Of a stretch of DNA of 64,000 bases, positions 1 through 64,000 are shown piece by piece. Position 1 is the stretch's first letter. Every line of letters begins with the position of its first letter. Made by a program: the position numbers and the translations under genes. The DNA lies in NCBI GenBank assembly GCA_038915815.1, contig JBCLCL010000005.1, positions 3,955 to 67,954 of the forward strand, read 5' to 3'. Source of the DNA: Candidatus Limnocylindrales bacterium (GTDB lineage: Bacteria; Chloroflexota; Limnocylindria; Limnocylindrales; CSP1-4). Under the pieces are notes generated by a model that worked only from the letters and a program-made list of their open reading frames with translations, searched no databases and was not told the DNA's origin.

Positions 1-280
1 TGCCGGAGGACGGCGCAGTTCGGGCCGCCGCGCTGCTGGCCGAGCTCGTGTGACACGTCCGGCGCCACAGACGCGATCGATGAGGACGTCGCCCGGCTGA
101 ACGCCCGGGGCGCGAACCTGGCAGCGCCGATCGACGGCGAGCGCCGACGGCCCGACGGCGCCGTCGTCCGCTGGCGGCTCGGCGCGCCTCGGGAGCTCGG
201 ACCGACAACCCCGCCGTTCCTCATCGAGCACGACGTGACGGCCGCCGAGTGGACGGCGGCCGAGCGTGCCGCCCGAGCCC
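1..280 (+). pseudogene. Remnant of a VOC/glyoxalase-like-domain gene interrupted by the IS at 279 (5' end off-window)
   Basis: Frame 1 reads ...DAIDEDVARLNARGANLAAPIDGERRRPDGAVVRWRLGAP..PPFLIEHDVTAAEW..., a pattern I associate with glyoxalase-like (VOC) proteins. The frame runs straight into the IS inverted repeat. The family call comes from remembered motifs only. Confidence 0.3.
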
Positions 281-297
281 GTGGGGGTCGAAAACCC
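279..297. repeat. IS terminal inverted repeat (left)
   Basis: CCGTGGGGGTCGAAAACCC is the exact reverse complement of 1370-1388. Confidence 0.85.
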
Positions 298-305
298 AGA
301 TCTGA

Positions 306-1340
306 TCACGCGGCGCGTCCGTGGTACTCGTGGATCAGCCCGCCCAGCACGTCCCGCCGGCGAACATCTCGAGGGCTGACCGGCATCGGGTCCCCGGCTT
401 CGGCCAGCGGTGGGGCGAGGGAGAGTGCGCGATGGGGCCGCCTGCGGTTGTAGTGGGTGGCGTAGGTCCGAAGCGTGTGATCGAGGTGTCTTCGACCGAG
501 GACGAGCGTCCAGTCGAGGCACTCGGCCCGGATCGGGGTCCGGATCACCCGCGCCCCTTCCGAGCGGACGACCGCATCGAACGCTCGGCTGAACTTCGTA
601 TCTCGATCGTGGATGAGGAACCGGATGGCGGTTGACCGAGCGTCGAGGTTCAGGGCGAGGTTGCGGGCCTGCTGGGTGACCCAGGCCGAGTCGGGGTGAG
701 CCGTTGAGGGGCTCTAGGTGGATCCGCCGGCTGCCGAGCTCGATGAAGAGGAGGACATAGAGCGTCCGCAGCCAGGCCGTCTCGACGCTGAAGAAGTCGC
801 CGGCGATGATGCCACCCGCCTGGGCCCGGAGGAACTCGGTCCAGCTCGGTCCGGTGCGCCTCGGGGCAGGACCCGCTCGCGCCGTCCGGAGCAGGCTGCG
901 GATCGTCGTCGCCCCGACCCGGATCCCGAGCTTGCGCAGCTCGCCTCCGATCCGGACGCAGCCCCAGCGGGGGTTCTCCCGAGCCAGCCGGAGGATGAGC
1001 TCACGGACCTCGGCATCGATCGGCGGCCGTCCCGGCCGACCGGTCCTGCGGTAGGTCCACTTCCTCCTGACCAGCTCGCGGTGCCAGCGCAGGAGCGTCG
1101 CCGGCGTCACGACGAACGAGACCCAGCGTTCGCGCGGGATCGATCGGCTCGCCATCGCGAGGAGGACCCGGTCCATAGCCCGGAACCTCGGCGGGCCACT
1201 CCTTCGCTGGAGAACCCGGAGCTGGTGGCGCAAGACGAGGATCTCGAGGTCCTTGGCGCGACTGTCCTGACCACGCCGGCCACCGACGACGAGGCGCGCG
1301 AGAGCACGAACACCGAGGTAGAGCAGGGAGAGCATCGGCC
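306..1340 (-). pseudogene. DDE (rve/integrase-core) transposase, frameshifted and apparently internally deleted
   Basis: From the minus-strand ATG at 1340: MLSLLYLGVRAL..ATLLRWHRELVRRKWTYRRTGRPGRPPIDAEVRELILRLARENPRWGCVRIGGELRKLGIRVGATTIRSLL..IIAGDFFSVETAWLRTLYVLLFIELGSRRIH. The frame is lost near the G4 run at 708-711. It resumes as TAHPDSAWVTQQARNLALNLDARSTAIRFLIHDRDTKFSRAFDAVVRSEGARVIRTPIRAECLDW..HYNRRRPHRAL (ORF 306..548). About 14 aa normally found between RTPIRA and ECLD, which carry the third catalytic acidic residue, seem to be missing. Confidence 0.8.
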
Positions 1341-1369
1341 GATCCTACTGCTCTGCTGAGCGTGAATCG

Positions 1370-1388
1370 GGGTTTTCGACCCCCACGG
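1370..1388. repeat. IS terminal inverted repeat (right)
   Basis: GGGTTTTCGACCCCCACGG is the exact reverse complement of 279-297. Confidence 0.85.
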
Positions 1389-1664
1389 CCGACCGGCATT
1401 CGGTATGGTCCGGGGCCGAAGATGCAGCTCGGTGAGGCGCGGCCGTCGCGGATCGATCGGTCGCCGGCCTCCCAGGCCGGGCAGTAGGATCGACGGGTCA
1501 TGTCGAATCAGCCGGCCCCGGTGCTGCGCGGCCTCCCCATCGAGCTCGATGGCCTGTCCCTCACCCTGGAGGGCGACCCACTCGTGACGGGCGGGTGGCT
1601 GGACCTGCGCACCGGCGAGGTCCACCGGGTCGGCCCCCTCTCCGTCCACGCGCAGCCCTGACCG

Positions 1665-4600
1665 TTGCTTGCGCTTCACGCCACCTGGGCGCTCGACCAC
1701 CGCCTGCACCTCTGGGCCGAGGATGCTGCGGCCTTCGAGGCGCACCGGCGACGGACGGTGCGGCGAACCCCCAAGGTCCCTCCCCACCCGTGGGCCGCCC
1801 CGGCCGGTGGCGTGGCGCGCGCGATCGAGGCCGCCAACGCCGACGTGGCCGACCTGACCGGCCGCGCTCGACCGGGCCGGCTGACCCTCTGCCTCCCGGG
1901 TGACAGGGGAGCTCCCTGGCCCTCTCCGCGCATCGCCGCGCCATCGCCGCACGGTGGCGCAGTGCCAGCCGGCGTCGAACCCTGGACGGTCCCGACGCTC
2001 GCGTTCGACCCGGGCGCGGCCATCCGCCTTCTTCTCGCCGGAAGTGGCCGGTCCGAGGAGACCCTGGGCGATGCCTCGCTCGACTACCTCGCCGCCACCG
2101 CCCTGTTCGCCCTGGAACTCGTCGCTCGTGGGCGCTTCCTCCCCGGGCTGGTCCCGACGCGGGATGGCCGGGGCTTCGAAGCACGCTGGCTGCCGGTGCC
2201 TGGCGCCACCGATGGCGAACGGCTGCGGGCGCTGGCGCGCGCGATGCCGCCATCCTGTCGCGCCGAGGCCACCGACCCGTTCGACCGGCGTGGACGCGGC
2301 ACTGTCGACCTCCTCGCACAGATCCTGACCGACATCGTCGATTCGGTCGCCCGCGTGGGCGTCGGCCCCCGGCCCTTCCCGAGGGCCGCTGGTCGGACCA
2401 GGACCACAGCGCCGCTCGACGCCGTGCTCGAGGCCCTCGCGGCAGCGAGCCCCGCAACGCTCCCGGAATCTCACGAGATTCGCGTCATGGCCGAGACCGT
2501 CGCGGCATGGCACCGGCGGGCCGCGACCGGCGACCCTGGCTTCCGGACCTGCTTCCGGGTCGTCCCACCCGACAACGCTCCCGAGAGCGCCCAAGGGCAG
2601 GCCTGGGCCATCGAGGTGCTGCTCCAGGCGACCGATGACCCGAGCCTGCTGGTTCCCGCGGCCGATGTCTGGAAGGCGAGCCGCTGGCTCACCGCCTTCG
2701 GCCGCCGGCTCGACAATCCACAGGAACGGCTGCTCGCCGACCTGGGCCGGGCGACACGCCTCCACCCACCACTCGATCGGATGCTCAACCAGGCACACCC
2801 GGCCGGGCTGGACCTCGACGTGACCGGTGCGTACGCCTTCCTGCGCGATGGAGCGCCGGTCCTCGCCGAGGCCGGCTTCGGCATCCAGCTCCCGTCGTGG
2901 TGGCAGGCGGGGCGCCCGCGAATCGCCGCCCGTCTCAAGGCCACCACGCGCTCGCCGGCCGGCACGTCAGCGGCCGACGCGCGCCTGGGACTCGACGCCA
3001 TCGTCGACTACCGGTGGGAGCTCGCGATCGGCGACGCGTCGGTGACGGCCGCCGAGATCCAGGAACTCGCCCGCCTCAAGGTGCCGCTCGTCCGCGTCCG
3101 GGGCCAATGGGTGGAGCTGCGTCCCGAGGACATCGCCGCAGCGGTCCAGCTGGTCGAACGCGCTCCCGGACGACAGGGTGCGACGATGTCCGCCGGGGAC
3201 GTTCTGCGTGTCGGCCTGGGACTGGAGACGACCGAGACCGGCCTCCCCGTCAGCGGGGTCACCGCCGATGGCTGGCTCGGGACCCTCCTCGCGGTCGGCG
3301 CGCCGGACGGGCGGCCCACATCCCGCGGGACGCCGGCGGGCTTCGTGGGCGTGTTGCGGCCGTACCAGGAACGAGGTCTGGCCTGGCTGGAGTTCCTCGG
3401 TCAGCTCGAGCTCGGCGCGTGCCTGGCCGACGACATGGGCCTTGGCAAGACGGCCCAGGTGCTCGCGCTGCTGGTCGCAGAACGCTCGTCACCGACGGCC
3501 GACGCGCCCGGGCCCACCCTTGTCGTCTGTCCCATGTCCATCGTCGAGAACTGGCGCCGCGAGGCGGAACGCTTCGCGCCGGACCTCGCCGTCCACGTCC
3601 ACCACGGCGGCGACCGGCTGGGCGGGGAGGATCTCGCAACGGCGACTGCCGGGGTCGACCTCGTCATCACGACGTACGGGCTCGTCGCGCGCGACGTGGA
3701 CGCGCTCGCCGCGATCGGCTGGCGCCGTCTCGTCCTCGACGAGGCCCAGAACATCAAGAACAGCGCCGCACGGCAGACGCATGCGATCCGTCGAATCAGG
3801 GCGCCCCGCCGGATCGCACTCACCGGCACTCCCGTCGAGAACCGCCTCGCGGACCTCTGGTCGATCATGGAGGTCCTGAACCCGGGCCTCCTCGGGTCGG
3901 CCAACGCGTTCCGCCAGCGCTTCGCCGTGCCCATCGAACGTTACGGCGACGACGATGCCGCCGGGCGTCTGCGACGGGCGACGGCGCCGTTCATCCTCCG
4001 TCGCCTCAAGTCCGACCGCGCGATCATCGCCGACCTGCCCGAGAAGCTCGAGATGACCGTCTACTGCTCGCTCACGCGGGAACAGGCCACCCTCTACCAG
4101 GCGGTCGTCGACGAGATGCTGGAGCGGATCGAGTCGAGCGAGGGGATCGAGCGGCGCGGGCTCGTCCTCGCCACGATGCTGCGCCTCAAGCAGGTCTGCA
4201 ACCACCCGGCCCAGATGCTCGCGGACGGCTCACCCCTGGCGGGACGATCCGGCAAGCTCCAGCGCGTGGAGGAGATCCTCGAGGAGGTCCTCGCCGAGGG
4301 TGATCGCGCCCTGCTGTTCACCCAGTTCGCCGCGTTCGGTGCCCTCCTGCGCTCACATCTCCGCGACCGCTTCGGGCAGGAGGTCCTCTACCTCCACGGC
4401 GGGACGCGGAAGGCCGATCGCGACGCGATGGTCGCCCGCTTCCAGGGCGAGGGCGGTCCGTCGATCCTGATCCTTTCCCTCAAGGCCGGAGGGACGGGCC
4501 TCAACCTCACCGCCGCGAACCACGTGATCCACGTCGATCGGTGGTGGAACCCCGCCGTCGAGGACCAGGCAACCGACCGCGCCTACAGGATCGGGCAGCG

Positions 4601-4790
4601 CCGCAATGTCCAGGTCCGCAAGCTCGTCTGCGCCGGCACCCTCGAGGAGCGCATCGCCGCGCTGCTCGAATCGAAGCGCGCCCTCGCGGAGCGCGTCGTC
4701 GGAACGGGCGAGACGTGGCTGACCGAGCTGTCCACCGCCGAGCTGCGTGACCTCGTCGCGCTCTCGGCCGACGCCGTGGCGGAGGGCTGA
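1665..4790 (+). CDS. SNF2-family DEAD/DEAH helicase with an SNF2-helicase-associated N-terminal domain
   Basis: 1041-aa ORF. The N-terminus LHATWALDHRLHLWAED is typical of the SNF2-associated domain. Helicase motifs: DDMGLGKTAQVLALL, LDEAQNIKN, TGTPVENRLADLWS, SGKLQRVEEILEE, SLKAGGTGLNLTAANHVIHVDRWWNPAVEDQATDRAYRIGQ. TTG start. Confidence 0.92.
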   Translation: MLALHATWALDHRLHLWAEDAAAFEAHRRRTVRRTPKVPPHPWAAPAGGVARAIEAANADVADLTGRARPGRLTLCLPGDRGAPWPSPRIAAPSPHGGAVPAGVEPWTVPTLAFDPGAAIRLLLAGSGRSEETLGDASLDYLAATALFALELVARGRFLPGLVPTRDGRGFEARWLPVPGATDGERLRALARAMPPSCRAEATDPFDRRGRGTVDLLAQILTDIVDSVARVGVGPRPFPRAAGRTRTTAPLDAVLEALAAASPATLPESHEIRVMAETVAAWHRRAATGDPGFRTCFRVVPPDNAPESAQGQAWAIEVLLQATDDPSLLVPAADVWKASRWLTAFGRRLDNPQERLLADLGRATRLHPPLDRMLNQAHPAGLDLDVTGAYAFLRDGAPVLAEAGFGIQLPSWWQAGRPRIAARLKATTRSPAGTSAADARLGLDAIVDYRWELAIGDASVTAAEIQELARLKVPLVRVRGQWVELRPEDIAAAVQLVERAPGRQGATMSAGDVLRVGLGLETTETGLPVSGVTADGWLGTLLAVGAPDGRPTSRGTPAGFVGVLRPYQERGLAWLEFLGQLELGACLADDMGLGKTAQVLALLVAERSSPTADAPGPTLVVCPMSIVENWRREAERFAPDLAVHVHHGGDRLGGEDLATATAGVDLVITTYGLVARDVDALAAIGWRRLVLDEAQNIKNSAARQTHAIRRIRAPRRIALTGTPVENRLADLWSIMEVLNPGLLGSANAFRQRFAVPIERYGDDDAAGRLRRATAPFILRRLKSDRAIIADLPEKLEMTVYCSLTREQATLYQAVVDEMLERIESSEGIERRGLVLATMLRLKQVCNHPAQMLADGSPLAGRSGKLQRVEEILEEVLAEGDRALLFTQFAAFGALLRSHLRDRFGQEVLYLHGGTRKADRDAMVARFQGEGGPSILILSLKAGGTGLNLTAANHVIHVDRWWNPAVEDQATDRAYRIGQRRNVQVRKLVCAGTLEERIAALLESKRALAERVVGTGETWLTELSTAELRDLVALSADAVAEG

Positions 4791-4792
4791 CG

Positions 4793-6148
4793 ATGCCGTT
4801 CGGACGCCGCCGCTCATCCTTCGGCCGCGATCGAGGCTTCTACCCGCCGCCGAGCGTCCCGCGACCCGTGAAGGACGGCCTCCGGGCGAAGAGCAAACGG
4901 GGCGCCATCGGCGAGACGTGGTGGTCGCAGCGCTTCATCGAGGTGCTCGAGGGCTTCCACGAAGGCCCGCGGCTCGCGCGCGGGCGGGCATACGCACGAC
5001 GCGGCCAGGTCATCGACATGGACGTGGAGGACGGCGAGGTGACCGCGCGCGTCCAGGGCTCGCGGAAACGCCCGTACGACGTCAGGATCGGCGTGACGGT
5101 CCTCGGCGATGCCGACTGGGCCCGCGTCGAGGAGGCGATGGCGAGCCGGGCCGTCTTCCTCGCGCGGCTCCTCGCCGGAGAGATGCCGAACGAGATCGAG
5201 GAGGCGTTCGCGACCAGCGGGCTGTCACTCTTCCCGACCACAGCCGACGATCTCGACACCGACTGCTCCTGCCCGGACTGGGAGAACCCCTGCAAGCACA
5301 TCGCGGCCGTCTACTATCTCCTCGCCGAAGCATTCGACCGTGATCCGTTCCTCATCTTCGCCTGGCGCGGCCGGTCGCGGGAGCGCCTGCTCGCCGAATT
5401 CCGCGCGCTTCGCGGTCAGGCGGCCGGGCCGGCCTCCGGCGCCATCGGCGAACCGGAGGCGGTGCTCCCGGAATCGGCGAGTTGGCTCCTCGGGTTCCTC
5501 GACTCCGATGGGATCGACCTCACCGGCGAAGTCACGGAGGAGATGGCGGGTCGGTTCTGGGATCCAGGCGGCGACGTTGCGTCTGTCCGCGTCGAACCGC
5601 GCGCGGTGGCGATGCCGGACGCGATCCTCCGGGAACTCGGGCCATCGGGACTCTCCGCTGGTGGTCGTCCCCTGGAGGATCTCCTGGCACCTGCCTACCG
5701 GGCGATCGCGGCGGCGGCCGTCCGGTTCGCGGGCGGCGAGCCGCAGGACGAGGCGCCCCCGCGTCCGAACCCGCCGGCACCACCCGGGCCACGCTCCACC
5801 CACCCGCGCGCTCGGGCACGGCGCAGGCCCGAACCAGGTCCCTCCCGTGAGCAGCTGGAGCAGCTGATCGAGGAAGCCACGGTGGACTGCTCCAACGAAT
5901 CCGAGGAATGCACGGGCCTCTTCGAGATGATCCACGAGCACCTCGAGATCCCGTTCGTGACGACGGTCCTCGGCGTCGCCGTGACGGTGACCGCCGTCGA
6001 CATCACGGGCGATGACCAGATCCTCGCGGTCTGCCGGCGTGGTCGAGACCTGCTCAGGATCGCGCTGCTCGAGCTGCCGATGCCGAATCCGCGACCGACC
6101 GGCGCCGAGTGGGTTGACGCATACCGCCACTGGGCGCGGCCACGCTGA
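4793..6148 (+). CDS. SWIM zinc-finger protein with a CcbP-like C-terminal domain
   Basis: The ATG lies 2 nt after the SNF2 stop. SWIM signature CSCPDWENPCKHIAAVYYLL. The C-terminal 90 aa (EATVDCSNESEECTGLFEMIHEHLEIPFVTTVLGVAVTVTAVDITGDDQILAVCRRG..PTGAEWVDAYRHW) match my recollection of the Anabaena CcbP-type calcium-binding domain. Confidence 0.85.
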   Translation: MPFGRRRSSFGRDRGFYPPPSVPRPVKDGLRAKSKRGAIGETWWSQRFIEVLEGFHEGPRLARGRAYARRGQVIDMDVEDGEVTARVQGSRKRPYDVRIGVTVLGDADWARVEEAMASRAVFLARLLAGEMPNEIEEAFATSGLSLFPTTADDLDTDCSCPDWENPCKHIAAVYYLLAEAFDRDPFLIFAWRGRSRERLLAEFRALRGQAAGPASGAIGEPEAVLPESASWLLGFLDSDGIDLTGEVTEEMAGRFWDPGGDVASVRVEPRAVAMPDAILRELGPSGLSAGGRPLEDLLAPAYRAIAAAAVRFAGGEPQDEAPPRPNPPAPPGPRSTHPRARARRRPEPGPSREQLEQLIEEATVDCSNESEECTGLFEMIHEHLEIPFVTTVLGVAVTVTAVDITGDDQILAVCRRGRDLLRIALLELPMPNPRPTGAEWVDAYRHWARPR

Positions 6149-6416
6149 TCCAGGCGACCCATCGAAGCGCGGCACGCATGGGGCCCTGGAGCCGCCGCGG
6201 AACGGCAGCACCCGGCCGAGGCAACAGGTTCTTCCGGCCTTCCGATGAGCATCCGGCTCACCGCGATACGACGGCCGGCTGAGGCCGACCGTCCATTCAA
6301 CACCCGGGGCGCGGGTCTCAATCGGGCAACAGACCTTGGATCAGGCGGTCTCGCTCGACGTCAGCCACTGAGCCGCACCCTCGATCGGGATCCGGATACT
6401 TATGGCGTCCGCGCGC

Positions 6417-6917
6417 TCAAGTCCTGTCGGCCACGCCGATGAGCCCGCCGACTCTCCATGCTATGGCTCGCATCTGCATGCCACCAAGACTGGCTCCGAC
6501 GATGAAGCCGCCCAGCCCGAGTTCGAGGGTCTGCCCCACCCACCAGCCCACCAGCAGCCCAGGCGCCGCGGTCGAGATCGACCAGAGCCCGAGGAGTAGC
6601 GCGCCCCACACGACCGCGCCGATCCCTCCGGCCAGGATCGCTCCGTCTTGGCCACGGTAGATGTCGAACCGCGGTAGCAGCCAGACCAGCAGGCCGGCGA
6701 GCAGCAGCAAGCCCAGATAGCCGATCGGGATGCGGACAAAGGCGTCTTCCGGCCGGAGCAGGAACTGGCTGTCCCAGTCGTATAGCGGGGCGAGTAGCCC
6801 GGCATGCAGGAAGAGGTCGACGCCGAGCATCGCGAGCCAGGTGAGGGCCACCGTGGCCACGGGTCGAGGGACTCTGCGGGCCGTCATCGCTCGGTGGCCG
6901 GCTCCCGTGTCCACCAT
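6417..6917 (-). CDS. Small integral membrane protein (about 4 TM helices), unknown function
   Basis: Only the C-terminal part of ORF 6417..7442 is protein-like: VATVALTWLAMLGVDLFLHAGLLAPLY..IGYLGLLLLAGLLVWLL..GGIGAVVWGALLLGLWSI..LGLGGFIVGASLGG. The ATG at 6917 is preceded by GGAGGAAGGA. Confidence 0.6.
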   Translation of the reverse strand: MVDTGAGHRAMTARRVPRPVATVALTWLAMLGVDLFLHAGLLAPLYDWDSQFLLRPEDAFVRIPIGYLGLLLLAGLLVWLLPRFDIYRGQDGAILAGGIGAVVWGALLLGLWSISTAAPGLLVGWWVGQTLELGLGGFIVGASLGGMQMRAIAWRVGGLIGVADRT

Positions 6918-7159
6918 TCCTTCCTCCACCGAGGGAACCCAGGGAGACACGATGGGACTGCGCGCCGCAGACCTCGGCAATCTGACGGGTTGGATCAGAA
7001 CGCGCGACGAGTGTAGGCGGCCATGCAAGGGCGCAGCGTCCCCGGGTCTCGTCCCCGGGCGCCCCCGGTGGTCCCGCCGGGACCGCTGGCGGACAGATGC
7101 CGTTCGGCACTTGCAATTGCCTCCGTTTCGGCGTTGCATCGGGGCGGAAGGAGTCAGCC

Positions 7160-7951
7160 ATGTCTCAGACGATCTTGTCGCACGACCCTCGGGAGGCCAC
7201 CGACGAGCCCGGCGACCCGGGCCTGATCGCCGGCCGGCCGGTGGAGGATCGGAGCTTCGAGGCAGTGGAGGCGAGCGTCGGGATGGCGGCCGGGCTTGCC
7301 ATCGGCACGGCCGTCGCCGGGCCGATCGGCACGGTCGTCGGCGGCCTGGTCGGAGCAGCAGCCGGCCTCGTCGCGGGCGAGGCGCTCGAGCGAGTCGTTG
7401 GACGCGCCGCCACAACGACGGACGCCGGCGGTCCCGCGGCATCTTCGACCGCGGGCTCGGCTTCCGTGTCTTCGTCCAGCCCGACGGGCTCGGTCCGCGC
7501 CGGCCGGTCTCGGCCGCGGGGATTCATCACCTACCCGACCAACTACCTGCTGGCCGTGGCCGACACGACGACCCAGGCTGCATCTGCAGTTGCGGCGCTG
7601 TCCAGCGCTGGTTTCCCCGCCGCCGACGTGGTCGTGATGGCCGGACCCGAGGCGGGCGAGGAATTCGGGCGACTCGGACCAAAGAAGGGTCCACTGTCCC
7701 AGCTCGTCCGGCTGATCCAGTTCACGACGATGGATCAGATGCCCGACTTTCGGGTATATGAGGACGCACTGCTGGATGAGCGCACGATCGTCGCTGTGCG
7801 AGTCATTGACGCCGACCGGATCCCGATTGCGCGCGACGGGCTGGTCGCGAGCGGGCTCCACTTCCTCAACTTCTACGGGCGGTGGTCCACGATGGAGGTC
7901 TCCGGGTGGCGTGGTCCGGAGCTCGACGAGCCTGACTACCTCCGCCGATAG
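7160..7951 (+). CDS. Hypothetical protein: glycine-zipper-like N-terminal segment plus a YflT/general-stress-like C-terminal domain
   Basis: The ATG at 7160 is preceded by GGAAGGAG. N-terminal segment GMAAGLAIGTAVAGPIGTVVGGLVGAAAGLVAG; C-terminal FITYPTNYLLAVADTTTQAASAVAALSSAGFPAADVVVMAG... The domain call is tentative. Confidence 0.55.
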   Translation: MSQTILSHDPREATDEPGDPGLIAGRPVEDRSFEAVEASVGMAAGLAIGTAVAGPIGTVVGGLVGAAAGLVAGEALERVVGRAATTTDAGGPAASSTAGSASVSSSSPTGSVRAGRSRPRGFITYPTNYLLAVADTTTQAASAVAALSSAGFPAADVVVMAGPEAGEEFGRLGPKKGPLSQLVRLIQFTTMDQMPDFRVYEDALLDERTIVAVRVIDADRIPIARDGLVASGLHFLNFYGRWSTMEVSGWRGPELDEPDYLRR

Positions 7952-8208
7952 AGATCGGACCGCCGCCCGTTCCCGTCCGGATCCTCGGTGATCATCGTGA
8001 GCTGGAGGGACATCATCGGGCCAGGCGAGCGACTGAGTTCAGCCGTCCGGCGCTCTGACGTCGCCCCACTGCGGCGTGCTCTCAACGCTGGAGGCGGCTG
8101 TTCGGACGGAGCGTGCACCGACCGCCGTATGCGCTGCTCAAGCACGGCCATGCGCCTGCCGGAACGTGCTTCCATCCATCGGCCCCGCCCCGTACGCTTC
8201 GTCATGCC

Positions 8209-10359
8209 ATGGACCTGACCCCGATCCTCCGGCCGAGCTCGATCGCCATCGTCGGGGCAAGCCCGCGCTCGTTCGTGGGGCGGGTCGCGCTCGAGAACAG
8301 CCGCGCCCTGGGCTTCCAGGGCCACCTCTACCCGGTCAACCCGAAGTACCCCGAGATCGGCGGGCTGCCCGCCTCGGCGTCGCTCTCGGACCTGCCGGAG
8401 GCGCCCGACGTCGTCCTCGTCCAGCTGGGGACCGACCGGATCCTCGAGGCAGTCCGGGAGGGAGTGGCGGTCGGTGCCCGGGGCTTCGTCATCCCGGGGG
8501 CGGGCTACACGGACTCCGGTCCGGCCGCGCTCGAGCTGGCGGCCGAGCTGCGGACGCTCGCCTCGGAGCGTGGGATCGCGGTGGTCGGCACCAACTGCAT
8601 GGGCTTCGTCGACCTGGTGACCGGGGCCGCTCCCTACATCGGGACCGTCCCGATGCACGTCCGGCGGGGACGAGTCGGCGTCGTCGCCCAGAGCGGCGCC
8701 ATCGTGGAGGCGTTCGTCAACAACGGCGGGCGCGTCCCGCTCTCGACGATCGTCTCGTGCGGCTCGGAGGCCGGGACAGGGCTGGCCGAGTACCTGGCCT
8801 TCTTCGCCGCCGACGAGCGGACCGACGCCGTCCTCGCGTTCGTCGAGGGGTTCGGCGATCCGACCGGTTTCCTGGTCGCCGCCAGATCCCTCGCGGAGGC
8901 CGGCAAGCCGCTGGCCGTGTGCAAGGTCGGCCGATCGTCGGCCGCCCAGGCCGGGATCGTCGCCCACTCCGGGAAGCTGGCCGGCAACGCCCGGGTCGGC
9001 GCGGCTGCGCTCCGCCAGGCCGGCGCGATCCTGTGCGCCGATCTCGACGAGTTGACCACGATCGGCGAGATCTTCGGCGCAGGTCGGACGCGGATGGGCC
9101 GTCGGGCTCACATCGTCACGAACTCCGGGGGCGAGGCGAACCTCCTGTCGGACCTGGCCGAGGACGTCGGGATCGAGCTACCACCGCTGAGCGAGGCGGG
9201 CGCTGCCCGGCTCACGGCAACCTGGCCGAACTTCCACCCCCGCAACCCGATGGACCCGTGGGGCACGGACGACTACCGGGCCATCTACCCGCGGGCCCTC
9301 GAAGCGCTGGCCGATGAGCCGGGCGACCTTCTCGTCGTGAGCCTCGACCAGCAGACGACCTGCGGCTCGTACGAGCTCCAGCTCGGGCGCGACCTGGCCT
9401 CGTACCTGGCCGGCGAGGCGTCGCGGACGAAGAAGACGCCGGTCTTCCTCTCGCCCTCGAGCCAGGATCCGAGCCCCGAGCTCCTCACCTACTGCCTGGC
9501 CGAGCGGATCCCGCTCCTGCGCGGCGCCTGGACGGCTCTGGACGCCCTGGCGAAGGTGGCCCGTCGGACCGAATGGGCGGGCGATGGACGGATCTCCGTT
9601 GTCGGCCCGCCGATCGCGCTCCCGGAGTTGATCTCGGCCGGACCTCTCGACGAGTATGCCTCGCTGGCGATCATCGACCGCTACGGCATCCCGACCCCGC
9701 GCCGGTCGACTGCGCGGGACGCCTTCGCGGCGGTCGAGGTCGCTGAGCGGATCGGCTACCCGGTCGTCCTCAAGGGTGTGGCCGGCGGAGTCAGCCACAA
9801 GACCGAGCTGGGCCTGGTACGGGTCGGGCTGGGATCCGCGGAAGAGGTTCGACGGGCCGCGGGGGAGATCTCCGGGAACGCGGCCCGTGCCGGGTTCGCG
9901 GTCACCTTCCTCGTCGCTGAGCATGTCCGGGCGGAGCTCGAGCTGATCGCGGGCTTCCGGCGCGATGACCAGTTCGGGGTGGCGGTCCTGGTGGGCCTCG
10001 GCGGGATCTGGGCCGAGCACTTCGACCAGGTCGCCGTCCGGATCGGCCGGATCGGCTTCGACGAGGCGCGCCGGATGCTCGACGACACGATCGTCGGGCG
10101 GATGCTCCGAACGGCCCGCGGCGGGGCGATCCCCGATGATGGCATCGTGGCCGCGATCGTCGGCCTCGCGGCGCTCGGCGAAGACCACCCGGAGATCGCC
10201 GAGGCGGACCTCAACCCGATCCTGGTCGGCCGCGAGCGGACCGTGGCCGTGGACGCGCTGGTCGTCCGGGCCGACGCCCCGCCGGCCGACATCGGGACCG
10301 GCTCGCCGACCGCCGAGCCGGCCCTCGAGCGAGCGGCCAGAGAGGTGATGAACGGATGA
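8209..10359 (+). CDS. ADP-forming acyl-CoA synthetase (acetate--CoA ligase family; CoA-binding, ligase-CoA and ATP-grasp domains)
   Basis: MDLTPILRPSSIAIVGASPRSFVGRVALEN..LYPVNPKY (CoA-binding domain). C-terminal ATP-grasp YASLAIIDRYGIPTPR..AERIGYPVVLKGVAGGVSHKTELGLVRVGL. I chose the internal ATG at 8209 within ORF 8113..10359. Confidence 0.85.
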   Translation: MDLTPILRPSSIAIVGASPRSFVGRVALENSRALGFQGHLYPVNPKYPEIGGLPASASLSDLPEAPDVVLVQLGTDRILEAVREGVAVGARGFVIPGAGYTDSGPAALELAAELRTLASERGIAVVGTNCMGFVDLVTGAAPYIGTVPMHVRRGRVGVVAQSGAIVEAFVNNGGRVPLSTIVSCGSEAGTGLAEYLAFFAADERTDAVLAFVEGFGDPTGFLVAARSLAEAGKPLAVCKVGRSSAAQAGIVAHSGKLAGNARVGAAALRQAGAILCADLDELTTIGEIFGAGRTRMGRRAHIVTNSGGEANLLSDLAEDVGIELPPLSEAGAARLTATWPNFHPRNPMDPWGTDDYRAIYPRALEALADEPGDLLVVSLDQQTTCGSYELQLGRDLASYLAGEASRTKKTPVFLSPSSQDPSPELLTYCLAERIPLLRGAWTALDALAKVARRTEWAGDGRISVVGPPIALPELISAGPLDEYASLAIIDRYGIPTPRRSTARDAFAAVEVAERIGYPVVLKGVAGGVSHKTELGLVRVGLGSAEEVRRAAGEISGNAARAGFAVTFLVAEHVRAELELIAGFRRDDQFGVAVLVGLGGIWAEHFDQVAVRIGRIGFDEARRMLDDTIVGRMLRTARGGAIPDDGIVAAIVGLAALGEDHPEIAEADLNPILVGRERTVAVDALVVRADAPPADIGTGSPTAEPALERAAREVMNG

Positions 10360-10784
10360 GCGAGTCGCACCCGCCGATCAGCAGCACGCTCCGGGTCCGG
10401 ATGGGCCAGGAGGACGCCCACTACGGAGGCAACCTCGTCGCCGGGGCGCGGACGCTCGCCCTGTTCGGCGACGTCATCACCGAGATCGCCGTCATCACCG
10501 ACGGCGACGAGGGCCTGTTCGTCGGCTACCAGGAGATCGAGTTCCTGGCCCCCGTCTACGCGGGTGACTTCCTCGAGGTGACCGGCACGGTCACCCGGAT
10601 CGGCGACACCAGCCGGACGGTCAGCTTCGAGGCCCGCAAGGTGATCGCCAGCCGCTACGACCTGGGGCCCTCGGCGGCAGACGTCCTGGCCGAGCCGATC
10701 GTGACCTGCCGGGCGATCGGCACGACCGTCATCCCGAAGGCCCACTCCCGGAAGGCCGCCCCCCTCCGCGAGGAGCCTCGATGA
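10356..10784 (+). CDS. Hotdog-fold protein resembling 3-aminobutyryl-CoA / beta-alanyl-CoA ammonia-lyase (Kal/Acl family)
   Basis: ATGA start/stop overlap with the synthetase gene. LRVRMGQEDAHYGGNLVAGARTLALFGDVITEIAVITDGDEGLFVGYQEIEFLAPVYAGDFLEVTG matches my memory of Kal-type sequences. Confidence 0.6.
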   Translation: MSESHPPISSTLRVRMGQEDAHYGGNLVAGARTLALFGDVITEIAVITDGDEGLFVGYQEIEFLAPVYAGDFLEVTGTVTRIGDTSRTVSFEARKVIASRYDLGPSAADVLAEPIVTCRAIGTTVIPKAHSRKAAPLREEPR

Positions 10785-10860
10785 CCGCGGCGCCGGTCCG
10801 GGCGATCTTCGTCCTGACCCCGCCGAGCTTCTGAACGCGGTCCAGGAGGAGTTCGGCTCC

Positions 10861-13290
10861 ATGCGATCACATGCCCGGGTTGTCATCGTCGGTGGCGGGG
10901 TCGTGGGGGCCAGCCTCCTGTATCACCTCGCGAAGATGGGCTGGCGCGACACCCTGCTGCTCGAGAAGAACGAGTTGACGGCGGGGTCCACGTGGCATGC
11001 GGCGGGGCTGTGTACGCAGTTCAACGCGAGCTACAACGTCACGCGCCTGCTGATGTACGGGGTGGAGCTGTACAAGGCGCTGGGAGCGGAGACCGGCCAG
11101 GCGGTCGACTTCCACGAAGTCGGCAGCGTTCGGCTGGCGACCTCGCCGGAGAGCCTGGACCACTACCGGCACGCCCGCGGTCTGGCCGGGATCGCCGGGC
11201 TGCCATTCGAGCTGATCGGACCCGACGAGGTCGCCCGGCTCTGCCCGCTGCTGTCGCTCGACGGGGTGCTTGGGGCCGCCTGGACTCCGACCGACGGGTA
11301 TGTGGACCCGAGCAGCGTCACCCAGGCGCTCGCGAGGGGGGCGCGCGAACTTGGTGCCGAGATCAGGCGCCATACCCCGGTTCGCGCCCTGCGGCCGACA
11401 CCGGGCGGCGAGTGGGAGGTGGTGACCGACGACGGAACGGTGACCGCGGAGATCCTCGTCAACGCCGCCGGCATCTGGGGGCGCGAGATCGGTGTGCTCG
11501 GCGGCGTCGAACTGCCGATCGTGCCGATGGAGCACCAGTATCTGGTCACGGACACGATCCCCGAGCTGGCCGTCGACCACCGCGAGATGCCCGTGGTCCG
11601 TGACGTCGAGGCGTCGTTCTACGCGCGCGAGGAGGGCAGCGGCCTGATCGTGGGGCCGTACGAGATGAACCCGAAGCCGTGGGCGGCCGAGGGGATCTCG
11701 CCGGAGTTCGGCCAGCAGCTGCTCCCCCCGGACTGGCCGCAGATCGAATCGGTCCTCGCCCTTGCGCAGGATCGAATCCCCGCCCTGCGCGTCGCGGGCG
11801 TCAAGAGCCTCGTCTGCGGTCCCACCAGCTACACGCCGGACGGCAACGCCCTGATGGGCTGGGTCCCGGGCCTGCGCAATTACTTCGTGCTGGCCGGGTT
11901 CAGCTACGGCATCGTCCAGGCCGGTGGTGCCGGCCGCAACGCCGCGGAGTGGATCGTCGAAGGCCAGCCGGGCGACAACATGTGGGAGCTGGACGTCCGT
12001 CGCTTCGGCCCGCACGCGGGCGCGCTCCCGTACCTGATCGCACGTGCCAGCCAGGTCTATGAACGCGAGTACGCCATCCCCTACCCGTTCGAAGAGCTTC
12101 CTGCCGCTCGGCCGCTCAAGACGGACCCGCTGTTCGATGTCCTGGCGGCCCGCGGTGCGGTATTCGGCGAGCGCAACGGCTGGGAGCGGCCACTGTGGTT
12201 CGCGCCCGGGGGCTCCGCCGGCAGCACGGAGCCGACCTTCCGCCGGCCCGGATGGCTGCCGGAAGTCGCCGGGGAATGTCGCGCCGTGCGCGAGCGCGCC
12301 GGGTTGCTCGACATGACCAGCTTCGCGAAGTACGAAGCCCGCGGACCGGGAGCCGAGAGCTTCCTCGATCGCATGTCGGCCAACAAGCTGCCCGGGCCAG
12401 GACGCACGGCGCTGGTCCAGATGCTCACACCCCAGGGCGGGATCGAGTGCGACGTGACGATCACGCGTCTCGCTCCCGACCGGTTCTACATCATCACCGC
12501 TGCGGCGACCGAGGCGCACGATCTCGAGTGGCTCGAGCGGCACCGGCCGGTGGACGGGAGCGTCGTCATCGAGAACGTGACGGGACGCTGGGGCGTGCTG
12601 GCGATCGCCGGACCCAGGTCCCGGGACGTTCTGGCCACGGTGTGTCGCGACGACCTCTCGGGCACCGGCTTCCCGTTCATGGCGGTGCGCGACGTCCGGA
12701 TCGGGTCCGTGCCCGTCCGGGCGCTGCGGGCCACCTATACCGGGGAGCTCGGCTGGGAGCTGCACCACCCGATCGAGTACTCACGGACGCTCTACGAGCT
12801 GCTCACCGCGGCGGGCGAGCCGCACGGGCTCGCAGACGTCGGGTACCTCGCCCTGGACTCGCTGCGGCTCGAGAAGGCGTACCGGCTGTGGGGCGCGGAC
12901 ATCTCGCCGCAGTACACGCCGCTGGAGGCCGGCCTGGAACGGTTCGTGCGGTTCGACAAGGGCGACTTCATCGGTCGCGATGCGCTGCTCCGGCAGCGCG
13001 ACGCCGGCCTCGAGCGACAGCTCACGTGCCTGACGATTGACCTCGCTCCCGGGGACGATCTCTTCCCGTGTGGCGGCGAACCCCTCCATCTCGATGAGCA
13101 GTTGCTCGGCTACCTCCAGTCGGCGGGGTACGGTCACGCGGTCGGTGCGACGATCGGGATGGCCTACCTTCCGCCACCGATGGCAGTCCCCGGCACGCGC
13201 CTCGAGGTCGAGATCCTCGGCGAACGCCGGTCCGCGTCGGTCGTGGCCGGGCCGCTCTACGACCCGCTCGGGTCGCGGATGCGCGCGTAG
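10861..13290 (+). CDS. FAD-dependent oxidoreductase fused to a GcvT-like folate-binding domain (dimethylglycine/sarcosine dehydrogenase family), paralog 1
   Basis: 809 aa. Dinucleotide-binding N-terminus VVIVGGGVVGASLLYHLAKMGWRDTLLLEKNELTAGSTWHAAGL. C-terminal aminomethyltransferase-like part YTGELGWELHHP..LRLEKAYRLWG. Confidence 0.9.
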   Translation: MRSHARVVIVGGGVVGASLLYHLAKMGWRDTLLLEKNELTAGSTWHAAGLCTQFNASYNVTRLLMYGVELYKALGAETGQAVDFHEVGSVRLATSPESLDHYRHARGLAGIAGLPFELIGPDEVARLCPLLSLDGVLGAAWTPTDGYVDPSSVTQALARGARELGAEIRRHTPVRALRPTPGGEWEVVTDDGTVTAEILVNAAGIWGREIGVLGGVELPIVPMEHQYLVTDTIPELAVDHREMPVVRDVEASFYAREEGSGLIVGPYEMNPKPWAAEGISPEFGQQLLPPDWPQIESVLALAQDRIPALRVAGVKSLVCGPTSYTPDGNALMGWVPGLRNYFVLAGFSYGIVQAGGAGRNAAEWIVEGQPGDNMWELDVRRFGPHAGALPYLIARASQVYEREYAIPYPFEELPAARPLKTDPLFDVLAARGAVFGERNGWERPLWFAPGGSAGSTEPTFRRPGWLPEVAGECRAVRERAGLLDMTSFAKYEARGPGAESFLDRMSANKLPGPGRTALVQMLTPQGGIECDVTITRLAPDRFYIITAAATEAHDLEWLERHRPVDGSVVIENVTGRWGVLAIAGPRSRDVLATVCRDDLSGTGFPFMAVRDVRIGSVPVRALRATYTGELGWELHHPIEYSRTLYELLTAAGEPHGLADVGYLALDSLRLEKAYRLWGADISPQYTPLEAGLERFVRFDKGDFIGRDALLRQRDAGLERQLTCLTIDLAPGDDLFPCGGEPLHLDEQLLGYLQSAGYGHAVGATIGMAYLPPPMAVPGTRLEVEILGERRSASVVAGPLYDPLGSRMRA

Positions 13291-13350
13291 CCGGCGCAGC
13301 GGTGGTCATGGATCCAGTGATCGTGGAAAGAGGACGAATGGAGGAGCAGG

Positions 13351-15828
13351 ATGACGAGTGAGCTCACCAGCGGCGGGGCGGCCGGATCGTTCCCGACCCA
13401 CGCCCAGGTCGTCGTCGTCGGCGGCGGGATCGTCGGCTGCAGCGTGGCCTACCACCTCACGAAGCGCGGCTGGCGGGACGTCGTCCTGCTCGAGCGTCGA
13501 CAGCTCACCTCCGGCACGACCTGGCATGCCGCCGGGCTCGTCACCCAGCTGCGGGCGACCTACAACATGAGCATGCTGGCCAAGTACAGCGCCGAGCTGT
13601 TCCCCGAGCTCGAGCGGCTGACCGGCATGGGGACGGGCTTCCGCCAGACCGGATCGATCCTCCTCGCGACGACCGAGGAGCGCTGGACGGAGGTCCGGCG
13701 GCAGATCTCGATGGCCCGCGTCTGCGGCTTCGAGGTCCAGCCGATCAGCGGTCGGGAGGCGGCCGGCATGTGGCCGCTGCTCGACCCGGCGGAGGTCGTG
13801 GGGGCGGCCTACCTGCCCGGCGACGGCGTCGCCAACCCGACCGACGTCACCCAGGCCCTGGCGAAGGCGGCCCGGCTCGGTGGCGCCCGGATCTTCGAGC
13901 ACACGGCGGTGACCGGGGTGCCCCGGAAGGACGGTCGGGTCACCGGCGTGTCGACCGATCGTGGGGAGATCGCCTGCGAGTACGTGGTCAACTGTACGGG
14001 CATGTGGGCCCGCGAGCTGGGCGCCCGGTCGAACGTGACGATCCCGCTCCACGCCGCCGAGCACTTCTACCTCATCACCGAGCCCGTTCCCGGGCTCTCG
14101 TCGGACCTGCCGGTCCTGCGCTCCCCGGACGACACCGCCTACCTGCGCGAGGACACGGGCAAGCTCATGGTCGGCTTCTTCGAGCCCGGCGCCAAGCCAT
14201 GGGCGACCCACGGCATCCCTGACGATGCAGCGTTCATCAGGCTGCCGGAGGACTGGGATCATCTCGCGCCGTACCTCGAGATGGCTGCCCGACGTGTCCC
14301 GCTCCTGCGCGAGGTCGGCATCCAGCTCTTCTTCAACGGCCCCGAGAGCTTCACCCCGGATGACCGCTACATCCTGGGTGAGGCGCCCGGGCTCGGCGGC
14401 TACTTCGTCGCGGCCGGCTTCAACTCGGTCGGCTTCCAGTCCGGTGGCGGGGCCGGCCGCGCCGTCGCCGACTGGATCGTGGATGGGCACCCCTCGATGG
14501 ACCTCTGGGAGGTCGACATCCGGCGCTTCATGCCGTTCCAGGGAAACCGGCGCTACCTCCACGACAGGACGACCGAGACGCTCGGGCTGCTCTACGACAT
14601 GCACTGGCCGTTCCGCCAGGTCGAAACCGCGCGGGGCGTTCGCCGGACGCCGTTCCACGACCGACTGTCGGCGCGCGGCGCGTGCTTCGGCGAGCTGGCC
14701 GGCTGGGAACGGGCCAACTGGTATGCGCCGCCGGGGGTCGAGGCGCGCTACGAGTACAGCTACGGCCGGCAGAACTGGTTCCCGCACTCGGCCGAGGAGC
14801 ACCGAGCCGTTCGAGAGGGGGTTGGGCTCTTCGACCAGACATCGTTCGGCAAGATCCTGGTCCAGGGCCGCGACGCCGAACGGGTGTTGAATCGGATCTG
14901 CACGGCCAACGTCGCCGTCGAACCCGGCCGGATCGTCTACACGCAGTGGCTCAACGAACGCGGCGGGATCGAGGCGGACGTCACGGTGACTCGTGTCGAC
15001 GAGCGATCGTTCCTCGTGGTCACGTCGGGCACGTCCATCGTGCGCGATCTCGACTGGCTGGCGCGGCACGTCCCGGACGACGCCCACGTCGTCGCCACCG
15101 ACGCGACGAATGCCTTCGCGGTGCTCAGTGTCATGGGCCCGCGTTCGCGCGAGTTCCTGTCCACCGTCACCGATGGCGACCTCTCGAACGCGGCGTTCCC
15201 GTTCGCGACATCACGTGAGATCGACATCGGCTACGCGCTCGTCCGGGCCTCGCGGATCACCTACGTCGGCGAGCTGGGCTGGGAGCTCTACATCCCGACC
15301 GACATGGCCACCCACGTCTACGACGCGATCGTGGCGGCGGGCGAGTCCGTCGGCCTGCGCCATGCCGGCTATCACGCCCTCAACTCGCTCCGGATCGAGA
15401 AGGGCTATCGCCACTGGGGTCACGACATGACCGACGAGGACACCCTGCTCGAGGCGGGTCTTGGCTTCACGGCGGCCTGGGACAAGCCGGACGGGTTCAT
15501 CGGGCGCGAGGCGCTCTTGCGCCAGCGCGAAGCCGGGCTTGCCCGTCGACTCGCCGTCTTCATGCTCGACGACCCGGAACCACTGCTCTACCACAACGAG
15601 CCGATCTGGCGGGATGGGGCGCTCGCAGGCCGGATCTCATCCGCGATGTTCGGCCACACGGTCGGGCGCGCGATCGGGCTTGGCTATGTGGGGCGGGAGG
15701 ACGGCCCGGCCACTGCCGAGTGGCTGGCTGCGGGTCGGTACGAGATCGAGGTCGCCGACGAGCGTCTCGCGGCAAGCGTTTCGCTCCGTGGCCCCTACGA
15801 CCCGGAGAATGCGCGGATCCGGTCGTGA
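13351..15828 (+). CDS. FAD-dependent oxidoreductase fused to a GcvT-like domain (DMGDH/SARDH family), paralog 2
   Basis: 825 aa. VVVVGGGIVGCSVAYHLTKRGWRDVVLLERRQLTSGTTWHAAGL; YVGELGWELYIP; LRIEKGYRHWGHD. Confidence 0.9.
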   Translation: MTSELTSGGAAGSFPTHAQVVVVGGGIVGCSVAYHLTKRGWRDVVLLERRQLTSGTTWHAAGLVTQLRATYNMSMLAKYSAELFPELERLTGMGTGFRQTGSILLATTEERWTEVRRQISMARVCGFEVQPISGREAAGMWPLLDPAEVVGAAYLPGDGVANPTDVTQALAKAARLGGARIFEHTAVTGVPRKDGRVTGVSTDRGEIACEYVVNCTGMWARELGARSNVTIPLHAAEHFYLITEPVPGLSSDLPVLRSPDDTAYLREDTGKLMVGFFEPGAKPWATHGIPDDAAFIRLPEDWDHLAPYLEMAARRVPLLREVGIQLFFNGPESFTPDDRYILGEAPGLGGYFVAAGFNSVGFQSGGGAGRAVADWIVDGHPSMDLWEVDIRRFMPFQGNRRYLHDRTTETLGLLYDMHWPFRQVETARGVRRTPFHDRLSARGACFGELAGWERANWYAPPGVEARYEYSYGRQNWFPHSAEEHRAVREGVGLFDQTSFGKILVQGRDAERVLNRICTANVAVEPGRIVYTQWLNERGGIEADVTVTRVDERSFLVVTSGTSIVRDLDWLARHVPDDAHVVATDATNAFAVLSVMGPRSREFLSTVTDGDLSNAAFPFATSREIDIGYALVRASRITYVGELGWELYIPTDMATHVYDAIVAAGESVGLRHAGYHALNSLRIEKGYRHWGHDMTDEDTLLEAGLGFTAAWDKPDGFIGREALLRQREAGLARRLAVFMLDDPEPLLYHNEPIWRDGALAGRISSAMFGHTVGRAIGLGYVGREDGPATAEWLAAGRYEIEVADERLAASVSLRGPYDPENARIRS

Positions 15829-15902
15829 CGGGGTCCAGGTGCGTCTCGCCGGCCGGGTCACCAGGGCGACATGGTGCTGCACAAACCACGGAGGTCCAAG
15901 TC

Positions 15903-18362
15903 GTGCGCCCCTCGATGCTGCCCGAGCGCGCCCAGGTGGTCATCGTCGGCGGCGGGGTCATCGGCTCCAGCATCGCCTACCACCTCACGAAGCTCGGCTG
16001 GCGCGATGTCGTGCTGCTGGAAAGAAAGCAGCTGACGGCCGGGACGACCTGGCACGCGGCGGGGCTGATCACGTCGGCGGGCTGCGCCACCGAGACCCTG
16101 CTCTGGATGTCTCGCTACACCCGCGACCTGTGCGCCTCGATCGAGGCTGAGACCGGCCAGGCGACCGGCTTCCGCGCCATCGGCCATCTGCACCTGGCGA
16201 CCACGCCCGGGCGGCTGGAGGCGCTTCGGCGCGAAGCGGCGTTCGTTCGCGGTCACGGCGTCGACAACCAGGAACTCTCGGCACGCGAGTTCGGCCAGCT
16301 GTGGCCGGAGGCCAGGACCGACGACGTCCTCGCCGCCTTCTACGTCGCGGACGAGGGGCGGGTCAACCCCGCGGACCTCACGATGGCGTACGCGAAGGGC
16401 GCCCGCATGGGCGGGGCACGGATCGTCGAGGGCGTCGCCGCGACCGGCTTCACCAGGGCGGATGGGCGGGTCACCGGCGTGGTCACCGACCGGGGCACGA
16501 TCGAGGCCGAGTACGTCGTGAATGCCGCCGGCATGTGGGCGCGGCAGGTCGGCGCGCTGGCCGGTGTCTCGGTGCCGCTTCAGGCGGCCGAGCACTACTA
16601 CCTGATCACCGACACCGTCGGGTGGGCGAACCCCGACCTCCCGGTGATCGAGGAGCCGGACCGGCACGGCTACTACCGTGAGGAGGGCGGCGGGATCCTC
16701 GTCGGACTGTTCGAGCCCGTGGCCGGACCCTGGTCGCTCGACGGCATCCCGGGCGAGGTCGCATTCGCGAGCTTGGCGCCGGACTGGAAACGCGTCGGCC
16801 CCTACCTGGCCCGGGCGATGGACCGCATCCCTGCGCTGCACGAGGCCGGCGTCCGGACGATGTTCTGCGGACCGGAGAGCTTCACGCCCGACATCGGCCC
16901 GCTGCTCGGCGAAGCGCCGGAACTCGGGGGATTCTTCGTCGCGGCCGGGATGAACTCGCTCGGCATCATCCTGAGCGGCGGCGTGGGCAGCCTGATCGCC
17001 CAGTGGATCGTCGACGGTGTTCCGCCGGTCGACGTGACCGGCCTGGCCATCGACCGGACCCAGCCGTTCGAGACGAGCCGCCGCTTCCGGGCGGACCGGA
17101 CGGTCGAGCAGCTTGGGGCGCTCTTCGCCGACGCGGCCTGGCCGAACTGGCACCCCAGGACCGCTCGCAACGTCCGCCGATCGGTGATCCACGACCGGCT
17201 GGCCGCGGCGGGTGCGCATTTCGCCGTCTCCTCGGGCTGGGAGTACCCGGAGTGGTTTGCGGCCGACGGCGCGCCGCCCGAGGTCGCGCTCGGCTGGGGA
17301 CGCGACGGCTCCTTCGCGCCGCAGGCGGCCGAGCACCGCGCCGTACGCGAGGCGGTCGGCATGCTCGACGTGTCGCTGATGGCGAAGTTCCTCGTCCAGG
17401 GCCGCGACGCCGAGGCCACCCTGAACCGGATCTGCGCGAACGACGTGGCCGTGTCGGTCGGCCGGGTCGTCTACACCCAGTGGCTCAACGAGCGCGGCGG
17501 AATCGAGGCCGACCTCACCGTCACCCGCCTCGGCGAGGAGCGGTTCCTCGTCGTCGTGACTGACCTCGTCCACCGCAGGATCGCGCCATGGATCGAGCGG
17601 CATACGCCGGACGGCGCCCACGTGACGGTTACCGACGTGACCTCCGGAACGACCCTCCTCAGCATCCAGGGCCCGCGCTCTCGCGAGCTGCTCCAGCGCC
17701 TGACGAGCGCCGATCTCTCCAACGACGCGTTCCCCTATCTGACTGCCAGAGAGATCGATCTGCACTACGCCCGGGTGCTCGCGATGCGGGTCACCTACGT
17801 CGGTGAGTTGGGCTGGGAGCTGCACATCCCGGCCGAGTTCTCGCTCACCGTCCACGACGCGCTGATGGAGGCCGGGACGGACCTCGGGTACCGCAACGTC
17901 GGCCTCGGTGCGATGAACAGCCTCCGCCTGGAGAAGGCCTATCGCGACTACGGCCTGGACATCGACAACACCGACACGCCGCTCGACGTGGGTCTTGGCT
18001 TCACCGTCGCCTGGGACAAACCCGGGGGCTTCATCGGGCGCGACGCGCTGCTCGCCCAGCGACACGCCGGCCCGCCGCGGCGACGGCTCGCCCAGTTCCT
18101 CCTCGAGGACCCGGAGCCGCTGCTCCATGGTGGCGAGCCGATCCTCCGCGACGGCCGGCGGTTCGGGCACATTCGGGCGGGCGCATACGGACACACGCTC
18201 GGCGGAGCCGTTGGTCTCGGCATGGTCGAGGACGAGACGGGCATTCCCGCGGAGGTGATCCAGGGCGAGTGTTTCGAGATCGACATCGCCGGGAGCCGCT
18301 TCCGGGCACTCGCGTCGCTTCGTCCGCTCTACGATCCGGACCGCCTTCGCATCAAGTGCTGA
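15903..18362 (+). CDS. FAD-dependent oxidoreductase fused to a GcvT-like domain (DMGDH/SARDH family), paralog 3
   Basis: GTG at 15903, 8 nt after GGAGG, chosen within ORF 15720..18362. VVIVGGGVIGSSIAYHLTKLGWRDVVLLERKQLTAGTTWHAAGL; YVGELGWELHIP; LRLEKAYRDYG. Confidence 0.88.
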   Translation: MRPSMLPERAQVVIVGGGVIGSSIAYHLTKLGWRDVVLLERKQLTAGTTWHAAGLITSAGCATETLLWMSRYTRDLCASIEAETGQATGFRAIGHLHLATTPGRLEALRREAAFVRGHGVDNQELSAREFGQLWPEARTDDVLAAFYVADEGRVNPADLTMAYAKGARMGGARIVEGVAATGFTRADGRVTGVVTDRGTIEAEYVVNAAGMWARQVGALAGVSVPLQAAEHYYLITDTVGWANPDLPVIEEPDRHGYYREEGGGILVGLFEPVAGPWSLDGIPGEVAFASLAPDWKRVGPYLARAMDRIPALHEAGVRTMFCGPESFTPDIGPLLGEAPELGGFFVAAGMNSLGIILSGGVGSLIAQWIVDGVPPVDVTGLAIDRTQPFETSRRFRADRTVEQLGALFADAAWPNWHPRTARNVRRSVIHDRLAAAGAHFAVSSGWEYPEWFAADGAPPEVALGWGRDGSFAPQAAEHRAVREAVGMLDVSLMAKFLVQGRDAEATLNRICANDVAVSVGRVVYTQWLNERGGIEADLTVTRLGEERFLVVVTDLVHRRIAPWIERHTPDGAHVTVTDVTSGTTLLSIQGPRSRELLQRLTSADLSNDAFPYLTAREIDLHYARVLAMRVTYVGELGWELHIPAEFSLTVHDALMEAGTDLGYRNVGLGAMNSLRLEKAYRDYGLDIDNTDTPLDVGLGFTVAWDKPGGFIGRDALLAQRHAGPPRRRLAQFLLEDPEPLLHGGEPILRDGRRFGHIRAGAYGHTLGGAVGLGMVEDETGIPAEVIQGECFEIDIAGSRFRALASLRPLYDPDRLRIKC

Positions 18363-18588
18363 GACACCAGCGACCGAGCACCGGCTCAGCACGCCGGTCA
18401 TAGCGACGACGCCGACCGAGTTCCGGCACGGCCCCGTCGAGGCGACCCGGCCAGGCGACGTGACCGCCCCGCCACCATGGCGGTTCTCCTTCCGCTGCGC
18501 GCGCGTTCCCCAACCCGGCCAACCCTCCGCCTACCCGAAGCCGATGGCCGGGTCCCATGCTGGAGCCTGCCGGCTCCTCGTCCGGTCA

Positions 18589-19455
18589 TCAGTCCGCCGG
18601 GCCAGGACCTCCTGCCTGTCCGCGAGCCGACGATCGCGCGCCGCGGAGGTAGACGAACCAGTACAGGATGCCGACCATGACCGCTCCGCCGATGATGTTC
18701 CCGATGGTCACCGGGAGCAGGTTCGCCGCGAGGAACGCCTGCACCGTCAAGTTCGGAAAGTCCGTCGGAACGCGGCCGATCTCGCCCCAGAATCCCGCTG
18801 GTGCCCAGGTCCGGATGGCGATCGCCTCGGGGATGAAATACATGTTGGCAACGCTGTGCTCGAAGCCCGCCGTGACGAAGGCCGCGATCGGCGGGATGAT
18901 CGCGAGGATCCGGTCGGTCGTCGTCCGGGCGCTGAACGTGAGCCAGACGGCGAGGCAGACGAGCGCGTTGCACATCATCCCGAGTGCGATGGCGGGCACG
19001 AACTCGAGACCGACCTTCGCGTTTCCGATCATGAGAGCGGCAAGGCCGACACTGCCCTTGCCGAAGGCGTACTGACCGGAAACGAACATGACCGCCGCGG
19101 TCGCCAGGGCTCCCACGAAGTTACCGGCGTAGACGATGGTCCAGTTCCTGAGCACGAGAGCTGAACTGACCTTGCCGCTCGCCCAGGCCATGACGATCAG
19201 GGTGTTGCCGGTGAAGAGCTCGGCACCACCGACGATGACCAGGATCAGACCGAGCGAGAACGCCAGGCCGGCCAGCAGTCGTGCGAGACCGTACGGCACG
19301 TCGCCGGCGCCCGCGCTGACGGTCGTAGCGAAGACGGCCCCGAGCGACATGAACGCACCGGCGAGGACGGCCTACCCGAACAGGCTGACGGCGTCGAGCC
19401 TCGCCTTGCGAACTCCTACGTTCTCCGCCCGGGCTGCCATGAGCGCGTCGCTCAT
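18589..19455 (-). pseudogene. Formate/nitrite transporter (FNT) family gene with an in-frame TAG at codon 28
   Basis: ORF 18589..19350 is clearly FNT-like (LFTGNTLIVMAWASGKVS..; FEHSVANMYFIP). The same frame continues upstream to the ATG at 19455: MSDALMAARAENVGVRKARLDAVSLFG*AVLAGAFMSLGA. A single TAG at 19372-19374 sits inside what should be TM1. Confidence 0.75.
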
Positions 19456-19962
19456 CGCTCGTCCCCCTTGCTGCGAACAGGGACGCCCATGCGGACGCCG
19501 TGGGGCAGGACTCCGCTCGCGCTCGCAGGTAGCCGGTGCCCGGGCGCACCACGTCCCTCACGAACTGAACGGCTTGAGCACCATGTCCGCGATGATCAGC
19601 GCGTAGATGAGGGCGTCGATCGTCGAGGGCGGTGAAGGCCTCGAAGTCCTCGTGAGGGCTCGTCGCGGGATCGCACCACCACCCGAGTCTCCGGTCCCGG
19701 ATCGAGCTGGGGACCTGACCCTGAACGTGGTCGTAGAGACCCGCCAATGTGGATCGCCTGCGAGCGCGGCGCCAGAGCCATCCGACCTCTCGGCCGAGGG
19801 CCGCACGGACCGAAGTCGATGGCGGCCGTGGGGTGCCCGCAGGTCGGGCCATTCGGCCCCCGATCCAGCCTGCGACCGGCCGGTGCGCTCCGGTGGTGTG
19901 CCATGCGATGCTGGTCACACGACAGCCGCAGGAGGGCCCGAGGTGTGGGAGCGATCGTCACG

Positions 19963-20475
19963 ATGAAGGACCGGGCGAAGATGGCCGGCGACGCGGGCGC
20001 GACTCGAGCAGTGACCCTCGTCTGGATCGACGCACGCGAGGCCATCCTGATCTCCCGGCGGGGCGACGCGACTCGGCTCGAGCGGGTCGAATCAGAGGTG
20101 CCGGCGCATCGTCGCGCCACCGGCCATGTCCGGCACGATCCCATGGTCCGCCACGGCGGCGGCGGAAGCCCGCAGGATGCCGGTGAACCGCATCGCCTTG
20201 AGCACCTCGAACGGTTTGTCGCACAGATCGCCGGCCGCCTGCCGTCGGACGAAGACCTGCTCATCCTCGGTCCAGGGACCGTGCGAGAACACCTGGAGCG
20301 ACATCTCCGCGAGTCGGATGACCGCCATGGGCGATCCCGGATCATCAGCGGCGAGGCCTCCGCACGGCGTACCGACCGCCAACTCGTCGCGCGGCTCAAG
20401 CACGTCTCGGGCATCGACCCGCGACGGCGGACGGTCCCGAACGCCCGGCTGGCCGGGTCCGCCAGATCAGGCTGA
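19963..20475 (+). CDS. Small protein of the family annotated 'translational machinery protein' (eRF1-domain-3 / host-attachment-like)
   Basis: VTLVWIDAREAILIS..HRRATGHVRHD..GEPHRLEHLERFVAQIAGRLPSDEDLLILGPGTVREHLERHL..ISGEASARRTDRQLVARLK parallels the WIDH.EA...GP...K.EL..H...D.PSDGQL pattern I recall for that family. The start (19963 or 19981) is uncertain. Confidence 0.5.
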   Translation: MKDRAKMAGDAGATRAVTLVWIDAREAILISRRGDATRLERVESEVPAHRRATGHVRHDPMVRHGGGGSPQDAGEPHRLEHLERFVAQIAGRLPSDEDLLILGPGTVREHLERHLRESDDRHGRSRIISGEASARRTDRQLVARLKHVSGIDPRRRTVPNARLAGSARSG

Positions 20476-20497
20476 GGCTTCGCGCGGCGAGTCACGG

Positions 20498-21190
20498 ATG
20501 ACGCTCCTCCAGCCTCCCCCGCCCGATCTCGATCCGGCTGGCGCCGCCGCCATGCTCCACGACCTGGGATTCATCGCCAGCGCCGATCTGCCCGACCGGC
20601 CGGGGCCCGCCTACCTGCTCGTCGCCCTGCGCGCCGAGCCCACCCTTCGCCACTACGACCCGGAGCGGACCGACTACTGGGTCACGGTCGCAGGGCGTGG
20701 CGCTCGACGCGTGCTGACGCGTGAGACTGATCTGCCGGTCGAGGCGGAGTTCGCGTGGGGACTGATCGGGATCGTCGATCGTCTCAACGTCTCCAACGAG
20801 TACCTGACATTCGGAGGACACCTGGTGGCCGCCTCGGTTGACGGCGCCGCCGTCGCGGTCTTCACTTCGTCGGCGCCCCTCTTTCGGCGGGGCGGTCACT
20901 CGCAGGGCTGGGACCAGGGAGCCGAGAGTGTCGGCGCCTTCTTCGGCAGGCTGCTGGTGGCGGTCGACTACGTCCCAGGGTTCGAGGCCCGCCTGGCAGA
21001 GGCCGAGCCGCTCGATCGCTACGCGGCGTTCATCAGCGACATCACGACCCGCTATCGAGCCAGCCCGACCCTTCGATCCGGGCATCCTGAGCTATGGGCC
21101 CTGCTCGGGGCAGAAGAGCGAAGACTTCGAAATGACCACCCGTCCCAGTGGGCGGGGGGCGTGGCACTCGTCGGCCAGATCCGGACGTGA
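20498..21190 (+). CDS. Hypothetical protein (230 aa)
   Basis: ATG at 20498 within ORF 20126..21190. Protein-like composition from MTLLQPPPPDLDPAGAAAMLHDLGFIASADL onward. No family recognised. Confidence 0.5.
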   Translation: MTLLQPPPPDLDPAGAAAMLHDLGFIASADLPDRPGPAYLLVALRAEPTLRHYDPERTDYWVTVAGRGARRVLTRETDLPVEAEFAWGLIGIVDRLNVSNEYLTFGGHLVAASVDGAAVAVFTSSAPLFRRGGHSQGWDQGAESVGAFFGRLLVAVDYVPGFEARLAEAEPLDRYAAFISDITTRYRASPTLRSGHPELWALLGAEERRLRNDHPSQWAGGVALVGQIRT

Positions 21191-21213
21191 GTGGCAGGCG
21201 GGGTGCGAGGGCC

Positions 21214-21249
21214 GGTTTGTGTTCCTCTAGCACAAATCTGCGATAGACT
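21214..21249 (+). promoter_or_regulatory. Candidate xylA promoter/operator block (inverted repeat TTTGTG-N9-CACAAA plus a TAGACT -10-like hexamer)
   Basis: GGTTTGTGTTCCTCTAGCACAAATCTGCGATAGACT lies 38 nt upstream of the xylA GTG. Its first 15 nt are identical to 28911-28925, and the similarity continues (CAAAT..CTG..GA(T/G)AGACT). Confidence 0.6.
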
Positions 21250-21286
21250 GGCGCAGGCGGGCGGAAGAGACGAGGAGGGATCGGTC

Positions 21287-22654
21287 GTGAGCGAGGCGTT
21301 CTTCAGCGACGTGGCAGGGCTGATCCCGTTCGGTGGGCTCGGCTCGGACGATCCGCTCTCGTTCAAGGTCTACGAGCCCGATCGGCAGGTCCTGGGCAAG
21401 CGGATGGAGGACCACCTCCGGATCGCCGTCTGCCTCTGGCACTCCTTCAACTGGCCCGGCTCGGACGTCTTCGGCTCGGGGACCTTCGATCGGCCGTGGC
21501 TGACGCCCGGGGTGGACCCGATGGCGGCGGCGCGGGCCAAGCTGGATGCGGCGTTCGAATTCGTCGTGAAGCTGGGCGTCCCGTTCTACTGCTTCCACGA
21601 CCGGGACATCGCACCGGAAGGCCGGACCTTCGCCGAGTCCACCTCCAACCTGCACGCGATGGTCGACCTGGCCGAGGCGCACCAGGCCCGGACCGGCAAG
21701 AAGCTCCTGTGGGGCACGGCCAACCTGTTCAGCCATCCACGCTACGCGGCCGGCGCCGCGACCAACCCCGATCCGGAGGTCTTCGCCTACGCCGCGGCGC
21801 AGGTGAAGGTGATGCTGGAGGTCACCCAGCGACTGGGTGGCGCCAGCTACGTCCTGTGGGGCGGACGGGAAGGCTACGAGACCCTGCTCAACACGGACCT
21901 GGCCCGCGAGGGGGAGCAGCTCGCGCGATTCCTGACGATGGTCGCCGAGCACAAGCAGCGGATCGGCTTCAAGGGGCAGCTCCTGCTCGAGCCCAAGCCG
22001 CAGGAGCCGACCAAGCACCAGTACGACTACGACGGCGCGACCGTCCATGGCTTCCTGGTCCGTCACGGCCTGGACGGCGAGTACCGGGTCAACCTGGAGG
22101 TCAACCATGCGACGCTGGCGGGCCACAGCTTCCACCATGAAGTGGCCTATGCGATCTCCCATGGGATCTTCGGAAGCGTGGACGCCAATCGGGGCGACGA
22201 CCAGAACGGCTGGGATACGGACCAGTTCCCGAACTCCGTCGATGAGCTCTCGCTGGCGGTCTATGAAATCATCCGCGGCGGCGGGTTCACCGCTGGCGGG
22301 TTCAACTTCGACACCAAGCTCCGACGCCAGAGCATGGATCGGACGGACCTCTTCCACGCTCATATCGGCGGGATCGACACCCTGGCCCGGTCGCTCCTGG
22401 TCGCGGCCTCGATGATCGAAGCGGAGACGCTGGCATCGATGCGCGAGCAGCGCTATGCCGGATGGAACGGACCGCTGGGGGCCTCGATCCTGTCCGGCGG
22501 GACCTCGCTGGAAGCGCTCGAAGCGCGGGTCAGCGCCGGTGAGATCGACCCGCACCCGGTCTCCGGCCGCCAGGAACTCCTGGAGAACCTGGTCAACCAG
22601 CAGATCTGGGCCACGGACTCGGCCGCTCGGGTCAAGGGCCGCACCGGCCGCTGA
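21287..22654 (+). CDS. xylA: Xylose isomerase (class II)
   Basis: The GTG at 21287 follows [101 protein letters not shown]. Confidence 0.95.
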
Positions 22655-24174
22655 GCGGCGCCGGCCGCTGACCCTGATGGCCCACGTCCTGGGGATCGAC
22701 GCATCGACCACCGCAACGAAGGCCGTCCTGATCGATGAGACCGGCGCGGTCGTCGGCGTCGGCGCCTCCGAGTACGGGTACGAAGTCCCGCGGCCGCTCT
22801 GGAGCGAGCAGGATCCACACCTCTGGTGGGACGGCGCGGTCGCGGCGATCGCCTCGGTGCTGGGATCGACCGGCGTGGCGGGGACGGAGATCGCCTCGGT
22901 GGGGCTGACCGGCCAGATGCACGGCGCGGTCCTGCTCGATGCGGGCGGAGGGCTCCTGCGCCCGGCCATCCTGTGGAACGACCAGCGGACCGGAGCCGAG
23001 TGTGACGTCATCCGCGAGGCGGTCGGTCCGCAGCGACTCATCGAGATCACCGGGAATGACGCCCTGACCGGCTTCACCGCTCCGAAGCTGGTCTGGGTGC
23101 GCGTCCACGAGCCCGACGTCTGGCGACGCATCGCCCACGTCCTCCTGCCCAAGGACTACGTCAGGTTGCGGCTCACCGGCGAGTACGCCCTCGACAAGGC
23201 CGACGGCGCCGGGACGTTGCTGTTCGACCTGGCCGCGCGCGACTGGTCGCCGGAGGTCCTGGCGGCCCTCGAGATCGATCCGGCGTGGATGCCGCGGACC
23301 TTCGAGGGTCCGCAGATCACCGGCCGCGTCAGCGCCGAGGCCGCGGCCGCCACCGGGCTGCGCGCCGGTACCCCGGTGGTCGCCGGTGGCGGCGACCAGT
23401 CAGCGAATGCAGTCGGCGTGGGTGCGGTCGTGCCAGGGGTCGTGGCCCTCTCGCTCGGCACGTCCGGGGTCGTCTTCGCGACCACGGATCGACCACTCCA
23501 CGACCCGCGGGGACAGGTCCATGCGTTCTGCCATGCGCTGCCCGGACGCTGGCACATGATGACCGTGATGCTCTCCGCGGCCGGCAGCCTGCGCTGGTTC
23601 CGCGATGCGCTGGCGCCCGGGATGGAGTTCGCCGACCTCGTCGCGCCGGCCGCCGAGGTGCCCGCGGGGAGCGATGGCCTTCTCTTTCTCCCCTACCTGA
23701 CCGGCGAGCGCAGCCCGCACCCGGATCCGCTCGCCCGCGGAGCGTTCGTCGGCCTGACGGTCACCCACGATCGTCGCCACCTGACCCGGGCCGTGCTGGA
23801 GGGCGTGGCCTTCGGGCTGCGCGACGGCCTGGACCAGATGATCGCCGCCGGGATGCCGGCCCCGACCCAGATCAGGGCGTCCGGGGGTGGCACGGCGAGC
23901 GCGTTGTGGCGCCAGATCCTGGCCGATGTCCTCGGGGCGGAGATCGCCACGGTGAGCACCTCGGAGGGCGCCGCCTACGGAGCCGGCCTGTTGGCTGCCG
24001 TCGGGGCCGGCTGGTACCCCACGGTCGAGGCTGCGGCCGACGCGCTGGTGGCCGCAACGACGGTCGCGGCGCCGGGGGCGGACGTCGGGCGCTACGCCGA
24101 CGCCCACGCGATCTACCGGGACCTCTACCCGGCCCTGGCCGCCACGTTCCAGCGGGTCGGAGCGAGCGGCGACG

Positions 24175-24980
<806 letters not shown>

Positions 24981-24984
<4 letters not shown>

Positions 24985-26297
24985 CGAGCCGACCGCCGCC
25001 GAAGGAGGCTGTCGAGGCCAACCGCGGCAACGAGCACGATCCCGACCACGATGTCCTGGGTGGGGGAGTCGACCCGCAGCAGGACCATGCCCGACCGCAG
25101 CGACTGCATGACGACCGCGCCCAGGATGGCCCCGGGAATGGTACCGATCCCGCCCGAGAAGGAGGTGCCTCCGATCACGGCTGCGGCGATGACGTCCAGC
25201 TCGTTCTGCACCCCGAGGTTCGTCACGGCCGCGTTGAGGCGGGCCGTCTGGACCGCGGCGCTGATGGCGACCAGGATGCCGATGACGACGTAGGTCAGGG
25301 TGATGGTCCGGCGGACGTTGATGCCGCCGAGCTCGGCGGCATCCGGATTGCCACCGATGGCGAAGACGTACCGGCCGAACCGCCGCCGGGTCGCCATGAA
25401 GGTCATGACCAGAGCGACCCCGATCATGAGCAGGACCGGGAATGCGATCCCGACGGGGATCTGCAGGCCGCCGGGCGGCTCGGTGATCCCGTGCTCGAGC
25501 GCGAACTTGGTGGCGAGCGCCGGTGGCCAGAAGTAGTTGTTCGCGACCCAGACCGCGCCGATGACCGCGGTGCAGCTCGCGCCGATGACGGTGACGAGCG
25601 CCCACATCGGCCGCACCGGGAACCCGTACTCGCGGCGGCGGCGACGGCTGTTGACGATCGTGTAGACGATGCCGACACACGCCAGCGCGGCGATGACCCA
25701 GCTGCCCGTGTCGCCGAGCGACCCCGTGGGGCCGCCGCCCAGCAGGCTGTAGGTCGCGTCCATCGGGGCGATCGTCTGGCCCTGGGCGTACTGGAAGATC
25801 AGGCCGCGCCAGACCAGGAACCCTCCCAGGGTGACGATGAAGGCCGGCACCTTGCCGTAGGCGATGATGAAGCCCTGGAGGCCACCGACGGCGGCGCCGA
25901 TCGCCATTCCGACGAGGAGGGCGACGATCCAGGTGTACGGCTGGTTGAAGCCGAGCCCCAGGGTCGTCGGGATCCAGATGGCCTGGAGCATGGCCATCGT
26001 GTAGCCGAGGAAGCCGAGGAGCGACCCGACCGACAGGTCGATATTGCGCGACACGATGATCAGGACCATGCCGGTCGCCATGATCGCGATCGACGAGCTC
26101 TGGACGGACAGGTTCCAGAGGTTGCGCGGCGTCAGGAACAATCCGCCGGACGCCAGGTCGAAGCCGAGCCAGATGACCGCGAGCGCCGCGACCATGCCGA
26201 GGAGCCGGGTATCGACCTCGGTGGAGGCCAGGAGCGAGCGCAGCGTTCGAGGCATCGCCTGGACGGAGTCCGGGCCGACGCCGGACGGCTCAGTCAT
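24981..26297 (-). CDS. xylH: Sugar ABC transporter permease (xylose/ribose-type, about 10-12 TM)
   Basis: 438-aa hydrophobic ORF: [63 protein letters not shown]. The symbol is inferred from context. Confidence 0.85.
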
Positions 26298-26401
26298 CGT
26301 GGCGCCTCACCTGATCGGGATGGATAGGGAACGCGCCCTGCGTCGCGGGGTTTCCGCAGGCGCAGGGCGCGCGATCGATCACGTGGGTCGGTGACCCGCG
26401 T

Positions 26402-27523
26402 CTAGCAGCCGCCGACCGAGCCGGCAGCGACATCCTTGCAGAGGACGTCCTTGCTGATCCAGCCGGCGTCGAGGACGACGGTCAGGTTGTCCTTGGTGAT
26501 CGGGATCGGATTGAGCAGGATCGAACTCAGGGTGTTCCCACCCGGAGTGTCGAACGGCGCGGAACCGGTGATCTTGTCGACCGCGGTCCCGGCGCACAGC
26601 TCTGCAGCCGCCTTGCCGGCTGCCGTGCCAAGCTCACGAGCGTCCTTCCAGACCGACACGGTCTGCGTACCCAGTGCGACCCGGTTGAGGGCGGCGAGGT
26701 CGCCGTCCTGGCCCGAGACCGGCACCTTGCCGGCAAGACCCTGGGCTGCCAGCGCGGCGACGACGCCACCGGCCATCCCGTCGTTCTCGGAGAGCACGGC
26801 CTGGACGTCGTTGTTGGCGGCCGTCAGGAACTGCTCCATGTTGGTCTGGGCATTGGCCGGGTCCCAGTTGTCGGTGTAGCTCTCGCCGACGATCTTGATG
26901 TCGCCGGCCGTGACCGCGGCACCGATGATCTCCTCGTAACCTCCTCGCAGGAAGTCGGAGTTGGCGTCGGCCGCGTTGCCCTTGATGATCACGTAGTTGC
27001 CCGTCGGGACCAGCTTGAAGACCTCGCGTGCCTCCATGCGTCCGACCTCGACGTTGTCGAAGGTGATGTAGAGGGCGGCCGGATCCTCGATGAGACGGTC
27101 GTAGGCGATGACCGGGACACCCTGGCTGATCGCGCTGGCGACCGACGACTTGATGGCGGTACCGTCCTGGGCGAGGATGACCAGCACCGTGGCGCCCTGG
27201 GAGATCAGGTTCTCGACGTTGGATGCCTGCGTCTCGGCCGACGACTTCGCGTCGTTGGAGACGTACGTCCCGCCGCCCGCCTCGATGGCGGCCTGCAGGG
27301 CGGGCTCGTCCCACTTTGCCCAGCGCTCTTCCTGGTAGTTGTTCCACGACACGCCGACGACGCACGCCGCCGCCTCACTCGGCGGGGCCTCGGTCGGGGC
27401 GGCCGTCGCGGGGGCCTCGGTCGGGGCGGCTTCACTGGGCGCCGTGGTGGCGCCAGGGCTGCTGCATGCAGCGAACACGAAGACGACGATCGAACTGAAC
27501 GTCGCCAACCTGCGAATGGACAT
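26402..27523 (-). CDS. xylF: Sugar ABC transporter substrate-binding lipoprotein (D-xylose-binding type)
   Basis: Lipoprotein signal with FAACSS. VGVSWNNYQEERWAKWDEPALQAAIEAGGGTYVSNDAKSSAETQASNVENLISQGATVLVILAQDG..GVPVIAYDRLI. RBS GAGGAGGAG. Confidence 0.85.
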   Translation of the reverse strand: MSIRRLATFSSIVVFVFAACSSPGATTAPSEAAPTEAPATAAPTEAPPSEAAACVVGVSWNNYQEERWAKWDEPALQAAIEAGGGTYVSNDAKSSAETQASNVENLISQGATVLVILAQDGTAIKSSVASAISQGVPVIAYDRLIEDPAALYITFDNVEVGRMEAREVFKLVPTGNYVIIKGNAADANSDFLRGGYEEIIGAAVTAGDIKIVGESYTDNWDPANAQTNMEQFLTAANNDVQAVLSENDGMAGGVVAALAAQGLAGKVPVSGQDGDLAALNRVALGTQTVSVWKDARELGTAAGKAAAELCAGTAVDKITGSAPFDTPGGNTLSSILLNPIPITKDNLTVVLDAGWISKDVLCKDVAAGSVGGC

Positions 27524-27672
27524 CGTTGGCTTCTCCTCCTCTTGGATCCCGGTAGCCCTTCGGACGACTGACGTCGGGCGAATAGGCTAGCACGCTCGAA
27601 TTTCCGATTCCGCCGGCCCAGGGGCCTTCAGGACGGTCGTTGAGTGCCTGATCCTCCTTTCGTGCGCGCGTT

Positions 27673-28905
27673 TCAGGCGCTTGCCAGTGCGGACATGGTC
27701 GTATGCGGACGGAGCCAGGCCGCGGGGTCGGTGAGCAATGGTTCGAAGGCCAACTCGGCGGCCCCGAGCAGCGGTGCGTCGATCCCGAGCGTGGCCGGCA
27801 CCACTCGGACGAGATGTCGGCTCGCCCGGAGCACGCGCCGGTCGAGTTCCGCTTCCAGGGTCGAGCGGACGAAGGGGTAGCTCCGCAGCAACCGTCCGCC
27901 GAGGAGGACGAGTCGCGGGTTCAGGATATTGATCAGGCCGGCCAGCCCGATACCCAGCCAGCGGCCGGTCTCGGCCAGCGCGGAGAGGGCGTGCGGCGAT
28001 CCCGATTCCGCCTCGCGCAGGACGGCATCGATCGCCTCCCGTCCACCCTCGGGCGGGTAGCCTGCCCGGCGCAGCAGCGCGCCGGTCCCGACCTCCGTCT
28101 CCCAGCAGCCGATCGACCCGCACCTGCACGGCAGGCCGTCCGGGTTGACCGGGATGTGACCGACCTCGCCGCTGTAGCCGGCGACGCCGGTGAGGGGCCG
28201 GCCGTCCACGATCAAGCCGCCGCCGACGCCGATGGACCCCCAGATGAGGATGACGTCGTCGGCCCCGCGGGCAGCCCCGCGGCGGAGCTCGGCGAGCACG
28301 GCCATGTCGGCTTCATTCGCGAACGTGGTGGGGACGGTGGTCCCGAGGACCTCGGCCAATCGCTCGCCGAGCGGCTCGTCGCGCCAGCCCAGGTTGGGCG
28401 CCATCGAGACCATGCCGTCGCTCCGGCGCACGATGCCGACGACCGCGACTCCGATGCCGACGAGGGCGCCGCCGTTCGGGAGCGCGCCCCGGACGGTCGA
28501 TGCGAGCTCGGCAAGGGCGGTCGCGATGTCGTCCACGCTCGATCGGCCCGGCGGGAGGTCCACGCGGATGATCTCAAGGACCTCACCCCCGAATCCCACG
28601 GCCGCCGCCGCCAGGGAATCGACGGCGATCTCGAGCGCCAGCACCACGGCGCCATGAGGGTCCGGACAGACGAGTGACGATGGGCGACCGGGTGTCCCGT
28701 CAAGGGCCGCCGGTCCTTCGCTGACGAGTTCGCCTCCGACGAGCTCGCCGGTCAGCGCGCGGATCGCACTCCGGGTCAACCCCGTGCGCGTCACCAGCTC
28801 CGACCGCGAGAGCGGCCCGCTGCCATGCAACTCCCGCACGATCGCGCTGAGATTCGCCCGACGGACGGTCTCGCTGCGGTGCCCGAGTTCGTCCCGACCG
28901 ATCAT
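27673..28905 (-). CDS. ROK-family transcriptional regulator (XylR-like)
   Basis: N-terminal wHTH (VRRANLSAIVRELHGSGPLSRSELVTRTGLTRSAIRALTGELV) followed by a ROK sugar-kinase-like body with CRCGSIGCWE. The ORF-track start at 28932 is a TTG that would overlap the conserved operator block, so I prefer ATG 28905 (or GTG 28908). Confidence 0.85.
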   Translation of the reverse strand: MIGRDELGHRSETVRRANLSAIVRELHGSGPLSRSELVTRTGLTRSAIRALTGELVGGELVSEGPAALDGTPGRPSSLVCPDPHGAVVLALEIAVDSLAAAAVGFGGEVLEIIRVDLPPGRSSVDDIATALAELASTVRGALPNGGALVGIGVAVVGIVRRSDGMVSMAPNLGWRDEPLGERLAEVLGTTVPTTFANEADMAVLAELRRGAARGADDVILIWGSIGVGGGLIVDGRPLTGVAGYSGEVGHIPVNPDGLPCRCGSIGCWETEVGTGALLRRAGYPPEGGREAIDAVLREAESGSPHALSALAETGRWLGIGLAGLINILNPRLVLLGGRLLRSYPFVRSTLEAELDRRVLRASRHLVRVVPATLGIDAPLLGAAELAFEPLLTDPAAWLRPHTTMSALASA

Positions 28906-28910
28906 CACCG

Positions 28911-28948
28911 GGTTTGTGTTCCTCTCGTCCAAATGTCTGTGCGAGACT
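28911..28948 (+). promoter_or_regulatory. Second copy of the xylA-type promoter/operator block, in the divergent ROK / SDR intergenic region
   Basis: GGTTTGTGTTCCTCTCGTCCAAATGTCTGTGCGAGACT. The first 15 nt are identical to 21214-21228. It shares TTCCTC-N16-18-(T/G)AGACT spacing with the xylA copy. Confidence 0.55.
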
Positions 28949-29015
28949 CTTACAACGACGCCGTCATGTCAAGCCGGCAGATGGGTCTCGGGCATGCCAA
29001 GTGGAGGAGCGAACG

Positions 29016-29723
29016 ATGAACAGGCTGGACGGTCGGGTGGCGCTGGTCACGGGTGCGAGTCGGGGCATCGGCGCGGCCGTGGCCAGGGCCCTGGATGCGG
29101 CGGGCGTTCGACTCGCCCTGGCCTCCCGGAGCGGCGCCGACCTGGGGATCCGCGGCGCCGTCGCGCGACCGTGTGACGTGCGCGACCCGAAGGACCTCGA
29201 GGCGATCGTCGCCGCGACGGTGGATCGTTTCGGCGGCCTGGACATCCTCATCGTGAACGCCGGCGTTGGCGCCTACGGCCCGTTCCTGGACCTGCCGCCC
29301 GAGCAGCTGGAGGAGATGATCGACGTCAACGTCAAGGGCGCCATCTACTCGGTCCGGGCCGCCCTCCCCCAGCTCGAGCGCAGCGAGGCGGCGGAGATCG
29401 TCATGATCGCCAGCGAGGCCGGCCGCCGGGGTCTCCCGCTCGAAGCCGTCTACTGCTCGTCCAAGTTCGCCCAGGTCGGGCTGACCCGGGCCCTGGACCA
29501 CGAGCTGCGCGAGAAGGGCGTCCGCTGCACGAACGTCTGCCCGGGCGGCGTGGCGACCGACTTCGCGATGGGTCGAGGCCGAACGCCGGAGATGCCGGCG
29601 CTGGCCGGGATGATGGTCCCGGACGACGTCGCCGAGACGGTGATGTTCGTGCTCACCCGGCCGCGAACCCACCGGATCCTGGAGGTGGCGCTCCGCCCGG
29701 TCACCGAATCCTCGTGGGGCTGA
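29016..29723 (+). CDS. Short-chain dehydrogenase/reductase (SDR)
   Basis: The ATG at 29016 follows GGAGGAG. MNRLDGRVALVTGASRGIGAAVARAL (TGxxxGIG), NAGVG, YCSSK catalytic motif. Confidence 0.88.
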   Translation: MNRLDGRVALVTGASRGIGAAVARALDAAGVRLALASRSGADLGIRGAVARPCDVRDPKDLEAIVAATVDRFGGLDILIVNAGVGAYGPFLDLPPEQLEEMIDVNVKGAIYSVRAALPQLERSEAAEIVMIASEAGRRGLPLEAVYCSSKFAQVGLTRALDHELREKGVRCTNVCPGGVATDFAMGRGRTPEMPALAGMMVPDDVAETVMFVLTRPRTHRILEVALRPVTESSWG

Positions 29724-29730
29724 GCCGGCC

Positions 29731-30720
29731 ATGAGCGTGCTTCGCTGGGGGATCATGTCCACGGCCAACATCGCGACCGAGAAGGTCATCCCCGGGATGC
29801 AGAAGGCCGACCGCTGCACCGTGGCGGCGATCGCGTCCCGTGACCCTGCACAGGCGCGACGAGTTGCCGACCGCCTGGGGATCGAGCGGGCGCACGGCTC
29901 ATACGAGGCGCTCCTCGCCGACCCGGACGTCGATGCGGTCTACATCCCGCTGCCGAACCACCTTCACCCCGAGTGGACGATCGCCGCCGCCCGGGCCGGC
30001 AAGCACGTCCTGTGCGAGAAGCCACTGGCCATGACCGCCGCCGCGGCCGAGCGGATGATCGAGGTCTGCGAGGCGGAGGGGGTCCGCCTGATGGAGGCGT
30101 TCATGTACCGCCTTCACCCGTCATGGGTCGCCGTTCGCGAACTCGTGGCAGCTGGGCGGATCGGACGGCTCAGCGCCGTGGACAGCTGGTTCTCCTACTT
30201 CAACGACGACGCCACGAACATCCGGAACATCCGCGCCGTCGGCGGCGGCGCCCTCTACGACATCGGCTGCTACTCGGTGAACCTGTCGCGGATGCTGTTC
30301 GCCGGCGAGCCGACCCGGGTCCAGGCCTCGATCACCCGTGATCCGGCCAGTGGGGTGGACGTGCTGACCAGCGCGATCCTCGAGTTCGCTGCCGGCGTCG
30401 CGACCTTCACCTGTTCGACCCGGATGGAAGACGACCAGCGGGTCGACATCTACGGGTCGGAGGGGCGGATCTCGATCGGGATCCCGTTCAACATCCCGCC
30501 CGACCGCCCGACCCACGTCTCCATCGTGGCTGGCGGCGACCCGCCGGTCGCCCCTCGGATCGAGACCCTTACCTTCGAGACGGCCGATCCGTACACCGTC
30601 GAGGCAGAGAAGTTCGCGGCCGCGGTGCTTGACGGGACGCCGACGCCGGTCCCTCCGGAAGATGCGGTGGCGAACCTGCGGGTCATCGAACGGATCTTCG
30701 CGGCCGCCGAGGGCCGCTGA
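29731..30720 (+). CDS. Gfo/Idh/MocA-family NAD(P)-dependent oxidoreductase (dihydrodiol / D-xylose dehydrogenase-like)
   Basis: LRWGIMSTANIATEKVIPGM..AIASRD..YEALLADPDVDAVYIPLPNHLHPEWTIAAARAGKHVLCEKPLA. Confidence 0.85.
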   Translation: MSVLRWGIMSTANIATEKVIPGMQKADRCTVAAIASRDPAQARRVADRLGIERAHGSYEALLADPDVDAVYIPLPNHLHPEWTIAAARAGKHVLCEKPLAMTAAAAERMIEVCEAEGVRLMEAFMYRLHPSWVAVRELVAAGRIGRLSAVDSWFSYFNDDATNIRNIRAVGGGALYDIGCYSVNLSRMLFAGEPTRVQASITRDPASGVDVLTSAILEFAAGVATFTCSTRMEDDQRVDIYGSEGRISIGIPFNIPPDRPTHVSIVAGGDPPVAPRIETLTFETADPYTVEAEKFAAAVLDGTPTPVPPEDAVANLRVIERIFAAAEGR

Positions 30721-32631
30721 TCAGGGTCGCGCCGACCCGTCGAAGTAGCGGAGCGCCAGGGCCATCGCGTCCTTGCCGCAGATCGAGCCGATCTTGCGGC
30801 CTTCGAGGTCGTCGCTCTGGATGTGGATGCCCATGAACAGCCGTGAGATGCCGGCCAGGTCGGCCGCGTCCTGGTAGGTCGCCCACCCGATCGTCACGTC
30901 CTGGGTCGGACCTTCCTCGTGGAGCAGGTCGCCACGTTTGGTGGTCCATGACGCGATCCCGCCGGGGAAGTACGGATCACCGGTGAAGGCCGTCATGACC
31001 TCCGCCGCAGCTCGGCTGAACGTGCTGTGGCCGGACGGGTAGCCGGCAAAGGCCGGGGTCACGAAGGTCGAGCGCTGGTACGGGACCCAATCGACCGCGC
31101 GGATCCAGCCGACGCCGCTGGTCTGCGTCTTGGGGTCCTTCGGGAACCCGCGCCAGGTTTGCAGCGCGATCTCGCCCACGTGGTCCGCGAGGCTGGCGTG
31201 GCGCTGGCCCGGCGCGCTGGACTCGGGGGTGACGACCTCGATGAGTCCGTCGACTAGCGGGAGGCCCTCCGGGTCATAGGCCGGGCCGCCCGGATCGCTC
31301 GACTGCCCCTTGCCACCCATGTAGCGGATCATCGAGATCGGCCGCACCGAGTCGTAGAAGCCCTTCACACCCCACGTTGCGATCGCCGCATCGTGGACCG
31401 CCCCGTTGAGCGCCAGGTAGAGCTTGACGTCCCACTGCAGGCGATCGAGCGCCGGTCCGTCGCCGCCGATCCGGAACTCGAAGCCCGGGGCATCGGAGAC
31501 CTGGTTGGCGATGACGTTCCAGTGGCCGGGCGGGGTCTCCGACTTGGGCCCATCGGCCCAGTACTCGGCAAGGGCGCGGGCGAAGTCGGCCCGCAGCATG
31601 ACGTTGGGCGCGTAGGGCTGGCCGGTCACGGGGTTCAGGTCGTGGCCGTCACCGTCGTTGGTGCCCAGCGAGTTGTCCCCGAAGGCGCCGGGGCTGACGT
31701 CGATGGTCACGCCATCGGTCGGATCGAGCTCGCCGCTCCGGCGGATGACCTCGACCGCCTGATCCTTGAACGCCTGGTCGGTCGCCGGGTCGCCGAGTAG
31801 CGGCGGCTGGCCCGGGTCGATGGGCGTGCCCGTCTCGGAGGCCGGGAGCGCGAACGAGGTGACGTGGCCCCAGTACGGCCCGATGAACGACTGCACCGAC
31901 CCCGGGATGGGCAGGCTGTTCTGCGAGACCTGCTTGGCAAGCGAGAGGGGCTGCCAGCGGTTGGGGTCGCGCATGACCGTCCCCGGTTCGGCGACCTCCA
32001 GCGGGTCGTTCACCGGGGTGTATCCAGGGTCCTTGTAGCGCTCCTCCTCGTGGGCGCCGTCCGTCTGGCCGTACTCCACGACCGCCGCCGCGATCCGGTT
32101 CCCGAGGGCGGCCGGTGAATCACCTTCGATCGTGGCGACGTCCGTCCGGTAGCAGAGCGAACGCATCGTCGCGTCGAGCTGCTCGCTCGCCGTGGCCAGG
32201 TCGGAGACCGTCCCGTATCGCCAGAGGAGGACCCGGTAGGCCGCGTAGCTGATGGCGGCCTCTCGCGCGGCCGTCACATCCCCGGCAGTCTGCTTCTCCC
32301 TGATGAAGTAGCCGTCCGCCCCCGCGTCGTAGGCAGCCCAGGCGTCCCACATCGTGGCCGAGAGGTGGAACAGGTTCCGGGCGTGGACCGTTGGCGCCGG
32401 AACCACCTGGCGGATGAGCTCGAGCAGCTGGTCGTCCCAGACGCGGGCCACGGAACGACCGGCGAGATCGGCGCGGATGCACGCCTCCACGACGTACGGC
32501 GGGTTGGTCGCGCACCCGGCCGCCACGCTGGCGACCGTGAGCAGTGCGCCCAGCAAGGCCGCGGCTCCCAGCCGACGCAAGGGCGTGCGCGCCGGCCGCG
32601 GGTCGGATGCTGACGAAGTGCCCCGGACCAT
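30721..32631 (-). CDS. Secreted lipoprotein with a PAP2 / vanadium-dependent haloperoxidase-like C-terminal domain
   Basis: ATG at 32631: MVRGTSS..LLGALLTVASVAAGCATNPPY (lipobox). C-terminal FAGYPSGHSTFSRAAAEVMTAFTG..ISRLFMGIHIQSDD matches the acid-phosphatase/VHPO motif set. Confidence 0.75.
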   Translation of the reverse strand: MVRGTSSASDPRPARTPLRRLGAAALLGALLTVASVAAGCATNPPYVVEACIRADLAGRSVARVWDDQLLELIRQVVPAPTVHARNLFHLSATMWDAWAAYDAGADGYFIREKQTAGDVTAAREAAISYAAYRVLLWRYGTVSDLATASEQLDATMRSLCYRTDVATIEGDSPAALGNRIAAAVVEYGQTDGAHEEERYKDPGYTPVNDPLEVAEPGTVMRDPNRWQPLSLAKQVSQNSLPIPGSVQSFIGPYWGHVTSFALPASETGTPIDPGQPPLLGDPATDQAFKDQAVEVIRRSGELDPTDGVTIDVSPGAFGDNSLGTNDGDGHDLNPVTGQPYAPNVMLRADFARALAEYWADGPKSETPPGHWNVIANQVSDAPGFEFRIGGDGPALDRLQWDVKLYLALNGAVHDAAIATWGVKGFYDSVRPISMIRYMGGKGQSSDPGGPAYDPEGLPLVDGLIEVVTPESSAPGQRHASLADHVGEIALQTWRGFPKDPKTQTSGVGWIRAVDWVPYQRSTFVTPAFAGYPSGHSTFSRAAAEVMTAFTGDPYFPGGIASWTTKRGDLLHEEGPTQDVTIGWATYQDAADLAGISRLFMGIHIQSDDLEGRKIGSICGKDAMALALRYFDGSARP

Positions 32632-33046
32632 CGCCCGGAGGATGCGTGGGCGGGCCTCCCAAGTCAAACCGCGCGCACCCGGGGCGGTCCCACGGGCGCT
32701 CGACACGCCACGGAGGCGGATGCCTCGACGGCCCCCCCCGCTTCGCGTCAGATGTGCAGCGTTCGCGCTCAAGGTGTGCTCCGGCAACGCCGAACCAGGT
32801 CAAGCGGCGGGCGCCACGCTGGACCGGCGGGGCGGGCCGTGGCACATGTGCAGGCGGGGCACCTCTGGCAACGCCCGAAGGGATACTGGACTCCCAAGGC
32901 GAGGGTGGGGCAACATCTGGCAGCCCTCGGGCAACATCGCGTGGCCGGCAGCCCTCGCGGGGAAAGACCGAGTGGCGGGTGGATGCCCCATCGAGCAGGC
33001 AGCGACGGGTGGTGTGCTTCAATACCGCCCTTGGCCGCAGGCGCTC

Positions 33047-34810
33047 GTGGCGCCCCGGGGAGATACGACCGTTCGCGAAACGAGCCCTGCACCCATTGAC
33101 GCCGCGGCCCCGGAGGGCCGATGCCGCGCGTCCCGCTCCCCGCGCGCATCTTGGCTGGTCGCGGTCATCGCGGTCATCGCGGTCGTCGTCATCGTCGTCA
33201 TCGCTGCGGCCGTCATCGGTGGTGGTGTCGGGGCGCCAGCTTCGCCTCCCGTCGCCATGGACCCTCCGCGGTTCGTCGAGGAGGCCGCGGCCGCCGGGAT
33301 CGACCACGTCTATGGCGGCGAGCCCACCTTCTTCGTGGGTGGCGGCGTGGCGGCCTTCGACTGCGACGACGACGGGAGGCCGGACCTCTACCTCGCCGGT
33401 GGCGCCGAGCCCGCCGCCCTCTACCGGAACCGGAGTCCGGCCGGCGGCGCCCTCCGCTTCGAACGGGCCCCCGACATTGCCGCCGATCTGACCTCGGTCA
33501 CGGGCGCCTACCCGATCGACATCGACGGCGACCGGGTCATCGATCTCGCTGTCCTGCGGGTCGGCGAGAACGTCCTGCTCCGTGGCCTCGGCGACTGCCG
33601 GTTCGAGCGGTCGAACGAGGCCTGGGGGTTCAGCGGGGGCGCCGAGTGGACCGTGGCGTTCAGCGCCACCTGGGAAGGGGCGAACGTCCTGCCGACGCTC
33701 GCCGTCGGCAACTACGCCGAACTCGACGCAACCGGCGAGATGACCGGCGCATGCTCGGACAGCGAGCTGGTCCGCCCGGACGCCGGGACCGGACGGTACG
33801 GTCCGGCCATCGCCCTCTCCCCGGGCTGGTGCACGCTTTCCGTGCTGTTCAGCGACTGGGATCGGGCGGGTCAGCGGGACTTGCGGATGACCAACGACCG
33901 TCACTACTATCGCGACGGCGAGGAACAGCTCTGGCGGGTCGTGGCCGGCGAGCCGCCGCGTCCATATACCCGCGACGACGGCTGGCCGAGCCTGAAGATC
34001 TGGGGGATGGGGATCGCCAGCCAGGACCTGACCGGCGACGGCCGCCCGGAGGTCTTCCTGACGAGCCAGGCGGACAACAAGCTCCAGACGCTCGTCGAGG
34101 GCGCGACCGGTCCGGACTACCGGGACATCGCGCTCCGACGCGGCGTCACGGCGCACCGTCCGTTCGCCGGCGACCTGACGATGCCCTCCACGGCCTGGCA
34201 CCCCGAGTTCGCGGACGTCAACAACGACGGCTTCATGGACCTGTTCATCTCCAAGGGCAACGTGGGGGCGATGCTGGACTTCGCCGCGAAGGATCCGAGC
34301 AACCTGCTGATCGGCCAGGCAGATGGCACGTTCACGGAGGGCGCCGAAGCGGCCGGCATCGTCAGCTTCGCCCGCGGTCGGGGTGCGGCCCTTGCCGACT
34401 TCAACCTGGATGGGATGCTCGACCTGGTCGAGGTGAACCGGAACGAGAACGTCAAGCTCTGGCGCAACGTCGGTTTCGGCGATGCTGCCCAGTCGGCGCC
34501 CATGGGCCACTGGCTCGCGCTCCAGCTCGACCAGGAGGGGCCCGATCCGGCCGGGGTCGGGTCATGGGTGGAGGTCCGGGTCGGGGACCGGATGGTCCAG
34601 CGAGAGGTCACCATCGGCGGCGGCCACGCCGGAGGGCAGCTCGGGTGGATCCACGCCGGACTCGGATACGCTGACCGGGCCGATGTCCGGGTGCAGTGGC
34701 CGGACGGCACGATCGGGCCATGGATCACGGTCGAGGCGAACCGGTTCGCCATCATCGAGCGAGGCGCGAGCGAGGCGCGACCGTGGACCCCGCCGCAGGA
34801 CGCGCCTTAG
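33047..34810 (+). CDS. CRTAC1-like FG-GAP/VCBS repeat protein with an ASPIC/UnbV C-terminal domain, N-terminally membrane-anchored
   Basis: TM segment [91 protein letters not shown]-terminal WLALQLDQEGPDPAGVGSWVEVRVGDRMVQREVTIGGGHAGGQLGWIHAGLG. The start (GTG 33047) is uncertain. Confidence 0.8.
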   Translation: MAPRGDTTVRETSPAPIDAAAPEGRCRASRSPRASWLVAVIAVIAVVVIVVIAAAVIGGGVGAPASPPVAMDPPRFVEEAAAAGIDHVYGGEPTFFVGGGVAAFDCDDDGRPDLYLAGGAEPAALYRNRSPAGGALRFERAPDIAADLTSVTGAYPIDIDGDRVIDLAVLRVGENVLLRGLGDCRFERSNEAWGFSGGAEWTVAFSATWEGANVLPTLAVGNYAELDATGEMTGACSDSELVRPDAGTGRYGPAIALSPGWCTLSVLFSDWDRAGQRDLRMTNDRHYYRDGEEQLWRVVAGEPPRPYTRDDGWPSLKIWGMGIASQDLTGDGRPEVFLTSQADNKLQTLVEGATGPDYRDIALRRGVTAHRPFAGDLTMPSTAWHPEFADVNNDGFMDLFISKGNVGAMLDFAAKDPSNLLIGQADGTFTEGAEAAGIVSFARGRGAALADFNLDGMLDLVEVNRNENVKLWRNVGFGDAAQSAPMGHWLALQLDQEGPDPAGVGSWVEVRVGDRMVQREVTIGGGHAGGQLGWIHAGLGYADRADVRVQWPDGTIGPWITVEANRFAIIERGASEARPWTPPQDAP

Positions 34811-34833
34811 GGCCGAGAGCAGGAGGACGGTGG

Positions 34834-36210
34834 ATGGCGAACGCACGACTGGCCGAGATCACCCTGCCCGACTTCGGGATGCCCGATGAGCGGCCGGAGA
34901 TCCCGGCCGAGCTCTACCCGGCCCGGATCGACGCCCTGCGCGCCCGCGCCGAGGCGCGCGGCTACGACCGGCTGGTGATCTACGCCGATCGGGAGCACAG
35001 CGCCAACCTCTCGTACCTGACCGGGTTCGACCCACGCTTCGAGGAAGCCGTGCTCGTCCTCGGGCTGAGCGGCGAGCCGGCGATCCTGGTCGGCAACGAG
35101 TGCTACGGCATGGCCGGCGCCGCGCCCGTGGCCATGCGGCGTCACCGCTTCCAGGACCTCAGCCTGCCGAGCCAGCCGCGGGACCGGTCCCGGCCGCTCG
35201 GCGAGATCCTGGCCGGCGAGGGGATCGGACCGGGCAGTCGGGTCGGGGCCATCGGCTGGAAGACCTACGCCAGCCGAGCGACGATGGAGGTCCCGTCTTA
35301 CATCGTGGACGAGCTGCGACGCCTCACCGGTCCGGGCGGCCTGGTCGAGAACGCCGTTGATCTCCTGATCGATCCTGCCGACGGACTGCGCGTCATCAAC
35401 GAGGTCGAGCAGCTCGCCGCCTTCGAGTTCGCCGCCTGCCAGACCTCGCAGGGCGTCCGCCAGCTGCTGGCGGGTCTCCGGCCGGGGATGCGCGAGTCGG
35501 AGGCGGTCGGCTTGCTCGGCTGGAACGGCTCGCCGCTCTCCTGCCACCTGATGCTGACCGCCGGTCCGAGGGCGTCGCTCGGGTTGCTCAGCCCGGGCGA
35601 CCGCCGGATCGAGCGGGGAGACCGGTTCACCGTCGCCTTCGGGATCTGGGGAGCGCTCAACTGTCGAGCCGGCTTCGTGCTGGAAGAAGCCGCCGAGCTG
35701 CCGTCCGGGATCGGCGACTACGTGGAGCGCCTGGTCGGTCCCTACTTCGCCGCGGTCGCGGAGTGGTACGAGGCCCTCCACGTCGGCCAGACCGGCGGCA
35801 CCCTCCAGGCGATCATCGACCGCCACCTGGGCGACCCGTTCTTCGGCATCTTCCTGAACGCCGGCCACCAGCTGCACCTCGACGAATGGGTCAACTCCCC
35901 GATCGGTCCCGGGTCCAGCGTGGAGCTCGCCTCGGGGATGGTGCTCCAGGTGGATATCATCCCGGCGACCGGGACCGACTACTTCACCACCAACATCGAG
36001 GACGGCGTGGCCCTGGCCGACCAGTCCCTGCGGGATGCCTTCGCCCGGCGCTATCCGGCCGCCTGGGAGCGGATCGGGGCGCGCCGCCGGTTCATGGGCG
36101 ACGTCCTCGGGATCCGGCTGCATCCTGACGTCCTTCCCTTCTCGAACCTCCCGGCCTACCTGCCGCCGTTCCTGCTGCGACCGGACCGCGCCATGACCGT
36201 GGCCGCCTGA
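34834..36210 (+). CDS. M24-family (creatinase / Xaa-Pro peptidase fold) protein
   Basis: The ATG at 34834 follows AGGAGGA. The N-terminal creatinase-like region YPARIDALRARAEARGYDRLVIYADREHSANLSYLTGFDPRFEEA is followed by a pita-bread-like C-terminal half. The metal ligands were not verified. Confidence 0.6.
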   Translation: MANARLAEITLPDFGMPDERPEIPAELYPARIDALRARAEARGYDRLVIYADREHSANLSYLTGFDPRFEEAVLVLGLSGEPAILVGNECYGMAGAAPVAMRRHRFQDLSLPSQPRDRSRPLGEILAGEGIGPGSRVGAIGWKTYASRATMEVPSYIVDELRRLTGPGGLVENAVDLLIDPADGLRVINEVEQLAAFEFAACQTSQGVRQLLAGLRPGMRESEAVGLLGWNGSPLSCHLMLTAGPRASLGLLSPGDRRIERGDRFTVAFGIWGALNCRAGFVLEEAAELPSGIGDYVERLVGPYFAAVAEWYEALHVGQTGGTLQAIIDRHLGDPFFGIFLNAGHQLHLDEWVNSPIGPGSSVELASGMVLQVDIIPATGTDYFTTNIEDGVALADQSLRDAFARRYPAAWERIGARRRFMGDVLGIRLHPDVLPFSNLPAYLPPFLLRPDRAMTVAA

Positions 36211-36211
36211 G

Positions 36212-36976
36212 ATGGACCTGGGGCTGGCGAACCGGCGCTTCCTGGTGGGTGGCGCGAGCCGTGGTCTCGGGGCGGCCGTCGCTAGGGCCCTGGTCGCCGA
36301 GGGTGCCCGAGTCGCCGGTGTCTCGCGCGACCCAGGTGCCACGCCAGGGGAGCAGCCGCCCGGGATCGTGCCGATCGCGGTCGACCTGTCCAGCCCGGAC
36401 GGCCCGAGCGCGGCGGTCCAGGCGGCCGTGGACGCCTTCGGTGGGTTGGACGGGCTGGTGATCAACAGCGGCGGCCCACCCGGCGGCACGTTCGAGTCGA
36501 TCGACGAGGCGGCCTGGGAGCAGGCCATCGCCGGCACCCTGCAGAGCACGATCCGGTTGATCCGCCACGCGCTTCCTCACCTTCGCGAGGGGCGCGATCC
36601 GTCGATCGTGATCGTCCTTTCGTCGTCGGTCCGGGAGCCGATCCCGGCCCTGATCACGTCCAACGTCCTGCGCCCGGGCCTGGTCGGGTTGATCAAGAGC
36701 CTGGTCAGCGAGATCGCCCCGATCCGGATCAACGGGGTGGCGCCGGGGCGGTTCGACACCGATCGGATCCGCAGCCTCGACGCCGCGCGAGCGACAGCGT
36801 CGGGCTCCACCATCGAGGAGATCCGGGCCCAGACGCGCGCCCGGATCCCGCTCGGCCGCTACGGCGACCCCGACGAACTCGGGCGCGTGGTCGCCTTCCT
36901 CCTGTCGCCGGCCGCGTCGTATCTCGACGGCGTCGTCGTGGCGGTCGATGGCGGGATGATCAAGAGCCTGCCGTGA
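36212..36976 (+). CDS. SDR-family oxidoreductase
   Basis: MDLGLANRRFLVGGASRGLGAAVARALVAEGARV..INSGGPP..; 254 aa. Confidence 0.85.
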   Translation: MDLGLANRRFLVGGASRGLGAAVARALVAEGARVAGVSRDPGATPGEQPPGIVPIAVDLSSPDGPSAAVQAAVDAFGGLDGLVINSGGPPGGTFESIDEAAWEQAIAGTLQSTIRLIRHALPHLREGRDPSIVIVLSSSVREPIPALITSNVLRPGLVGLIKSLVSEIAPIRINGVAPGRFDTDRIRSLDAARATASGSTIEEIRAQTRARIPLGRYGDPDELGRVVAFLLSPAASYLDGVVVAVDGGMIKSLP

Positions 36977-37851
36977 GCGGATCCGGGCTCATGCTCGAAG
37001 GCGTCTTCAGCGTCCTGCCGACCGCCTTCGGTGACGACGGCGCGCTGGATCTCGCCGGGACCGCGGCACTCGTCCGGGCGGCGCGTGATGCTCGGGTCGC
37101 GGGCGTCACCGCCCTAGGGGTGATGGGCGAGGCGGCCGAGCTGACCGACGATGAGCGGCGCGAGGTGATCGCCTGCGTGACGGCGGCGGCAGCGTCGCTC
37201 CCGGTGATCGTCGGCATCAGCGGCAGCACGGCCGGCGTGGTCGCGGAGCGGGCACGGGAGGCGGCCCAGTCGGGCGTGACCGGGGTCATGGTCGGCCCGT
37301 CCACCTCGCTCGGCCTCGACGAGGCCGTCGCCGCCGCGGCCGATGGCGATCTGCCGATCGTCATCCAGGACTACCCGGCCGGATCCGGGGTCACGATGAC
37401 CGCGGCCCGGATCGGAGCGGTTGCCGCAAGCCAGCACCTCGTCGTCGGGGTGAAGGCGGAGGCTCCGCCGACCAGCGGCTCGATCGCGGCCCTGCGGGCA
37501 TCGAACCCCGGCCTGGGCCTGGTCGGCGGGCTGGGCGGCCTCTTCCTGATCGATGAACTGCGGGCCGGGGCGAGCGGGATCATGACCGGGTTCGCCCTGC
37601 CCGAGCGGCTCGTCTCGATCGTCGAGTCCTACCGAAACGACCCGGAAGCCGCCACCCGCGACTGGGAGCGGCTCCTGCCGCTGATGCGCCTCGAAGCGTT
37701 CCAGCCGTTCAGCCTGGCCGCCCGCAAGGAGGTCTGGCGGTTGCGCGGCGTGATCGAGTCGTCCCATTGCCGGCGGCCCGGTGCCCGACTCGACGACCGG
37801 GCGCGAGACGACGTCCGCCGCGCCCTGGAGCGCACGATCGGGTCAGCCTGA
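36973..37851 (+). CDS. Dihydrodipicolinate synthase (DapA)-family class I aldolase/lyase
   Basis: GVFSVLPTAFGDDGALDLAGTAALV..GVTALGVMGEAAELTDDERREVI..VIVGISG..VVGVKAE (Schiff-base lysine context). 4-nt overlap with the SDR gene. Confidence 0.8.
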   Translation: MSGSGLMLEGVFSVLPTAFGDDGALDLAGTAALVRAARDARVAGVTALGVMGEAAELTDDERREVIACVTAAAASLPVIVGISGSTAGVVAERAREAAQSGVTGVMVGPSTSLGLDEAVAAAADGDLPIVIQDYPAGSGVTMTAARIGAVAASQHLVVGVKAEAPPTSGSIAALRASNPGLGLVGGLGGLFLIDELRAGASGIMTGFALPERLVSIVESYRNDPEAATRDWERLLPLMRLEAFQPFSLAARKEVWRLRGVIESSHCRRPGARLDDRARDDVRRALERTIGSA

Positions 37852-37852
37852 C

Positions 37853-38662
37853 TCAGCCGGTGATCTCCGCCCGTTCGGTGAAGAGCGCCGCGACGACGAG
37901 CGATCCGATCAGCCAGGCGGTCACGACCAGCAAGGCCGTATTCGGCTCCAGGCGCATGACCAGCTGGCCACCCCCGCCGAAGCCCTCGCCGGAGACCGCC
38001 ACGACGGCGCTCGCGGCGTCGAATGGCAGGTACTTCACCACGTCGGGCAGGAAGATCGAGGCGAATTGCTCGGCGAAGTAGAGGGCGATCCCGGCACCGA
38101 TCCCGGCAAGCTGGCTGCGCGCCAGCGTGGCGATGGCAAAGCCGATGGCGCCTTCCTCGACGACCGCGAGCCACGCCCGTCCGAGCAGCTCGGGAAGGTT
38201 CGCCAGCGCGGCCGAGTCGCCAACGCCCGTCGTCGGGACCCCGGCCAGGAGTGCCCCGACGACCGCCAGGCCCACACCGGCCGCGAACGAGACGAGCAGG
38301 CCGACCCCGATCAGCAGGGCGATCACGGCGAACAGCGAGAGCTGATAGCGGCTCCGGCTCTCGCCACGCGCGACCGCGGACTTGAGCGTGCCCCAGGTCC
38401 ACTCCGAGCCGGCGATCGCCGCCCCGTAGATGACCGCGAAGAGACCGCCGAGACCGAGCAGGAAGGAGATGATCAGGGTGTAGGCGCCCGGGAAGGTGAC
38501 GAGCAGGAGGGCCGCCCGGCCACCCTCGGCGGCCGATGCCTGGCGGGCTGTCGCCCCGATGGCGAGGAAGATCAGGGCCAGCAGACCGATCAGCAGCCCG
38601 AGGCTGATGAACGAGGCCGGCCGACGGATCAACTTGCGGAGCGCGGCCACGGACAGCCTCAC
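37853..38662 (-). CDS. ABC-2-type transporter permease
   Basis: 269-aa polytopic ORF with a 4-nt overlap with the upstream ATPase gene. Confidence 0.75.
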   Translation of the reverse strand: MRLSVAALRKLIRRPASFISLGLLIGLLALIFLAIGATARQASAAEGGRAALLLVTFPGAYTLIISFLLGLGGLFAVIYGAAIAGSEWTWGTLKSAVARGESRSRYQLSLFAVIALLIGVGLLVSFAAGVGLAVVGALLAGVPTTGVGDSAALANLPELLGRAWLAVVEEGAIGFAIATLARSQLAGIGAGIALYFAEQFASIFLPDVVKYLPFDAASAVVAVSGEGFGGGGQLVMRLEPNTALLVVTAWLIGSLVVAALFTERAEITG

Positions 38663-39696
38663 GCCGGGCCTCCCCCGTCCTGCCAGGTCGTGGGACCGGC
38701 CGCCTCGGGTGGCACGGTCGCGCCAGCCATCCCGAAGAAGGTCCCCTCGCCACCCGGCTCCTGCGGTCCGCCTGTCAGCGACAGGAAGAGCGACTCCAGG
38801 TCGCTGCCGCTCTCGAGTCCCGACGCGAAGATGCCGGCGCTCGCCAGCGCCCGGTTGATCTCCGCGGCACGGTCTGGTTCCACCCGGACGGAGAGCCAGC
38901 CGTCGGCGCCGGAGACCCGGGAGACGCCCTCCTCCGGCGCGAGCCGGGCAAGGACGGCCGTCGCCGCGTCGAGTTCGGCCGGAGCGACCCGAACCCGCAC
39001 GACGCTCTCGCCGAGCAGCAGTTGCTCCATCGGACCCTCGTGGACCAGCCGGCCCGAGGCGATGATCCCGACGACGTCGGCAAGCTGCTGGACCTCGCCG
39101 AGGATGTGGCTCGAGATGAAGACCGTCTTCCCGCTCGAGGCGAGGTGGCGCAGGGTCGCCCGCATCGCGACGATCCCGGCCGGATCCAGACCGTTGGCCG
39201 GTTCGTCGAGCAGGAGCAGGCGCGGGTCGCTGAGCAGCGCGGCGGCGATGCCCAGCCGTTGCTTCATGCCCAGCGAATAGCCCTGGACCTTGTCGCCCGC
39301 TCGCTCGCGCAGGCCGACCAGTTCGAGCAGCTCCTCGACCCGGCCGACCGGGGTCGGCGCCCCGGTGGCGGCCAGGGCGCGCAGGTTCTCCCGGCCGGAC
39401 AGGTAGGGGTAGAAGGAGGGCGATTCGATCAGGGCGCCGACCTCGAACATCCGCCGACGATCGCGCCGCCCGAAGGGCCGGCCGAGGACCTCGATCGTGC
39501 CCGCGTCGGGCGTGATCAGGCCCGTCAGCAGCCGCATCGTGGTGGTCTTGCCGGCACCGTTCGGGCCGAGGAAGCCGTAGACGACGCCGGAGGGCACGGA
39601 CAGGTCGAGCCCGGCCAGGGCGACCCTCGAGCCGTAGCTCTTCTGGAGCCCCCTGGTGGTCAGCGCGAAGCCGTCGGTCGGGTCCGGGTGGGTCAC
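38659..39696 (-). CDS. ABC transporter ATP-binding protein (ABC-2 exporter type) with a C-terminal extension
   Basis: [19 protein letters not shown] (Walker A), YSLGMKQRLGIAAAL (signature), LLLLDEPANGLDP (Walker B). Confidence 0.9.
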   Translation of the reverse strand: MTHPDPTDGFALTTRGLQKSYGSRVALAGLDLSVPSGVVYGFLGPNGAGKTTTMRLLTGLITPDAGTIEVLGRPFGRRDRRRMFEVGALIESPSFYPYLSGRENLRALAATGAPTPVGRVEELLELVGLRERAGDKVQGYSLGMKQRLGIAAALLSDPRLLLLDEPANGLDPAGIVAMRATLRHLASSGKTVFISSHILGEVQQLADVVGIIASGRLVHEGPMEQLLLGESVVRVRVAPAELDAATAVLARLAPEEGVSRVSGADGWLSVRVEPDRAAEINRALASAGIFASGLESGSDLESLFLSLTGGPQEPGGEGTFFGMAGATVPPEAAGPTTWQDGGGPA

Positions 39697-39723
39697 GGGC
39701 GGAGTCTACGGCCTCAGCGGCCG

Positions 39724-41670
39724 TCAGACCGCGACGACCTGGTTGCGCCCGGCGCGCTTGGCCATGAACAGGCCGACGTCGGCGGCCCGCATCAGCGCCT
39801 CGCGGGTGGGCTCGGCGTCGTCCAGGGCCGCACAGCCGGCCGAGACCGTGGCCTGCAGCACCACCCCGTCGGGGCCGACGACGGACTTCGCGGCTAGCGT
39901 CGTGCGAACCTCTTCGGCGATCCGGGACGCGTCCTCCGAGGTCGCCGACTCCAGGATCGCCACGAACTCCTCGCCGCCATACCGGGCGACCAGGTCGCTC
40001 GAGCGGAAGCGCTCGACGAGGATCCCGGCGAAGGCGCGCAGGACGGCGTGGCCGGCCTGGTGACCATGTTCCTTGTTGAAGCGCCCGAAGTGATCCAGGT
40101 CGAACATCACCGCAGCAACCGGCAGCTGCGCGTCGCGCTCGCGCGACCGACGACGAAGGATGTGCTCGAGCGCCGCATCGAAATGGCGCCGGTTGTAGAG
40201 ACCGGTCAGGGCATCGCGGATGGCGAGCTCGGAGACCTCCTCGAGCAGCTGGGTGTTCGCGATGGCCAGCGCGGTCTGTGCCGCGAGGATGGTCAGGACC
40301 TCGGTCTCCAGCGCGCTGCAGGCCGGCTCGCGGTCCGTCTCGCGGCCGAGGACGATCGCCCCGAGCACGGCCGCATCGCGGATCAGCGGGATCCCGGCCA
40401 TCGACATGGCCTCCGCGCTGACCAGCCCGCGCAGACCTGACGCGTAGCGAGAGCGGTCCACCCGCTCCTGGGTCAGGGCCCGGCTGGCGATCGCCCGGCC
40501 CGCCACGCCATCGCCGATCTCGATGGTGGTGCCGACCGCTGCGGGGTCCAGCCCACCTCGAACGGCCCGCACCACGAAGCCCCCGGTGGTCCGGTCGAGC
40601 GCAACGAGGCCAAGGGCGTCGACCTCCAGGACCTCGGCGATGGCGTCGGCCAGGCCGGGCATGAGCCGCTCGGCATCGAGCGTGGCGTTACGCCGCGCGC
40701 GCGAACCCCGCCAGCGCGGTGAACATCCGGGCGCGTTCGGCGACGGCCTGCTGCTCGCGACCCAGCACCATCGCGATCGAGAGCCGTTCAGCGATCGTCT
40801 GGGCCAGCCGCAGGTCGGCGGCGGTGAGCGGAGCCTCGATGGTCGATTCGATCGACAGGACGCCGAGCGTCGCACCGTCGGCCGTCAGCGGGGCAGCGAT
40901 CTCGCTGGTCACGTCATTCCGCCCGGCCCGGTAGTCGGGGTCCTGCGACGCGTCGGACACGAACGCCGCCTCGCCCGTTCGAAAGACACGACCGATGATC
41001 CCCAGGTTCGGATCGAAGGTGTCGGGCAGCTGGCCGTACCCGAGCTGGGCACCAAGCCGGATGCCCTCGCCGTCACGTAGCAGCAGGGCAAGGTAGCGAT
41101 AGCCCATCGTGTCGGACAGGGTGCGCATGACCGCTGCCAGCGACTCTGGCGTCGGGCCATGCTTGGCCAGCAGGGTGCCGATCGCCTCGATCCCGTGCAG
41201 CGCGTCGTCGGCGCGACGCTCCTCGGTGATATCGATCCCGGTGCTGACGATGTGGGTCAGGGCACCCTGCGGGTCGAAGAACGAGACGTTCGACCAGGAG
41301 ATCAGGCGCAGGGCACCGTCGCGGGTGACCCAGTGGTTCTCGTTCGGCTCCGGGTGGCCCGCCCGGAGGGAGCCGGGCCAGCCACCCGGATCGCATCGAC
41401 CTGATCCGTCGGGACGAGGAAGTCGTAGAACGGCCGGCCGCGGATCTCCTCGAACGAGTAGCCAGAGACGAGCTCGCACGCTCGGTTGAAGCGGAGGAAC
41501 CGCCCTTCCGGGTCAAGGACGCAGATGAGCGAGCCGGCGATGTCGAGCACCGCGTCGAGGAATCGCTTCTCGTCGGTCAGGCTGGCCCGCGCCGCAGCGG
41601 CAGCCGTTGGCTTGCCAGCCACCGGCCTGGTCGCTCGAGGCGTCCGCCCGCGAGCATCGAGATGGGTCAA
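39724..41670 (-). pseudogene. PAS-GAF-GAF-GGDEF sensor diguanylate cyclase, split over three reading frames (two frameshifts)
   Basis: Frame a (ORF 41302..42129, C-terminal part): EKRFLDAVLDIAGSLICVLDPEGRFLRFNRACELVSGYSFEEIRGRPFYDFLVPTDQVDAIR. Frame b (40688..41479): LRAGHPEPNENHWVTRDGALRLISWSNVSFFD..GIDITEERRA plus a GAF domain. Frame c (39724..40875): a second GAF, then RDALTGLYNRRHFD..ARYGGEEFVAIL. The first shift lies inside the PAS domain. Confidence 0.8.
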
Positions 41671-42806
41671 GCGCGTCCCAGCCTCTCGTCCGTCGCCCCG
41701 CGCCAGTCCACCAGGACCACAGGCACGCCGAGCACATCCATCCGCGGCGCGATGCCCAGGCCGGGCGCGGTGGACGCCGCCATGCGCCCGTTGACCCGCT
41801 GCGGCGCACCGGCTGCCGTCGAGACGGTGACGTAGCTGTTGAAGTCGGTGGCGGTGAAGAGCAGGCCGGGCGGCGTGCTGTGGGCAAGGTGGGCGATGGC
41901 GGCGGTGGCGATATCGCTGCCCCAGCTGTCCTCGATCGTCATCCCGATGCCCATGCTCACGCACAGATCGCGCGCCTGCCGTGTCCTGGTCAGGCCGCCG
42001 AGCTTGCTGATCTTGAGGTTCACCACGTCCATGGCCAGATCGGCCCTGGCGCGGATGAGGACGTCGAGGCCGTCGATCGTCTCGTCGAGCACGAATGGAT
42101 GGGGGGTGTGCCGACGCACGCTGAGGCACTCGTCATAGGTCAGGCACGGCTGCTCGATGTAGACATCCACGTCGGCGACGCCCTTGACCACGCGCATCGC
42201 TTCGTGCTGGGTCCAGCCGGTGTTGGCGTCGGCGATCAGTCGGTCGCCCGACTTCAGGACGGCGGCGACGGCCCGGATGCGCAAGATGTCCACATCGGGA
42301 TCGCCCCCGACCTTGAGCTGAAAGCGGCGGTACCCCTCGCCGCGATACCCCGCGACGCGTCCAGCCATCGCCTCGGGTGACTCCTGCGAGATGGCGCGGT
42401 AGAGATGAACGTCCTCGCCGAACCGCCCGCCGAGCAAGTCGCAGACAGGCAGCCCCGTGGCTTGTCCCAGGATGTCCCAGCACGCGATGTCGATGCCGCT
42501 CTTGACGTACGGATGCCCCCTCAGCGCGGCGTCCATGAGACTGTTGAGAAGCCCCAGCTGCCGTGGATCGGCTCCGATCAGGTGTGGTCCCAGCTCGCGC
42601 AGGCCCGCGCGCACGCCGTCCGCATATGCCGGCAGGTAGGACGGCCCGAGTGGACAGACCTCGCCGTAGCCGGACAGGCCGTCGTCGGTGTCCACGCGGA
42701 CGATCGTGCTGTCGAAGACGGTCACCGAGTTGCCGCCGGACCACCTGTAGCTGGTTTCGTGGAGCGGCAGCTCGACGCGATAGGCGAGGATGCGCACGAT
42801 CTTCAT
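41667..42806 (-). CDS. Enolase-superfamily enzyme (mandelate racemase / muconate lactonizing enzyme family)
   Basis: [84 protein letters not shown].. Substrate unknown. Confidence 0.88.
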
Positions 42807-42815
42807 GCCGGCACT

Positions 42816-43263
42816 CTATCTGAGTCGCCCCCCGCTCGAGCCTCGCGCGAAGCAGTTCCTGCCCCGACCCGTCGCACAGGCGGCAGGACCAACCGGCCAG
42901 CGCCGGCCATGCCTCGGCCGTCAATCTCGTCCCCACATCTGCGGAGGCCGCATATTCGAGACGGGCCAGGCGGGGGATCGCCCGGGTACTCGGTACGTCG
43001 CCCGCAGCCATGACCGCCTCGTCGAGCCAGTCCGCAGAGCCGATGGTGATCGGCGCGAGCACTGCCACCTCCGCGGTGCGGACCAGCCAGGCCAGACCTC
43101 GCTCGGCATACCAGGCCCGGTCGAAGCCACGGGCGGCCGAGTGGTACCAGGCCAGATCCTGAGCGTAGCGGAGCAGCACCGACGTCCGGAGCGGGCCGTC
43201 GGGCCCCGCCTCATCGAAGCGGACCCGGTAGGGCGCGGAACAGGTATCCGGGTCTCGCGCCAT
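42816..43263 (-). CDS. Hotdog-fold thioesterase-like protein; the 3' end is probably mis-framed at a C6 run
   Basis: The N-terminal 145 aa of ORF 42133..43263 are protein-like (YRVRFDEAGPDGPLRTSVLLRYAQDLAWYHSAARGFDRAWYAERGLAWLVRTAEV). Beyond about 42830 the ORF becomes Arg-rich nonsense antisense to the enolase-family gene. Removing 1 nt from the C6 run (42828-42833) gives ..LERGRLR* with TAG at 42816-42818. Confidence 0.55.
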
Positions 43264-43264
43264 C

Positions 43265-43942
43265 TCAGCGGTGCGGATCCGCCAGCGTGTCCAGCGTCTC
43301 CAGGGCCACCACGGCCGTGCCCTCGTGGGGAGCCGACTGGGCGGCGAGCCGGACGGCGCACGAACGGGCCGCGTCGAAGACCACCAGGGCGACGGTCAGC
43401 CGTTCGTCCTCGTCGGCGCCGTGGGCACGGGCATCGTCGAGTTGATGGAGGACGTCGGCATTGATCCCGCGCGCGCCCCACTTGCAGTCGAAGGCTTCGG
43501 CGGCTCCGTCGCGCTCGACGGTCACGTCGTACGGGTGGATCTCCGCGCGCACCCCGTCGAACAGGATGCGTCGCTCGCGACGGACCGCCGCAGGCCCGAC
43601 CCGGCGCGCCAGAAGCCGCGCCGTCAGCTCCTCGACGATGGCGCCGCGAACCTGGCTGCGGACCTGCTCGCCACGATCGGCGACCGCCAATGAGGCGGCC
43701 AGGATCGCCTCTGAGCGCTCGCGCTGGCTCTTGTCGATGGCCGCCGGACCGAACAGGCCCGGGAAGGTGGCCCTCCAGCCATCGGGATCGGTCGTTTCGC
43801 CGTTCATGACGGCTCGGGCGAGGATCCGCTGGGCAAGGCTGGCGCTCGCCAGCAGGTCGGCCGCTCGGGCGACCAGCGGATCGGCCTGGATGCCCGCGTA
43901 GACGATCGCGCGCGCATCACGGGCGGCGTCCTGGAACCTCAT
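43265..43942 (-). CDS. Hypothetical protein (225 aa) with a possible PD-(D/E)xK nuclease-like signature
   Basis: ATGA overlap with the upstream 99-aa ORF. GAIVEELTARLL..HPYDVTVERDGAAEAFDCKWGA could be read as an E..D..(D/E)xK arrangement. No family recognised. Confidence 0.5.
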   Translation of the reverse strand: MRFQDAARDARAIVYAGIQADPLVARAADLLASASLAQRILARAVMNGETTDPDGWRATFPGLFGPAAIDKSQRERSEAILAASLAVADRGEQVRSQVRGAIVEELTARLLARRVGPAAVRRERRILFDGVRAEIHPYDVTVERDGAAEAFDCKWGARGINADVLHQLDDARAHGADEDERLTVALVVFDAARSCAVRLAAQSAPHEGTAVVALETLDTLADPHR

Positions 43943-44238
43943 GACGGCTCGCCAAGGGCCAGCAGGACGACCTGCGGGAAGGTGGAGAGCCAGTCGATGG
44001 CCCGATGGGGGTCGGAGATGAGATCGATCTCGGCGATCGCCCGCTCGATCGCGGTGCCCACCTCGTCCCGCGCCGGCTCAGCGTCGCGCCGGTCGGCGAC
44101 CTCCGCCAGGCATGTCCGCCATGCCTCCGCGAGGTCGTTGACGTACGACCACTCGTCCTCGATCTCTTCGCCGAGTTCGGCCAGGGCCGCATAGGCGTCG
44201 AGTGCGCGGTCGATGGCGGACTGGATGGTCTCGGGCAC
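43939..44238 (-). CDS. Hypothetical small acidic protein (99 aa)
   Basis: MPETIQSAIDRALDAYAALAELGEEIEDEWSYVNDLAEAWRTC.. Helical, rich in D/E, translationally coupled to the 225-aa ORF. Confidence 0.5.
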   Translation of the reverse strand: MPETIQSAIDRALDAYAALAELGEEIEDEWSYVNDLAEAWRTCLAEVADRRDAEPARDEVGTAIERAIAEIDLISDPHRAIDWLSTFPQVVLLALGEPS

Positions 44239-44294
44239 GGTGCCAAGCCTACGCGCCCGCGCCGGGCGCTGCCGTCAGGCTCGGTGCTGGGCCC

Positions 44295-44552
44295 TCACCC
44301 GACCGGCACACTCCGGCGGGTGGTTCGTCGGAGAGGGGCGAGCTGGGCCGTCGGCTGGTCTGCGGCCCGATGAAGGAGGGCTTCCAGCCCGCGGCGGGCC
44401 CGATCGTCCCAGGCGCGCGAGTAGATCCGCGTGGCCTGCAACCGGATGCGGTATCCGACGGCATGCTGGCCTGCGGCGTCGAGCTGGGCGATCCGATCGA
44501 GCAGTGCGCGATAGAGCGCGGGCAGCTCCTCGGAGGCAGACTTCTGGTCCAT
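44295..44552 (-). CDS. Hypothetical small protein (85 aa)
   Basis: MDQKSASEELPALYRALLDRIAQLDAAGQHAVGYRIRLQATRIYSRAWDDRARRGLEALL.. High third-position GC and a helical pattern. No family recognised. Confidence 0.4.
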   Translation of the reverse strand: MDQKSASEELPALYRALLDRIAQLDAAGQHAVGYRIRLQATRIYSRAWDDRARRGLEALLHRAADQPTAQLAPLRRTTRRSVPVG

Positions 44553-44626
44553 CGTCGTCAGGATGGGCCTGTCTCGTCCCGACCGGAATAGCCCAGCAGT
44601 CCTACCCGCGACCAGCTGATGGATGG

Positions 44627-44935
44627 TCAGTCGCCGCGGTGCCCGCCGCTCCGGACCTCGAATGAGACGAGCGTCCCCGTCGCCGCCATCCAGGCCGTGC
44701 TGATCCCGTCCACGATCGCCGCCGGTGGCCCATCGCGCAGCCGTTCGACGAGGGCGTCCAGTCGATCGCGCGGGCCCTCCGCGACGCAGCGAACGGATCC
44801 GTCCGACTCGTTGGCGACCCAGCCGCTCAACTCGAGTGCATGCGCCTCGCGCAGCACGAAGAAGCGGTAGCCGACGCCGTGGACCCGACCGGTCACCCGC
44901 GCATCGAGTCGGACGGTCGGCGGGTCGGGCGGCAT
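44627..44935 (-). CDS. acyP: Acylphosphatase
   Basis: VTGRVHGVGYRFFVLREAHALELSGWVANESDGSVRCVAEGPRDRLDALVERL.. Confidence 0.88.
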   Translation of the reverse strand: MPPDPPTVRLDARVTGRVHGVGYRFFVLREAHALELSGWVANESDGSVRCVAEGPRDRLDALVERLRDGPPAAIVDGISTAWMAATGTLVSFEVRSGGHRGD

Positions 44936-44946
44936 CGCGGGTCGGG

Positions 44947-46191
44947 TCAGGCGGCCGCCCGCCGCCGCGGCCAGGCCAGGGCGATGGTGTCCAGGAGCAG
45001 TTCGGGGGAGACGTTGGAGGCGAGCAGCTCGGCGGCGCGAGCGGCCCGCTCGAGGAACCGGGTGGCCGCCCCGGGTTCGATCGCGGCGGCGATCGCCGTC
45101 AGCTCGTCGAGCAGCACCGGATCCCGAACCGAACGGCCGCCGCCGGTCTCGACCAGGGCGATGTCCCGCGCGAGGTCCATCCAGAGTGCCAGGAGAGTCT
45201 CAACCGCTCGCCGTCGTTCGGCGGTCGGGATCTTGCGGCGACCTTCGCCGGGCTCGTCGGCCGCCTCCTCTTCCGGGGCCTCGGTGGCGTCGTCGGCCAG
45301 CGCGCTCGCCGCCGGCGCGCCCGCTGCCGGCGCGGTCGCCTGCGCGGCGGTCGTCGGCGTCGCGTTCCTGCGCTTCCGGGCGGGCCGCGGGCCGGGCTGG
45401 ACTTCGTCGCCGGCCGTGAGTGCCGCCGCCATGGCCATGGCCCGCGGAAGCGCCGCACGCGCCGCGGCCAGCCGCGCCGCCGCGCCCGCTCCCGTCAGGT
45501 CGAGCAGGACTCGGCTCAGTTCCGCGCGGATCAGCACGGCATCGGGGGCGCGGGCATACGCGAGGGCGAGCCCGGGTCGTCCACCGGCCAGCCGGCCGAG
45601 CCTGGCGGCCAGTGGCGGATCGGCCAGATCGTGGTCGGCGACGATCGCCTCGATGTCGCGCGACCCGACCAGACCGAGCCGGACCCGGGCACAGCGCGAT
45701 CGGACGGTGGGAAGGAGGAGCGCTTCCCGATCGGCACACAGGATGATCACGACGCCCGCGGACGGCTCCTCGAGCGTCTTGAGGAGGGCGGATTGGGCGT
45801 CCTCGTTCATCCGGTCCGCGCCCTCGATGATGGCCACGCGGGCACCGCCCTGGACCGGCATCAGGGTGAGGTCGACGATCAGCTCCCGGACACCTCTGTA
45901 CCTGGACTCGGGACCACCGATGACCACCTGTCGTCCGGGCCCGGCCGGCCCAAGGCGATGGAGGTCCGGATGCGCGTCCTTCCCGACCATCGCGCAGGCG
46001 CCACAGGCCCGGCACGGCCTGCCCTCCCGCTCGGCCCCACAGAGCAGTCCCGCGGCCAGGTCAAGGGCGAGGGTCGTCTTCCCGACCCCGTCTGGTCCGA
46101 CGAGCAGGACGGCATGTGGTGCCGGACCGCGGATCATCGCCGCGATCGCTCCGAGTGCGACGGGCTGGCCTCGGGTGCGGGCGCCGTCCAC
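44947..46191 (-). CDS. holB: DNA polymerase III delta' subunit, with a low-complexity insertion
   Basis: HAVLLVGPDGVGKTTLALDLAAGLLC..RPCRACGACAMVGKDAHPDLHRL..AQSALLKTLEEP..LLPTVRSRCARVRL. An Ala/Pro/Glu-rich insert sits in the C-terminal half. Confidence 0.85.
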   Translation of the reverse strand: MDGARTRGQPVALGAIAAMIRGPAPHAVLLVGPDGVGKTTLALDLAAGLLCGAEREGRPCRACGACAMVGKDAHPDLHRLGPAGPGRQVVIGGPESRYRGVRELIVDLTLMPVQGGARVAIIEGADRMNEDAQSALLKTLEEPSAGVVIILCADREALLLPTVRSRCARVRLGLVGSRDIEAIVADHDLADPPLAARLGRLAGGRPGLALAYARAPDAVLIRAELSRVLLDLTGAGAAARLAAARAALPRAMAMAAALTAGDEVQPGPRPARKRRNATPTTAAQATAPAAGAPAASALADDATEAPEEEAADEPGEGRRKIPTAERRRAVETLLALWMDLARDIALVETGGGRSVRDPVLLDELTAIAAAIEPGAATRFLERAARAAELLASNVSPELLLDTIALAWPRRRAAA

Positions 46192-46199
46192 GACGCGGG

Positions 46200-48155
46200 T
46201 CAGGCGGACCCGGGGGTCGCCGTCTTTCGGGCCGCTCGACGCTTCGGCGCCGCGGCGGCGCCGTCGGTGCCGTCGGCGCTCGATGGCGCCTTGGCCGTTG
46301 GGCTCGCAGCCTTGGCCGCGGCCGGCTTGCGCGCGGCTCGGGGTTTCGAGGCGGGGATCGCTGTCTGGGCGATCCCTGTCGCGGCATCTACGACGCCGAC
46401 AGGCGCCTTCGGTGCGCGCGTGGCACGTCGCTTCGGCGGGGCTTCGGCGACGGACGCGAGTTCGACGACCCCGGCCTCACCGGCGGCGACCGCTGAGGGC
46501 CTCGATGCCACGCGGGCCGTCCGGGTGCTCGGCTTCCGCGCAGCTGGCGCCGGGGGCACGGATCCCGCGGCCGGCTCTCCGGCCGACGGCCGTTGGTCGT
46601 CAGCACGCGGTGTCGGCGTGGATGCGGGTTTCTGGGCGACCTGGGCCCTCAACATGGCCTCCAGCTCGGGTGGCACCTCGCTCCACGGTTCATTGGAGCT
46701 GCGCGGTGGGGGCGCGACGGCGGGGCGGTCCGACCGGCCGTAGCCTCGATCGTCGCGCCTCGGCTCGGCCGGGCTGGTGCGTGCGCTGACGTCGGGATAG
46801 CGATTGATCCCACCGCCTCCACCGCTTCCACGGCCGTAGCGTTCGCGGTCCATGGCCGACTGATAGGACGATCGTCCGCCCCGCGCTCCATGGCCGGCAT
46901 TCCGGTTCGCGCCACGGCGCTGCTCGGCGATCAGATACTCCGGGATCTCCGGTTCATCGAGGTCCTCGACGTCACCGATCGGCGGGCGCGATGCCGGGGC
47001 CGGCCCGGCGGACGTCCCGAGCTGGGCGTCCCAGAACGACCCGAATGGCGTCGGTTTCGGCGCACGTCGCGCCGGGACGATCTCCTCGTCGTCGCGGGTC
47101 TCGGGGCGCGGCGCCGCGGGCGCCCGGGCGGGGCGGGCGGGGCGGGCGGGGAGATCGCCTCGGGCCGGCCGGCCCTCGCCGCTCTCCTGGCCCTCGCCGC
47201 TCTCCTGGCCCTCGCCGCTCTCCTGGCCCTCGTCGGCATGCCCACGTCCACGTCCACGTCCACGTCCGCCGCGGCGGCGGCGGCGGCGCGGCTCGCCCTC
47301 CTCGATCCGACCTTCGATGACGGCGGTCGAGTCCGGAGCAACCGGCCCGTCAGCGGACGGATCGTCCAGGGTGAACACCTCGGCTGCAGCGAGATCGGCC
47401 TCGGTCAAGCCGCCACCGACACGCGCCAAACGCTCCCCGGGCAAGGCCACGATGCCCGCGCCGCCGCCGGCCGTGCCGGATCGGACGGCGACCGGGGATG
47501 CGACCCTTGCGCGACCGCGCCCCCGCGCGGCAACGATGGGTTCCTCCTCACGGATCCTTGCGCGGCCCCGGCCGCGTCCGCCACGCCCGGCACCGGTCCC
47601 CTCGGTCAGCTTGTCCGGAACCTCGGTCATCGACAGATCCGCGTCATCCTCGGCGACCCGTCGACCCGAGCGGGTGCCCTTCTCGACCCGGGCCAGCTGG
47701 ACGATGTCGGTGAACTGGTCGGCCGCCTCGATCAGGTCCGAGCTGGTGTTGCCCCGAAAGCTGATGACCTCGACCCGGACACCCTGCTCCTGGACGGCCC
47801 GGATGGCCGGCGCGAAATCGCCATCGCCCGACACGATGATGGCGATGTCGAGGTTCCTGGCCGTCTTCATCATGTCGACGACCAGCTCGATGTCCAGGTT
47901 GGCCTTGACCTTGCCGTCGCCGTACTTGCGGATGTCCTTGCTGACGACCTTGTAGTTGCTGCGGCGCAGGAAGTCGTGGAAGTTGCGCTGGTTCTCGTTG
48001 TCCGGATCGAGGCCCGTGTAGGCATAGGCCCGCACGAGATCACGCCCGGCCGTGGCCGACTTGAGCAGCGTGACGTAATCGATGTCCACGCCGGCAGACT
48101 TGGCCGCATAGAAGATGTTCGCCACGTCCACGAAGACGGCGACGTTCTTGCCCAC
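46200..48155 (-). CDS. NYN (LabA/DUF88-like) domain protein with a roughly 480-aa Arg/Gly/Pro/Ala-rich disordered tail
   Basis: The GTG at 48155 follows AAGGAG. NVAVFVDVANIFYAAKSAGVDIDYVTLL..RAYAY..LDIELVVDMM..DIAIIVSGDGDFAPAIRAVQEQGVRVEVISF. The tail contains GRGRGRG, (GQESGE)x3 and ARPARPARA repeats. Confidence 0.85.
   Translation of the reverse strand: MGKNVAVFVDVANIFYAAKSAGVDIDYVTLLKSATAGRDLVRAYAYTGLDPDNENQRNFHDFLRRSNYKVVSKDIRKYGDGKVKANLDIELVVDMMKTARNLDIAIIVSGDGDFAPAIRAVQEQGVRVEVISFRGNTSSDLIEAADQFTDIVQLARVEKGTRSGRRVAEDDADLSMTEVPDKLTEGTGAGRGGRGRGRARIREEEPIVAARGRGRARVASPVAVRSGTAGGGAGIVALPGERLARVGGGLTEADLAAAEVFTLDDPSADGPVAPDSTAVIEGRIEEGEPRRRRRRGGRGRGRGRGHADEGQESGEGQESGEGQESGEGRPARGDLPARPARPARAPAAPRPETRDDEEIVPARRAPKPTPFGSFWDAQLGTSAGPAPASRPPIGDVEDLDEPEIPEYLIAEQRRGANRNAGHGARGGRSSYQSAMDRERYGRGSGGGGGINRYPDVSARTSPAEPRRDDRGYGRSDRPAVAPPPRSSNEPWSEVPPELEAMLRAQVAQKPASTPTPRADDQRPSAGEPAAGSVPPAPAARKPSTRTARVASRPSAVAAGEAGVVELASVAEAPPKRRATRAPKAPVGVVDAATGIAQTAIPASKPRAARKPAAAKAASPTAKAPSSADGTDGAAAAPKRRAARKTATPGSA
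47171..47236. repeat. In-frame 18-bp tandem repeat (3.6 copies) inside the NYN-protein tail
   Basis: GGCCCTCGCCGCTCTCCT at 47171, 47189 and 47207, plus a partial fourth copy. It encodes (GQESGE)n on the minus strand. It is followed by (CACGTC)x4 at 47243-47266 and a (GCG)n run. Confidence 0.9.
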
Positions 48156-48214
48156 ATTGACTCCTTGTCAGCTGGTGGTCCGGCCGGCGCGTTCGCGCAG
48201 CTCGGCCTGGACGT

Positions 48215-48682
48215 TCATCGAGAAGAACGCGCGGCGACTCCCGCCGCGGTCACGGTTCGCTGGATGTGCGGGCCGGCCGGGCCGAAGCCCATCCGTTCCC
48301 AGCGGCTGAGGGTCGCCGCATCGTCCGGCCGAACGGCCTCCACGACGGTGCAACCCTTGTTGCTTGCCGAACGCAGCACTTCCTCGAGCAGCGCCGCGCT
48401 GATTCGCTCGACGTCGTACGCCGGGTCGACGACCAGGAGGTCCACCGTCCCGACGTAGCCGCCGGCCCTGACCGATGGCCGGAGCGCGAGGATCGCGCCG
48501 CCGACGACCGTCTTGCGGGCTTCCGCGACGAAGATGCTGGCCTGCGGCAGGTAGACGAGCTGGCGGAGCAGATCGGCCGCGCCGAGCGGACGCTCACCGC
48601 GATCAAGCCGCACCGAGGGATCGCTCAGGGCGACGAATCGATCGATATCGGTGACACGGGCCGCTCGGACCAGGTATTCCAC
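48215..48682 (-). CDS. GNAT-family N-acetyltransferase
   Basis: GTG at 48682: VEYLVRAARVTDIDRFVAL..IFVAEARKTVVGGAILALRP..GYVGTVDLLVVDPAYDVERISAALLEEVLRSASNKGCTVVEA. Confidence 0.7.
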   Translation of the reverse strand: MEYLVRAARVTDIDRFVALSDPSVRLDRGERPLGAADLLRQLVYLPQASIFVAEARKTVVGGAILALRPSVRAGGYVGTVDLLVVDPAYDVERISAALLEEVLRSASNKGCTVVEAVRPDDAATLSRWERMGFGPAGPHIQRTVTAAGVAARSSR

Positions 48683-48826
48683 GCCGACGGGTCCTACCTC
48701 GCAGGGTCGGCGACCAGGGTCCTCGACCGGGGCTCGACCGAGATGACGACCGGGGCCCGCGATCCGTCTCGTCGGGCGGCGAGTGCCTGGCACTCGCGAC
48801 GCGCTGAGGGACGCGGCCGATCGGTA

Positions 48827-48854
48827 TTGCATTCAGGTCGCCGGCGACTAATAT
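48827..48854 (+). promoter_or_regulatory. Candidate sigma-70-type promoter for the liv-type operon, with an embedded 12-bp palindrome
   Basis: TTGCAT (48827-48832), a 16-nt spacer, then TAATAT (48849-48854), in an otherwise GC-rich region. The spacer contains the perfect palindrome GTCGCCGGCGAC (48837-48848). Confidence 0.5.
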
Positions 48855-49087
48855 ACGTCATCGCCACGGCGGCCACCTGCGCGCCGCCCGAGCCCGGACT
48901 CACGGCACGTCTGTCACGCACCGAATTCGACCCGTTCGACGCCCTGGGAGGGTACGTCGTGGTCGGTCGAACCACAGGGCGCCGGGCATTCGAGTCGGGA
49001 ACCGGGGCCTCGGGCGGGGCTGCGAGGCGGCACCGGCCGATGACCGCTCCGGGACCGCCGGACGGCCACATCACAGGAGGAGAATGG

Positions 49088-50335
49088 ATGAAACTCACGA
49101 AGTTAGGCGCACTGGTCGGCATCGCGTTGCTGACGTTCGCGGCCTGCAGCAGCGGTACCGCGACCACTGCCCCGAGTGCTGCCCCCGTCGAGGATCCGCT
49201 CGGCGTCGTCACCATCCCGGCCGGTGAGCCGGTCCACATCGCCTTCTGGGGCGTCCTGTCCGGGGCCGACAGCACCCTCGGTGAGGACAGCAAGCAGGGC
49301 GTCCAGATCGCCATCAACGATATGGGTGGCAAGTTCCTGGGTCGCGACATCCTGCTGACCACGGAAGACGCCCTGTGCACCCCCGAGGGCGGCGCGACGG
49401 CGGCCACGAAGCTGGCGGCCGACAGCACCCTGGTCGGGCTGATCGGCTCGTCCTGCTCCGACGAGGTCGTCGGTGGCATCAAGACGATCACCGAAGCGGG
49501 CCTGACGACGATCTCGGGGTCGAATACGCGCCCGGCGCTGACCGCGCCGGATCGCGATGCGACCTACGCGGGCTACGCCCGGACGGCGCACAACGACTCG
49601 TTCCAGGGCAAGGTCGCCGCTGAGTACGTCTACAACACCTTGAAGCTCACGAAGGTCGCGACGATCCACGATGGCAGCGGCTACGCCGAGGCGCTTGTCG
49701 GCGTCTTCTCCGACGAGTTCACCAAGCTCGGTGGGACGATCGTGGCGGCCGAGGCCATCGCCAAGGGCACGACCGACATGAGCACCACGCTCAAGACGAT
49801 GGCGGCGGCCAAGCCGGAGCTCATCTACATGCCGCTGTTCACCGCCGAGGCCGGCTTCCTCAAGTCGCAGATCCCGTCCACGACGGGTCTTGAGAACGTC
49901 AGGACCCTGGGCGCGGACGGCCATTACAACCCCGACTTCCTCAAGGCCGCCGGGGCCGCCGCTGTGGGTCACCTCCAGACGAGCCCGAACTTCTCGGCCT
50001 TCACCGGTGACTACGCCGGCTTCATCAAGAAGCTCAAGGCCGAGTTCGGCGACGCATCGCCGCTGAGCGCCTTCCACGCCCAGGCCTATGACGCCACGAA
50101 CATGCTGTTCGCGGCGCTCGCCAAGGTGGCCGTGGAAAACGCCGACGGTTCGCTGTCGGTCCCGAAGGGCGCGCTCCGCGACGCCATCCTCGCGACCAAG
50201 GACTTCGTCGGCCTGACCGGCACCCTCAGCTGCACCCCCACCGGGGACTGCGGGGCCCCGGTCATCGCGGTCTACGAGGTCACCCAGGCAGACGTCGACG
50301 CTCTCGCGCCGCCGTCGAAGCCGATCTGGCCGTAG
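49088..50335 (+). CDS. Branched-chain amino-acid-type ABC transporter substrate-binding lipoprotein (LivJ/K family)
   Basis: The ATG at 49088 follows AGGAGGA. MKLTKLGALVGIALLTFAACSSG (lipobox). GEDSKQGVQIAINDMGGKFLGRDILLTTEDALC..LIGSSCSDE. Confidence 0.88.
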   Translation: MKLTKLGALVGIALLTFAACSSGTATTAPSAAPVEDPLGVVTIPAGEPVHIAFWGVLSGADSTLGEDSKQGVQIAINDMGGKFLGRDILLTTEDALCTPEGGATAATKLAADSTLVGLIGSSCSDEVVGGIKTITEAGLTTISGSNTRPALTAPDRDATYAGYARTAHNDSFQGKVAAEYVYNTLKLTKVATIHDGSGYAEALVGVFSDEFTKLGGTIVAAEAIAKGTTDMSTTLKTMAAAKPELIYMPLFTAEAGFLKSQIPSTTGLENVRTLGADGHYNPDFLKAAGAAAVGHLQTSPNFSAFTGDYAGFIKKLKAEFGDASPLSAFHAQAYDATNMLFAALAKVAVENADGSLSVPKGALRDAILATKDFVGLTGTLSCTPTGDCGAPVIAVYEVTQADVDALAPPSKPIWP

Positions 50336-50442
50336 CAGCCAGTCGAAATCCCGTCTCTCACTGAGACGACGGATCCGCAGGGACGAGTGGGCATCGCCCG
50401 CTCGTCCCTGCTCCTTGACCGTCAGCTGCCAGAGACCGCCAG

Positions 50443-51519
50443 TTGAACGTCCGAAGGCTGGACCGGTTCACCGACGTCGCGATCGACGTCTTCATGTTCC
50501 TGTTCCGGGCCGCCATCATCCTGTTGGTGGTGGTCGGGTCGATCCTGACCCTGCTCCGCGGGACCTACACCGCGGCCGACTGGTTCGAGCTCGTCGGCGC
50601 CGGGCTGACCCAGGGCTCGATCTACGCGATGATCGCCCTGGGCTACACGATGGTCTACGGCATCCTGCGCATCATCAACTTCGCCCACGGCGAGATCTTC
50701 ATGGCCGGATCCTTCGGCGGCTACTTCACCATCGTCGCCCTGGCGGGGGCCGGCATGCTGTCGGACAACGTCATCATCAGCCTGATCGCCATCGCGATCG
50801 CCATCCTGGCGGCCATGGCCGTCTCGGTCCTGTTGGCGGTCGGGGTGGAGCGCATCGCCTACCGGCCCCTCCGGAATTCCCCCACCCTGGTCCCGCTCAT
50901 CAGCGCCATCGGCGCGTCCCTGTTCCTGCAGTACTCGTTCCGCGGGTTCTTCGGGTCCGGCATCTATGCCTACCCCACCCCGGCCTTCCTGCAGCAGCCG
51001 GCGCCCATCCCGCTCCTCAGCATGCGCTGGATGGATGTGCTGGTGGTGGTCGCCTCGCTGGCCATGATGACCGGCCTCTACCTGTTCGTGATGCGCTCCA
51101 GGGCGGGAACCGCGATCCGGGCCGTCTCGGAGGACAAGGGCACCGCCGCCCTCATGGGCATCGACGCGAACCGGGCCATCGTGCTGACCTTCGCCATCGG
51201 AGCCGCGATGGCCGGCGCGGCCGGCGTGCTGTACGGCCTGGCATTCATCCAGGTCACGTTCGCGATGGGCATCTTTCCCGGGATCAAGGCCTTCACGGCC
51301 GCCGTCCTGGGCGGGATCGGGAACGTACCGGGCGCCCTTCTTGGTGGCCTGTTCCTCGGCCTCATCGAAGCCATCGGACCGACGCTCTTCCTGACCGGCT
51401 TCGGCGTGCCGGCGACGAACCAGCTCAAGGATGCGGTGGCCTTCACGATGCTGGTCCTGGTCCTCGTCTTCCGACCGTCCGGCCTCCTGGGTGAGCGTGT
51501 CACGAGGAAACGGGCGTGA
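50443..51519 (+). CDS. livH: Branched-chain amino-acid ABC transporter permease (LivH family)
   Basis: GLTQGSIYAMIALGYTMVYGILRIINFAHGEIFMAG..RAVSEDKGTAALMGI.. Start uncertain (TTG 50443 or ATG 50494). Confidence 0.85.
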   Translation: MNVRRLDRFTDVAIDVFMFLFRAAIILLVVVGSILTLLRGTYTAADWFELVGAGLTQGSIYAMIALGYTMVYGILRIINFAHGEIFMAGSFGGYFTIVALAGAGMLSDNVIISLIAIAIAILAAMAVSVLLAVGVERIAYRPLRNSPTLVPLISAIGASLFLQYSFRGFFGSGIYAYPTPAFLQQPAPIPLLSMRWMDVLVVVASLAMMTGLYLFVMRSRAGTAIRAVSEDKGTAALMGIDANRAIVLTFAIGAAMAGAAGVLYGLAFIQVTFAMGIFPGIKAFTAAVLGGIGNVPGALLGGLFLGLIEAIGPTLFLTGFGVPATNQLKDAVAFTMLVLVLVFRPSGLLGERVTRKRA

Positions 51520-53270
51520 GCGCGGCGACGATCGCGCCAACGGCCCTGGCCGGCCCGGCGGGAGCCCGCAGCTGGCACCGTAGGACCATCGTCCGGACCG
51601 GCGTGCTCGGGGGCCTCGTGGCCATCTACCTGTGCCTGGTCGGGATCGTGCCGGTGTTCGCCGTGCGCCCGCTCATCGTCAACGTCGTTGAACTTGGCCA
51701 GGCGGCCCTGCTCATCGGGTTCGGTGTCGCCGGCTACCTGGCGGCGCGCCCGTTCGTGGGTGTCTCGCGCGTGCGGGCGATCGCCGCAGGTGCCGTCGTC
51801 GGCGCGATCATGGGCGCCTTCCTGGCGGCGCTGGTGCTGCTCGGATCCGTGGTGGACATCCGAGCCGTCTTCATCAATGCGTCACCTGACCTCTACAGCC
51901 TCTTGACGAACGCGCTGGGGACCACCTGGGCCTGGTTCCCGATCGTGGTCGGGATGATCACCGGGGCCCTGGCCGGGGTTGTGATCTGGCTGCCCAGTTC
52001 TGTTCGGATCCCGCTCCTGTGGAGCCTCGGCATGCTGGTCTTCTTCGGCCTGTTCGCCGGGCTGCTTCGGACGCCGTTGCTGGTCACACCGTTGGGGGAC
52101 CTGGCTCGCTTCCTGTTCAAGTCGGAGGGCCTGACAGTCGCTGGCGCGATCATCGTGGTCGTCGGGAGTTCTGGCCTCGTCGCCCTCGTCCGGGCGACGA
52201 GGCCAAAGCAGCGGATCGGCGCGCTGCCGGCCACCCGTCGGCGCCTCATCGTCGCTCCGCTGGCGATCCTGGTTCTCGCCGTCATCCTCATGTTCCCGGT
52301 GGCGATGGGTCCGTTCTTCGCCCAGGTCATCGCCATCGTGGCCCTGTTCACCCTGCTGGGCCTCGGGCTGAACATCACCCTCGGCCTCGCCGGCCTGCTG
52401 GACCTGGGCTTCGTCGCGTTCTTCGCCGTCGGCGCCTATACGGTCGCCCTCCTGACCTCGACCGCCGAATACGGCATCGCCGGCTGGTCGTTCTGGCAGG
52501 CCGTCCCGTTCGCGGTCATCTTCGCGATGCTGTTCGCGCTCGTCCTGGGCCTGCCGATCCTGCGCATCCGCGGCGACTATCTCGCCATCGCCACCCTTGG
52601 CTTCGGCGAGATCATCCGGATCCTGGCCGGATCGGACCTGCTCAAGCCCTTCCTCGGCGGACCACGAGGCATGCTCAACATCCCGAAGCCGTTCGACGTC
52701 CCGCCGACCCACTGGCTCGCCGGCCCGGTCCAGATCTACTACATCGCGCTCGCCTGTGCGGCAGTCGTCGCCTTCGTGGCCTGGCGACTGCGCGGCTCGC
52801 GCCTTGGACGCTCGTGGATGGCGATGCGGGAGGACGAGGACGTGGCCGAGGGGATGGGCGTCAATCTCGTCCAGACCAAGCTGCTGGCGTACATGCTGGG
52901 TGGCGGGTTCGCCGGCCTGGCTGGGGCCATCTCGGCTGCGCTGGTCGGGTCCGTGTTCGCCTCCAGCGTCCAGCTCCAGCTGTCGATCAACGTCGTGGCC
53001 ATCGTCATCGTCGGCGGCATGGGCAGCATCCCGGGCGTCGTCCTGGGTGCCCTCTTCCTGATCGGCCTGCCGGAATTGTTCCGGGAATTCTCGGACTACC
53101 GGCTGCTGTTCTACGGCATCGCCCTGATGGCGATCATGATCGTGAGACCGGAGGGCCTGCTGCCATCGAAGATCGCGCGGCGCGAGTTGCACACGACTGA
53201 AGAACTGGTCGAGATGCGCGACGAGGACCTGATCACGGCCGAGGAGACAAGGGAGGCGTCGCCTCCATGA
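51516..53270 (+). CDS. livM: Branched-chain amino-acid ABC transporter permease (LivM family) with a long polytopic N-terminal extension
   Basis: Core LGLNITLGLAGLLDLGFVAFFAVGAYT..LRIRGDYLAIATLGFGEIIR..AMREDEDVAEGMGVN. GTGA overlap with livH. Confidence 0.85.
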   Translation: MSAATIAPTALAGPAGARSWHRRTIVRTGVLGGLVAIYLCLVGIVPVFAVRPLIVNVVELGQAALLIGFGVAGYLAARPFVGVSRVRAIAAGAVVGAIMGAFLAALVLLGSVVDIRAVFINASPDLYSLLTNALGTTWAWFPIVVGMITGALAGVVIWLPSSVRIPLLWSLGMLVFFGLFAGLLRTPLLVTPLGDLARFLFKSEGLTVAGAIIVVVGSSGLVALVRATRPKQRIGALPATRRRLIVAPLAILVLAVILMFPVAMGPFFAQVIAIVALFTLLGLGLNITLGLAGLLDLGFVAFFAVGAYTVALLTSTAEYGIAGWSFWQAVPFAVIFAMLFALVLGLPILRIRGDYLAIATLGFGEIIRILAGSDLLKPFLGGPRGMLNIPKPFDVPPTHWLAGPVQIYYIALACAAVVAFVAWRLRGSRLGRSWMAMREDEDVAEGMGVNLVQTKLLAYMLGGGFAGLAGAISAALVGSVFASSVQLQLSINVVAIVIVGGMGSIPGVVLGALFLIGLPELFREFSDYRLLFYGIALMAIMIVRPEGLLPSKIARRELHTTEELVEMRDEDLITAEETREASPP

Positions 53271-54091
53271 TCCTCCTCAGGGCAGACCAGGTCACCAAGC
53301 GATTCGGGGGGCTGACCGCGGTCAGCGAACTCGATTTCGAGCTCGAAGAAGGGGCCATCGCCAGCGTCATCGGGCCGAACGGCGCCGGGAAAACGACCTT
53401 CTTCAACTGTCTGACCGGGTTCTTCCACGTGGACGAGGGCACGATCACCTTCGCGGGCGATCCGATCCATACCCTGCGTCCCGATGAGGTCGCCCATTAC
53501 GGGATCTCGCGGACCTACCAGAACATCCGGCTGTTCGCGAGCATGACCGCCATCGAGAACATCCTGGTCGGCCAGCACAACCACCTCCGCTCGACCTGGC
53601 TCGGTGCCATCGTCCGGACGAGGTCCCAGCGGGGCGAGGAGGAGACCGCCCACGCCGAGGCCCTCCGCCTGCTGGAGTTCGTCGGGCTCAAGGGTCGCGG
53701 CGACAGTCTCGCCGCGAAACTCCCGTACGGCGATCAGCGTCGGCTGGAGGTCGCGCGGGCCCTCGCCAACAAGCCGCGCCTGCTGCTGCTCGATGAACCG
53801 ACGGCCGGGATGAACCCGGCCGAGACGATGCAGATGACCGACTTCTTCCGCAAGCTCCGGGGCGATCTGGGCATCACCGTCCTGCTCATCGAGCACGAGA
53901 TGCGGGTCGTGATGGGGATCTCGGAGAAGATCACCGTGCTGGACTACGGGCGCAAGATCGCCGAGGGGACGCCCAGGGAGATCCAGCAGGATCCGGCAGT
54001 CATCGAGGCATACCTCGGTCGCGCCGGGACCGCCGAAGGCGAGGCCGGGGCCGTCGCCGTGGACGGCGCCAGCGCTGCGGCAGGCGGCTGA
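53267..54091 (+). CDS. livG: Branched-chain amino-acid ABC transporter ATP-binding protein (LivG family)
   Basis: [18 protein letters not shown]; [16 protein letters not shown]; [13 protein letters not shown]. Confidence 0.9.
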
Positions 54092-54092
54092 G

Positions 54093-54812
54093 GTGGAGAC
54101 ACCCGTCCTGTCCGTCAAGGACCTTCACACCTACTACGGCAGCATCCACGCCCTGCGCGGGATCTCACTCGAAGTCGGCCAGGGCGAGATCGTCGCCCTC
54201 ATCGGCGGCAATGGGGCGGGCAAGAGCACCACGCTCAACTCGATCAGCGGATTGGTCCGGCCGCAGAACGGCCAGATCCTGCTCAACGGGGAGGATCTGG
54301 CGAAGGTCCCGGCTCACGAGATCATGGCCAGGGGCATCGTCCAGGTCCCCGAGGGCCGCCGGATCTTCGCCCGGCTGACGGTCACCGAGAATCTCAGGAT
54401 GGGTGCCTTCGTGGTCAAGGACAAGGCGGTGATCGCGGACCGGATCGAGCAGGCGTTCGAGATGTTCCCACGCCTCAAGCAGCGCGAGCAGCAGGTGGCC
54501 GGGACCCTGAGCGGCGGCGAGCAGCAGATGCTGGCGATGAGTCGCGGCCTGATGTCGGATCCCAAGGTCCTCCTGCTGGACGAACCGTCGATGGGCCTGG
54601 CCCCGCTGCTCGTGGACCAGATCTTCGACACGATCAAGCAGCTCCATGCCCGGGGGACGACCATCCTGCTGGTCGAGCAGAACGCACGAAAGGCCCTCGA
54701 GATCGCCGACCGCGGGTACGTCATCGAGACCGGCCAGATCGTGCTGGCCGACCGTGCCGAGAACCTGCGCGACAACGAGATGGTCCAGAAGGCCTACCTG
54801 GGGATCGATTGA
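54093..54812 (+). CDS. livF: Branched-chain amino-acid ABC transporter ATP-binding protein (LivF family)
   Basis: LIGGNGAGKSTTLNSISG; LSGGEQQMLAMSRGLM; LLLLDEPSMGLAP. Confidence 0.9.
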   Translation: METPVLSVKDLHTYYGSIHALRGISLEVGQGEIVALIGGNGAGKSTTLNSISGLVRPQNGQILLNGEDLAKVPAHEIMARGIVQVPEGRRIFARLTVTENLRMGAFVVKDKAVIADRIEQAFEMFPRLKQREQQVAGTLSGGEQQMLAMSRGLMSDPKVLLLDEPSMGLAPLLVDQIFDTIKQLHARGTTILLVEQNARKALEIADRGYVIETGQIVLADRAENLRDNEMVQKAYLGID

Positions 54813-54870
54813 CCGGAGCTACGGCGTAGCGGCCCCTGGTCTGCTGCGGGTGGGCCATCCGATATCGCGG

Positions 54871-54926
54871 TTGCCATGTGCCCGCCGGGTTGCATACTGT
54901 GGCCCTCAGCATCCTGTGGCCCACAG
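54871..54926 (+). promoter_or_regulatory. Candidate promoter plus palindromic operator upstream of the polar amino-acid ABC operon
   Basis: TTGCCA (54871-54876), an 18-nt spacer, then TACTGT (54895-54900). Direct repeat CTGTGGCCC at 54897 and 54914. Palindrome CTGTGG-C-CCACAG at 54914-54926. Confidence 0.35.
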
Positions 54927-54981
54927 CATCGGCCGCATCGACCACGTCCATCGATCGGACGGAAACGACATGGAGGACACG

Positions 54982-55917
54982 ATGACGAATCGAACCCGAG
55001 TGGCGTCGCTATTGGCAACCGCCCTGCTCGTATCTGCCTGCGCCAGTGGCGGGACATCGCCCAGCGCCGCTCCGTCCAGCGAGGCCCCGAGCGCCGCACC
55101 GGCGACCGCCACCGCGGCGCCCGCCACGCCACCCCCCGCGACGATCATCCCGGGCGGTCTGCTCGAGGTCGTGACGAAGGCCGGCAAGATCCGCGTCTCG
55201 ACAGACCCGCAGTATCCGCCGCAGTCGGAACTCACACCCGACGGCACGTTCCAGGGCTTCGATATCGATGTGGCGACGGAGATCGCGAAGCGGATGGGGC
55301 TGGAGATCCAGTTCGAGACTCCGAGCTGGGACACGATCACCGCCGGCGGTTGGAGCGGCCGCTGGGACATGAGCGTCGGCTCGATGACGATCACCTCGCC
55401 GCGCCAGAAGGTGCTCGACTTCAGCCCGCCCTACTACTACACGCCGGCCCAGATGGCGGCCAGCACGGCCTCGGGCATCACGACCCTCGATGGCCTCGCC
55501 GGCAAGACGATCTGTGTGGGCGAAGCAACGACCTACCTCGACTGGCTGAACGGCACCCTTGACTTCGGCACGGAGTCGCCGCAGACGAAGGCACCGGCCG
55601 GGGCCATCGCAGTGACCCTGAGCACGGACCGCCTCTGCGCTGAGGCGTGGAAGGCAGGCCGGAGCGAATTCGACGGCTGGCTCAGCTCAAGCACGACGGT
55701 CGACCAGGCGATCGCGGACGGCCTGCCACTGGTGAAGGTCGGCGATCCCGTCTTCTCCGAGCCGCTGGCAGTAGCCGTCGACAGGAGCGGCCCAGATCCG
55801 ACCGACTTCATGGCCAAGCTCAACGAAGTCGTGACTGCCATGCACGCCGACGGGACACTGACCACGCTCTCGCAGAAGTGGTTCGGTGCGGACATGACCC
55901 AGAAGCTCGGCGGCTGA
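54982..55917 (+). CDS. Polar amino-acid ABC transporter substrate-binding lipoprotein (family 3 SBP)
   Basis: MTNRTRVASLLATALLVSACASGG (lipobox). KIRVSTDPQYPPQSELTPDGTFQGFDIDVATEIAKRMGLEIQFETPSWDTITAGGWSGRWDMSVGSMTIT. An alternative ATG lies at 54970. Confidence 0.85.
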   Translation: MTNRTRVASLLATALLVSACASGGTSPSAAPSSEAPSAAPATATAAPATPPPATIIPGGLLEVVTKAGKIRVSTDPQYPPQSELTPDGTFQGFDIDVATEIAKRMGLEIQFETPSWDTITAGGWSGRWDMSVGSMTITSPRQKVLDFSPPYYYTPAQMAASTASGITTLDGLAGKTICVGEATTYLDWLNGTLDFGTESPQTKAPAGAIAVTLSTDRLCAEAWKAGRSEFDGWLSSSTTVDQAIADGLPLVKVGDPVFSEPLAVAVDRSGPDPTDFMAKLNEVVTAMHADGTLTTLSQKWFGADMTQKLGG

Positions 55918-55988
55918 CTGGACCTGGCTGACCGGTACCTCCGGGCTCGCACTCGCGCGCCCGGAGGCCGTTTCGCCGGAGAGACGAG

Positions 55989-56843
55989 ATGAGCCTGAGC
56001 GGTCCCCAGCAGGTGGCCATCGGCGAGGACCTTCGAATCAGGACGCCCGAGCTGATCGTCGCCGAGGTTCGCGCGGCGCGGGCCCGGGAGAGTCGACACT
56101 TCCGGCTCGTGTTCGCGCTCACCTGGGCCGTCCTCATCGGGCTGCTCGTAGGCACTCTCGTTGCCGCCGGGAAGGTCGACGTGACGTTCCTCGCCAAGTG
56201 GGGGCCGTACATCCTGGGCGGCATCCCGATCACGATCGTCGTCTCGATCTTCTCGATCGCCATGGCTGTCGTCTTCGCGGTCCTGGGCGCCCTCGGGCGC
56301 CTGTCGGCACGCCCTGCGATCTACGCCGTGGCGACGCTCTACGTCTCGCTCGTGCGAGGGACGCCGCTCATCGTCCAGATCCTGTTCATCTACCTCGCCT
56401 TGCCGCAGATCATTCCCGCGTCGGCCGGGATCCCCGTGATCCTGCTGGCGATCTTCGCGCTCGCGTTCAACTACGGCGCCTACATGACCGAGATCTTCCG
56501 AGCCGGGATCCAGGCGATCCCGCGCGGTCAGATCGAGGCCTCGGGGGCGCTCGGCATGACCGACAGCCAGACGATGCGCCGGGTCATCCTTCCGCAGGCG
56601 ATCCGGATCGTCATCCCGGCGATCGGCAACGAGTTCATCGCGATGATCAAGGACTCCGCGCTTGTCTCGATCATCACCGTCCAGGAGCTGCTCTGGCGCG
56701 CCCAGCGGGTCGGCCAGTCCAACTTCCGCTCGCTCGAGACGCTGCTCCTCGCGGCGCTCGTCTACTGGATCCTCACGATCGCCTTCTCGGTCGTCCAGGA
56801 CCGGCTCGAGAAGCGCATGGCCGAGAGCGACCGAAGGATCTGA
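55989..56843 (+). CDS. Amino-acid ABC transporter permease (His/Glu/Gln/Arg/opine family)
   Basis: YVSLVRGTPLIVQILFIYLALP..FALAFNYGAYMTEIFRAGIQAIPRGQIEASGALGMT..RRVILPQA. Confidence 0.9.
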   Translation: MSLSGPQQVAIGEDLRIRTPELIVAEVRAARARESRHFRLVFALTWAVLIGLLVGTLVAAGKVDVTFLAKWGPYILGGIPITIVVSIFSIAMAVVFAVLGALGRLSARPAIYAVATLYVSLVRGTPLIVQILFIYLALPQIIPASAGIPVILLAIFALAFNYGAYMTEIFRAGIQAIPRGQIEASGALGMTDSQTMRRVILPQAIRIVIPAIGNEFIAMIKDSALVSIITVQELLWRAQRVGQSNFRSLETLLLAALVYWILTIAFSVVQDRLEKRMAESDRRI

Positions 56844-56847
56844 ACGA

Positions 56848-57705
56848 TTGGCCACGTCGTCTCCGATCCACCTTCCGGTCCATGACCGGTATGCCAAGCC
56901 AGGCTCTCTCACGCCACCCGGCGCAGAGCCGGTGCTCCGTCTTGAGAACCTCGAGAAGTTCTTCGGCTCGAACCATGTCCTGCGCGGCTGCACGCTCGAG
57001 GTCTATCCACGCGAGACGATCTGCCTGATCGGGCGCTCGGGATCGGGCAAGAGCACGCTGCTGCGCTGCACGAACTTCCTCGAGGAGCCGACCGTCGGCT
57101 CGGTCGAGGTCGACGGTCTCCGGATCGCGGCGGACCCGCTCCACGCCCGCGACAAGGATCATCGGGAGAAGATCCGGCAGATCCGCCAGCGGGCGCAGAT
57201 GGTCTTCCAGGAGTTCAACCTCTTTCCGCACATGACGGTGATCGACAACCTCATCGAAGGACCCATCCAGGTGAAGGGGATGTCGAAGGACGAGGCGATC
57301 GCAACGGCGGAGAAGTACCTCGACAAGGTCGGGCTCAGGGACAAGCGGGACGAATACCCGGCCCGCCTGTCGGGCGGCCAGAAGCAGCGGGTCGCGATCG
57401 CGCGCGCCCTGGCGATGGAGCCCAAGATCCTCCTGTTCGACGAGCCCACGAGCGCCCTCGACCCCACGCTCGTCGGGGAGGTCATCATGGTCATGGAGGA
57501 GCTCGCCCACGAAGGGAGCACGATGATCGTCGTGACCCACGAGATGCAGTTCGCCCGGGAGGCGGCCGACCGGGTCTACTTCATCGAGGAGGGGATCTTC
57601 ATCGAGGTCGGGCCGCCCGAACAGGTCCTGGATCAACCGCAAGACGAGCGGACGAGGCGATTCCTGCGTCGCCTCCTCTCGTCCGGCGTCGCCGTCCCCG
57701 GCTGA
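56848..57705 (+). CDS. Amino-acid ABC transporter ATP-binding protein
   Basis: LIGRSGSGKSTLLRCTNFLEEP; LSGGQKQRVAIARALAMEPKILLFDEPTSALDP; THEMQFAREAADRVYF. Start uncertain (TTG 56848 or GTG 56932). Confidence 0.9.
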   Translation: MATSSPIHLPVHDRYAKPGSLTPPGAEPVLRLENLEKFFGSNHVLRGCTLEVYPRETICLIGRSGSGKSTLLRCTNFLEEPTVGSVEVDGLRIAADPLHARDKDHREKIRQIRQRAQMVFQEFNLFPHMTVIDNLIEGPIQVKGMSKDEAIATAEKYLDKVGLRDKRDEYPARLSGGQKQRVAIARALAMEPKILLFDEPTSALDPTLVGEVIMVMEELAHEGSTMIVVTHEMQFAREAADRVYFIEEGIFIEVGPPEQVLDQPQDERTRRFLRRLLSSGVAVPG

Positions 57706-57733
57706 CACTCGGCGCGTCAACGGCCGCCGGCAT

Positions 57734-58177
57734 TCAGCGGCGGGCGGGCTCCCGGGCCATGTCGTAGACGGCACGTGACAGGACGCCCAGCCCGACGCCG
57801 GCCAGCCAGATGCCGGGGCCGTTGGTCAGGACCTCGGCCGGCTCGTGGAACTGGAAGGCGCCGATGATGGTCAGATCGAGGACCCGCCAGGCGAGCGCGA
57901 CCCAGCCGGCCACGGCGAGGATCGCGAAGGAGAGCCAGCGATCGAGGCCGATCGGTCGATCGCCCGTCGCGTACGGCAGCGCGACGAGGGCCAGGGCCGC
58001 GACACCCACCAGGAAGACCACGATCGCGCTGCCAGCCAGGCCGTTGCCCGTCTCGGCCGGGATCCCGGGAGTCCCACCGACCCGCCACCACGGCAGCGCG
58101 CAGCCGATGACCGTGAGCGGAGCGGCCAGGGCGGCGAGCGTGCGACCCCGACCCAGGGGCCGGCGGTGCATCGTCAC
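57734..58177 (-). CDS. Small integral membrane protein, unknown function
   Basis: About four hydrophobic segments (LAALAAPLTVIGCALPWW; AIVVFLVGVAALALVAL; WLSFAILAVAGWVALAW; IWLAGVGLGVL). The start overlaps the hpt stop. Confidence 0.55.
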   Translation of the reverse strand: MTMHRRPLGRGRTLAALAAPLTVIGCALPWWRVGGTPGIPAETGNGLAGSAIVVFLVGVAALALVALPYATGDRPIGLDRWLSFAILAVAGWVALAWRVLDLTIIGAFQFHEPAEVLTNGPGIWLAGVGLGVLSRAVYDMAREPARR

Positions 58178-58743
58178 TCGGCGATGGCCCCCGAATAGAC
58201 CTCCGGCCGGAGGACGCCCACGAAGCGGAGGTTCCGATAGAGCTCGCCGTAATCGAGGCCGTACCCGACGACGAACTGGTCGGGGATCGTGAACCCGGTG
58301 TAATCGACGTCGATCTCGACCAGGCGCCGCGCCGGCTTGTCCAGCAGGGTGCAGATGCGCAGCGATGCCGGCGCCTTGCCGCGCAGGTAGCGGATCAGGT
58401 AGTTGAGCGTGAGGCCCGTGTCGATGATGTCCTCGACGATCAGGACGTGCTCATCCACGATGCTGGTAGAGAGGTCCTTCAGGATGCGCACGAGGCCGGA
58501 GGATTCGGTGCTCGAACCGCCGTAGGAGCTGACCTCCATCAGGTCGATCCGAACCGGGATCTCGATCGCGCGCATGAGATCAGCCATGAACGGGAGCGAC
58601 CCCTTGAGGACCGACACGAGGGTCAGCTGTCGGCCGTGATAGTCGGCGCTGATCCGGGCACCGAGTTCGCGGACCTTGGCGGCGATCTCCTCCTCGGTCA
58701 CGACGACCTCGGCGATGTCTTCGTGTTGCGCGTCCGAGCTCAT
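58174..58743 (-). CDS. hpt: Hypoxanthine phosphoribosyltransferase
   Basis: LTLVSVLKGSLPFMADL..VLIVEDIIDTGLTLNYL..FVVGYGLDYGELYRNL. Confidence 0.93.
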   Translation of the reverse strand: MSSDAQHEDIAEVVVTEEEIAAKVRELGARISADYHGRQLTLVSVLKGSLPFMADLMRAIEIPVRIDLMEVSSYGGSSTESSGLVRILKDLSTSIVDEHVLIVEDIIDTGLTLNYLIRYLRGKAPASLRICTLLDKPARRLVEIDVDYTGFTIPDQFVVGYGLDYGELYRNLRFVGVLRPEVYSGAIAE

Positions 58744-59282
58744 GCCCGGACCGCCGGCTCATGGATGGCCGTGTCGGGATGCGCGACACGCCGGCGGGCG
58801 GCAGGCCGCCGGGCGGTCAAGCCCACCGCCGGACCGTCGACCGGGGCCGGGTCGATCGGCGATCCATCGGCCGCGTCCGCGGCCACGAGCTCCGGGAAGC
58901 CGTGCGGCGACGCGACCTGGCCGAGCGTTCCGGACAGCCCGTCGGCCAGCGCGAGCCGGCCGTACTTGAGCATCAGGGCGCGGAAGTCGCGGGCGTAGAA
59001 CAGCTTGACGTTCAGATCGGGATAGAGCTCGCGCAGTCGGCGCAGCTTCCGGTTCTTCTTGCGGACCAGCTTCTGACGGAGGGTCGTCATCTCCAGGTAG
59101 AGGTCGAGATCGGGCAGGAAGAAGTCCGGGGCGAAGCTCTCGATCACGTCGCCGTGGACGTTCCACAGGATCGGGAAGGTGTGCGGTTCGTATTCCCAGC
59201 GGACCGCGTAGAAGTCCAGGATCCGGGCCATCTCCGCTTCGCTGGCGTGGGCGAAGGGGACCGTCACCAGCCGGCGATCCAT
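58740..59282 (-). CDS. Hypothetical protein (180 aa), translationally coupled to hpt
   Basis: MDRRLVTVPFAHASEAEMARILDFYAVRWEYEPHTFPILWNVHGDVIESFAPDFFLPDLDLYLEMTTLRQKLVRKKNRKLRRLRELYPDLNVKLF.., followed by a disordered tail. Protein-like, but no family recognised. Confidence 0.6.
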   Translation of the reverse strand: MDRRLVTVPFAHASEAEMARILDFYAVRWEYEPHTFPILWNVHGDVIESFAPDFFLPDLDLYLEMTTLRQKLVRKKNRKLRRLRELYPDLNVKLFYARDFRALMLKYGRLALADGLSGTLGQVASPHGFPELVAADAADGSPIDPAPVDGPAVGLTARRPAARRRVAHPDTAIHEPAVRA

Positions 59283-59394
59283 CCGCAGGCGGTGCGTCGA
59301 GCGCCGACTTGAAGCGGGCGAGGATGATCGCGAGGAGCCATCGGTCGCCAGTCTACCGGAGCCGGGCCGGTCGTGGCGTGGCCCCGAGACAAAC

Positions 59395-59413
59395 GATACC
59401 CCTGGGGAGTATC
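59395..59413. promoter_or_regulatory. CsoR-type operator (GC-rich pseudo-palindrome)
   Basis: GATACCCCTGGGGAGTATC lies immediately upstream of the csoR ORF. Its arms GATAC / GTATC flank a CCCC..GGGG core, like the TACCC..GGGTA operators I recall for CsoR regulators. Confidence 0.6.
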
Positions 59414-59824
59414 ATGCGTCGCACGGCGCCAACTGCCGGCGCCCGGCCACGAGGATCTCGACCGCCGATGAGCCCGACCGAGGGGCGCCGTCCGGTTGCC
59501 CCACCCGACCCCAGCCATTTCCGCCACAGCTACTCGAAGGACAAGACCCAGCTGGTCCGCCGCCTGTCGCGGATGGAGGGTCAGGTCCGCGGGATCGCCC
59601 GGATGATCGAGCGGGAGGAGTACTGCGTCGACATCCTCCAGCAGACCGCGGCCCTCCGCGCCGCCGTGGACTCACTCTCGATCCTGGTCCTGGAGGACCA
59701 CGTGGGCGGCTGCGTCCGCACCGCCGCCGAGCACGGCAATGCCGAGCAGTACATCGACGAAGTCATCGACGTGGTGCGTCGAACCCTTGGTCGGCCGGTT
59801 CGCAGCGGCGGGCGAACGGGCTGA
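59414..59824 (+). CDS. csoR: CsoR-family copper-sensing transcriptional repressor
   Basis: KTQLVRRLSRMEGQVRGIARMIEREEYCVDILQQTAALRAAVDSLSILVLEDHVGGC contains the C..H-x3-C copper ligand pattern. The start could instead be the ATG at 59468. Confidence 0.85.
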   Translation: MRRTAPTAGARPRGSRPPMSPTEGRRPVAPPDPSHFRHSYSKDKTQLVRRLSRMEGQVRGIARMIEREEYCVDILQQTAALRAAVDSLSILVLEDHVGGCVRTAAEHGNAEQYIDEVIDVVRRTLGRPVRSGGRTG

Positions 59825-60054
59825 CCGCCCGACCGGTTATCCACGAATCGTGGGCTACGCCGCAGTTGGTGGACAAACACCGTTGACGCCGGGCGCCCCG
59901 GCCCTCTACCGTCCGGCATCCGCACTGGGGCCGACCCGAGGGTAACTCGGTCCGCGAGGGGTACGGGGAGACCCGGCCACGAACCGGACGGATCGGGGAA
60001 GACCGAGGCCGAGCCTGCGGTGCGAGACGATGCCGACGCCGGGAGCGGCGCCGC

Positions 60055-60864
60055 GTGGACGGACGGCATGCGAACCCATGGAGGCGTGCCGTGGAAGTAC
60101 CGCGTGAGCCGCTCCCGACGCGCGTCGCGGAAACCCCGCCACTTCCGCCGGCCTTTGACGACGCGCTCGAGGCCGGGCTGGCGACCCTCGGTCTGACCCT
60201 GACCCCCGATGCCCGCGCCGTGATCGACGGACACGCCCGCCTGCTCCTGGCCTGGACCAGCGCGATCAACCTGACGGCGATCCGCGACCCTGCAGCGGTC
60301 GCCCTCGCCCATGTCGTGGACAGCCTGACCGCGCTGGCAGTGCTGCGTGAGCGGGGTCTGGATCGGTTCGTGGACCTCGGGTCGGGCGGTGGCTATCCGG
60401 GCATCCCGATCGCCGCGGCGCTGCCGGCCGCACGCGCCCTGCTGGTGGAGCCGATCCGCAAGAAGGCGAACTTCCTGTCGGTCGTGACGGCTGCGACGGG
60501 CCTCGGATCGACGGTCGAAGCCGCCCCGATCCGGGTGGAAGCGCTGGCGTCCGACTCCCGGCACCGCGGCCGCTGGCCGGCCGTCGTCGCCCGAGCCGTG
60601 GCAAGCCTGGGTGAACTCGCCGAGCTCGCCGTCCCGCTGCTTGCGCCGGGCGGGATCCTGATCGCCTGGAAGCGCGGCGAGATCGGCCGGGAGTGGTCCG
60701 GCGCGGAGCGAGCTGTGGCCGCGCTGGGCGGCGGCACGCTGGAACGACTGGCCGTCGAGGTCCCGGGCCTGGAGGGGCACGTCCTGGTCGTGCTGACCGC
60801 TCGCGGGCGCGCGTCGGACGCCTATCCGCGCGATCCCGGGATCCGCCGACGCGGACCGTGGTGA
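60055..60864 (+). CDS. rsmG: 16S rRNA (guanine527-N7)-methyltransferase
   Basis: LLLAWTSAINLTAIRDPAAVALAHVVDSLTAL..FVDLGSGGGYPGIPIAAALP..LLVEPIRKKANFL. GTG start, uncertain. Confidence 0.85.
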   Translation: MDGRHANPWRRAVEVPREPLPTRVAETPPLPPAFDDALEAGLATLGLTLTPDARAVIDGHARLLLAWTSAINLTAIRDPAAVALAHVVDSLTALAVLRERGLDRFVDLGSGGGYPGIPIAAALPAARALLVEPIRKKANFLSVVTAATGLGSTVEAAPIRVEALASDSRHRGRWPAVVARAVASLGELAELAVPLLAPGGILIAWKRGEIGREWSGAERAVAALGGGTLERLAVEVPGLEGHVLVVLTARGRASDAYPRDPGIRRRGPW

Positions 60865-60890
60865 ACGGGCGGCTGGTAGATTGGTCGTCC

Positions 60891-61613
60891 ATGCGGATCG
60901 CGGTGATCTCGGACGTCCATGCCAACCTGCACGCCCTGGACGCCGTCCTCGACCAGGTCGGCGCGGTGGATGCCCTCTGGCATCTCGGCGACGTCGTGGG
61001 CTACGGCCCGGAACCCGATGCGGTCGTTGACCGGCTGGCATCGGCCGGGGCGATCGGGGTGCGCGGCAACCACGACCTGGCGGCCACGGGCGGCAGCGAG
61101 ATCGACTGGTTCAACGCCGACGCTCGAGCGGCCATGGAGTGGACCCGCCGGGTGATCTCCCCATCCACCGTCGCGTGGCTGGCCGCGCTGCCCGAGCGAC
61201 GAGAGGAGGGCGAGTTCACACTGGTCCATGGCAGCCCGCTCGATCCGACCTGGGAGTACGTGACGACGGCTGCGTCGGCCCGCGCCAACATCGCGGCCAT
61301 CTCCACGACACATGGGCTCAACGGGCATACCCACGTGCCGCTGGCGTTCGTGCTGGACGGCGCTCGGATGAGTTGGACCATGCCTGGGACGGGTCCGCCC
61401 CCGGAGCTCGACGGCCACCGGTTGCTGCTCAATCCCGGCAGCGTCGGCCAGCCGCGCGACGGCGATCCGCGGGCCGGCTATCTGATCCTCGACCTGGCCG
61501 CGCGACGCGCCGAGTGGGGCCGCGTCCCCTACGACATCGAGGCCGTCCGTGCCCGGATGCGGGCCGTCGGCCTGCCGAGACGTCTTGGTGACAGGCTGCT
61601 CCATGGGCACTGA
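60891..61613 (+). CDS. Metallophosphoesterase-family protein (YfcE/MJ0936-like)
   Basis: MRIAVISDVHANLHALDAVL..WHLGDVVGYGPEP..VRGNHD..LVHGSP..GHTHVP. Confidence 0.88.
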   Translation: MRIAVISDVHANLHALDAVLDQVGAVDALWHLGDVVGYGPEPDAVVDRLASAGAIGVRGNHDLAATGGSEIDWFNADARAAMEWTRRVISPSTVAWLAALPERREEGEFTLVHGSPLDPTWEYVTTAASARANIAAISTTHGLNGHTHVPLAFVLDGARMSWTMPGTGPPPELDGHRLLLNPGSVGQPRDGDPRAGYLILDLAARRAEWGRVPYDIEAVRARMRAVGLPRRLGDRLLHGH

Positions 61614-61622
61614 GGGTCGGAC

Positions 61623-63632
61623 GTGATCGGCGGCAGGCGCCCCCTGCAGGGGCGGAAACCCGGAGACCGCCGGGTTCGCCTCGAGCGCCCCCACGCCCCC
61701 TACTTCCGCTACACCGGTCGCGGCCAGCTGACCGCGCGCGAGGCGGCCAGCGGGGCGACGACCCCGGCCGGGCGGATCTGGAAGTCGATCCGTGGCTTCT
61801 TCGTCGGCCGCCCCCTGATGAGCGACGACGAGCTGGGCGAGCGCCTCTCGAAGAAGAAGGCGCTGGCGATCTTCAGCTCGGATGCGATCAGCTCGTCGGC
61901 CTACGCAACGGAGGAGATCCTGCGGGTCCTGATCCTGGCCGGCGCGGCCGCGATGGCCTTCGGCCTCGAGATCAGCATCGCCATCGCCGTCCTGCTCATC
62001 GCGGTCGCGATCAGCTACCGCCAGATCTGCATCGCCTACCCGGGGGGCGGCGGTTCGTACTCGGTCTCGCGGCGGAACATCGGACGGAAGGTCTCCCTGG
62101 TGGCGGCGTCCGCCCTGATGATCGATTACGTCATGACCGTGGCGGTCTCCACCTCGTCGGCGGTCGAACAGATCACGTCGGCCTTCCCGATCCTGTTCGA
62201 CGAGCGGGTACTGATCGGGGTGATCGCCATCGGCCTGATCACATTGGGGAACCTGCGCGGACTGCGTGAGGCCGGCAACATCTTCGCCGTCCCGACCTAC
62301 CTGTTCGTCGGGTCTGCGCTGCTGATGATCGGGGTAGGGACGTTCCGGATCGTGGTCCTGGGAGAAGGGGCGACCTACGGCCCGGAGCTCCGCGACCAGG
62401 TCACCGGGACGATCCAGCCGCTCACCGCGATCCTTCTCCTGCGCGCGTTCGCCGCAGGTGCCGTGGCCTTGACCGGCACCGAGGCGATCGCCACCGGAGT
62501 ACCGGCGTTCCAGCCACCGGAGGCGAGGAACGCCGCCACGACACTCGGGGTGATGGCCGTCCTGCTCGGTGTCCTGTTCGTCGGGATGACCTTCCTGGCG
62601 GTCAACTTCGGCATCGGCCCGACGACGCTGCCCGAGAAGCAGACGGTCATCTCCCAGGTGGCCCGCCAGGTCTATGGCGACGGGATCCCGTTCTACCTGT
62701 TCCAGGCCTTCACCGCGCTGCTCCTCTTCCTGGCGGCCAACACCAGCTTCAACGCGTTCCCGCGCCTGCTGGCCATCCTGGCCGCCGATGGCCACATGCC
62801 GCGCCAGTTCGGACTGCGCGGGGACCGTCTTGCCTACTCGTACGGGGTCGCCGTGCTGGCCAGCCTGGCTGCCGCGCTCATCGTCATCTTCCGCGGAGAG
62901 ACGCACCTGCTGATCCCGCTCTACGCCGTCGGCGTGTTCATCGACTTCACGATCAGCCAGAGCGGGATGATCCGCCACTGGCTGCGTGAACGGTCGCCCG
63001 GCTGGCGCAGGCGGCTCTCGATCAATGCGTTCGGCGCCGTCCTGACCGCGACCGTGGCGGTCATCGTCACCGCGGTCAAGTTCTTCGACGGCGCCTGGCT
63101 GGTCCTGGCGCTGATCCCCACGCTGGTCGGGCTGATGGCGTTCATCCGCCGCCAATACGACCTCCAGGAAGCGGAACTCCGGGTTCGCGATGAGGGCCTG
63201 CTGCCGGGGCCGCACCGCGAGCAGCGCGTGATCATCCCGGTCAACGGGATCAATCGCGCCGTCGTCCAGGCGGTCAACTTCGGGCGAGCCCTGACTCGCG
63301 ACCTGCGGGCCGTCTACGTGACCGACGATCTGGAGATGGCCGACGCACTTCGAGCCCGCTGGGAGCGGCAGCTGCCGGACGTTCCGCTGGTCATCGTCGA
63401 GTCACCGTTCCGGGCGGTCATCTCGCCGGTCGTCGCCTACCTGGACATCCTGGACCAGGCCTGGCCCCCGGACAAGGAAGCCCCGCTGACCATCGTGGTG
63501 CTGCCGGAGTATGTCGCTCGCCACTGGTGGGACCGATTGCTGTATAACCAGACCGCCAAGCGGCTGAAGTCGGCACTCGTCGGACGCGAGCACACGATCA
63601 TCGCCGACGTGCCCTACCGACGGGACCATTGA
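61623..63632 (+). CDS. APC-superfamily permease with a cytoplasmic C-terminal domain
   Basis: 669 aa. LSKKKALAIFSSDAISSSAYATEEILRVL followed by about 12 TM segments and a soluble C-terminus of about 170 aa. Confidence 0.8.
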   Translation: MIGGRRPLQGRKPGDRRVRLERPHAPYFRYTGRGQLTAREAASGATTPAGRIWKSIRGFFVGRPLMSDDELGERLSKKKALAIFSSDAISSSAYATEEILRVLILAGAAAMAFGLEISIAIAVLLIAVAISYRQICIAYPGGGGSYSVSRRNIGRKVSLVAASALMIDYVMTVAVSTSSAVEQITSAFPILFDERVLIGVIAIGLITLGNLRGLREAGNIFAVPTYLFVGSALLMIGVGTFRIVVLGEGATYGPELRDQVTGTIQPLTAILLLRAFAAGAVALTGTEAIATGVPAFQPPEARNAATTLGVMAVLLGVLFVGMTFLAVNFGIGPTTLPEKQTVISQVARQVYGDGIPFYLFQAFTALLLFLAANTSFNAFPRLLAILAADGHMPRQFGLRGDRLAYSYGVAVLASLAAALIVIFRGETHLLIPLYAVGVFIDFTISQSGMIRHWLRERSPGWRRRLSINAFGAVLTATVAVIVTAVKFFDGAWLVLALIPTLVGLMAFIRRQYDLQEAELRVRDEGLLPGPHREQRVIIPVNGINRAVVQAVNFGRALTRDLRAVYVTDDLEMADALRARWERQLPDVPLVIVESPFRAVISPVVAYLDILDQAWPPDKEAPLTIVVLPEYVARHWWDRLLYNQTAKRLKSALVGREHTIIADVPYRRDH

Positions 63633-63672
63633 ACGTCACCGCCCCTCGTCGAGTCGGCAGATCGGAGTCTCG

Positions 63673-64000
63673 TTGATCGGAGGAAGGCGGCCGTTGCAGG
63701 GCCGCAAACCGGCGGACCGCCGTGTGCGTGTCGAGCGTCCGCATGCGCCCTTCTTCCGTTACACCGGACCCGGCCAGCTCACCGCCAAGGCCGCCGCCAA
63801 CGTGGCCCTGACACCGGCTGAGCGATGGCTCGGTCGCGTCCGTGCGTCCGTCTTCGGCCGGCCGTTGTCCACCGTGGAAGAGATCGGCGAGCGGCTCTCC
63901 AAGAAGAAGGCGATGGCCATCTTCAGCTCGGACGCGATCAGCTCCTCGGCCTACGCGACCGAGGAGATCCTGCGGGTCCTCCTGCTGGCGGGGGTGGGCG
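63673..64000 (+). CDS. Second APC-superfamily permease, tandem paralog (3' end off-window)
   Basis: The TTG at 63673 gives LIGGRRPLQGRKPADRRVRVERPHAPFFRYTGPGQLTA..LSKKKAMAIFSSDAISSSAYATEEILRVL, nearly collinear with the N-terminus of the preceding gene. Confidence 0.75.
   Translation, partial: MIGGRRPLQGRKPADRRVRVERPHAPFFRYTGPGQLTAKAAANVALTPAERWLGRVRASVFGRPLSTVEEIGERLSKKKAMAIFSSDAISSSAYATEEILRVLLLAGVG

Follow-up and report, generated by a model that had tools for sequence, protein, structure and literature searches.

A conserved pair of overlapping genes in soil and freshwater bacteria probably degrades beta-alanine, as judged from sequence comparison, through a pathway for whose first step we found no described enzyme. 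We analysed a stretch of 64,000 nucleotides (the window) from a Candidatus Limnocylindrales bacterium, in which a gene for an ADP-forming acyl-CoA synthetase (ACD) overlaps one for a hotdog enzyme of the Kal/Acl family of beta-aminoacyl-CoA ammonia-lyases. The pair recurs in other genomes, most often beside a gene for an acrylyl-CoA reductase, and the ACD conserves residues of the substrate pocket of DddX. On balance, we favour a route from beta-alanine through beta-alanyl-CoA and acrylyl-CoA to propionyl-CoA; which acid the ligase uses, which way it runs and every catalytic step are predictions from these features. The ACD would join beta-alanine to CoA at the expense of ATP, releasing ADP and phosphate, by way of a phosphohistidine (H253) and in a pocket similar to the one with which DddX binds a three-carbon acid carrying a cationic group on C3. 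The coupled hotdog enzyme would then eliminate ammonia to give acrylyl-CoA, and an NADPH-dependent reductase of the YhdH/AcuI type—encoded in this genome on another contig, C77—would turn this reactive intermediate into propionyl-CoA.

Table 1 Features of the pair and its surroundings (window coordinates)
Feature	Position	Strand	Basis or remark
Conserved region upstream of ACD, possible promoter/operator	8153..8208	+	blastn block, six-sequence alignment
NDP/ADP-forming acyl-CoA synthetase (ACD), fused alpha-beta, 716 aa	8209..10359	+	Pfam domains, PDB matches
ATGA overlap of ACD stop and lyase start, 4 nt	10356..10359	+	Sequence and coordinates; putative translational coupling
Kal/Acl-family hotdog beta-aminoacyl-CoA ammonia-lyase, 142 aa	10356..10784	+	NF052388, 4mtu, tree
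DMGDH/DMGO-like FAD and folate demethylase, paralogue 1	10861..13290	+	DAO, FAO_M, GCV_T, GCV_T_C; 76 nt after lyase
DMGDH/DMGO-like demethylase, paralogue 2	13351..15828	+	Domain search
DMGDH/DMGO-like demethylase, paralogue 3, start uncertain	15915..18362	+	Domain search

The open frame of the ACD begins at a GTG at position 8113, upstream of the ATG at 8209. Orthologue alignments (tblastn) start at residue 1 of the ATG-8209 form, and the DNA shared with relatives starts about 56 nt before that ATG, where the blastn block common to six related loci (L001–L006) begins at 8153. Across six aligned upstream regions, the columns of a TACGCT box 12–17 nt 5' of the ATG, and those of a GGAAC..TTCC-type palindrome farther upstream, are invariant; the two elements are a possible promoter and operator of the ACD gene. 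No sigma-70 consensus site was found upstream of the ACD in a promoter scan, and the promoter and terminator scan as a whole was uninformative, because it returned 0 promoter-like sites and 2 terminator-like sites, compared with 2.6 expected from shuffled sequence. There were no Rfam matches within 6000–19600. Third-position GC is 0.91 in the ACD open reading frame and 0.96 in that of the lyase in a window of 70% GC, so both are typical of real genes. A first-pass annotation of the sequence had joined the two genes by an ATGA overlap, which the sequence confirms; of the 29 related loci that carry the pair, 19 have a 4-nt start/stop overlap at the nearest in-frame start. Separately, some DNA contigs compared with the window skip a segment of 1148 nt, around which no repeat signature of a mobile element was seen.

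The same annotation had called the first protein an ADP-forming acyl-CoA synthetase, and the domain searches bear this out. The ACD carries CoA_binding_2, Succ_CoA_lig and ATP-grasp_5 domains (PF13380, PF13607 and PF13549; E values of 2.4e-17 to 1.1e-48), all exceeding their Pfam cut-offs, and they are arranged as in NDP-forming acyl-CoA synthetases with the alpha and beta parts fused. Its NCBIfam scores fall far under every equivalog cut-off; the model for ADP-forming 3-hydroxypropionate (3HP)-CoA ligases (NF045492), for example, gives 257.8 bits against a cut-off of 1300. The best solved relative in a PDB search is DddX (7cm9; E value of 1.5e-78 over residues 9–685), followed by 8wzu (3.1e-61) and 9y43 (4.7e-61).

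DddX is described as an ATP-dependent dimethylsulfoniopropionate (DMSP) lyase that forms acryloyl-CoA, and the available text of that report gives an E value below 1e-75, coverage of more than 70% and identity of more than 30% as its homology criteria (PMC8163506). For the ACD, the corresponding figures are the E value above, about 95% coverage and an identity, by eye, of roughly one third, obtained in a PDB-sized search with a database and program unlike those of the paper. We read the pocket comparison off printed alignments and the accessible part of PMC8163506, and it extends to the positions that those alignments cover. H253 of the ACD aligns with the phosphohistidine of DddX (His292 in PMC8163506), and four of the five pocket residues are kept or conservatively replaced: Tyr181, Trp391 and Glu432—the last being the proposed general base (PMC8163506)—are kept and Asp208 is replaced by Glu. 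The fifth, Phe435, which makes a cation-pi contact in DddX, is Leu in 28 of 28 ACD orthologue rows; H253, W351 and E389 are invariant in the same 28. At the positions covered, the 4-hydroxybutyrate (4HB)-CoA ligase differs from these residues at all four positions, the 3HP-CoA ligase at those of Asp208 and Trp391, and PatZ at that of Trp391. W351 and E389 are also present in a paralogous ACD on contig C15 that has no lyase partner, which rules them out as markers of a lyase-linked ACD subfamily. We propose that the ACD is a beta-alanine-CoA ligase.

The second protein, annotated at first pass as a homologue of Kal and Acl, groups with these enzymes rather than with thioesterases or dehydratases, as an HMM and structure-database check shows. 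It scores 172.6 bits on the NCBIfam model for 3-aminobutyryl-CoA ammonia lyase (NF052388; cut-off of 160, E value of 3.5e-51) and matches the structure of Clostridium propionicum Acl2 (4mtu/4mzq) with an E value of 1.8e-25; the next PDB matches are acyl-CoA hydrolases at 0.11 or worse, and its Pfam MaoC match falls under the cut-off. It keeps the family motifs DAHY-GNLV-GAR, GD..TE, DGD and APVY-GDF-E, whose columns do not vary among the ACD-linked or the lysine-linked rows and vary little in the rest; the same motifs are found in a printed alignment of Acl2. Overall similarity does not favour beta-alanine as the substrate, given that the lyase is 57% identical to the Kal of a full lysine-fermentation operon and about 47% identical to Acl2 (a hand count on the printed alignment), and given the name of the NCBI model. 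Public records likewise call its orthologues 3-aminobutyryl-CoA ammonia-lyase. These observations speak for a pathway of the same logic on another substrate, in which 3-aminobutyrate (or 3-aminoisobutyrate) would be the acid activated by the ACD and the lyase, as a true Kal, would yield crotonyl-CoA (or methacrylyl-CoA), a reading that we consider unlikely for reasons of gene context and tree position given below. We dropped an attempt to choose the substrate from clade-specific lyase residues because Acl2 shows a mixed pattern, with positions 57, 61 and 88 as in the ACD clade and 17, 44 and 131 as in the lysine clade.

Related loci were compared by local tblastn and clustering of open reading frames, which gave 64 loci in Chloroflexota and Actinomycetota. 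In 29 of the 64, drawn from both phyla, the ACD gene immediately precedes that of the lyase, so the conservation of the pair extends beyond this genome. In the lyase tree, 28 ACD-linked rows and 5 unpaired rows, the window lyase being on the ACD-linked side, are separated by a 97/90 split from all 17 rows of lysine-fermentation Kal, in trees built without Acl1/2, Fusobacterium Kal, Stigmatella ADO72524 and DddX. The first-pass reading of the pair as a two-step module, which activates a beta-amino acid and then deaminates its CoA ester, fits these data because the lyase groups with Kal and Acl, the pair is conserved and the ACD-linked lyases stand apart from the lysine-fermentation Kals; we take the module to be supported at the level of family, conservation and tree. 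Cultured carriers of the pair include Blastococcus, Sinomonas and Nonomuraea, which are aerobes. Five sequencing runs (X1–X5) in which a fifth or more of the stretch is present carry the label of soil metagenomes.

The first-pass statement that aminomutases and CoA-transferases are not present here holds for the annotated neighbours in the window, and none of Kce, Kdd, KamA or KamDE was found in the window neighbourhood of the lyase. Kce and Kdd would supply 3-aminobutyryl-CoA; Kce was not found in the whole genome, which is 73% complete, and neither was Kdd, although the Kdd result is weak because its control matched nothing in any of 14 control genomes. KamD has only a weak match in the genome (59.6 bits against a cut-off of 600), and a KamA-family radical SAM gene is present on another contig.

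The usual third gene is that of a YhdH/AcuI-family acrylyl-CoA reductase, which adjoins the pair in 24 of the 29 loci, either directly after the lyase or divergent from the ACD; it is absent beside the pair in the window and in the other 5. The reductase of locus L001 scores 416 bits on TIGR02823 (cut-off of 297) and that on C77 of the window's genome 411 bits; on the stricter AcuI equivalog NF051456, the reductase reaches 334 against a cut-off of 440. This third gene points to beta-alanine rather than 3-aminobutyrate, as the catabolism of crotonyl-CoA needs no enoyl reductase. The same preference comes from Sinomonas gamaensis (L025), in which AcuI is divergent from a run of ACD, lyase, PrpD, PrpB, PrpC and PntAB; by annotation, these neighbours are methylcitrate-cycle genes for propionyl-CoA and genes for NADPH supply. 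Together with the position of the ACD-linked lyases on the tree and the missing Kce and Kdd (with the caveats above), these gene contexts weigh against 3-aminobutyrate despite the Kal-like scores of the lyase.

Other recurring neighbours are typical of amine catabolism, going by their annotations: aldehyde dehydrogenase genes lie near the pair in 9 of the 29 loci, PucR regulators in 6 of the 29 and DAO-family oxidases at 6 of 30 pair sites (the 29 loci and the window; namely the window, L006, L019, L023, L024 and L028). They bear on a further possibility, a reductive assimilation of 3-hydroxypropionate or acrylate that would distribute the three steps of propionyl-CoA synthase over separate enzymes, the ACD forming 3HP-CoA or acrylyl-CoA, the hotdog enzyme acting as a dehydratase or hydratase and AcuI producing propionyl-CoA. 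The order of ligase, eliminase and reductase mirrors such a route, and an ADP-forming 3HP-CoA ligase is among the matches of the ACD, both by NF045492 and by 9y43. However, the NF045492 score is far too low, the pocket residues follow DddX rather than the 3HP or 4HB ligases at the positions covered, and the neighbours (PucR, aldehyde dehydrogenase, DAO and aminotransferase) are amine-related. The two activities known to be characterised in the hotdog family, those of Acl and Kal, are ammonia eliminations, which also counts against a dehydratase; we regard this possibility as very unlikely. The preferred assignment of the lyase, proposed from its family and context, is that of a beta-alanyl-CoA ammonia-lyase.

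The reactions of ACDs can go either way, and fermenters use these enzymes to make ATP. The ligase could thus work in the ATP-forming direction, converting the acyl-CoA end product, ADP and phosphate into acid and ATP, while the beta-aminoacyl-CoA would come from another enzyme. A gene of the CoA-transferase family, located after AcuI in L001, could charge beta-alanine. L001 is the only such locus among the annotated neighbours, however, the cultured carriers are aerobes, propionyl-CoA appears to enter the methylcitrate cycle in L025, and an ATP-forming ACD leaves the DddX-like cation-binding pocket unexplained. We therefore hold ATP formation to be extremely improbable and keep to the ligase direction for the ACD.

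Downstream of the pair in the window are three genes for DMGDH-like N-demethylases (Table 1). For the third, the frame is open from 15720 and the first Met ahead of the FAD-binding motif lies at 15915. The scan placed no terminator-like site between the lyase and paralogue 1, and a Logan contig of run X1 (DNA) bridges this junction (10730–11043); a terminator-like hairpin follows paralogue 3 at 18469–18483, in a scan whose site count is not above that of shuffled sequence. We rejected DMGDH-like genes as general conserved partners, since the window and L019 alone have them after the pair; in L006, one lies within 7 kb of it. In L019, N-demethylase genes follow the pair independently, with PurU and a solute-binding protein. 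We retain these genes as a possible local feeder rather than as conserved partners, and the 2.6-kb pair looks here like an accessory cassette ahead of three N-demethylase genes. More speculatively, the demethylases may deliver beta-alanine from N-methylated precursors.

These genes also enter into a reading in which the ACD is a DddX-type ligase-lyase for an onium propionate (DMSP, beta-alanine betaine or N-methyl-beta-alanines), making acryloyl-CoA alone or with the hotdog enzyme and releasing a sulfide or methylamine instead of ammonia. DddX being the best solved relative, the invariance of the equivalents of its phosphohistidine, Trp391 and Glu432, and the two independent occurrences of N-demethylase genes after the pair agree with this idea, and the AcuI linkage suits any route that yields acryloyl-CoA. 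Yet an ACD able to carry out the elimination alone would leave no need for a dedicated lyase, the cation-pi Phe435 is replaced, the demethylases are not conserved partners, and DMSP is uncommon in soil, the labelled source of runs X1–X5. In addition, neither BCCT or ABC betaine-type transporters nor dddB/dddC-like genes were seen among the neighbours in the window and the annotated loci. We judge a DddX-type ligase-lyase to be distinctly unlikely, and return to ammonia as the probable leaving group.

The proposed beta-alanine route resembles several known systems in part. Known ways of degrading beta-alanine are transamination and, in Clostridium propionicum, a route in which a CoA-transferase produces beta-alanyl-CoA. 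The clostridial route shares the proposed intermediates—beta-alanyl-CoA, acrylyl-CoA and propionyl-CoA—and a homologous lyase (Acl2), whereas here an ATP-driven, ADP-forming ligase is proposed in place of the transferase, and the reduction is assigned to an MDR enzyme of the YhdH/AcuI type. The ligase and lyase genes are coupled, alone or with the reductase gene as a trio, in Chloroflexota and Actinomycetota of soil and freshwater. The Kal of lysine fermentation belongs to the same hotdog family, as the model score and identity above indicate, but lies across the tree split from the window lyase, which is without a Kce, Kdd and KamDE context and is paired with an ACD and, in most loci, an acrylyl-CoA reductase. 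DddX shares the domain order, the phosphohistidine, the equivalents of Tyr181, Trp391 and Glu432 and a product route to acryloyl-CoA; it differs in Phe435, in the separate lyase gene coupled to the ligase here, in the DMSP-type transporter and dddB/dddC genes not seen nearby, in the terrestrial habitat and in the probable leaving group. Fused ACDs that act as ligases on small C3 and C4 acids are also known from Nitrosopumilus (the 3HP- and 4HB-CoA ligases 9y43 and 8wzu), but these are without the Tyr/Glu/Trp/Glu pocket residues of the ACD and DddX at the covered positions, and the ACD scores far under their NCBIfam cut-offs. An identical two-step logic is seen in the beta-valine pathway of Pseudomonas sp. 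SBV1, in which, according to the accessible text, ATP-dependent CoA ligation of a beta-amino acid by BvaA is followed by CoA-dependent ammonia elimination by BvaB1/BvaB2; its ligase, AMP-forming and PaaK-like, and its lyases, which have the crotonase fold, are not related to the enzymes here, and the pathway converts beta-valine into 3-methylcrotonyl-CoA (PMC4619459).

The first-pass annotation did not know the ligase-lyase unit as described, and we too found no paper on it, nor one describing a beta-alanine-CoA ligase or beta-alanyl-CoA synthetase, in a search of largely open literature. The available portions of the literature on beta-alanyl-CoA yielded no ATP-dependent enzyme that ligates beta-alanine to CoA; the HOPAC paper names a ligase (betaCl) in its scheme, the activity of which could not be established there. 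Such a ligase is wanted by pathway engineers: a 2023 study screened ten synthetases for beta-alanine-CoA ligation without success, according to its accessible text (PMC10266731), and two 2026 studies, as far as their available text goes, still use the clostridial transferase, which in one of them was the only enzyme tested with significant activity.

In its boldest form, the proposal would make the ACD the first natural ATP-driven, ADP-forming beta-alanine-CoA ligase, a DddX-lineage offshoot with a Tyr/Glu/Trp/Glu pocket for cationic 3-substituted propionates. With the lyase and AcuI, it would constitute a portable cassette from onium propionates to propionyl-CoA, joined here and in L019 to folate-dependent N-demethylases, which would give soil bacteria a pathway for N-methylated beta-alanines, derivatives of beta-alanine betaine among them. 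We consider this whole construction unlikely as it stands. Should the beta-alanine assignment be true, the ligase would give acrylate, 3-hydroxypropionate and synthetic CO2-fixation routes an irreversible way into acrylyl-CoA. Such a function would further correct the widespread automatic names '3-aminobutyryl-CoA ammonia-lyase' and 'acetate--CoA ligase family protein', and would explain the role of acrylyl-CoA reductases in many Actinomycetota and Chloroflexota that are not marine. Terrestrial relatives with a nitrogen substrate would then be known for DddX, which has until now been a marine sulfur enzyme.

The window has a G+C content of 70%, and a third-position GC above 0.8 marks its real genes. 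A fused acyl-CoA synthetase (here ACD) and a small hotdog-fold protein (here the lyase) are joined by an ATGA in which the ACD stop codon overlaps the lyase ATG. [quoted passage not shown] Annotation of the neighbouring genes also bore out the statement that no aminomutase or CoA-transferase lies near the pair, and the lysine-fermentation enzymes Kce and Kdd are likewise not nearby. Across the whole genome, which is 73% complete, neither Kce nor Kdd was found, the latter being a weak negative because the Kdd control matched nothing anywhere; KamD had a weak match (59.6 bits versus a cut-off of 600), and one KamA-family radical SAM gene occurs on another contig. On NCBIfam, ACD matches the archaeal CoA ligases for acetate, 3-hydroxypropionate and 4-hydroxybutyrate with 234–263 bits; these scores are far under the equivalog cut-offs of 1200–1300, so the curated models assign no substrate. 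In public records, ACD is named 'acetate--CoA ligase family protein' or 'acyl-CoA synthetase (NDP forming)' and the lyase '3-aminobutyryl-CoA ammonia-lyase' or 'hotdog domain-containing protein'.

Features of the window, of another contig of its genome (C15) and of related loci (L numbers)
Feature	Location	Strand	Description
ACD, fused NDP-forming acyl-CoA synthetase	window 8209-10359	+	716 aa; CoA_binding_2, Succ_CoA_lig and ATP-grasp_5 domains
Lyase, hotdog-fold protein	window 10356-10784	+	142 aa; 4HBT 29 bits
Upstream neighbours of the pair			SNF2 helicase, SWIM protein, 284-aa ORF
Three paralogous DMGDH-like genes	76 nt downstream of the lyase		DAO-FAO_M-GCV_T-GCV_T_C; dimethylglycine/sarcosine-dehydrogenase-like
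Formate/nitrite transporter gene, then xylose operon	3' of the DMGDH-like genes		transporter gene convergent
Segment omitted in some contigs	window 6968-8115		1148 nt, including ORF 7097-7951
Second, DddX-like ACD	C15:44553-46835 (L071:8554-10836)		41% identical to the window ACD over residues 1-456
MDR-family genes adjoining ACD	L008:6403-7719; L019:4875-6155		426-438 aa; ADH_N + ADH_zinc_N
Single open frame with lyase domain	L028:8504-10417		637 aa; DAO domain (44-274), hotdog lyase domain (526-590)

We gathered 64 loci encoding relatives of the lyase (L001-L064) and compared the window's proteins with them by tblastn. In 29 loci (L001-L027, L036 and L051) an ACD orthologue stands directly upstream of the lyase. 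Many of these loci are closely related to one another, L012-L021 being almost a single lineage, so that the number of independent cases is smaller; on the tree these are roughly three lineages of Chloroflexota and five or six of Actinomycetota. Identity in the paired loci is at least 75% for the lyase and 48–94% for ACD, and in 19 of them the nearest in-frame lyase start gives a 4-nt start/stop overlap. The hosts are Chloroflexota MAGs and Actinomycetota (among them Nonomuraea sediminis, Sinomonas gamaensis, two Blastococcus, Euzebyaceae and Nanopelagicales-like MAGs). No ACD match was found in the remaining 35 loci, among which L046, L052 and L059 offer under 1 kb of sequence upstream and L064 is a lyase fragment only. 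ACD relatives with 49–56% identity also occur in Geodermatophilus, Modestobacter, Mycolicibacterium wolinskyi, Rhodococcus koreensis and Pseudonocardia. The pair is widespread yet patchy in soil Actinomycetota and Chloroflexota. Its co-occurrence outside this genome, proposed at first pass as a check, thus holds in two phyla, and the accompanying proposal of a two-step module that activates a beta-amino acid and then deaminates its CoA ester is supported by homology and comparative genomics and is extended by a third partner.

This partner is a 334-aa gene, detected by ORF clustering beside many pairs, that reaches 416 bits on TIGR02823, the model of the YhdH family of acrylyl-CoA reductases with a cut-off of 297, and 334 bits on the stricter AcuI equivalog, under its cut-off of 440. 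By tblastn it adjoins the pair in 24 of the 29 loci, immediately 3' of the lyase in eight (L001, L003, L005 and L007-L011) and divergent from ACD in 16 (L012-L018, L020-L023, L025-L027, L036 and L051); it was not seen next to the pair in L002, L004, L006, L019 or L024, and the L004 contig begins 357 nt before ACD. The reductase is not adjacent in the window, and the genome's own copy (411 bits, 72% protein identity to that of L001) is on a 6-kb contig, C77. In Sinomonas gamaensis (L025), the genes after the lyase encode PrpD, a PrpB-like protein of the PEP-mutase/isocitrate-lyase type, PrpC of the citrate-synthase family, and PntAB; these are a methylcitrate cycle for propionyl-CoA and a source of NADPH. 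Other recurrent neighbours are aldehyde dehydrogenases of the aminobutyraldehyde type (9 of 29 loci), PucR-type regulators (six loci), class-III aminotransferases (two loci) and DAO-family amine oxidoreductases (the window, L006, L019, L023, L024 and the unpaired L028); in L001, the reductase precedes a protein of the CoA-transferase family that carries a fused GNAT domain. The size and family of the MDR genes of L008 and L019 would fit a crotonyl-/acrylyl-CoA carboxylase-reductase.

In the route that we consider most likely, ACD would convert beta-alanine, ATP and CoA to beta-alanyl-CoA, the lyase would release NH3 to give acrylyl-CoA, and a reductase of the YhdH/AcuI type would use NADPH to form propionyl-CoA. 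The main argument for a C3 rather than a C4 substrate lies in the reductase and, in L025, the prp genes. Overall lyase similarity gives no help in this choice (57% identity to a lysine-operon Kal and about 47% to Acl2 of Clostridium propionicum, the latter counted by hand from the alignment), and clade-specific lyase positions are mixed in Acl2. Close linkage to a reductase makes sense for two reasons. The Acl equilibrium reportedly favours amination, so that the product must be pulled away. Acrylyl-CoA is also considered highly toxic (PMC4029986). A Stigmatella lyase homologue had a measured beta-alanyl-CoA lyase activity of 12 U/mg, according to PMC10266731. All functional claims on the pair are based on comparative genomics and homology, and on these grounds we lean towards beta-alanine as the substrate.

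Among solved structures, ACD is closest to 7cm9, which bears the annotation 'DMSP lyase' (E 1.5e-78 over residues 9-685); next come the 4HB-CoA ligase (E 3.1e-61) and the 3HP-CoA ligase (E 4.7e-61) of Nitrosopumilus. The 7cm9 structure is DddX. [quoted passage not shown] In printed alignments the window ACD keeps the histidine (H253), Tyr181 (as Tyr), Trp391 (W351) and Glu432 (E389), whereas Asp208 is changed to Glu and Phe435 to Leu. By contrast, the positions of Tyr181, Asp208, Trp391 and Glu432 are occupied by Asn, Ala, Val and Asn in the 4HB-CoA ligase; the 3HP-CoA ligase has Ile at Asp208 and Gly at Trp391, its match stopping before Glu432; and the Trp is Arg in PatZ. All 28 aligned rows (the window and 27 loci; L001 and L027 were dropped, their genes being broken in ORF calling) share H253, W351 and E389 without exception. 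A pocket for a three-carbon acid with a cationic C3 group would fit beta-alanine (3-ammoniopropionate), and it argues against 3-hydroxypropionate.

We rejected the W351/E389 pocket as a mark of the paired ACD subfamily alone. Equivalents of the His, Trp and Glu recur in the second ACD of this genome, which has no lyase partner and is flanked by an acyl-CoA dehydrogenase and an enoyl-CoA hydratase, so that the pocket characterises a DddX-like group.

We inferred a maximum-likelihood tree from 62 lyase rows, omitting L036, L051 and L064, whose matches have less than 100 residues. A split with 97/90 support divides the rows 33 versus 29; the tree being unrooted, the two groups are to be read as sides of a branch rather than as proven clades. 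On one side are 28 ACD-linked rows and five that lack ACD: one from an Actinomycetota MAG and four from Streptomyces, of which two are identical copies on one chromosome. The other holds all 17 rows with Kce, Kdd, KamA or KamDE in the locus, as recognised by NCBIfam, together with Nitrosopumilaceae, Dehalococcoidia and others.

Several loci outside the paired set have settings of their own. The Nitrosopumilaceae (ammonia-oxidising archaea; L044, L048, L050, L053 and L058) have Kal-family genes in loci with neither lysine-fermentation genes nor ACD, and such genes are already remarked on in a preprint (10.1101/2020.06.24.168906). In Streptomyces sp. NBC_01089 (L037 and L039, two copies close to the ends of the chromosome) and in L035, an ACD-side lyase homologue stands without ACD in a setting that resembles a small biosynthetic cluster. 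The other genes there encode an ATP-grasp enzyme, an Orn/DAP-type decarboxylase dependent on PLP, a carrier protein, a PPTase, an MFS transporter and an AraC regulator. The 637-aa frame of L028, adjoined by a second DAO gene and with no ACD, represents either a fusion of DAO and lyase or two genes read through as one.

In this genome the pair resembles an accessory cassette. Only 8153-10788 is common to the window and L001-L006 at 86–91% nucleotide identity, and the flanks differ; other shared genes are 67–79% identical, plus two short blocks at 91–94%. Matches of any kind occur in 15 of 301 same-order genomes (lyase identity of at least 81% in just seven besides this genome), in 2 of 49 same-genus genomes (both at 44–46% identity only) and in 12 of 401 across the phylum, in samples of mostly incomplete MAGs in which 'not found' does not equal absent. 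Six order-level genomes (G620, G600, G576, G545, G570 and G642) carry a remoter hotdog relative (38–46% identity, E 1e-22 to 1e-26) that was not found in the window's 73%-complete genome. In the region 8153-8208 and its counterparts in L001-L006, a TACGCT box is conserved 12–17 nt 5' of the ACD start, with a GGAAC-N-TTCC-like palindrome at a distance of about 45 nt. The region lacks a Shine-Dalgarno sequence and is possibly a short-leader promoter with an operator.

In the window, three DMGDH-like genes stand 3' in place of the reductase, and the lyase-DMGDH junction is spanned by a short contig (10730-11043) of sequencing run X1, possibly the source sample. In the Actinomycetota MAG of L019, PucR, ACD, lyase, PurU, two DMGDH-like genes and a solute-binding protein run in one direction; these DMGDH-like genes are 30–41% identical to the window's and apparently frameshifted. 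Because DMGDH-like genes have joined the pair twice independently and plain DAO genes lie beside other pairs, we speculate that amine oxidases or demethylases at times supply the module, with N-methyl-beta-alanines as a candidate substrate.

Logan contigs of X1 (depth 173) and run X2 join 6967 directly to 8116, probably reflecting a strain variant without the 1148-nt segment, which has lower depth, shows no terminal repeats and ends about 40 nt 5' of the conserved block. Inside the ACD gene, contigs of X1, X2 and a third run, X3, join 9228 to 10071/10083 with 1–10 other letters between; depth is reduced across 9261-10013, the shorter sides of the joins are just 30–56 nt, and they may represent a divergent strain or an artefact.

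The C. propionicum route for beta-alanine has the same intermediates as proposed here, but activation there is by a CoA-transferase. For beta-valine, the two-step logic has been demonstrated, but with an AMP-forming ligase and crotonase-type lyases (PMC4619459). Our literature search found no paper describing a beta-alanine-CoA ligase, and the accessible portions of the beta-alanyl-CoA literature yielded no report of an enzyme with this activity. In the HOPAC paper, a ligase is named in the scheme and its activity could not be established; PMC10266731 describes ten synthetases screened for it without success. Of two 2026 papers, one obtained significant activity from the clostridial transferase only (PMC13067684) and the other simply used that transferase (PMC13042692). 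The predicted pathway is thus known, whereas the candidate activating enzyme is new and undescribed and the reductase is different.
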